A stretch of 44,404 nt of DNA, counting the filler, from Jimgerdemannia flammicorona (Eukaryota): NCBI GenBank assembly GCA_003990765.1. It is 2 parts of 2 records of this genome, joined end to end, with 100 filler letters (N's around TTAATTAATTAA, not from the genome) between each part and the next. Parts side by side here need not be neighbours in the genome. Positions count along the whole stretch, not along the records: positions 1 to 22,161 come from RBNJ01001326.1; 1 more part is not named here. One strand, written 5' to 3'. How positions within the stretch are numbered: position 1 is the first letter of the stretch; each line of letters opens with the position of its first letter. This document shows positions 1 to 44,404 of the stretch, in pieces. The notes below the pieces were generated by a model. It was given only the letters and a program-made list of their open reading frames with translations, had not been told where the DNA came from and did no database searches. The position numbers and the translations under genes were made by a program.

Positions 1-659
1 ACAAATGCTTAAATTCGAACGTACATATGTGATATGTGTTGTGAAAACGGAGGTTGTTTATTATTTTATTGATTGTTAGCGAACGCACTTTTACGCGTGC
101 CGATTGATGACGATTACAAGATGACGTCTACATTGATGACGTACACATTGACTGCGCCACTAACGAAGTGAAATCAGGAAGTAGCTCACAATCTCTTTGA
201 CAGTGATTTTAAGAGCAGGCATTTCTCCTAAGTATCACAATTCTTTTTTTAGATCAAATGACTTTTGACACAGATATCTCTTTGAAATATATTAAGCAGA
301 CTTGTCTTTTATTTTTAACTTAGATTTTAGACTAAGATTTATTTACTCAAATCTTTAAAATATTTTATATATGTGTGATTGCTGTCTGTATACTATTAAG
401 ATAATTATAGAATATACAGTAAGGCTAGTTTAGAGAAGATACAACTACTTTTTCTCTTGGAGAATAAATGTTTCTTAAGAAAACAGGTGTTTTCTCAGAG
501 AATAGAGGAAATAGTATATTCTGATTTAATATATCTAATTATTTATTCAAATTTATAAATAGCAATTCTTGGTTACTCAGCTTTAGTGCTCTGAATGAGT
601 CAATCTGAATCAAATCTGGATTTGATTCATCACATGATGGTTTGATCTGAATCTCAAAT

Positions 660-930
660 CCAAAGCCATCTGAATCACCTATCTGAATCACCTCATCTGA
701 ACTACTCTATCCAAACCACTTAATCCAAATTACTCAATCTGAATCACTCAATCTGAATCACTCAATCTGAATTACTCAATCTGAATTACTCAATCTGAAT
801 TACTCAATCTGAATTACTCAATCTGAATCACTCAATCTGAATTCTCCAATTCAAATTCTCCAATTTGAATCCTTCAATCTGAATCCTCATCCAAATCCTT
901 TAACTGAATCTTCCAATCTGAATCCTCTAC
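660..930 (+). repeat. Subterminal ~14-bp tandem repeats (AATCTGAATTACTC-like) of the outer hAT
   Basis: More than 15 degenerate copies just inside the left TIR. Same array at 8660-8920. Variants ATCTGA/ATCCAA suggest ancestral ATCCGA eroded at the CpG. Confidence 0.88.
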
Positions 931-1039
931 ATGACTCATATGCTAGATGTGTTCACATATACAATATATATATATATAAATATATGCATATATATGTAAA
1001 CATATAAATACATATGTTAACAAATCAGTCTTCAATAGT

Positions 1040-3073
1040 TGTAAGAGGGTTTACTTTTTAGGGTAACTGTTACATAGTTCTAGAAGGGTTTTCTGGAAGT
1101 TCTGGATATTCTGGAAGACTATTTTCTTAAGGTCAAGATCAATTTCATATGGAGTACATCCTCTATGCTTATTGATTTCAAGTTTGGGTTGATGTTTCAA
1201 CCAAAGTCCTTTTTTGGACTAGTTCTGGATATTTAGGATTTTCCATATTTCAGGAAGTTCAAGAAACTAAGACCAGCTTAGTTAAATTGGCATATTGCTG
1301 CAGACAATATCCAATTAGGAAATTTTGTAATGAGGTTAGGAGTGGGACCTAATAGGGAGCAGATTTACTTAAGAGTAGTTTATGGGTTATTAAATAGGTT
1401 TATTCATTATTTATAATATTGTTATACTAGGAGTAGTTGTGTGAAGGGATATTGTGGGAAAGTATTTAGAAGTTGTGTTCAGATTGTTCAAGTATTCAAG
1501 TCTGTAATTCTGAGGTTTGAGGGAGGGAGTATTTATACTAGTGAGGAGCTATCTGAACTATGCTGAATATGGATGTAGCACTTAGTGTCTTGCTGAGTCG
1601 AAATACAGTCACATAGTACAAGTGTGATCTGATATGTCAAGAGATCATCTGACTGCTGAGTCAGTTCACAGTCATATCATATAAGGCTAATCTAACTATA
1701 CTATGACTACTAAGCTATTTATAGATTTAGATACTATCTGGATAGTCTTCGATAACATCACTATCGATAGCATCATCTCTGATGAAGTAGTTGTCTAGGA
1801 AGAGTGGTTCACAGATTACTTCTCTTTGTTTACTGAGGTAATAATATATTGGAACTTCATCTCTATTCTACAAGATGGCATTGTCTGTCTCATATGCTGG
1901 GTAAGGTGTTGGTGGGTGAAGAAGGAGTGCATTATCTTCACTTTCATCAGATTCACTATCTATGTATCTTCTATAAGTTATATTGCTATAAGTCACAGAG
2001 TTGTAATAAGCTAGTGGCTGTGGTTTATGTTACTTGTACTTGGGTGGTAGAGTGGTTGGTTCAATATCAAGAGTTGTCTGAAGGTACAGGTTGTGTTCTC
2101 CTGTCTCTTCATTGTAGTTGAAATAATCAGGAGTGAATGCAGGTTGGTATTTGTGCCAGTGATCATTGTTCTAATAGGTCTCATAGATGGTGTGATCAGG
2201 GTTAGTAGAGATTCTTGGCTGGAGGTCATGTTGGCATCAGGGATCATTATTTTCTGCTTTGTCTTCATTGAACTGAATTATATTGTAGACATCCTTTATA
2301 GTATATCTAACTTGAGGCATTTGTAGAATATGGTCATTGGAGTGTGGGAAGATTCTGTCTGTGGTCTGAATGTATTTGAGGTACTTGTGGTTGAGTTCTT
2401 ATATCATATCATCGATTTGACCATAGGACAAGGTAGCAACCATTTCGGCAGTAGTAACTTAGAGGCAGGGGATAAAGGTGCTGTACTCATAAAAGAGTTC
2501 TCAATGTTTGTGGGCAATGAGTTTTTGGTATTAGGACATCTGAGTAATATCTGTATCATGATAGTATTTGACCATGTCTTCTAGAAGACAGCCAATCTGA
2601 TAGTAGCTTGAGATTTGTCTGATTCAGTAGGCTTCGCTAAGCATGTTCAGGGCATTCCATTGGGCTTCCACAAAGTAGAGAGGTGCTAGACTATGGATAT
2701 TCTTGAGGGATAGAGGGGGTATAGCTCAGTTGACAATGGCATTCTAAATGTCAGTGCGGATATGGTTGTAGATCTCAGTGGTCATGTTTGTGTATGTTCA
2801 AAAGTTGTAGTTATTGTTTGTTTTGGTTCTTCATTTGATGCATCTTGATGCTCAGTATATATACATTTAGTCCTGATTGGTAAGATTCTGTTTGTATGAA
2901 TCTTGTATTCCATGACTTTATGTTGACTCAGCTTTGTATACTGTGACTTCAGTTTGACTCAGCTTCATGATTTAGCAGGTGATTTCCAGATTTGTTTGAA
3001 GGTCGCATGTGATTTCAGTGGCTTATTTGAGAGTAACATGTGGTTTTGGTGGCTTGAAGGTTGTGCACTTACA
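1040..3073 (-). mobile_element. 2.0-kb solo LTR, copy A
   Basis: TGTAAG...CTTACA termini. 5-bp TSD ATAGT/ACAGT (1035-1039, 3074-3078). Absent at the homologous site of the inner hAT (about 9036-9040). TATAAATA box on the minus strand at about 1529-1536. Confidence 0.88.
1719..2785 (-). pseudogene. Decayed ORF of unknown function inside solo LTR A
   Basis: Frame MTTEIYNHIRTDI*NAIVN*AIPPLSLKNIHSLAPLYFVEAQWNALNMLSEAY*IRQISSYYQIGCLLEDMVKYYHD... Stops are attributable to single transitions. Colinear with the ORF in copy B; one frameshifting deletion near 2190. Confidence 0.68.
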
Positions 3074-5789
3074 ACAGTTCACAGTACTGATGATGCTTTA
3101 AGTCAAATATCTCTGATAGTTCTATACCTTCTATACAAACCTTGTTCCAAAATTTGACAACATTGTGCTAAGACAAGAGATGATGTTATTTGTAACTATT
3201 ACAGGTAAAAAATTAAGATATACCTATTGATATAACTGACACTTTTTGTTTAACACACATATGATACTGTTTCATCTACCCCCATAAACTGTACCAGCCA
3301 AAAGTTCAAAATACTTAATGGTATAACTTTGAACATATATTGATACATAAAAGACAAATACTCTAACAAAATCAAAAAGAATACAGAGACAAATAAAATC
3401 AACATTCAAGCTATGGTAAGTATATTTATCTAATTATCTGACCATTTCTATATCAATAACTCTATTTAATTAAAAATATTTAGCCATACTCTTCAGTAGA
3501 ATTTCAAAATCAGCTTATTCACTAGATTGTATATACAGACCAGCTATTCACAACTATTGAGAGTGATCAATTGCATAGCATCTTTGGCCTCCTCAAGTAT
3601 GATTTATATTAGCTAAGTACCAATACTATTCACAAAGATGTCCTAGAGACCTATAAGAAAGAGCATGACAATCTCTGCCAGATACTTCAGGTAAAATAAG
3701 GGCAGCACTGTAACCTTTGTAAGCTGAATTATATATATATATTTATAAAGAGCTCACCAATTTAACCTCACATTCAATAAGCAGAATTTGGCAGGCAAAA
3801 TTTCATTTATGATTAACACATGGACATCTCCTAATGTAATTTCATTTCTGAGCATTATTGGTCATTGAATTGACCTCGATTGGCAGCTTAAATCTCTCAC
3901 CCTTAACTTCATCAAACTTGCTGGCCCTCATTCTGGAGAGAACATTACAGATGCTTTTATTAGTTATATCCAGGAGCTTGGAATTACAACCAAGGTAAAA
4001 AAGGGGGGCTTGCTGTCAGGTTGGCATTTTGAGAGAGATCTTAAAACAAACAGATTTTATTGGTTATTTATTTTCATATAAATTGGCTGACTGGATATTT
4101 CAAGTATAGATTTTGGCCATTATGATGGACAATGTTACAAATAACTTAACATTTTTCAAAGTTTTAGCAGGCAGCCTCAAATAGGAAAATGTGGCCTTTA
4201 GTACAGAAAGCTGCCATGTATGATGCCAGGCCCATGTATTAAATCTTACTATTCAGGACTATCTTATATACATAGACAAAACATCTGAGAGAGGAGAGAC
4301 CTGAAGTATAGTTTCCAAGCTGTACAAACTGGTTGTGTTGGTCCAATCATCTCTACAATAATGAGACAAATTTGCTGTGCAATATAGAGCAATCAGTTTA
4401 GCTCTGAAGGAGCTGATATTAGACATCTGTATATATTAGAATTCAATATTTACAATGATCCAGTGTGTGCTGGAGTTTGCTATAGTATGTATTCTTTTTT
4501 TTTTGGTCAGCTGAAGCAACTTGTTTCAGATGATTGAGGAATTTGTTTTTTTTTTTATAAATAAAAAAACAAAACAAGCCAATAGATTCAATAATTGCTG
4601 TTGACAAGGAAATGCAGGGTGAGGCACTAGGTAAAAGCAAGTAGAACATACTTAGGAATGTAGTTAGAGTTTTGGAAGTAAGTGGTAATTACTCTAGCCT
4701 CACACTCATTTTGTCTGCCTCCATACAATATAATATCTCACTGCACATAACTGCCAATGTTTTGATGACTATATAAAGAATATAATTAAACAAATGACTC
4801 TGACAATAAGTTCTGCAATACTAGTATACAATATTCTGATTGACCAGCTAGAGGACAAGCTCAAGAATAGACTGTAGGGTTGTGGTGATTTATAGTTAAG
4901 CCTGGATCAGAGAGATACTATAGAGGTTGCTCTAAGCAAGCTCAGAAAATACTACTCCAAAACAGATACTGTCATATATATACTCAATCAGTATAGATAT
5001 GTTGGTGTGTGGTCATTATCTCTTCCAAAAACAGAGAAACTCCTACAAAAACTCACTCTCTTTCTCTAAGCAGTGCTGGACCCATACTTAAAGCTATAAT
5101 ACTATAAAGACCAGGGCTGGGAGCAGCACTTCATTGAGAGAACCAAGCAGGCTATAATTGAAACATACTAGAAAAACTATACACCACTATAAGGTTCTGG
5201 CTAAAGTCTGGACAAATATGCTAAGGGATCCCTCCTGTTCCACATTTACTTCAGCAAAAAGAGGAAGAGAGAGCCATCAGTGGAAGAGCTGCTGTCAATA
5301 GATGAACTCACCATTTACCTTACCAGTGACTGCATGATCCTGCTGGAGAGCACAGAGGTGCTCAACTGGTGGAAGATGGGCTGTCAGGCTGGCAGTTGGT
5401 TGTATTGGGTCAATTTAATCCACCATTCTAACCACTGCTCTATCCACCAGAGCATGCAGCTACATCAATAGACTTCTCCAGCCTGTGTGGTATAGCTTGG
5501 AACTATCTGGTGATTCCTGTCTCCAGTACTCCCATTGAGCGAGTGTTCTCAGGTGGAGTGGATCTTATTGCCCCTAAGAGGTATGCACTGAATACTAAGA
5601 CTATCCAGGCATGTATGTGTCTGAAATCTTGGTGGGGCTCAGGCTGCTAAAATTCAGTGGGTCCTGGGGTTTGTGAATGAGTTAAATTGATATTGTAGAT
5701 TATTTAATACTTCAAAATTAAAAAGAAAAAAAAAAAACTTAGGACTTGGTCTGGAGTTTGCAGTCTAAGTAGGGGCAGTAATCAGTGGG

Positions 5790-6235
5790 GTTAGCAGTGG
5801 CAGAGGGAGCACACAAAATTTGTGGCCCTCCATCAGCAGTAGGGGCAGCCCCAAGCTATTAGTGCCCAGATCAGTAGAGGGAGTATGCAAAATTTGCAGC
5901 TCTCTACTGGCAGCAGAAGCAGCCCCAAGCTGCAAGTGTTCAGGATAGAGGAATTGGTAAAGAGAGTACATAAAATTTGCAGCCCTCTGCCAGCTGCATG
6001 GAGCACCCCCAAGCAGCCTATGTCTGGGCTGGGGGTCAATAGAGTTGATAGAGGGAGTGTGCAAAATTTGCAGCCCTCTGCCAGTAGTATAGAGGCAACC
6101 CCAAGCCACCAAGGAGTTTGAGTCCAGATCAGAGAGTACTTCTGGTGGTTGGAGGGTACTTCTGGTGGTCAGAGGGTACTTCTGGTGGTTGGAGGGTATT
6201 TCTGGCAATTGGAGGGTACTTCTGGCAGTCAAAGT
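5790..6235. repeat. Internal repeat array of the hAT (TGCAAAATTTGCAGCCCTCTGCCAGCAG..GGCAGCCCCAAGC units, then 20-bp GAGGGTACTTCTGG units)
   Basis: 4 long units and about 5 20-bp units between the convergent transposase and passenger genes. Homologous array at 13920-14520. Confidence 0.85.
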
Positions 6236-6455
6236 CCACTATATATTCAGACTCATTGCTGGTTCAGGTCTCACAGACACCCTGGCCCTGTGCCATAGTA
6301 TACTGTAGAGTAGGGCCAAGGGGCCAGTAGGGCCCAGCATAATGGCTAAACTAGTGCTACAGAAGAGGTGCCCAGCTACCAGCCCAACTCTCTACAAAAG
6401 ACTATCTAATCTACACAAAATGACTACTAAACTCTTATGAAAGGTTATCTAACCC

Positions 6456-8587
6456 TTACAAAAACTGCTCCATCTGCTGGTTCCAGGCCTTGATGAGTCT
6501 GTCATCCATTGTGAGTGCAACAACTATTGTATCTGAGCTCTCCTCAAAGGTGACAGTGCTGTGGTGGTCATGTAATTAAAATAGGACAGCCATGTTGGCC
6601 ACAAATGAAACCCTGAAACTATAGATGAGGTCACACTAGACTCTGTTACTATTCTTCCAGGTTGGGCCCTTCCTTTCTGGAATGTAAAACATTACTAGAG
6701 TGATGTTGTTGTCTGTGTATGTGGGCAGAGAAATATTGTACCTGATATATCCTGATGTGATACAAGCATACATTTGGGTGAACCCTTGGCCCAGGATCTC
6801 ATACTGCCAGGCTGTGCTGGTGGATGCCTACTCTTGGTACAGCTCCAAGAGCCCCAGCTTGGAAACCTGCCAGATAGATGGTATTTGGTCAGTTCTTTTT
6901 GCATGCAAGGGGGCAGAAACCCCCTGGGCTGTAGCACTGAAAAAGTGGAGCTCCTTATCTCATATGGCATGCTAAATTGTGCCAAGAATATATATATAGC
7001 TATGCTGAGATCACCACCAAGTTGCCCTACTATATGCTCTACTAGTCTGCTCAAAGAACTCCAGATCATAGCTACTATCACTATATAGGTTATGTCATAC
7101 TTGTGTACAGTTTGCTCTTCAATAGTACTTCTAAAGTTCCAGTAGGGGTACAGAATCTTGTGCATCTCTGGAATTGTATCAAAAAAGAGTATGTCAGCAG
7201 AGAGAGTGATTATCTGGGGAGGTGGAAAAAAAAGAGAGATAAGTATAGGGGATTTTAGAACTCTGGAACCCACCCTTCTCCAGTGTTGCAGTATATCCAA
7301 TTTCTATCCAAACCCCCCCTCCTTGCATTTTTCACCCCCTCTTTCCTATTATCTAGTATTTGATGCAATCCTTACAAATCTTATTAATGTGGTAGTGAAG
7401 CTTATTACTATAGAGATTTCTTATCATCATCACAACCACCTCTCTATAATTATTAATAAAGATATAGTTCTTTTCATCATTGGTTACTCCTGCTGGCCAA
7501 TGGACCCCTCAGTCAAGAGTGATTGGCTCTGATTCAAATGTAGACCCCCAAGTCTTGATGATAATGCTGGTACTGCTTATGCTGAACATCTTGCCCTCAA
7601 ATTTCTCTATTTGATCAGATATCAGACATAGTTGAACTCAGGTAACTTTGAACTCTCCTTTCTAATAGAACTGAGTCCTGATCTGAGAGACTGAGATAAG
7701 TATGCAGATGGGTTGCATGTAGATGGGTTGCATGTGGATGAGTTATATGTAGATGGGTTGTATACAGATGGGTTACATATAGACAGGTTGTATGTAGATG
7801 AGTTGCATGTGGGTGGGTTGTATGCAGATGGATTGTATGTAGGTGTGGGTGTTTTTTAGAGGGAGACCACATAAGAAATAAAGTTAAATAAAATACAGAG
7901 ATGGGTATTTTAGAAAAAGAGCATAAGTGAGTGAGTGAGTGAGTTACATGCCAATGAGTTGCACTGTAAGTTGCACAAGTTGCATGAGTTGCACAAGATT
8001 GCTCATGAAGGCTTACTTTTATTCCTTTTGAGATCTCCACCATGTGATGCATTGACTCAATAGCTCAGCCACCAAAAGTATGCTCTACAATATCTACCAG
8101 CCTTTCTTCATCTTGACCAGATGTTGTAAATAAAGTCAGCAGATCTCACCATAGAACTGTAGACTCTAAGAAAAGCATAAGGTGAATTGGATCATGCTGG
8201 GGAAATTTAAATAAATATAAGTGAATAAGTAGCAGTAGAGTGAGCAACCTACATCTACTATCAGCTGCTTCAAAAAGGCTGCCATATACATAGCTGTGAG
8301 GTCTATAAATTCCAAGGTCTGAAGGGCCACCATGAGTTGTTGCTGGAATTCTCCCTCATCCCTGCCATTGCTACCACCATCACTATTGCCACCACCATCA
8401 CCACTACTATTGTCCCTTTGGCTCTCAATGAGCAGCTTGTGTGCTGCCCATATGAGAAAGAATCTAACATTGTCAGCAGAGAGTGTATTTCCACCTCAAA
8501 TACTCTCTCTTTTGATAATCATTGCAGGATAAAAAATGAGTAGACTGGACCAACATACAATTAAGAGCTGCTGTTTTGTTTGCTCAT
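6456..8587 (-). pseudogene. hAT passenger gene, about 510 aa, 6 exons, putative TET/JBP-like 2OG-Fe(II) dioxygenase (outer copy)
   Basis: Exons about 8587-8559, 8510-8253, 8196-8017, 7682-7274, 7213-6959, 6866-6456. GT-AG junctions are phase-consistent from exon 2 on; one donor is mutated to AT here but is GT in the inner copy. C-terminal ..YNISLPTYTDNN..V*CDLIYSFRVSFVANMAVLF*LHDHHSTVTF..; the inner copy has HTD at the first motif. Confidence 0.7.
7700..7850. repeat. 15-bp minisatellite (TGTAGATGGGTTGCA-like) in an intron of the passenger gene
   Basis: About 10 copies here, fewer at 16000-16090. Lies between the predicted exon 3 donor (8016) and exon 4 acceptor (7683). Confidence 0.8.
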
Positions 8588-11555
8588 GATATGGTAGTAG
8601 TGCTCTGAATAAGTTAATTTGAATCAAATCCAGATTCAATTCATCACATGACAGTTTGATCTGAATCTCAAATATGAAACCATTTGAATCAACTTGGATT
8701 AATCTGAATTACTCTATCTGAATTGTCTCATCTGAACCACCCAATCTAAACCACTCAATCTGAATTACTCAATCTGAATTACTCAATCTGAATCACTCAA
8801 TCTGAATTCTCCAATTCAAATCCTCTAATTCAAATCCTCCAATTTGAATTCTCCAATTTGAATCCTTCAATCTGAATCCTCATCTGAATCCTTCAACTGA
8901 ATCCTCTAATCCAAATCCTCCACATGACCCATATGCTGGATACATCTATATATATACACAATATATATATATGTATATAAACATATGTATGTATATGCAA
9001 ACATATAAACACACATATCAACAGATCAGTCTTCAACAGTTCACAGTACTAATGATACTTCAAGTCAAACATCCCTGATAGTTCCACACCTTCCACATAA
9101 TCCTCACTCCAAAATCTGGCAATATTGTGCTAAGATAGGAGATGATGTTATTTGTAACTATTACAGGTAAAAAATTAAGATGCACCTATTGATATAACTA
9201 ACACTTTTGTTTAATATACACATGATACTATTTTATCTACCCCTATAAACTGTACCAGCCAGAAGTTCAAAATGCTTAGTGATACAACTTCAAACATATA
9301 TCAATATATAAAAGACAAATACTCTGACAAAATAAAAAAGAATACAGAGATAAATAAAATCAACATCCAAGCTGTAGTGGGTATATTTATTCAAATTGCC
9401 TGACTATTTCTATATCAACAACTCTGTTTAATAAAAAATATTTAGTCATACTCTTTGGTAGAATTTCGAAATCAGCTTATTTACTAGATTGTGTACACAG
9501 ACCAGCCATTCACAACCATTGAGAGTAATCAATTGCATAGCATCTTTAGCCTTCTCAAGCATGATTTATATTTGCCAAGTACTGATACTATTTACAAAGA
9601 TATCCTGGAGACCTATAGGAAGGAGCATGACAATCTCTACCAGATATTTCAGATAAAATAAGAGCAGTACCATGACCTTTGCAAGCTGAATTATATATAT
9701 ATATTTTTATAAAGAGCTCACCAATTTAACCTTATATTTAATAAGCAGAATTTGGCAGACAAAATTTTGTTTACAATCAACACATAGACATCTCCCAATA
9801 CAATTTCATTTCTGAGTATTACTGGTTATTAGATTGATCTCAATTAGTAGCTTAAATCTCTCACTCTTGACTTTGTCAAACTTGCTGGCCCTTATTCTGG
9901 AGACAATATCACAGATGCTTTTATTAGTTGTATCTGAGAGCTTAGGATCACAACCAAGGTAAAAAAGGGGGGCTTGCTATCAGATCAGTGTTTTGAGAGA
10001 GGTTCTTAAACAAAACAGATTTTATTGGTTATTTATTTTCACATAAATTTGCCAACCAAATATTTCAAGTACAGATTTTGGCCATTACAATAGACAATAC
10101 CACAAATAACTCAACATTTTTCCAAGTTTTAGTGGCCAGCCTCAAATAGGAAAACATGGTCTTCAGTACAGAAAGCTACTATATGCGATGTTAGGCTTAT
10201 ATAGTGAACTTCACTGTTCAGGACTATCTTACATACATAGACAAAACATCTGAGAGAGGAGGGGCTCTGAGTATAATTTCCAAGCTGCACAAACTGATTG
10301 TATCAGTTCAATTGTCTCCACAATGATGAGACAAATTTGCTGCATAGTATAGGGCAATCAGTTTAGCCCCAAAAGAGCTTATATTGGACATCTGTATATA
10401 TTAGAACTCAATATTTACAATGATCCAGTATGTACTGGAGTTTGCTGTAGTATGCATCCTTTTTTTCTTCAGTTAGCTGAAGTAACTTATTTCAAATAAT
10501 TGAAGTTTTTTTTTTTAAAAAAAAAAAAAACAAAAAAAGCCAATAGATTCAATGGTAGCTGCCAATAAGGAAATATGGGGCAAGGCTCTAGGTAAAAGTG
10601 AGTGGGATATACTTAGGAATGTTGTCTGAGTTTTGAAAGTAAGTAGTGATTGCTCTGGCTCCACACTTGTTTTGTCTGCCTCTGTACAATGCAATATCTC
10701 ACTACATATAACTGCCAGTGTTTTGATGATTGTATGAAGGATATAGTCAAACAAACGATCCTGATAATAAGTTCTGTAATACTAGTATATAATCTTCTGA
10801 TTGACTGGCTAGAGGACAAGCTTGAGGATAGGCTAGAGGGTTGTAGTGATTTATAGTTAAGCCCAGATCAGAGAGATGCTATGGAGGTTACTCTAAGCAA
10901 GCTCAGAAAATACTACTCCAAAACAGATATGTACCACCATATACTCAATCAGTAAAGGTATGTTAGTGTGTGGCTATTACCCCTTCCAAAATAGAGAAAC
11001 TCCTACAAAAACTCACTCTCTTTTCTCTTAACAGTGCTGGACCCACACTTAAAGCTATAATACTATAAAGATCAAGACTGAGAGCAGCACTTCATTGAGA
11101 GAACCAAGTAGGCCATAATCAAAGTATACCAGAAAAACTATATACCACTATAAGGTTCCAGCTGAAGTCTGAATGAATATACTAAGAGATCCCTCCTGTC
11201 TCACATTTACTTCAGCAGAAAGAGGAAGAGAGAGCCATCAGTGGAAGAGCTACCATCAATAGACAAACTTACCATTTATCTTACCAGCAACCATGTGATC
11301 CTGCTGGAGAACACAGAGGTACTCAACTAGTAAAAGGTGGGTTGTCAGGTAGGTGTTGGGCCAATTTAACCCACCAATCTAACCACCACTCTATCCACTG
11401 GGATGTGCAGCTGTGTCAAACAGACTTCCCCAGCCTGTATGGTATAGCTCAAGACTATCTGGCAATTCCTGCCTCCAGTGCTCTCATTGAGCAGATGTTC
11501 TCAGATAGAGTGGACCTTGTTATCTCAAAGAGGTGTATACTGAATGCTGAGACAA

Positions 11556-11644
11556 GGGTGGGCACAGTGTATTATATAGAGGATAGATAGTGTGTTAATA
11601 AAGAAAGGAGTCTAAGTATCTATAAAAAAAAAAAAAAAAAAAAA

Positions 11645-11677
<33 letters not shown>
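11556..11677 (+). mobile_element. 5'-truncated LINE insertion (3' UTR stub plus poly(A))
   Basis: 15-bp TSD TGAATGCTGAGACAA (11541-11555, 11678-11692) and an A tail of about 55 nt. Body resembles the 3' end of the LINE at 44330-44404 (..TTAATAAAG..GGAGTCTAAGT..CTATAAAA). Confidence 0.9.
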
Positions 11678-11679
<2 letters not shown>

Positions 11680-11731
11680 AATGCTGAGACAATCTAGGTG
11701 TGTATGTGTCTGAAGTCATAGTAGGGCTCAG

Positions 11732-13766
11732 TATAAGTACATAACCTCCAAGCTACTGAAATCACATGCCACCCTCTGAACAAGCTACCAAAATTACATG
11801 CAACTCTTGAATAAATCTGAAAATCACCTGCAAGATCATGAAGCTGAGTCAAACCAAAGTCACAGCATATAAAACTGAGCAATATGAAGTCATAGAACAT
11901 AAGATTTATACAAACAGAATCTTACCAATCAGGACCAAATGCATATATACTGAGCACCAAGATGCATCGAAACAGAGAACCAAAACAAACCAAACACATA
12001 ACTCCAACTTTTGAATATATACAAACATGACTACCAAGATCTACAACTGTATCTATACTGATATTTGGAATACTATTGTCAATTAAGCCACACTCTCTCT
12101 GCCTCTCATAAATATCCATAGCTTAGTATCTCTCTACTTTGTGGAAGTCCACTGAATTGGACAAATCTCAAACTACTATCAGATCAGCCACCTCCTGGAA
12201 GACATGGTCAAATACTATCACAATATAGACATTATCCAGATGTCTCAATATCAGAAACTCATTGCTTATAAATATCAAAAACTCTTCTATGAGTTTAGCA
12301 CTGTTATTCTCCATCTCTGAGTTACTACTACCAAAATGATTACTACTCTATCCTATGGCCAAATAGATGATATAATATAAGAACTCAACCACAAGTATCT
12401 TGAGTATGTTTAGACTACAGACAGAACCTTTCTGTATCCTAATGACCATATCCTACAAATGCCTCAAGTCAGATATGCTATAAAGGATATCTATGATATA
12501 ATCTGATTCAATGAAGATGAAGCAGAAGACAATGATCCCTCTGACACCAACATGACCTCCAGCCAAGAATCTCTACCAACTCTGATCACTCCACCAATCT
12601 TGTTGATGAACTTATAACAGTTTATAACTACCTATGAGACTTATTGGGACAATGACCACTAGCACAAATACCAATCTGCATTCATTCCTAATTACTTCAA
12701 TTATAATGAAGAGACTGAGAACACAACTTGTACCTCCAGACAACTATTGAGATCGAACCAACAACTCTGCCACCCAAGTATGAGTAATATAAACCACAGC
12801 CATCAGCTTACTACAATCCAGCAACTCATAGTGCCATAACTTATAGAAGGTATACAGATAGCAAATCTGATGAAAGCAAAGATAATGCACTCTTCCTTTA
12901 TCCACTAATACCTTACCTAGCATATGAGACAGATGATGCTATCCTGTGGGATGGTGATGAAGTCCCAATATATTATTACCTCAGCAAACAAGGAGAATTA
13001 ATCTGCAAACAACTCTTTCTAGATGACTACTTCATTAGAGATGATATCATCAAGTGATATTATTGAAGATTACCCAGACAGTATCTAAATCTATAAATAG
13101 CTTAGCAGCCATAGTATTAGATTAGCCTTGTATAACATAACTATAAACTGACTCAGCAGTCAGACAATTCCTTGACATATCAGATTACACTTATACTACA
13201 TAACTGCATTCTGACTCAGTAAAGTACTAAGTGCTACATTTATATTCAGTATAGTCCAGATAGCCCCTCACTAGTATAAATATCCCCTCCCCCAGACCTC
13301 AGAACCTCAGACTGGAACAATCTGAACACAACTTCTGAGCACTTTCCCACAACACCCCTTTATACAACTACTCCTAGTATAGCAATATCATAAATAGCAA
13401 ATAAACCTATATAATAACCTACAAACTACTCTTAAGTAAATCTGCTCTCTATTAGGTCCTACTCCTAACCCTATCATGAAACTTCCTAATTGGGTATTGT
13501 CTGTAGTAATACACTGATTCAACTAAGCTGGTCTTAGTTTCTTAAACTTCCTGAAATATGGAAAATCCTGAATATCCAGAACTAGTCTGAATAAGGACTT
13601 TGGTTGAGATATCAATCTGAACTTGAAATCAATAAGCATAGAGAATATACTCCATATGAAATTGATCTTGATCTTAAGAAAATAGTCTTCCAGAATATCT
13701 AGAACTTTCAGAAAACCTTTCAAAACTATGTAATGATTACCCTAATACATAAGTAACCCTCTGATA
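11732..13766 (+). mobile_element. 2.0-kb solo LTR, copy B (same family as 1040-3073, opposite orientation)
   Basis: Exact 5-bp TSD CTCAG (11727-11731, 13767-13771). Termini TATAAG...CTGATA (TG>TA, CA>TA). Empty site in the outer hAT at about 5638-5642. TATAAATA at about 13275. Confidence 0.9.
12027..13096 (+). pseudogene. Decayed ~350-codon ORF inside solo LTR B
   Basis: MTTKIYNCIYTDIWNTIVN*..LLEDMVKYYHNIDIIQMSQYQKLIAYKYQKLFYEF..FNEDEAEDNDP (2-nt insertion vs copy A) ..DLQPRISTNSDHSTNLVDELITVYNYL*..ILWDGDEVPIYYYLSKQGELICKQLFLDDYFIRDDIIK*YY*RLPRQYLNL*. Confidence 0.7.
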
Positions 13767-13919
13767 CTCAGGCTGCTAAAATTTAGTGGGTCCTATAGAT
13801 TCATGGATAAGTTGGTTGGTCTTATGAAATATTTAATATCTTTAAAAAAAAAAAAAAAAAAAAAACCTGAGGACTTAGCCCAGAGTTTGTAGCCCAAGTG
13901 GGGCAGTAGTTGGCAGAGT

Positions 13920-14520
13920 TGATAGTGGTGGCAGAGGGAGTATGCAAAATTTGCGACCCTCTGCCAGCAGCAAGAGGCAGCCCCAAGCTATTAGTGCCTG
14001 GATCAGCGAGCAGGTCAGTGGGCAGATCAGTGGGCACAGGGTTGGCAGAGAGAGCATACAAAATTTGCAGCCCTCTGCCAGCAGCAAGAGGCAGCCCCAA
14101 GCCACAAGTGTCCAGGACAGGGTGTTAGCAGGAGGGGGGTAGGTGGAGGGAGCATAGAAAATTTACAGCCCTCTGCTAGCAATGAGGGGCAGCCCCAAGC
14201 TGTCAGTGCTCAGGTCAGTGGGTGGAATTGGTTGACAGAGTTAGTTGGCAGGGTTGGTGGGCATAGGGTTAGTGGAGAGAGCATGCAAAATTTGTGGCCC
14301 TCTACTGGCAGTGAGGGGCAGCCCCAAGCTATAAGTATCTGGGACATATGGGCAGGCAGAGGGAGTGTGCAAAATTTGCAGCCCTCTGCCAGCAGCATAG
14401 GGGCAGCTCTAAGCTGTCAAAGAGTCTGAGTCCAGGTTAGAGGGTACTTCTGGCAGTCAGAGAGTACTTCTAGTGATCAGAGGATATTTCTGGTGGTTGG
14501 AGAGTGCTTTCAGCAGTTGA
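13920..14520. repeat. Internal repeat array of the inner hAT
   Basis: 5 units with the CAAAATTTG core followed by GCCCTCTGCCAGCAG..CAGCCCCAAGC, then 20-bp units. Confidence 0.85.
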
Positions 14521-14758
14521 AGTCTATCACAGATTCAGGTCCCATGGGCACCCTGGCCCTGTGCCACAGTACTATACTGGCAGCACTGCAGAGCAGGGCC
14601 AAGGGGCTGATAGGGCCCAGCATAATGACTAAACTAGTGCTACAGAAGAGACACCTGGCTGCCAGCCCAACCTGCACAAAATAACTGCCTAACCCTCATG
14701 AAAGATTATCTAACCCTTACAAAAGATTACCTAACCCTCACAAAAGATTGCCTAACCC

Positions 14759-16838
14759 TCACAAAAACTGCTCCACCTGCTAGTCCCAGGCCTTGATGAG
14801 CCTATCATCTGTTGTAAGTATGATGACTATTGTGTCCAAGCTCTCCTCAAAGTTGATGGTACTGTAGTAGTTGTGTGATTGGAATAGAACAGCTGTATTG
14901 GCTATAAATAGGACCCTGAAACCATAGGTAAGGTTGTACCAGACTCTACCACTATCCTCCCAGGTTGGGCCTTTCCTTTCTAGGATGTACAATATTACTG
15001 GGGTGATGTTGTTGTCTGTGTGTGTGGGTAGAGAAACATTGTGCCTAACATATTCTGATATAACATAAGCATATAGTTGGTAAACCCTTAGCCCAGGACC
15101 TTGTACTGCCAGGCTGTACTGGTGGATATTTGCTCTTGGTCCAGCCCCAGGAGCCCCAGCTTGGAAATCTACCAAAACAGATGGCAACTGGTCAGTCCTT
15201 TTTGTGTACAGGGGGGCAGAAATCCCCCAGACCACAGAAACCTCCCAGGCTGCAGCACCCAAAAAAAGTGGACCTCCTTACCTCATATGGTATGCTAAAT
15301 TGTGCCAAGAATATATGTATAGCCACACTGAGATCACTACCAAGCTGGCCTGTCATATGCTCTATCAATCTGCTCAAAGAACCCCAGATCATAGCTGCCA
15401 TTGCTACACAAGCTATGTCATGCTTGTATGTAGTTTGCTTTTCTAAAGTTCTGGTAGGGGTATAGAATATTGTGCATCCCTGGAATTGTATCAAAAAGAG
15501 TATGTCAATGAAGAGTGTGATTTATCTAAAGAGGAATGAAAAAAAGAGAGATGAGTGTGGGGAATTTTGAAACTCTGAAACCCACTCTTTGCCAGTGTTG
15601 CAGTATACCCAATTCCTGTCCAAACCCCCCCTCCTTGCTTTTTTCACTCTCTCTTTCCTGCTATCTAGTATTTGATGCAATCCTCACAAATCTCATTGAT
15701 GTAGTAGTAAAGCTTATCACCATAGAGGTTCCTTACTACCATTGCAATTACCTCTCCATGTTTATTAATAATGATATGGTTCTCTTCATTGTTGGTTACT
15801 CCTGCTGACCAATAGACTTCTTGATCAAGAATAATTGGCTCTAATTCAAATATAGACCCCCAAGCCTTGATGATGATTCAAGCTGAACATATTGCCCTCA
15901 AATTTCTCTATTTGATCAGATGCCAGACATGATTGAACTCAGGTAACTTTGAACTCTCCTTTTTAATAGAACTGAGTCCTGATCTGAGAAACTAAGATAA
16001 GTATATAGATGGGTTGCATATGAATGAGTTGTATATAGATGGGTTATATGTGGATGAGTTGCATGTGAATGGATTACGTGTAGGTGTGGGTGTTTTTTAA
16101 AGGGAGACCATGTAAAAAATGAAGTTAAATAAAACATAGAGATGGGTATTTTAGAAAAAGAGCATGAGTGAGTAAGTGAGTGAGTTATATGCTGATGAGT
16201 TACATGCTGACAAGTTATACAAGTTATATGAGTTATATAAGATTGCTCACAAAGGCTTACTTCTATTCCTTTTGAGACCTCTGCCATATGATGCATTGAC
16301 TCAACAGCTCAGCCACCAAAGATATGCTCTGCAATATCCACCAGCCTTTCTTCATCTTGACCAGATGTTGCAAATAAAGTCAACAGATCTTACTGTAGAG
16401 CTGTGGACCCTAAGAAAAGCATAAGGTGAATTGGGTCATACTGGGGAAATTTAAATAAATATAAGTAAACAAGTGGCAGCAGAGTGAGCAACCTACATCT
16501 ACTATCAGCTGCTCCAAAAAGACTGCTGTATATATAGCTGTAAGGTCTGTGAATTCTGAGGTCCAAAGAACTGCCATGAGTTGTTACTGGAATTCTCCCT
16601 CATCTCTGCCATTACCACCACTATCACCATCACCATTGCTACCACCATTGCCACTGCTATTGCCCCTTTGAATCTTGATGAGCAGCTTGTATGCTGCTCA
16701 TATAAGAAAGAATCTAACATTGTCAGCAGAGAGTGTATTTCTACCTCAAATACTCCCTCTTTTGATGATCATTACAGGGTAAAAAATGAGTAGACTGGAC
16801 CAATATATGAATTAAGGGCTGCTGTTTTGTTTGCTCAT
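14759..16838 (-). pseudogene. hAT passenger gene, putative TET/JBP-like 2OG-Fe(II) dioxygenase (inner copy)
   Basis: Last exon lies in ORF 14780-15262: ..LYAYVISEYVRHNVSLPTHTDNNITPVILYILERKGPTWEDSGRVWYNLTYGFRVLFIANTAVLFQSHNYYST.. HTD at 15014-15022; ATG at 16838. Confidence 0.7.
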
Positions 16839-18174
16839 AATGTGGTAGGAAAGAAAAAAGAATAAAGAAAAAGAACAAAGAAAGAACAAAAGAAGAGAGA
16901 GAAGAAAAAGGAAAGGGTGATGTCACCAAAGATTTCAATCTGGATGAATTAATCTGGATCAGATCACAAGATCAATCTAAGTTAATTCAAATTTATTACA
17001 TGACAAATATGAATTGAATCTCATCTAGATCAACTCTATCCATTTGGAGCACATGTGGCAGGAAAGAAAAAAGAACAAAGAAAAAGAACAAAAAAAGAAC
17101 AAAAGAAGAGAGGAAACAAAAGAAAGGGTGATATCACTAAAGTGTAGTAGAAAAAAAAAACAAAAGCAAAAATGAACAAAAGAAAGAGTGATGTCACTAA
17201 AGATTTCAATCTGGATAAATCAATCTAGATCAATCTGGATCAGATCATGAGATCAATCTGAGTTGATTAGAATCCATCACATGATAAATCTGAATTGAAT
17301 CTCATCTGGATCAACTCCATCCATTCAAAGCACTACTCAGCTTGGATGAGTGGGTTGATTCTGAAAATAGAATAATATTGAAGTCACAATAGCTATCAAA
17401 TTGGTCACCTAGATAGTCTTAGTTTCTTATTAAATATATCTATAATAATAGATTAATATAATAAATATTAAATGTAAAATAAATTCATTTATATAAAATA
17501 AACTAATATTATAAATCTTACTATAAATAATATTTATATAAATAGTAATAATTAGTATTAATTCTATTCTTTTATTATAATTTATAATATTTATAATATA
17601 AGTAAAATTAAAGTACTCTGATTAGTATTATTTTTTTAGATATTATAAAATATAAAAGATATTGCAAAATTTCAAGATATAATAAACTAATCAGATCTCA
17701 TTAGTAGATGACATTTTAAGCTAACTAAATTTCAGAATCTAAATATTGTTTTTTATATAATTAGAAAATATTATACAGTTTAGTTAGCTTCAAAATATCA
17801 TCTATTAATAATAGAATATAGTTAAAAATCAACTATATAATATACTATCTATATAATTATTTCATTAGGTTCCAATTAGATATGATGTCTGTTATTATAT
17901 ATTTTGACTCTGTAAGTTAACTTTATATAATATACTAATTTTTATTCAAACTCAATAACTAATAGTAGGAGTAAGCAGTCTAATTGTCTTATCATATTTG
18001 TCTACTATATAGTAGTTATTGAAATCCCTAGAATTTGGATTACATCTCAATATACAGTAGTGCAGCCAATTCTTAACTATATCATCAATCAATATGCATT
18101 AAAGTACATATTCTGTAATTAATAATAAACAACTCTCTTCTTGCAAGCCTTTTCTGAGTATTTCATAATAAAAG

Positions 18175-18871
18175 ATTATGAGCCCTGCTTAGTAACTATA
18201 CACCCCTCTAACATATATGCTACACTATACCATAATGTCTAATAATACTAGTAGTACAAGCAGTGTACCAAGCTCTGGTAATATAGGTAGAAAAGATACT
18301 GGTATGGGTATGGCTCCTATTACAATGGTCATGATGATGACCATTCTAGTGGTAGTACTAACAATAATAGCAAAGAGGATGATTCCTGTTTTTGATAGTA
18401 AGGACTATGCTATATAGATGTACTCTATGAAGAATCTCCTAGAGAAATGTGGTCTGGAGGATTATTGGAAGCAATAAGTACAAATACTGATATATGATGC
18501 TATAAAAGATTGCAAAGTATTAAGGGAGATTATGTTCACCCTTTTGAATATGTAAATGAAGCTCATAATCAAGGCTATGATAGTAAATAAAGTCTGGGAG
18601 ATCTTACACAATTACTACCAATAGGCATCCACATCAAACAGATTCCATCTAAAGGTGCAACTATTCAATCTTCAAATGAAGTCTAAGAAGAGTATCTGGA
18701 ATTATGTCAACTATGTTGATGATCTAACAAATCAAGTGAATTCTCTTATATCTATGATGATAGACACTATCAAGGATGAAGACAAGGTCCTGGCCCTTAT
18801 GCAAGGTCTTCCTGAGGTATACAATGTGGTTGTCACTACTATGCAGGAATCTGGCAAGCTATCAGACTATA
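18175..18871 (+). mobile_element. Ty1/Copia relic: PBS-like site and gag (UBN2/Retrotran_gag_2-like) fragment
   Basis: GATTATGAGCCC resembles the GGTTATGAGCCC Copia PBS. Peptides IPVFDSKDYAI*MYSMKNLL and QLFNLQMK..SIWNYVNYVDDLTNQV..IKDEDKVLALMQGLPEVYNVVVTTM. Cut off by the Tc1 insertion. Confidence 0.75.
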
Positions 18872-19903
18872 TAGTGAGAGTCATAAGTGTACCAATGTTT
18901 TATTATTTTTACTTTTTAAATTAATTATAGCTTATATAAAAATATTATTGAAGCCATTTTTTAACCAGTAATAGAATAGGTTTAGAACTTCTAAATATAT
19001 TAGTTTTGCCTTATTTGGATAATTACAAATAAAGTTATTACTATTTAAAGTTATATTAATCATTGGTATACTTATGGCCCTGATGGTACCTGAATCACTT
19101 TATTCATAATAATTAATATTTGGTGTATTTTCCCTTAGCTTTAATTACTGCAGCAATGCACCTCAGCATACTCTCCACCAATTTGACACAAATGTCTTAC
19201 GGAATACCATTCCATTCATCCTCCACCCACTCTCACAACTCCTCCATACCATTCAGCAGTGTTTCGTATATGCTGAGCTTCCTCTTGAGATGGCACCACA
19301 AATGCTTGATTGAATTGATATCAGGGGATTGCACAGGCCAGTCTAGATGTGAATAGAATGATCAGCAAGCCATTTGGAAGCTACCTTGGATGTATGCTTT
19401 GGGTTGTTATCTTGTTGGAATATGAGCTTCTTCCTGTCTATCTTAAAAAACCAGATGGATTTTTGCAGCTCATTGGCAAGAATGCTCATATAGAGCTCTG
19501 CATTCATTCTACCATCGATCTGGCATGCATAGCCTATACCATGGTAATTCATGCAACCCCAGACCATCACCAATCTGTCACTGAATTTGATGGTCCCTTT
19601 CACATGGCAGTCAAGTAGTGTCATACCTGGCTTCTTCCACATCCATTGATGTCTGTCAGACCCAAAACGATTGATCTTTGTCTTGTCTGAAAAAATGACT
19701 CATTTCTAGTTATCTAGAGTCCAATATTGGTACTTAAGGGCAAATTTGTAATGTGCCTTGACATGATGCTTGAATAACATAGGCTTCTTCTGCTTGACGG
19801 CAGCCTTCAGACCTGCTTGTTTCAGTGCCTGGCATATGGTCTTGGTGCCAATGGATGGTTTCCCTTCTTCTTCTATAGTTTTGGTGACTATTGTGGTAGT
19901 TTC
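18872..19903 (-). mobile_element. Tc1/mariner (DD34E) transposon, 3' portion with transposase pseudogene 19113-19903
   Basis: VIFSDKTKINRFGSD, VMVWGCM, IFQQDNNPKHTSK, DWPVQSPDINSIKHLW..AVIKAKGKYTKY*. Probable terminus TA|TAGTG (from CAGTG) at 18870-18876. Interrupted at 19903 by a Gypsy LTR. Confidence 0.9.
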
Positions 19904-20694
19904 TGTAATAGAACGAGCGAACAGATGGGACGAGACGAGCGATCACGTGACCCGGCGAGCGATGACGTCATCATACGATCGAGCGTGACATATGAATAGC
20001 GAGTGACGAACGATGCGAAACGACGCGGAAAACGATATCCAGCTTATCCCCAACAATCGGCGCCGCAGCAACAGTTGCCATAGCTGCTGATCATTGCCTA
20101 GTAATTGAGGTCCTGATCACAAAGTTGTTTTTGCCAAAAACCACCTGACAAAGGTCGCGATCACAAACCTCATTATAGTTACCAAATTAGTCACTCATAC
20201 TTAGTCAGAAATCGCGGACCAACTTGTATAAATACCCCCCAGTTTCCATCCAAAATAAATCAGTCCTTGATACAAGAATCAAGTCCCCCCCCACACACAC
20301 ACATTCCTCTGAGTCTTAGTAATGACATCTAAGTGACTCTAGTGTTTCTGACTAAACTCCAGAAGCCTAGCTAACTTCTGCCAGAACTAAGACCAGTATA
20401 TAAATCCCTAAAGACTTAAGTAAACCCATTGAACCTGAATTCCAAGGCGAATTCAGTCTGTGTACAGCAAGGAACAAGACCCTCAAAATAGGGCACAAGA
20501 GAAAGACCTTTGAAACAGAAGACAAACCAGAAAGACCTTTGAAAGATAAGGCACTGCCGCTACAGCTACTTAAAGTGAGCACTTCCTCAAACTGAAGGCT
20601 TCTTGGTACACATTGTGTACTAAGTCCCTAAGTAATAGTCCACTTCCCTAATTATCCAAAGGATAAGAGAGGGGTAGAAGTGAGAGTTATTACA
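19904..20694 (+). mobile_element. 5' LTR (about 790 bp) of a Ty3/Gypsy-type retrotransposon
   Basis: TGTAATA...TATTACA termini and TATAAATA at about 20227. Followed by ACT-TGGTAGCAG (PBS-like) and a gag frame. Confidence 0.85.
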
Positions 20695-20795
20695 ACTTGG
20701 TAGCAGCAGATTACCAGCCAAGAAGGCACCAAAGAACACACTCCTGAAGTTGGAACAAGACCAACCTTGGACAGGAGTAACCCCCAGAACCAACT

Positions 20796-22161
20796 GTGGA
20801 TCCTCAAACCAGAGCCAGGGAAGCCCTTGCCATTAGGACCAGGTGGTTCCAGGAAACCACAGACATAGAGACCTGCCAGCTTGTAATTGACCAGGCCTAC
20901 AGGGATCTATACCAGGCCTTTAGGACATACCACCCAGGACTTAGGAATATTGTTAGCCGCCGTAGGTTCTACCAACTCCTCCGAGGACACATTGGAACTA
21001 CTAGGACCCCAGAATCTACTGCTGCAGCCACCTAGGATTTTTTAGATTATATCACACCCCCTGCTGCAAAAGAAGCAGCTGCCGAGTGGATTGCCTCTGA
21101 CAGATATCATCATACTTCTACCAAGACCTCCCTCTACTACAGGCTAGTTGTATACTATGCCTCTGCCATAACTAGGTACGAGAACGAGCAAGCAGGCCAA
21201 CCATCCCCTACTGCTGAACAAGAAGCAGGTCCATCTACTCAGCCAGAGACTGATATCCTCTTTGAAGGACCTAGTCAGTATGAGGACGCACTATCTCATC
21301 AGAGAAGGGAGTCAGACGAAGACTCTACAGGTTACCAGTCTGACGATAGCCAACGAGGGACAGCAGGCCTAGGAATTTACCAAGGGACCACAGGTCAAGA
21401 AGATCAGACCCCAGAATCAACCCAGCCACCTACACAGAGGTTTGGTTTACCCTCTCTCACAGGACTCTTTGACTTAATATCCGGGAACCAAGTAACCCCA
21501 AGTCATACAGCACCACAACCCCACCAAGCAGAACAATCTCCAGGAGAATCTACCCCAACAGGCCCACCACCAATAGTCAACACAATGGTAGATGCCAATA
21601 TTGCAGCACTGACTACCCAGCTAGCAGCACTAGCAGGGATAGTAGGACAGATTGCTGAACAGAACAAACTAACCAAGACCTTGCGAATCCCAACATTCAG
21701 TGAAAAAAACAGCGACATCGAAAACTTCATCAATGCAGTTGATACAGGCTACCAAGCAAACCAATGGAATGACAACCGAGTACCTATAGGAATACTCACC
21801 AACAACCAGAACAGCACCCTTCAATAGCTGTTTGCCACATCAGCAGCACAAGTAGAAACAGTAGCCACATTCTTCACTGGAACAGCAGCCAAATTCTGGC
21901 GAACCTTAGAACAACACCCAGTAACCTGGGAAGCCCACCCTCAAGTCAATGGACAAGTACCTGGCAACAATAGACCAGGTTGAGATGACCACGAAGCAGG
22001 GCCAGGACTCAAGGTCTTGCTACTGACCAAATTCCGAAATGCAGCCTATATACAAGAAACTTGGAACAAACTATCCCAGATGAAGTTCCACAAGAATGGC
22101 GAAGAAGATCTAGAGACCTTTGCCACCAGAATGGATGCCTATCTCAAAACCGTTGGACTTA
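20796..22161 (+). pseudogene. Ty3/Gypsy gag with long N-terminal extension, truncated by the gap
   Basis: ORFs at 20796, 21585 and 22017 share one frame separated by isolated stops. Capsid-like IPTFSEKNSDIENFINAVDTGYQANQW..VATFFTGTAAKFW..LLTKFR..LSQMKFHKNGEEDLETFATRM. Confidence 0.8.
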
Positions 22162-22261
22162 NNNNNNNNNNNNNNNNNNNNNNNNNNNNNNNNNNNNNNN
22201 NNNNNTTAATTAATTAANNNNNNNNNNNNNNNNNNNNNNNNNNNNNNNNNNNNNNNNNNNN
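22162..22261. other. Assembly gap with artificial six-frame-stop linker
   Basis: N-run, TTAATTAATTAA, N-run, 100 nt in total. Adjacency across it is not guaranteed. Confidence 0.95.
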
Positions 22262-22731
22262 TTGTTTGCTGAAAGTAATATGGATTACAAAACAATAAAT
22301 ATAATTTTACAATAAATATATCTTATATGAGTATCTAATACTATTTACTATATATCAATCAAAAATTAAAGCTTTGTGAGAGGGTATGGGACATACATTT
22401 ACTATTGGCCAACTGGATACAACCTACTATGTGGATTTTAAGTAAATATCTCCCAATTGTTATATTGATTCAGATGGCTCAAAAGTTGTATACTTATATA
22501 ATAAATTTAGCTATTTCTATATTATATGCTCCTATCTTGTATATATAAATTAAATTAAATTTCTTAGACTGAGATAATATAATCAAGATACATATATACT
22601 TAACTTATTTTTTAAAGAATTTATATTTTTAAGTTTTATATATAACTTATATTTTTAAAGATTAAAATATTATTCATATATACTAATAGAAAGAGAAAGA
22701 TTTACTCTTTAAATATAAAGTCTAAAAAGTA
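22262..22731 (+). repeat. AT-rich direct repeat, copy 1 (copy 2 at 34172-34731)
   Basis: First ~125 nt identical; the remainder differs by substitutions and short indels. Confidence 0.9.
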
Positions 22732-23372
22732 TGGCTAGTAGAGGGTGGGGTGGTGTAGGGGCCAGTATCCTGGCTGTACCCAACTGGAACTAAGAGCTGA
22801 TGCAGCAATGCGATTAAGGCCCACAGGCTTGGGGAGTGGGGCCTTCCTCATTTGGCAGTATATGACTGGAACCAGGAGCTGACACAGCAATGTGATTGAG
22901 GCCCGCAGGCTTGGAGAGTGAGAGTGGGGTCTCTTCAGACCCTAGCCCATATGTAAGTCCTTTGAGGAAGGTGCTGCATGTAAGTTCTTTACTCACCTGC
23001 TTTGAATCTACTTTGCTCTCTGTTGGTTGATTGAAGGGTTTTTTCTTTACCTCAGGCTTTCTTTTGGGGTTCAGGGGGCTATTCTTTATTCAGTCCTGGC
23101 ACTGCTAGATTCAATATATAGATGTGCTCTCACATGTAAATGATGATCCAGCCCTGGTGAGCAGACAAGTCTAGTATATATCATGGGGGTTGACATAGCT
23201 AGTGTTCAACAGGTATAGCTGGAGCAGTGGGACTGTTGGACAATTTAGTAGCCTAAGTTAATGGGGGGATATTATTCAGTAGGTAGTGGGGGAGGGTTTT
23301 GGCCTATATAGTCTAGGTTCCCTTCCAATAAAAATCCATGAGACTATGAGTCTGTTAAAAAAAAAAAAAAAA
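22732..23372 (+). mobile_element. 3' end of a poly(A) retroelement, homologous in inverted orientation to about 24088-24640
   Basis: Ends in an A run at about 23357-23372. 22920-23240 matches the reverse complement of 24310-24620. Confidence 0.65.
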
Positions 23373-24030
23373 TCAGCATATCCTTCAATGACCCAGCCTT
23401 ATCAAAGCCCACCTCCACTCCTTTTAAACCCTTCAGAAACTTCATAGATACCATACTACTCATTTGTTTAGCAATTAGTCCTAAGATTATTTTTACTATT
23501 ACTACTAAGCCCTGGAAGTACAAAGTAACTATGAACTCTGAGATTGCCTTTTTGAGTAATAGAACTACTGCTAGGCCCATCACACTATCTACTAGATCTT
23601 CCAACTGCTCAGGTTCCATCTTTCCAGCCCTACTATCAGCAGTCATACCCCCAGCCACTATACCACCAGCCCTACTACTCAACACCCCCAAGAGAGTCTC
23701 CCCCAGCCCTCCAGTAGTAGCTTTCTTCTTGCTACTCTGCAGTCATCCATCTAGTTTAGCCACTATATCTCTCTGCTTAATCTTCTCAGCAAAGCTCATC
23801 TGCTTCCTCTCTAACTATACTATACCTCCTCCTCTACTACTGCTGACCCCTCTTCCTCCTGACAAAGTACTTAACATTCCCAACCCTACTCTCTGACCCC
23901 TCCTCACATACTGCCAGCTGAATACACTAGGGCCCTCTATCCAGTATACTTCATAGAACTCTAATTTGAAGATATATTCTTAAGACATTTCTTCAAAGAA
24001 TAGTGTAAAAGTAGTTGATATGTGTTTGTA
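23373..24030 (-). mobile_element. LINE 5' UTR and ORF1 N-terminal fragment (related to 37016-44404)
   Basis: DLVDSVMGLAVVLLLKKAISEF..MKFLKGLKGVEVGFDKAG matches ORF1 at 39045-39260. Confidence 0.8.
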
Positions 24031-24087
24031 TAATGTGAGATATATCAGGAAGATGTTGTATCTTTTTCTTCTTTATAAAGTTTATTT

Positions 24088-24094
24088 TTACTAT

Positions 24095-24142
<48 letters not shown>

Positions 24143-26200
24143 ATTTTTCTTTTTTTTTTTTTTTTTATTTTTATTTTTTTTAAAAAGATCAAGTCTCTGC
24201 AGATTTTTATTAGAAGATAATCTAGACTATATAGGTCAAAACTATCTCCCATCTCTCTCTGAGCACTACTCTATTGTCCTTAGACTATAGAGAGAATTTA
24301 TAGTTCTACTATTCTAGCTATATATATCAAACACTAGCTATATCAACTCTAACTATATAGATCAGACTTATCTATTTATCTGAGCTGGATTATCAGGACT
24401 AATATCTGTAAGAACACATCTACACATCAGATCCAGTAATACTAAGACTGAATAATATAACTTCTCTAATCTCAAACATAAGTCAGAGGTAAAAGAAAAA
24501 TCCTCCAACCAACTAATAAGAAGTAGAATAGATTCATAGTAGGTGAATAAAGAACTTATATAGAAGATACTCTCAAAAGGACTTATATATAGACTAAGGC
24601 CTAAAAAGACTCCACTCCACTCTCTGCCAACTAATTGAAAAATCCCACTGAGATAATATCTACCTCAATTCTGATGATTACCTCTAGTCTAATATCTTAC
24701 TAATTTACTATTATTACTCTTCCTTCTATCTGTGATAGCTATCTCCTCTCTCAATCTGATCTCATCTAAAAAACAGTTATCTATACTAGTATTATACTTA
24801 CTGGAAAGCTTACAAAAGCTCAGAGGGCCCCACTATAAGTACTGAGGATCTGTAGATAATCTATACTAGTATTTGATACTCAAGATCAGCCAATACTCTA
24901 TATAGTCCATAATATACTAAGATAATATCTTGTTGATGATAGTAAAGAAAGAAGATGTTATACTAAAACAAGTATACTCTAGATATGTTAGAGATATCAG
25001 AAACTATGAAAAAGTAGAAAAAGTACTAATTTAATACTAATAAAGAGATAACTCATTATTATTATCTCTCTTCTACTATATCTATATAGGTACAGCAAAC
25101 CAATTCAAGATAAAGGAGATAAAAGTAGAGAAAAGAAGACTCAGAAGATCACTCACCAATCTTATATTTAGTATGGTAGTAGAGAAAGATATACTACTTC
25201 TACTATCTTTACTAATGAGATAAACTTTAAAGATTTGACTCTCTTAACTTTTTTACTAATAACTTATTACCTCTCTAATAGATATTCTTAAACTCAGAAA
25301 GTTTGCTAAAATAGTTCAGATAGATACTGACTTATAAAATAAAGATCTTATTACTAGTTTGTTAGACTTTTAATACTAAAAAAAACCTTCTTTCAATTAC
25401 TCACTACTCTACTAGCTATAATCTTAGTTATATTTTCTCTAATTATAATATCTCTCTCAGTTACCTGTTTTGTCTTATAATATACTATTCTATCTCTTTA
25501 CCTCTGATCTTTATCTCTTATCTAATCTATTATCAACTTCTCTCTCTATCAATACTATATCTTCTTCTCTCTACTATTATAGACCTAGTAGCCTCTCCTT
25601 TCTCTTTATTACTATATACTATTTTTCAACTTCTCTCTTCTTTCCTAGCTCTCTCCCACTCTCTTCAATACTCTCAGTATTAATAATTATTATAAAACTT
25701 TTAAACAATTTCAGTCTAGGCCTCTTTCTCTTTAGTCTTTTTGAGCTTATCAATTCTTAGCTCATTATTTCTCTAAAATTTAATAGAATACCTCTAAAGT
25801 AGTTGGAAATAAAAACTAGACTTATACTACATCTGATATACTCTAAAAGATAAAGTAAAAACTATTAAATATATTGGTTTTTGTAAAAGTATATACTAGT
25901 GGCTTGATTTTCTTTAAATAGTTTAAAAAAAAGAAGTTCTATTCTTACTAATTCTAATTTCTATTTTAACTATCTGCTCAGCTTTAGAATTTCTAGTTAA
26001 ACTTTTTATCTTTAATTCTATCTATCATATAATCTCTTATCTGACTCTTTTCTCTATATCTCTCTACTCTCTTCAATATCTCTAGAACCTATAGTAGCTA
26101 CAAAACTCCTAAACAGTCTTGGCCCAGGCCTTTTTCTTTCTGATCTCTTAGAGCTAGTTGATTTTTGACTTAATATTCACTTAAAACTTAACATATTTTA
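24088..26200 (-). mobile_element. Heavily mutated poly(A) retroelement relic
   Basis: T-rich tail of about 90 nt at 24088-24181 and a TpA-saturated body. An internal segment is duplicated (about 25650-25780 and 26060-26190). The 5' boundary is uncertain. Confidence 0.5.
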
Positions 26201-27087
26201 ATAAGTATAGTTATGTTGATCATTTGTGTCAATCTTGAGTATAGTATATAGATGGCAGATATTTGTCTATTTATGAAGATAAGGATAATATTACCAAATT
26301 CTGACTAATAGGATTGATTATATCATGTGAATCATATAGTGAAATTTACAGGCAAATTTTACAGGCAAATTTGGTCAACAATATAAGAGATAAATAAAAA
26401 ATAAACTTACTTTAACAAAGGATATACTTGTGGTTTAGCTCTCTCTAATTGGTTCAAGAAAAAGAAGTCTAATAATAAATCTTTTATACATATAACTTCT
26501 ATCAACTATTAACTTTCTTAAATATATATATATATTTTTTATTATAGATAATTTTATTGATTTTTATATTTCTAATAATTATTAGAAAAAGATCTTAAAG
26601 AATAAAATAGAAGATATAATAACTTAAATTATTTTATTTCAAATTTAGAGTAACACTTTAAATTGATTCAAAATATTTTATATCTTATGATAGTAAGTAT
26701 AGTAAGTATAAATTATTTATTATTACTAAACTTGTTACTACTTCTTTTTGACATATCTCGTTGAGGGGATATTTTACAACTCGATATATATTTACGTCTT
26801 ATTTGTGGCTTATGTACGACGTCATTAATGTTACGTCACTAACAACCACAACGAGCAAAACCATTATCAATAAAGTGCCACCCTTCGCCATTACGATTTA
26901 CAACAGATTTCCCATGCTCCGTAGTAAACGTTTCACCACGTGTATATGTTACTGGGGAAACGTTGTTATCCCGGCTGTCCAAACTGCCTGTGATGTGTTT
27001 TGACCATTACATCAGCAACAAATTGTGACCACCATTGCTCATTCGGATAAGTCGCCTGACCACTCTTTTACCGCACGCCACAACAAC

Positions 27088-27675
27088 ATGGCCCAGCAAC
27101 CAACCTCCGATTCTCCTTTCGCCAAGGACATCCCGATGGATGATGACCGTCGCGGGTATAATGCTATGCTTTTATCTCATGCCTTGGGGGACGTATATCT
27201 TGTTTTGATTGTTCGAAAAATCTTTGTAGGGGGAAGGGAGAAGAAATCGTCATCAAGATCAGAACGCTGGATGTCAATAAACCGGAGGAGTTATTCAAAA
27301 TCGAGAAGGAAGCTACCTTGGGCAAGTTGTTTTTCATGCTTGAGCAGGTAAAATTTCGTCGTCAAAATGCCTTAGTGCCGTTCGTCATATATTATGCGGC
27401 ATGGACTGAAACTCCAGGTGAACCATGCCCAGTTTAACCCCAAAGGTCTCGACTTCTTACTGAAACGAGAGCTCGAGGGGGATCGGTTTGAAGATATCGA
27501 TCCCAATAATGAGAATCGCACTCTGTCGGAGATTGGAGTCACGAAGGAATGGACCATTGTAATGGTGGTGAGTACAAAGAAACGGCTCTTTTACGTTCAC
27601 GGAATCATGAGCCTTCTGTTTTTACCAAGAAACAATTTTTATTTATTTACACAATATCAACAGGAGGAAAAATGA
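27088..27675 (+). CDS. 115-aa protein with probable ubiquitin-like (beta-grasp) fold, 4 exons
   Basis: Exons 27088-27155, 27230-27347, 27418-27567, 27664-27675 splice in frame via GT-AG introns: MAQQPTSDSPFAKDIPMDDDRRGGKGEEIVIKIRTLDVNKPEELFKIEKEATLGKLFFMLEQVNHAQFNPKGLDFLLKRELEGDRFEDIDPNNENRTLSEIGVTKEWTIVMVEEK. CpG content is normal. Confidence 0.8.
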
Positions 27676-30600
27676 TTAATCGAATTGAGCTCTCGCAATG
27701 ATACAATTTAAGCACAAGTAGTCTATTGAATTGTATTCCGCATCTAAATAAATTATTTGCTTGAGAGGCAATCTGTCAAAGTAAAACAGCATATCGGACA
27801 TTAGTTAAGAATCATATTCAACACTCTCCCTCCTCTCAAAAAAAAAAAAAAATAGAAGTCGCCTTCCCACTATGCTGAACTATTTACTTCTTGGAACCTT
27901 TTGTGAGAATTCGTGTTCTCATTCCGGACAGTACACCAATGATTTAATTTGTTGCTTATCGCCATACACTCGGCATTGAGCACAATCTTTTCGCTAGAAT
28001 CAACCCTCTTCCCAGTCTTCTCTTGAGTAACTCATCCTACCAAAGTTAACCTCTGAATTTGAAACGCTGACGAGAATCCGCGGCAGGATTCAACCGGTTC
28101 GGTGCGAAACAGTACCAGTCCGGAGAACGCTGCAACCTACCAATGTGCAACTTCAGTGACATTCAATTATTGCCAACGGACGTAGATAAGATAGCATATT
28201 ACCTTTCCTGGCACCCGTCGATTTCAAGAGAGGCTTGCGGTTTCACCGCCTTGAGCATTTCTGCGGAAGACGAACATTCCGAGAATGGATATGGCGTCTA
28301 CACGTTCCTCCAGGAGTTTTTAATGTTGCTCGGGGACGCAGCTCCGGCAGTATTTCACGTTTAGAATTAGTTCTCCGTTTTGAATCAAATAGTTGCAAAT
28401 TCAATTCTCACAATATAACTGCGATTAAAAAGTGACTTAGGAGTATTATTGTAACACTAATAACTAAGTCCCTTTTAATTCTGAATCCCTCATACATATG
28501 TCAAGAATATGAAATACAGACAGGATTCGAGAAACTCCTCTGCCCATCGGACTTGGGAATATAACATCACTTGTCTCAGCGGAAGTTTAAGCCAGATGTT
28601 ACCCATGACATTGATGTCAGATGATAATATGGCAAAAATTCGCATGTATATTGAAGATATATAAGCATATATAACCACTCCGATTAGACTTTTCTATTCT
28701 TTCGACCTCACATGGTAATGCAACATTTTATTTGAAAGTATGTCCGACATCGACGACCCGAACGATTTAAGCAAGATCGTCGAGCTCGTTGACTCTGCCT
28801 TCGTATTTCCGGACCCACTGCCGTCATCCTTCCTCGTCATCAAGGCACCTGAGACTGCAGCTACAACCCTCCTCGTCCAGATTGAAATGCTCTTTCGTGG
28901 GCCATATCAAATGCCTCTAGTGTACTGGTGCGATGGGTGGTAGGTGTCAATGGGATGGCTGCCTGGTTGGGAGCTCAAGGACTGGAATAAAATCTCAAAT
29001 AGGTGGAACCGACGGAGGTAAATATTGGTCTCTGATATTCGTGTTTTCGCCCAAGTGCACTTTCTGGGATGCAAAGAGATAAGGAAGAAGTATGCAAGAA
29101 ATATAGGAAATCCATACCGACACTATTTCTTGGTTATCTTGACGCCTCTAGGAGATCTCACTAACCTTTCATTTATACCTAAAGGGCCGGCTTTTTTTTT
29201 TTAGATGAATTCATACTGCGCGAATTTTCGCACGACAGTATGTATTCATACTTGGAATGTTTAATAGAATTCCTGCAATAACATCCCCCCGGCAAATATT
29301 TTAACTCATACGATTACTTTGTTATGATTGACAGAGATTCGCGACATCAGCAAATCCATTGGCTTAACACGCCGCTTTATGGAGTGAATGAATGCGCGCC
29401 GTGCGAGTCATGTCACTCTTAGGGTTGGAAATTTTACTCACAGTTCAATGTCATTGGTTTCGTGATATAATTCCATATAGAAGAGTTGTGTGGTTCTCAA
29501 AAATTGTTTCTCTTTCTTTAGGTTATATCAAGCAATAACAGAAACTCATTGAATTTAGTAGGGGCCTTTCGTAATCACTGCGTATCGTTTGGCGTCAGTA
29601 ATAGATATATTATTTTTGTGTGCACAAGTCGAGACATGGCATTTTACAACCAATCAAATACGACACGATCACCGGGCGACCGAGAAGGTACCGACTCATG
29701 TTTTTTTTTTTTTTTTTTTAAATGTATGTCATATAATCGGGGTTTGATGAAGTATTAGTGCAGGAGATCAAGCAGGTACCAATACAAGTCGGAGTGCGAT
29801 GCTTCACAACTTACAATAAAATTTCTGGAAATAGTGAAAAAGACATACATAATAAAAGAATTATATGCAACTATTATGATGAATAAGTTGTAACGATATT
29901 ATAATTCCTTCCAATCTCCATTTCAGAAATCTGATTTTCAATCCGTGCTTTGCTCGCTTCACATGAAAGCTCGACCACCAAAGTTTAGAATACCACTGGG
30001 AGAGGGGATTCAACGTCAAATAATGATTGTCCTCACACAGGCCAAAGATGGAATGCGGGCCACAACCATTCGTAGCAGCGGAGATAATGCACCCAGCATC
30101 ATATCTTTCAGCTTTCGCTTCGAGAATACTGCAGTGGACGCATCACGAAACCACATCATGCCTTGCGTTTTCATTCACTACAATCTCGATATTTGGCATA
30201 ACCATCGGTTGAAAATATGAAATCAGACGGGGGGTATTTGTTACTTCATAGCGGGGTATCATGATTGGTTTTAATCGACAACCAGGTCAATGCAATGACC
30301 GTCTAGATTACTTGACGGTTTTTTACATTTTCGTTTGCAAACAGTCGTGATAACAACGCGGATCGGATACACGTTGTCAATAACATGCAAACAGTTTTGT
30401 TTCCATTCCTGGATAAGTATTCTTGCCATCCTCACAAAAGAAAGTAAAATTTATAATAAAGAACGGAGTATTTGCATACTTCACGCTAACGATACACTCC
30501 CGAATAATTTTTTGCAACTAATTATTTATTTTATAAATATATATATATATATATTCCACAAGGTAAAAGTATTAATATCGATAACGAAAACAGTGATGCA

Positions 30601-30761
30601 ATTTTGGCAATCCACCACCACACATCGCACCCGTGATCGTCTCTAAAGTTCTCAGTCATAACTAATAATTGTTCCATGGTTTCATAGTTCCCATATCAAT
30701 CTCTTTCGGGATCATTTGGTACGTCGCAATAACTCTATTCCTCGTCTCTGTCGACCTCAGC

Positions 30762-32310
30762 TCACTGTTTGGCGGAACTCTGTTGAGCGTCAAGATAGGT
30801 GTTCATTGCCTGCTCTGGAATCACATCGTCGGGCTTACGAACGGAAAAGACTCGGCCTACCCCAAATTGCCGGTGTTGGGAAAGAAGCGGAAGGTTCGCG
30901 TCGGCATCGAAGGCTGGGCTGTGGAACCCAGGACCGCCACGTTCACTGTGACAGTTCTGTACCGACTGGATCGGTGACCTAAAGGAACCCGCGAGAGTAT
31001 TGTACGAATCTGCTGATTTATTTTGGTGGTCGCTGTATCCACCCTGACCAATGTGAAATGACTGGGCCAGTGTTATGACAGAATTCGAGCTAGGGGAGCG
31101 CGTGTCAACCGCATGCACTTGTAGCTCGAGAGTAGATTCCTGAGCGTCGTCTGAATTGGCTACTTGCACTTGGCTCTTTTCGATAGCGCGCGGTGGAGGA
31201 GCGGGTGGTGGCTCGTTTCGGGGATCCTGCAGAGGATTGTTTTGAGCGCGTTTTCGCCACGGTTTGTCAATGGTGATGAAGATAAGGATTCCAGCAAACA
31301 CCAACATGCCGCAGAATATGCCGATCAGACCGCCGAGGCCACCGACGACGGCGAGTTCGCTAGGAGTTCCATTGGTAATAAGCACGTTGATGGTTATGGT
31401 GGTGGTGGTGGCGGCGATGGTGGTGGATGAGGTATCTGGAGGGTTGGGGGTGAAACTAGTGGTCCATTGAAATGGCGTTGTTCTGGTGTCTAAGATGCCG
31501 ATATCACTCGAAATTGCGTTGTCATCGTTGCCTGTCCTACCTGATTGATATCAAAATCGATTCAGAGGGAAATAAAAATCATTAAAACCTATGGGACAAT
31601 GCACATTTAATGAATTAAAATAATGAACCAAAACAATGTCCGAACAGGACGGATAAGGTAAGAGAATAAATCCCCACACTTACCAAAAAGGAGGAGCAAA
31701 TGCTCGTTGACGATGATCGATGGCAGGGACCTCCTCGGAGTGGGTACATTCCCGACGACATTTTCTTCTGACCATGACACGTCCGCGTTGAGTCCAAAAA
31801 CGTCGTTGAATGTAACTTGGGCATTTTCTGTTCCGCCGCAGCAGACAATTATAGACATGCCCTCAGTGCCTATTAAGTAAGGACGACTTAATCGGTTTTC
31901 GGCGCCCAAGAGATTGATCCAGCAGAAATTAATTGTGCTCAATGTATAAACAAATAAATTAATAAATAAATAAGTGCGTACCCAAAACAGCGATGTGACG
32001 ACGTCGATAATTAGGCAAATTGCCCGTTGCATTGTTAAATATCCATATCGCGGTGTTTGTGCTTTTGAGAGGAAAATAAACAGATTTCAGTGTAAGAAAA
32101 TACTTTGATAATATGAGCATACGTTGGAAATATATTTACCCGAAAGTGGGAATTTCACTCATGGGCGCGTAGATCGTTTTCACAGACGTAAACGGTGTGC
32201 TTGATTAACAAGGCGGAATGGCCAAACTGGCCGCGAGGAGTGAAGGCCGAAGCAAAGTGGGCTACAGTGATGAACACCACGGGATATGCCAGCAAGATAG
32301 GATTCAACAT
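30762..32310 (-). pseudogene. Kelch/galactose-oxidase-like repeat single-pass membrane protein, apparently internally deleted and frameshifted
   Basis: Signal-like MLNPILLAYPVVFITVAHFASAFTPRGQFGHSALL. Kelch-like exons TGNLPNYRRRHIAVLG / SIIVCCGG..FNDVFGLN..W..GNVPTPRRSLPSIIVNEHLLLLFG / DIGILDTRTTPFQWTTSF. Thr-rich stalk, TM GLIGIFCGMLVFAGILIFITI, then WRKR. The exon 1 frame stops at 32155-32157. Confidence 0.78.
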
Positions 32311-32849
32311 AGTGAAAACGACATTAGCGACATTGGGAAATTCTCTCCGATAGATATATGAGCTTCATCCGTCGATCGGTTCCTTTTTGAATTTGATTGA
32401 CCTTCGGACTGAGGCTGAGGCCCAGGCCCACATGGAAGATCCGTCGAAAATTATTTGTATGTGCTTGATAAATTTCCAGGAAATTGCTTCTTACTCTGAT
32501 AAATATTTTCCAAAAATAAAATAAAATAAAAATAAAATCACATTGCATTTTTTAACATATCTTTATCCTAGCACAAGAATAATTATATCACTATTGGATT
32601 ATTTTGAGTATAATTTACATGCTTGTATGTCTTCTGCAGCAGAATGAAACTACAGCCTTCTTTTATCAGCCTGAAATTGCCACCTTGCAATTAGTCCTTG
32701 GACATTTCGCTTCGTTTCTCAGCAAACTATCACCCAAATTTCTTAATCTTCTCACTAGGACCACAATAATTGTATATACACAAAGTATTATCAAAATTTG
32801 GATGATGCGTCCCAAGGGCTTGAAATTGGTTGCTAGCGGTTGAAGCATG

Positions 32850-33330
32850 CGCAGATAATCATCAGAGCACCATTATCAAGCAGGCGAATTATCGTCAGCA
32901 GGGTAGGGTGCAAGAGGGCGAAGCCCAATGAGTCTGCGGGCGGATCATTGTCGGAGCGCTATTAATAAATTACAAGCTGGTAAGTCATTGTTGTCATAGG
33001 CCGAAGCGTGAGGCTATCGGCGGATTGTCGTCAGAGTGCCATTGTCAGGCGAATCGTCATCTGGGTACAAGCAGGCCGATGCAGGCAGATTGTCGACAGA
33101 GCCCATTGACAGTCAGGGCCGAAGCGTGAGGCTGCAAGAGAGCCATCGTCAAAGTGCAAGCAGGCGAATTGCCGTCAGGGTGCAAGCGGTTTGACGATGG
33201 CGGATCGTCGTCAGAACGCCATTGTCAAAGTGCAAGCGGTTTGACGAAGGCGGATCGTCGTCAGCGCGCCATTGTCAAAGTTCAACCGGTTTGACGAAGG
33301 CGGATTGTTGTCAAGCGCCATTGTCAAAGT
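32850..33330. repeat. CpG-rich ~50-bp tandem repeat
   Basis: GGCGGATCGTCGTCAGAGCGCCATTGTCAAAGTGCAAGCGGTTTGACGAA-like units at 33199, 33249 and 33299, with degenerate units back to about 32850. Confidence 0.85.
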
Positions 33331-34171
33331 GGAATAGTCGTGTTCCAACCATATCCAGATCGACGCTCTTTTGTTTGTCTTTGTGACCACAACAGATGAT
33401 TTTCGAACGTCGATCCATTCACACTTAAACGACGTTCTTTCCCGACTTTAGGTTACTACGCCGAAAATAATGATCTGGGCTCCATTTAAAATAATAACCT
33501 GTTAAATATTCATGCAAATGACCAGATATTTTTTATACCAAATTAATTACGGTGCTAAAATCATCCAGCCTATGGCGAAATTTGACAGCGACGCATACAC
33601 AGGGGTATAGACACAGCGATTGCTTTATTTTATTTTAGTCACTCTACCAATTACGTAAGTCGTCTCCCCCGATTTTACACACTATGGTTATCCATAGCGT
33701 ATCAGGTGAATGTCCACCCAGCATGTTTCAAAGTTACTGTGTGACAAACTCACTCTAAATTTATCGGCCATCGATCATTACTATCAATTTTCTCTGACGG
33801 TTTCGTCATTGAAAGGTTACATCATCCTGCACATTTGAGTACGGTGCAAGTTACAAAGTGCAAGATCATTATTTTAATGACCATGTAGCTGAAGATATCA
33901 ATACAAAGATAACATAATAATATATGAAGATAGTAATATTGCAGATTCAGAAAGGTCAGAAAAAGATAAGTAGATCTCGCGACATTTACGTTTAAGGTAG
34001 GACACCGCGACTTCGCGACATAATTTCCTAGGCAGACAGTTTCCCGACGCGAACTTTTTGGCATTATACACACTAATATATTCCCATACTCTGTTTTGTC
34101 TGGTCATATGTAGTAATGGAATGGATGTCTCTTCTGATGTCACACAACAAGCAAAATGCCAGCAATGTGTG

Positions 34172-34731
34172 TTGTTTGCTGAAAGTAATATGGATTACAA
34201 AACAATAAATATAATTTTACAATAAATATATCTTATATGAGTATCTAATACTATTTACTATATATCAATCAAAAATTAAAGCTTTGTGAGAGGGTATGAG
34301 ATATACATTTGCTATTGGCCAACTAGATACAACCTACTATGTGGGTTGTAAGTAATATTCTGATGAGTTCTGTATAAATATCTCCCAATTGTTACATTGA
34401 TTCAGATGGCTCAAAAGTTGTATACTTATATAATAAATTTAGCTATTTCTATATTATATACTCCTATCATGCATATATAGATTAAATTAAATTTCTTAGA
34501 TGGAGATAATATAATCAAGATACATGTGTACTTAACTTATTTTTTAAAGAATTTATATTTTTAAGTTTTATATATAACTTATATTTTTGAAAAATTTCAA
34601 AAACTTAATAAATATATATATATAAGATACTTTTCTGTAATATTTTTAAAGATTAAAATATTATTAATATATACTAATAGAATGAGAAAGATTTACTCTT
34701 TAAATATCTTATTTATAAAGTCTAAAAAGTA
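34172..34731 (+). repeat. AT-rich direct repeat, copy 2
   Basis: Matches 22262-22731. Confidence 0.9.
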
Positions 34732-35649
34732 GTAATTATATTAGTAAGATTAAAGAAGATTATAAAAAGTAGTCTTAAGATATTTTTAAATTTAATTTAA
34801 ATTTAGTAATAACTAAATATAAGATTAGGCATTTAAGAACTTAGTTATAATAAAACTATATATTATAACATAGTAGATATATAACTGTATAAGTATATTG
34901 GATTTCTATATCTTGAAAACTTAATCTTCTTTAACTTCACAAAGTTCTTAGAATGTAGGAGTGGGTGAGTTCAAAGTATATCTATCTGTAGGCTTACTAG
35001 TTCTCTTACTTTCTCTTTACTTTGAACTATTTTAATCTGAGATTCATTCACTTTAGATACTGAAGATATTTATATAAGTTTGCTAGTTATAAGGTAACTA
35101 AGTTATGAGTCACTTTTCACAAGTATCAAATCTTTCAACATCTGCTAAATCTTTGATGATTGCTAAACTCTTAATATTTGTAAAATGACTGCTATTTGTA
35201 AGACTATACTATATTTGGATATTAGATTTAGATATGTAATTAAATGTCTATTTCTCTAATTCATATTCCTAATTTGGATCAACTATCACAACTTCCTCCT
35301 GAATAGGTGATTTGTCTCTAAAGCATCTTATTCACTCAAACTTCAAAGCTTCCACAATTTATATCTCCTTGTACTATACAATTTGTGTCATTATATTCTC
35401 CTAATAATGTCTCTTGATATATATAAATTCTCCTAGAGCTACTCTATAAAAAGAGACTAGAGCTGGCTTATCTTCTCTGAATAACAAATATGTCTGAATA
35501 ATACTCTGAATACTATCAAAGGATTTTTCCATGATCAGTGGCTTGGTAGTATATTATTGTCTTTCTATGACTCATTGTACAGCACTGGTGATCTTGAGGA
35601 CTGTGGCAGTATTCAATTTATTAGCTATAATACTTCTTGAGTCAGTTTT

Positions 35650-37015
35650 GATAAATGGTAGTAGGGATGATTGTGCCTGAGAGTTTCATAGCCAAAAGAT
35701 AGTTCCTTTTATAACTTGTACAAGATAAGGTCATTCCCACTTAGACTTCAGTTTTTGTAACCATAAAGCTTCTACTATATTCTAATATATCAGGACTTTG
35801 TCTTCTATCTTGATAATCTCTAGAGACTTGTGAGTTTTCTCTATATTATTCTGTTATAGTACCTGTACCTTAGTTATGTAATCCTCAGTCTTTTTCCTAA
35901 TTTGGTATAGTTTCCATATTTCTATATCTACATATTTCCATATAGCATCTCTATTGAGTGATAAGGTTCCTTGAGAACTTTCTACTCTGAATAGTATCTC
36001 TTGAGAGATAAAATAGATACTTTATAATTAGATATCTCAAAGAGCAGATAATACTATTAGTAGATAGTGATCCCAGTTTTTATAGTTATTACAGGTCTTA
36101 GTGATGATATTCTTGAGGATTTTGTTGATCTTTTCTGCTTATCTATTTCTCTGATAGTACTAGGCTGTAGTCTGAATATACTATATCTTGTACTTCTTAT
36201 AGAAAACTTCAAAGAACTAGTTCATAAATTCTATTTCTCTATCTGTTGTTACTTATATTGGGGTCTTGAATTGACAGATAATTTCTTTGTAGAAGAAATT
36301 GACAATTGACTGTATATTGGCTTCTTTGAGAGATCCTGCCTCTATCTATTTCATAAAAAGGTCTACAATGATAATGATATATCAGTTGCCAGTCAAAGTT
36401 AATGGTAGGAGGCTAATTATATCTATTATAATGTATATATATAAAGAGTACTTATTCTATGTGTACTGACCCTGGGGTCTGATATTATTGATTTTGTTTC
36501 TGTTTCTGATATTTGTCACAGGTCTTGACAAATCATCTGATATCTTTCTCCATCTCTGGCCACTATATTGTTTTTCTTACTTTTTTTATAGATATTCATT
36601 CCTCTTAGATAATCAAGTTCATATACTGATTTCATTGTTTACTCCTTCTTGTGTTTAGATATTACTAGTAGCTTTCCTTTCTTTAGTATTTCTCTATTAG
36701 TCTCAAATTGTTTCCATATTCTGTTGATAATTATTTGTATCTATTCTTCTAGATATTGAGGCATCTTTCACTATCTCAGATAAGTAATAATTCTATAGTA
36801 GAGTTTCTTATTCATAGTTGATTTACTAGTTGAGAGTCTTTTGGAGTATCCATAAGAGAACATCTACATTGGCATTAGTTCTTTTAGGGTAATGAACAAT
36901 GGTTACATCATAAGTTTGCAACTTTATAATCTATCTGATATAGATTCCTTTAGGTTGTCTAATAGTTAGCAGTTAGTTAAGAGCAGAGTAGTTCCAGCAT
37001 CTCTCTCTGGTACCT
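35650..37015 (-). mobile_element. Ty3/Gypsy pol relic (end of RNase H, integrase zinc finger, core and GPY/F region)
   Basis: Minus-strand remnants WPEMEKDIR*FVKTCDKYQKQK, IIDIISLLPLTLTGN*YIIIIVDLFMK*IEA and KLKSKWE*PYLVQV. Very TpA-rich. Confidence 0.75.
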
Positions 37016-38538
37016 CTTGGGTTATAAAACTTTTGGAAAGCAACTACAACATCATTTTTGGAGAAAAGAGACTAGCAACATGGCGACTGACAGGCAATCT
37101 GAGGTGCATACTGGGCAGGATGACCTGAGTGCATTTGACTGGCAGTATGTGGGGAGAGGCCCTGGCCTGGGGGGAGGTATGAGGGGGCTGCTGGCAGGTG
37201 GATGCAGAAGGGGAGAAGGTGGTAGTGGAGGACAGAGATCTGAGAGAGTGAGCTTTGCTGAGATAGTGAAGGAGAGAAGATAGACATTGGGGCTGGAGGG
37301 TTGGTTGAGAAAAGGCAAGGAAACAGAGAAAGCAATAGTATAGGGGGGAGTAGCCCTTGGTGGAGGGCAGTGGAGCTGGAGGTGTAGTGGCTGGAGGGGG
37401 TGTAATGGCTGATAGAGACAGGACTGCTAATCTGGAAAAAAATCCAGATGTGACTGTGGATGGTGCAGCTGAGCGACTGGGGCTTGGGAGACAAGGAGAT
37501 TTGGCAGATAGTGTGATGGATCTGGCAGTAGTGCCATTATTTAAGAAATCAATTTTGGCATTCACAGTGATACTGTGCTTAGTGCTCCCAACAAATCAAA
37601 TTGAATTGAATTTGGCCCAAACTCGATTTGATTCGATCGAATCAAGGGTCCAATTTGATTTGATTTGAATTGAATCAAAGGTCCAATTCGATTCAAAGTT
37701 CGATTCCAACCTTAATTTTCAAAATGTAATAACTCGACGAAAACTCATCCAAATTTAACGTATTTTAGCTTATTAGATTCACCGTATTAATGTGATTCTA
37801 ACAAGCTAAAGTACATTAGATTTGGATGAGTTTATGCTGAGTTATCGCATTTTGAAAATTAGGGTTCGAATCAGACCCTCAATTCGATTTGACTTTTGAT
37901 TTGATTTGAATTGATTCGAATTGAAAAATCCCCAATTCGATTCGACTCATTTAACCCTCAATTTGATTCGATTCGAATTGATTCGACTCATTTGGGAGCA
38001 CTAACTGTGCTTCCAGGGCCTCACAGTGACAGCGAAAATGGTGCTAGAGCTAATTGCTAAGCAGGTGGCTGGAGCAGCATCTGTAAAGTTTTTGAAGAGA
38101 CTGGAGGGAGTGAAGGTGGGCTTTGAGGAGGCTGAGCCTTTGGAGGAAGCATTGAAGGTTGGATTGATAGTTGGGGAGATGTGTGTTCTGATGGCACAAT
38201 GCCTGAAATGGGATCCCAGAGTGGTCTAACTGCTGGTGAAAGGAGTGCCCATAGTGATGGCAGTGGAGACAAGAAGGAGAGTTGAGGAGGTCATGGTGGA
38301 GTATGGAGTGGTGGTGGATATTGGATTCAGAGTCTGGGAGGGGACCTTGCTCAGGACTGGGGATGTGGATATGAGGATTCAGCTAGCAGGAAAAGAGGCC
38401 ACCAGGAAGGCAAGGGACTGATCTTCTGGTATGGTCTGGGGGGCAATTGTGTGCAAGGTAATGAGGGTGAAGGGGAGTGAGGAGGAGGAAGAGAACCTAT
38501 TGGAAGTGCTGGAAGAGTTGAGTGGTGCGGTAGAGTGG
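37016..38538 (+). mobile_element. LINE 5' UTR and ORF1 fragment, interrupted by a MITE and then by a second LINE
   Basis: MATDRQSEVHTGQDDLSAFDWQYVGRG..; SVKFLKRLEGVKVGFEE..; VVDIGFRVWEGTLLRTGDVDMRI. Paralogous to 38610-39650. Confidence 0.85.
37580..38003. mobile_element. 424-bp non-autonomous hAT element (MITE)
   Basis: TIR TAGTGCTCCCAA...TTGGGAGCACTA and exact 8-bp TSD ACTGTGCT (37572-37579, 38004-38011). (A/G)ATTCG subterminal repeats and a central palindrome. Confidence 0.93.
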
Positions 38539-38609
38539 TACTACAATTCACATTACACATGCTTTTCAACATACTTTCAATCTGTTTATTAGAGAAAGAT
38601 ATTAAGGCA

Positions 38610-40643
38610 ATGTTGACTAGCAAGCAAGCCGATGCACATACTAGGTTGGGAGGACCGGGGGCCTTTGACTGGCAGCATGTCGGGAGAGGGTATGGACTGG
38701 AGATGGGGTCTTTCAGTAGCTCCAGTGGACAGGCTGGCCTAGGCAGTAGAGGTGGTGCTGGTAGGGGGGCTGGAGGACAGCAGGGAAGGAGCTTTGCAGA
38801 CACACTTAGGACTGGGGGTTGGCCAATGGGGGCTTGCAGTGGACAGGCTAGAGGGAAGGAGAAGCAGAAGGCTGGAGATGCTGGGGGAACAGGGCCTTTG
38901 ATGGTGAGAGATGGGAGAAGTAGAGTAGCTACTGGGGGTAGTGATAGGACTGCTGATGATGGCATGACGGCAAATCAGGAAAAAAAAAGAGATGTGACAG
39001 CTGATGGCCAGAGGGGGCAGGGGTTCCTAATGCAGAAGGGGGACCTGGCAGATGGTGTAATGGGACTGGTGGTTGCACTGTTACTCAAGAAGTTGGTTTC
39101 AGAGTTTGCAGCGACCTTGTGCTTCTGGGGCTTGGCAGTGATGGCAACAATGGTCCTGGGGCTTATCTTGTAGCAGGTGGCTGAGGCGGCCTCAGTGAAG
39201 TTCCTGAAGGGGCTGGAGGGGGTGGAGGTGGGCTTTGAGGAAGTGGGCCCACTGGATGAGGTGATGAAGACTGGAGTGGTGGTTGGTGAAGTGGTAGTCC
39301 CAATGGTGCACTGCCTTAGGTGGGACCCCAGGGTGGTACAGCTGTTAGTCAAAGGGGTGCCTATAGTAACAAAGGCTGAGACTAGGAGGAGGGTAGAGGA
39401 GGTGGTGGCAGAGTATGGTGACATGGTGGATATCGGCTTCTGGGTGTAGGAGGAGACAGCAATCAGGACAGATGATGTGGATATCAGGATCAGGCTGGCA
39501 GAGAGGGAGGCCACTGGAAAGGCGAATGACTGGCCCTTGGTATTGATGTGGGGGGTGGTTGTCTGTAGGATGTCGAGGGTGAAGGAGAGTGAAGAGGAGG
39601 AGGAGGACTTATTGGAAGCATTGGAGGAGCTGGGTGGGGTGGTTGAACAGAGGGCAAAGACCTGAAAGCTCTATGAGGAGACAATGCATCTGGAGATTGT
39701 GGAGAGGAAGAGAATTTGAATGGACAAGGAGCAGTGGGAGTGGGCCCAGGGGTGCAGGTGGCAGAGAGAGCTGTTGGAGAGTATGAGCAGTGGGGCTAAG
39801 AAGAAGGTGGATAGTGCTGGAGAGGCTAGGGGCATCAAGGCCAGTGTCTGGGCTATTAAAGGAGGAAGGGAGGTAGAGGGGAATAAGGAAGGGGCTGAGA
39901 AGGTACTGAATAAGGACCCCTATAAGAATGGTACATTTGAAGTCTGGGAGCAGGAGTTGGACTCCACCCCCCCCCCTCTTATCAGGAGGGGCCCAATGAT
40001 GAAGAGAGGAGAAGCAGAGGATATTTTGATAAAGAGGGCACAGAGGGTACAATTTGGAGTCTCCAATGTAGCAAAAGGGGGTCAGGTAGTGGCAGTTGGC
40101 AAGGATGAGCTGGTAGATGTCCCAGAGGAGGAGTGGGATGAGGCTGCCAGTGTAGGAGCTGATACCACAATGTTGGATGCAGGGCGGCTGGGGACACCAG
40201 AAGGGAAGAAGATGGGGAACCTGCTGTGGATGAGCAAGGTGATGGATAATCTTGCAGCAGAGGCATTGGGGGAAGTAGACCTACGTGTGATGCCTGATGA
40301 GCATTGGGTGTGGATTCTGCATGGAGATGGAGTAATAGAAGTACTGAAGGTGGAGATTCTTGCAATCCTTCTGGAGGAGGAGGGTTATGAGGTTGAAGAG
40401 GCTAAGAAGGTGGAGCTGGGGGTTATTGCTAGTGAGCAGACTGCCTACTGTTGGGCAGAGCATCATGGTTTACAGCTCTGGCAGGAGGTCTGTCTGGAGT
40501 ATCATGAGGACTTTGAGGAGAGAGAAGATGGGGCAATGGTGGAACTTCTGGGAGGGTTGGAGACAAGGAAGGCAGGCAAAAGAGAGCTTGCTGCTGAACA
40601 TGACTTGGACTTGGGGCAGGAGGAGCTGAATGAGGACTTGTAG
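38610..40643 (+). pseudogene. LINE ORF1 (about 680 codons, RRM-like region plus charged helical region)
   Basis: ORFs 38535, 39177, 39477 and 39720 share one frame broken by single stops. Motif VEEVVAEYGDMVDIGFWV*EETAIRTDDVDIRI. Confidence 0.8.
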
Positions 40644-40646
40644 AGA

Positions 40647-43600
40647 ATGGGATCACTATATATCATTTTCCTATAAACAGTATAACCAATATCTTCTCTC
40701 TGAATGTAAATGGATTGAGAGGAGCAGAGCAGTGTAAGAACATTTTTACTTGGCTCAAGAGATTGAAGACTGATCTCTTTTTACTGCAGGACATACAATG
40801 TGAGGATGAGGATGATTGGGTAGAATGGACTAGGGAATGGGGGTGGGCTGCTGCTTGGTTTGGAAAAGTGGCGATGCTGGTGAGGAAGGGTAGAGGTAAC
40901 TTGGAGGGAATCAGGAGCTGGGGGGATCAATTGGTTTGGGGAGATTGGCATTGACCAGGATGGGAGTCAGTGAGAGTTGGCTCTACTACTGTCCAGCAGT
41001 GAGGGGCAAGAGGATTGCATGGATTAAGGAGCTGCTGGAGGAGGGTATTCTCTTGGAGAAAGGGGTCGATGTTCTCGGTGGGGACTTTAATATGGTTCAG
41101 GATCAGCATATTGACAGAACTGATGGAGGGAGTAATGCAGGAGGGAGAAGTGGTGGTCTGGATGCTTGGAAGGAGGTGGAGAACTTGAGCTCCTTAGGGG
41201 ATATGGGCAGAACATGGTGGGGCAATGCCAGGGTATACATGCATTGAGTGAATGGCCTGGGCACTAGGATTGACTGGATTTTGATGGCTGAGTGTTGGGG
41301 TTTCGATGTTTGGAAGGTATTGGAGGTAGTGTGGTGCCCGTGGTCTGATCACTGGGGACTTTTGGGACAGGGGCAGTTTGGGGGGAGTGGAGATGGACCC
41401 AGACATTGGTACCTTAACTCCTTCTTACTAGCCAAGAAGGGGTGGTGGGACTCTTGGGCAGAGGACATTCAGGTGAAGATCCATACCTAGAGGCATGAGG
41501 GTTGGTCTGTGGGGGTCCATTAGATGAGATTGAAAGAGGCTGCGAGGGTCTATTGGGGAGAAGCTGGTAGAGATACAGGGAGATAGAGGAGGAAGTGCAC
41601 AAGGTGTGCTTCCAGCAGGCTGAGGAGATTGCAAATAGATTGGGTGGATTTGCTTACTTTGGATGGTGGAGGATTGGAGGATAGAGCAGGCAAAATTGGA
41701 GATAGTGAAACTGCAACAAGTATTGAGAGAGGAGGAGGAGACTCATATGTGAGATATGGCTGCTAGGCTATGGTGGCAGGGACTTGAGGATGGTGAGCAG
41801 CCTACTAGGTACTTATCAAGACTCCTCCAAGTGAGAAGAGTGCAACATCGGTGGGATGGGGTCCTAGATGCTGATGGGGATATGGTGCATGGAATACAAC
41901 AAATCTTGGGGGTTCTGAAGGCGAGATAGCAGGGTTTGTAGAGTGAGGGAGAAGGGGGTGCTGATGAGGTGGTGATTGCAGGCATGCTAGAGGAGTGGGG
42001 GCCACCACAAGTAGACAGACTGGGTGACTTGATCTTACCAGTGCAAGGAGAGGAGATCTCCAGAGTGTCCTTGCAGTAACTAAACTTGGAATAGCACCAG
42101 GGGAGGATGTACTACCATGGGACTTCTGGAAGAAGATGGTAAAGGTCCCTGGAGTATTGGGTGAGATGGCTGCTCTCTGTGACCATGTTCTTCAGAGTGG
42201 CAAGTGGGTGGGAGAGCAGGACCTTGGGCTAGTGGCCTTATTGTACAAAGACAAGGGGAGGAGGGAAGACTGGAAGAACTGGAGACTGATCATGCTTCTG
42301 GATATGGATAGGAAGATGGTGACTAAGGTGATTGTTGTGAGGCTACAGAAAGTTGCCCAACAGGTGCTGGGGGAGGAGCAGCAGGGCTTTGTTAGAGGCA
42401 GACTTATAAGAGATGAGACTGCATGGGTACATGGGGTCATTAAAGGGGCCTGGGCTTGTGGACTGGATGGAAGGCTGGTCTTTTTGGACCAGGAGAAGGC
42501 CTATGACCATGTATGGCAGGTTTGGCTGGGCATGGTTTTGGATTGTATTGGTGTTCCCTCAAGATTTCAGGCTTCTATATTGAGCCTGCTGGAGAGCAGT
42601 CAGGCAGTGCTGATATATAATGGTCACCATGGTCTGGTGTTTTCCTTGGGGATAGGAGTGCCTCAGGGGGACCCTCTGTCCCCTATTCTCTATGCCCTTT
42701 CATTGGAGCCATTGATGGATAGGATTTGCTGGAAGGTGGCAGGGCTCTCTATATATGGTATAGTGTGGAAGGTGGGGGTCTTTGCTGATGACATGGTGGT
42801 TGGACTTGGGTCTGTAGCAGATGTCAAGACACTTAGGGAGACAGTGGAATAGTATGAGGCTCATTCTGGGGCAAAGCTCAACTGGCATAAGTGTGAGACA
42901 ATGATGCTTAGGAATGGGCTAGTGGGTGGAGACATTATTGGAACAATTGTCCCTACTGGTGAGGTGGTGTGGTATCTGGGTATCTTCTTTTCTGTATATG
43001 GTTCTGTCTTGCCACAAGTGTAGTGGGAGAGCAGGGTGACCATTTGGGGGGAGGCCCTTTGAGGTTAGGGTGGCCACCATATTTCTCTGGCAGGGCAGGT
43101 ATCAATTCTGAATGTATACTGGTTCTCCAAGCTGTAGTATGTGGCCTATTACCTTGACTTTCCAGCTTGGGTGGTAAAGAGGCTGATGAAGGTGGCTAGA
43201 GATTGGATTTGAGCAGGAAGGAGGTCCTAGATCAGTTGGGATACTCTTGCAACACTGGTGGTCAGGGGAGGTCTTGGCCTTGTAGATTTCCCTAAGAGGT
43301 TGCACTGCTTGCAAGCCTGGTGGTTGAAGAGAGCTGCTGAACTGCAGGGAGGAGGTTGGGTGCCTCTACTACAGAAGGTGTGAGAGATGAGAACCTCCCC
43401 CTGAGGGTCCTCAGGTGATCTTCTCTCTCTGGTAGGGTTGAATGGAATTCAGCAGCTACAGTTTAAGGGCTTTTGGTGGAGAGTAGTAGATGGAGAATAC
43501 CAAATTGGCCTGTGCTGGCAAGGTGATGAGGGGGAGGTGATATGGGGGCCTAGTATGTGGCGATGGGAGAGTCTGCTCCTGGGGGGTACTCTACTTACTA

Positions 43601-44330
43601 TGTTTGATATTGGGGATAGAGTGGAGTGTCAGCAGGGTCTTAGCCAGGATCTTTGGCCAAGTGGCTGGCAGGCAGCAGGGATTGGCAAGGAGTGGGACTG
43701 GGCAGGTATCTGGTCTTGGAGTACCAAGGTGTGGAGGTGGCTTCCTCCCAAGTTCTGGGTGGTATGGTGGAGAATGCTACAGAGAAATGTCATGTTGAAT
43801 TTCCACACTGGACATCTGGTGGATGGTGGCCGTTTTGATTGTGAGGAGTGCTACAATGTTGGGCAAGCTGGGGGTTATGTGCAGATGCTGGAACATTGGT
43901 TGGGAGAGTGTGAGGTTTTGGGGGAATTTTGGATAGAAATAGGGAATAGACTGGGTGTGGAGCATAGGCCAGCAGGGGAGGGGGGCTGCTGGGAGGACTT
44001 GAGGTCTTGGCTTGTGGGTGGGGTGGGTGATAGCTGGCTCACTGTAGGATGGGTGTTAGTAGTGTGGGTGGGACTGGCAGGACATTGGCTTTTTGTATTT
44101 AAGGAGGGGTGGTATTTGAGGCTGTAGGAGAAGCTATCAAGGTGGGAGGAGCTGTTGGGAGATCTGCTGATGGGATGGTGGGTGGGTTGGGGTCCTCAGG
44201 GGGGGCAATGGTATGGTTTGGTAGTAAGGATCTGTAAGCAGAGTGGTGGGAGGGTGGAGATTGTGTTAGATAAAGTGGTCTTTCATTGGAAAGAGGTAGG
44301 GGGGGGGGACCCCCCTAGGGAGATCAGATA
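40647..44330 (+). pseudogene. LINE ORF2 (AP endonuclease, reverse transcriptase, zinc knuckle)
   Basis: SLNVNGLR, FLLQDIQ, VLGGDFN, RIDWIL, SDH; NWRLIMLLDMDRKMVTKV, QQGFVRGR, FLDQEKAYDHV, GVPQGDPLSPILY, FADDM; CEEC..LEHWLGEC. Several frameshifts and stops. Confidence 0.95.
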
Positions 44331-44404
44331 AGGGGTGGGATTACTGTATTTATATGGGATAGATGAGTATTAATAAAGGATGGAGTCTAAGTGACTATAA
44401 AAAA

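Follow-up and report, generated by a model that had tools for sequence, protein, structure and literature searches.

The window, i.e., the whole stretch of 44,404 nucleotides of Jimgerdemannia flammicorona DNA analysed here, contains two dead copies of a hAT transposon, each carrying, convergent to its transposase, a passenger gene whose product is predicted to resemble the double-stranded beta-helix (DSBH) Fe(II) dioxygenases. The favoured reading, with a probability of roughly 0.6, is that this protein is kin to the PE-type TET/JBP-like oxygenases of fungal transposons and likely oxidised DNA bases to counter silencing. Both copies belong to one canonical hAT family, one having inserted into the other, and the element carries a transposase together with a gene of at least four exons. 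The gene product would adopt the DSBH fold and fall in a small unannotated protein family, of which the PE-type proteins are probably the nearest described kin. It may have oxidised a methylated base, probably 5mC, and the element could thereby have escaped both methylation-based silencing and CpG hypermutation. Such a defence would be over in both copies, where nearly every CpG now appears as TpG or CpA and the genes are full of stops and frameshifts.

Members of the hAT superfamily have short TIRs beginning with (T/C)A(G/A)NG, and the window element (Table 1) shows the 8-bp TSD, the short TIRs and the C-terminal dimerisation domain by which the superfamily is recognised. The right end of the outer copy is the reverse complement of its left end save for one mismatch, and that of the inner copy carries the same reverse complement near 17046-17053. 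Both mismatches in the inner TSD are transitions. The inner copy was inserted within the outer element, directly upstream of the outer passenger gene, and the unbroken target site can be read in the inner copy's own sequence (~16836-16850). Hence the TIRs, the TSDs and the alignment of the copies bear out the sequence-only reading of a bounded hAT in two nested copies with a convergent spliced gene. The two transposase remnants are direct repeats, and the dimerisation domain was recovered from the outer one at E 2.9e-10 (1.4e-08 in a second Pfam run) and from the inner one at E 8.6e-06 (1e-04); no Pfam match to an RNase-H-like DDE core or a BED finger was obtained with read-through frames of the decayed transposase. 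Two insertions break up the outer element, the inner copy itself and a secondary one of 2 kb, and the present size per copy is ~8.3-8.5 kb with the 2-kb insertion included. The same 2-kb repeat is present in the inner copy, inverted and at another site (~11779-13721). This block (1083-3027 / 11779-13721) was considered as a part of the hAT element and rejected, because its sites and orientation differ and it has 8-bp flanks of its own. A MITE elsewhere in the window, with the same termini as the hAT copies, still has CpGs.

Table 1. Nested hAT elements, their genes and the repeats of the window
Feature	Position	Strand	Details
Outer hAT element	584-17335	.	TIRs TAGTGCTC (584-591) and AAGCACTA (17328-17335); exact 8-bp TSD CTCAGCTT (576-583 and 17336-17343, 8/8)
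Inner hAT element	8598-17053	.	TIRs TAGTGCTC (8598-8605) and GGAGCACA (finishing at 17053); TSD TATGGTAG (8590-8597) / TGTGGCAG (17054-17061), 6/8
Outer transposase remnant	3244-5650	+	Many stops; Pfam Dimer_Tnp_hAT (PF05699)
Inner transposase remnant	9205-11590	+	Many stops; Pfam Dimer_Tnp_hAT (PF05699)
Outer passenger gene	6456-8165	-	Four homology-supported exons: 8165-8017, 7682-7274, 7167-6959, 6866-6459; stop TAA 6456-6458
Inner passenger gene	14780-16409	-	Four exons: 16409-16261, 15983-15586, 15479-15282, 15168-14783; stop TAG 14780-14782
~73-nt subrepeats, outer copy	5793-6113	.	Between the 3' ends of the convergent genes; families D2, D12
~73-nt subrepeats, inner counterpart	13924-14421		Repeat families D2, D12
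Secondary 2-kb insertion (unrelated repeat), outer copy	1041-3069	+	Flanks CAATAGTT / CAACAGTT
424-bp MITE	37580-38003	.	TAGTGCTC termini; exact 8-bp TSD ACTGTGCT (8/8)

Once spliced, the outer passenger gene reads as one frame over 391 codons, broken by 10 premature stops (5 TGA, 4 TAG and 1 TAA), and in the inner gene two 11-bp deletions and an indel of 1 bp have shifted the frame. The introns are bounded by GT..AG, except that the outer copy has AT for the donor after 6959, where the inner copy has GT. A gene of six exons and ~510 aa had been proposed at the outset; four of these exons stand on homology, and the other two, on the 5' side and reaching 8587, lie outside the coverage of the relatives. 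The metal-binding motifs HTD and DHHST are exactly where they had been placed, the former at 15014-15022 of the inner copy (YTD at 6711-6719 of the outer) and the latter at 6555-6569 of the outer copy (NYYST at 14858-14872 of the inner). As both copies hold the gene within their own TSDs, the passenger gene moved together with the hAT element. Four stops of the outer copy are also found in the inner copy, which implies that the source element may have lost its passenger gene before moving.

The decay of both copies is dominated by transitions. Aligned over 6400-8720 and 14700-16960, the gene copies are identical at 1819 columns and differ by 337 transitions and 69 transversions, with gaps at another 132 columns; 223 of the 337 transition differences fall in CA/TG, the context that former CpGs should leave behind. 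The observed/expected ratio of CpG is 0.03 in 584-17335 versus 0.65 in 17336-37000. When C or G is chosen at each inter-copy transition difference, all three stops of the last exon vanish, and the identity rises for each of the four relatives tested, for example from 86/122 to 104/130 for the metagenome protein P0001 and from 44/112 to 55/112 for P0002. Both effects of the reversal uphold the earlier claim that the stops in the true frame are derived from transitions.

Natural relatives of the passenger gene have been found in metagenomes. An HMMER search of 1.84 billion protein representatives (cut-off E<=1e-3) returned five unnamed metagenome proteins, the best being P0001 (E 1.1e-40, 65% identity), with P0002 at E 6.3e-22. 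P0003 (374 aa) covers most of the passenger protein; by tblastn its residues 92-345 fall colinearly on three exons of the window gene, and the N-terminal part is placed weakly (E 3.8) on a fourth, which is also the exon matched by tblastx from the intact metagenome relative L001. L001 and the window gene have two introns in common, in position as well as phase: one of phase 1 inside the Gly codon ahead of 'MH', and one of phase 0 after '..Y-E/L'. A metagenome scan with alignment A3 gave two contigs that are 99% identical, and no hAT domain was found in three downstream ORFs. The 165-aa window ORF, used as a query for longer homologous proteins, found none; P0003 or profile A2 found P0003 and P0006 only; and tblastn of P0003 against phage genomes, aimed at phage Tet_JBP genes, gave Gordonia phages only, at E 7-9. 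It is extremely improbable that the frame is not a gene and its motifs are chance products of decayed repeat DNA, or that the gene is foreign to the transposon. Though neither copy keeps an open frame and Pfam gives no match, there are matches to independent natural proteins (E 1e-40 and 6e-22), intron positions and phases recur in an intact relative, reversal of transitions brings the frame closer to all four relatives tested, and the gene lies within its own TIR/TSD pair in both copies. The passenger frame is a real gene, and the homologues, the reversal and the common introns refute the contrary reading.

The metal triad is conserved through the family. In alignment A4, made of 12 rows of window copies and relatives, HxD and the distal H-G-T/S are retained in all but the decayed rows, and every undecayed member has HTD or HVD. 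An invariant Arg stands 15 residues past the first His (R63 of P0001). In the window copies, P0002, P0003, P0004, P0006 and L001, another Arg precedes the first His by 7-8 residues, a spacing unlike that of NgTET1, and P0001 has Gly-His at this site. In the TET enzymes, an Arg a few residues before HxD holds the C1-carboxylate of 2OG (NgTET1 Arg224, TET2 Arg1261) and another binds the C5-carboxylate (TET2 Arg1896, NgTET1 Arg289), as described in the portion of the CMD1 study drawn on here (PMC7854593). The C5-carboxylate site, ~10 residues past the distal His, is Leu, Thr or Val in all A4 rows, and Arg or Lys is absent from it in all 12. The caveat that a canonical 2OG-binding Arg is missing after the distal His was therefore correct in every A4 member.

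The PE-type proteins belong to a catalogue of TET genes that, in the portion drawn on here, assigns such genes to 11 lineages of fungal DNA transposons, hAT among them (Kojima 2025, Biology 14:1741, PMC12730594). The comparison with them is a by-eye reading of rows of Table S1 and has no alignment statistics. Like the window protein, PE-type proteins are carried inside DNA transposons, are very remote from classic TET/JBP, and have no Arg two residues ahead of the 'GLS' strand (PMC12730594). The motifs, read by eye, follow the same order in both, namely 'GE(I/V)(V/I)AMV.RN', 'GY(S/T)A', 'YG.R...AN..V...P.D.HGT' and 'T..RL(I/V)K'. For example, 'GEVIAMVVRNL' of the window corresponds by eye to 'GEIVAMVYRNF' of Tuber, 'NYIF' is common to the window protein and the Morchella row, 'GY(T/S)A' is common, a 32-residue core 'GG..(Y/F)....YG.R....AN..V...P.D.HGT' is equal in length, and 'T..RL(I/V)K' is C-terminal in both (PMC12730594, Table S1). 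Among 11 family strings searched in Table S1, two occur in TET domain sequences, namely LHGT (three times) and NYIF (a single time), and each of these four occurrences is in a PE row; LEPI matched a species name only, and a twelfth string, FHGT, was not from the window family. However, the hallmark of PE-type proteins is HxE (PMC12730594), whereas the window family has HxD, and its conserved Arg and first His are ~4 residues further apart.

The TET-like identity put forward by the sequence-only reading is backed indirectly, by the PF20515 cluster of the ESM Atlas and the by-eye PE-type colinearity, but Pfam, including Tet_JBP and 2OG-FeII_Oxy_6, gave no match at E<=10 with the window frames, P0001-P0006 or the L001 exons, a null result in which the HMMER filters may hide very weak matches. 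Sequence searches of the PDB gave zero matches with profile A2 and chance-level rows only with P0001 and P0006 (coatomer, antibody VH). The Atlas model of P0001 (pLDDT 0.69) has 10 listed structural neighbours at TM 0.54-0.63; seven are clusters bearing Pfam families of 2OG-Fe(II) oxygenases, one of them a Basidiomycota cluster with Tet_JBP (PF12851) on 28% of its members, and the name given to an eighth is prolyl 4-hydroxylase. By features, the named cluster closest to P0001 is that of the 'Tet-like 2OG-Fe(II) oxygenase', 72% of whose members have PF20515 (score 0.91, 178/256 features common); PF12851 too is found among the Atlas feature neighbours. The top cluster of P0003 has PF20515 on 15% of members at a score of 0.96, which is weak evidence because the recognition value is under the tool's bar. 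AlphaFold2 gave two poor models (mean pLDDT 38.6 and 44.4), and Foldseek of the latter, low-confidence model placed prolyl hydroxylases and cupins first (best E 0.026, a prolyl 4-hydroxylase), with no TET, NgTET, CcTET or CMD1 chain among the rows listed for this unreliable model.

These neighbours raise the unlikely alternative that the passenger is a protein or small-molecule DSBH hydroxylase of the prolyl-4-hydroxylase/PHD kind, a host gene that was captured and plays no part in DNA modification or in the life of the transposon. Phytophthora prolyl 4-hydroxylase, Trichoplax PHD and human PHD2 hold the top Foldseek ranks, though at a model pLDDT of 44.4 this ranking means little. The Atlas neighbours of the prolyl 4-hydroxylase, HIF-prolyl hydroxylase and 2OG-FeII_Oxy_3/5 kinds equal the Tet_JBP-bearing cluster in TM, and a Tet_JBP Pfam match is absent; yet the Atlas features put Tet-like PF20515 nearest for both P0001 and P0003, and the N-terminal half, foreign to prolyl 4-hydroxylases, is colinear by eye with PE-type TET-like proteins. 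Enzymes of the prolyl-4-hydroxylase type retain, past the distal His, a basic residue that binds 2OG, and the window family has none.

The same missing residue favours another alternative, a distinctly unlikely one, in which the passenger is a TET-like homologue independent of 2-oxoglutarate and the PE-like group is a distinct enzymatic class, with another co-substrate or base modification, as in Chlamydomonas CMD1. The latter is likewise a TET-family DSBH enzyme with HxD...H and no basic residue holding the C5-carboxylate of 2OG, and with none so placed it cannot use 2OG (PMC7854593). In HHpred, PE-type proteins match CMD1 best, at E 1.4 versus 19 for NgTET (PMC12730594), and the invariant Arg at His+15 could serve another binding mode. 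CMD1 is unlike the window protein in that it keeps an alignable Arg410, pointing away, and is encoded by a host gene and not by transposon cargo (PMC7854593); no match of CMD1 to the window family was obtained in sequence or structure. On the other side, 2OG-binding residues differ between subfamilies (PMC7854593), the Arg at His+15 or in '..DDRL' may replace the canonical one, and the absence of the Arg is read from a by-eye alignment of strand VIII. With its C5-carboxylate Arg missing, the family is a candidate for unusual chemistry.

The premise that hAT elements are not known as vehicles of such genes is contradicted by 20 TET-carrying hAT7 families of Puccinia (PMC12730594), and the main claim of novelty fails, since TET genes in the hAT7 transposons of these rust fungi were already published. 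These families share with the window element a hAT-superfamily vehicle with a TET-type oxygenase and the proposed role, escape from methylation and hypermutation; the anti-methylation role of transposon TET genes is described as proposed and not validated (PMC12730594). They differ in having 7-bp TSDs and CAACGGTGGG-type ends against the 8-bp TSDs and TAGTGCTC ends of the window element, and a PU-type enzyme with the motifs 'GW(R/K)K' and 'R.G.S.Q' (PMC12730594). None of the window-family strings occurs in the PU rows of Table S1. In the P4 lineage of hAT7 the TET gene precedes the transposase and is read in the same direction (PMC12730594), whereas the window gene is downstream and convergent. 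Similarly, the TET/JBP genes of basidiomycete KDZ and Plavaka transposons are transposase-linked and expanded as mobile units, but differ from the window gene in both transposase superfamily and oxygenase subtype (Iyer et al., 2014, as summarised in PMC12730594). What is new is a canonical hAT with 8-bp TSDs and a divergent, putatively PE-like oxygenase of predicted function.

The pattern is an extension of a recently published one and not a new kind of system. It is doubtful, though conceivable, that the window gene, the five metagenome proteins and L001 form a fourth, as yet undescribed type of TET-like oxygenase borne by transposons, sister to the PE-type but with HxD, moved by a canonical hAT, possibly, for lack of the C5-carboxylate Arg, with a co-substrate other than 2OG as in CMD1 or with a different base mark, and present also in AT-rich soil eukaryotes without CpG depletion. 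The catalogue of December 2025, with its 11 lineages (PMC12730594), gains a canonical hAT as a vehicle, along with an oxygenase that is very divergent. The fact that standard domain models miss this oxygenase implies an under-count of such cargo in genome annotation. Transposon-carried DNA-demethylating enzymes would be a counter-defence against genome silencing. Since CpG has been erased almost wholly in both copies, the presumed protection did not last, and the two copies in the window would represent its end state.

Two nested copies of a single transposon are found within the first 17.3 kb, and each copy has the same order of parts, namely left subterminal short repeats, a transposase remnant, subrepeats of about 73 nt, and a minus-strand gene that is convergent with the transposase. 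The outer element is bounded on both sides by an exact 8-bp TSD, CTCAGCTT. The flanks of the inner element, TATGGTAG and TGTGGCAG, are identical at 6 of 8 positions with both mismatches being transitions, and its empty target site can be read within the inner copy itself, near 16840. The subrepeats, whose cores are palindromic (AGAGGGAG..CAAAATTTGCAGCCCTCT), lie precisely where the transposase and oxygenase genes converge, between their 3' ends; they may serve as a terminator, an insulator or binding sites for the transposase. The structure is real and was correctly described in the sequence-only reading.

A 2-kb repeat is found in both copies (80-89% identical to each other). It is ruled out as a component of the hAT element, since its insertion sites and orientations differ between the copies and it has its own 8-bp flanks, CAATAGTT and CAACAGTT, in the outer copy; it is an independent insertion into each of them, and it matched no protein family. 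Two mutually complementary homopolymer tracts, one of A and one of T and each 50-100 nt long, were also observed, the first of them where the inner transposase meets the 2-kb insertion in its inverted orientation. The 424-bp MITE shares the termini of the large hAT and has a 132-nt inverted repeat inside. Unlike the large copies it retains several CpGs, and may therefore have inserted more recently, as a member of their family or of a related one.

Features located in the window
Feature	Position	Strand	Evidence
Outer hAT element	584-17335		begins TAGTGCTC at 584; AAGCACTA ends at 17335
Inner hAT element	8598-17053		begins TAGTGCTC at 8598
Outer transposase remnant	3244-5650	+	hAT dimerisation domain PF05699, E 2.9e-10
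Inner transposase remnant	9205-11590	+	hAT dimerisation domain PF05699, E 8.6e-06
Tandem subrepeats, outer	5793-6113		about 73 nt, 4-5 units
Tandem subrepeats, inner	13924-14421		about 73 nt, 4-5 units
2-kb repeat, outer copy	1041-3069		orientation opposite to that in the inner copy
2-kb repeat, inner copy	about 11779-13721		orientation opposite to that in the outer copy
MITE	37580-38003		TAGTGCTC termini; exact 8-bp TSD ACTGTGCT
Homopolymer tract	11620-11680		at the inner transposase/2-kb insertion junction
Homopolymer tract	24092-24190		complementary to the tract at 11620-11680
DDE_3 match (Tc1/mariner-type)	19346-19699	-	E 0.0017; weak Pfam match, below curated cut-off
Kelch-repeat match	31610-32086	-	E 2.5e-05; weak Pfam match, below curated cut-off
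Retroelement	37000-44404		GC skew +0.3 to +0.5; CpG observed/expected 0.11
Reverse-transcriptase ORF	42028-42849		RVT_1, E 9e-20

Both hAT copies are dead. Copy against copy, their passenger regions have 1819 identical columns, 337 transitions, 69 transversions and 132 gap columns, and the CpG observed/expected ratio is 0.03 across the outer element against 0.65 in the next 20 kb. A CA or TG context is present at 223 of the 337 transitions, as is expected when one ancestral CpG decays on opposite strands in two copies. Splicing four exons of the outer passenger gives one reading frame, 391 codons long, that is broken by 10 premature stops (5 TGA, 4 TAG and 1 TAA), and the inner passenger is frameshifted too. 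The two additional 5' exons of the sequence-only reading, and with them its length of about 510 aa, are putative. Four stops are common to both copies. Parallel CGA-to-TGA decay is possible for the two that are TGA, because relatives carry Arg, Lys, Ala or Trp there. Such decay accounts less readily for the TAG stops that the copies share, and hence the source hAT copy may already have been defective in its passenger gene.

Elsewhere in the window, the 7-kb retroelement at its end shows an extreme strand asymmetry, and its decay looks strand-biased. The Kelch-repeat match may be a host gene fragment.

The reading of the passenger as a protein obscured by transitions was confirmed independently. 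Choosing C/G at the transition differences clears all three stops of the last exon and raises the identity to P0001, an unnamed metagenome relative, from 86/122 to 104/130, with a rise against P0002, P0003 and P0006 as well. The metal-binding motifs are exactly where they had been placed, HTD in the inner copy at 15014-15022 (YTD in the outer) and DHHST in the outer copy at 6555-6569 (NYYST in the inner).

With the 165-aa ORF of the inner copy as query, an exhaustive HMMER search of 1.84 billion representatives returned five proteins at E<=1e-3, namely P0001 (E 1.1e-40, 65% identity), P0002 (E 6.3e-22), P0003 (374 aa, E 1.1e-07), P0004 and P0005. These are all nameless predictions, from metagenomes or Logan, and their contigs are no longer than 4.1 kb; P0006 came from a follow-up search. 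Residues 92-345 of P0003 are colinear on three window exons by tblastn, and the weak match of its N-terminus to a fourth (E 3.8) is backed by a tblastx match of L001, a JGI metagenome contig, to the same exon. The relative encoded by L001 is intact and has three or more coding exons, and it shares with the window gene the positions of a phase-1 intron within the Gly codon before 'MH' and a phase-0 intron after '..Y-(E/L)'. The L001 DNA has 34% GC and a CpG observed/expected ratio of 1.2, and the oxygenase family is therefore not confined to CpG-depleting genomes. L001 (1-3666) and a second contig, L002 (1-2870), are from different samples and are 99% identical across 2.7 kb, with the oxygenase gene intact in the former and interrupted once in the latter. 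Together with the P0004 cluster, whose 28 members are spread over many contigs, this points to an element present in multiple copies in a common AT-rich soil eukaryote.

Direct sequence searches did not identify the passenger as TET/JBP-like. Neither the window frames nor the relatives nor the L001 exons matched a Pfam family at E<=10, and a sequence search of the PDB gave no meaningful match. Two AlphaFold2 models were of low confidence (pLDDT 38.6 and 44.4); with the second, the Foldseek hits were weak, prolyl hydroxylases and cupins coming first (best E 0.026), and no TET-family chain was among the rows shown. The evidence in favour comes from the family alignment, from the ESM Atlas and from a comparison with published transposon-borne enzymes. 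In the 12-row family alignment A4, HxD and the distal H-G-(T/S) are kept in all but the decayed rows, and Gly, Gln, Thr, Val, Arg, Gly, Tyr, Val, Asn and Phe residues are invariant. P0001 is present letter for letter in the ESM Atlas, with a model of pLDDT 0.69 and pTM 0.59. All 10 of its listed structural neighbours have TM of 0.54-0.63; seven of them are clusters with 2OG-Fe(II) oxygenase Pfam families, including one from Basidiomycota in which 28% of members have Tet_JBP. An eighth neighbour bears the name prolyl 4-hydroxylase. Of the named clusters, the closest to P0001 by language-model features is 'Tet-like 2OG-Fe(II) oxygenase', in which 72% of members have PF20515 (score 0.91, 178/256 features shared). 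The top Atlas cluster for P0003 has PF20515 on 15% of members (score 0.96), with a recognition value below the tool's bar. The dominance of Basidiomycota among the Atlas neighbours, together with the short GT..AG introns of the gene, points to a fungal host.

Transposon-borne TET/JBP-like enzymes have been divided into classes which include PU, AG and PE types (Kojima, 2025; PMC12730594). Compared by eye and without statistics with sequences from part of Table S1 of that study, the window protein is colinear with the PE-type. For example, the N-terminal strand reads GEVIAMVVRNL in the window and GEIVAMVYRNF in Tuber, and NYIF is common to the window and Morchella proteins. GY(S/T)A and a C-terminal T..RL(I/V)K are also shared, and the 32-residue core that finishes with P.D.HGT has the same length in both. 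The motif strings taken from the window family and searched for in that table are absent from the PU and AG TET domain sequences. The PE-type is itself tied to TET/JBP by AlphaFold-database similarity to CMD1, NgTET and CcTET (e below 1e-5), with weak HHpred values (1.4 to CMD1; PMC12730594, section 3.2.3). However, its hallmark is HxE (PMC12730594, section 3.4), whereas the window family has HxD. The most likely identity of the passenger is that of an Fe(II) dioxygenase, TET-like (PE-like) but divergent, with a canonical hAT as its vehicle.

The C5-carboxylate of 2OG is held by Arg1896 in TET2 and Arg289 in NgTET1 (PMC7854593). The sequence-only reading had seen no such Arg after the distal His, and A4 agrees, with neither Arg nor Lys at this position in the family. 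An Arg found 7-8 residues ahead of the first His in most members may be the counterpart of NgTET1 Arg224, and another, at 15 residues past the first His, is invariant. The enzyme may have another mode of 2OG binding or, like CMD1, another co-substrate.

The chief novelty put forward in the sequence-only reading, a hAT vehicle, is already published. TET/JBP genes lie within 11 lineages of fungal DNA transposons, among them 20 hAT7 families from six Puccinia species, and the anti-silencing role proposed for them, stated there to be not experimentally validated, is likewise in print (PMC12730594). The hAT7 elements have 7-bp TSDs, CAACGGTGGG-type ends and a PU-type enzyme, whose gene in lineage P4 is upstream of the transposase and in the same orientation (PMC12730594). 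The window element differs from them as described in every particular: its TSD is 8 bp long, its ends are TAGTGCTC, its oxygenase is PE-like, and the oxygenase gene lies downstream of the transposase and convergent with it. No hAT with a PE-type gene was found in the abstract, sections 3.2 and 3.4, passages of other sections and part of Table S1 of that study. The chief interest of the window element is its unannotated enzyme family and the missing 2OG-binding Arg.
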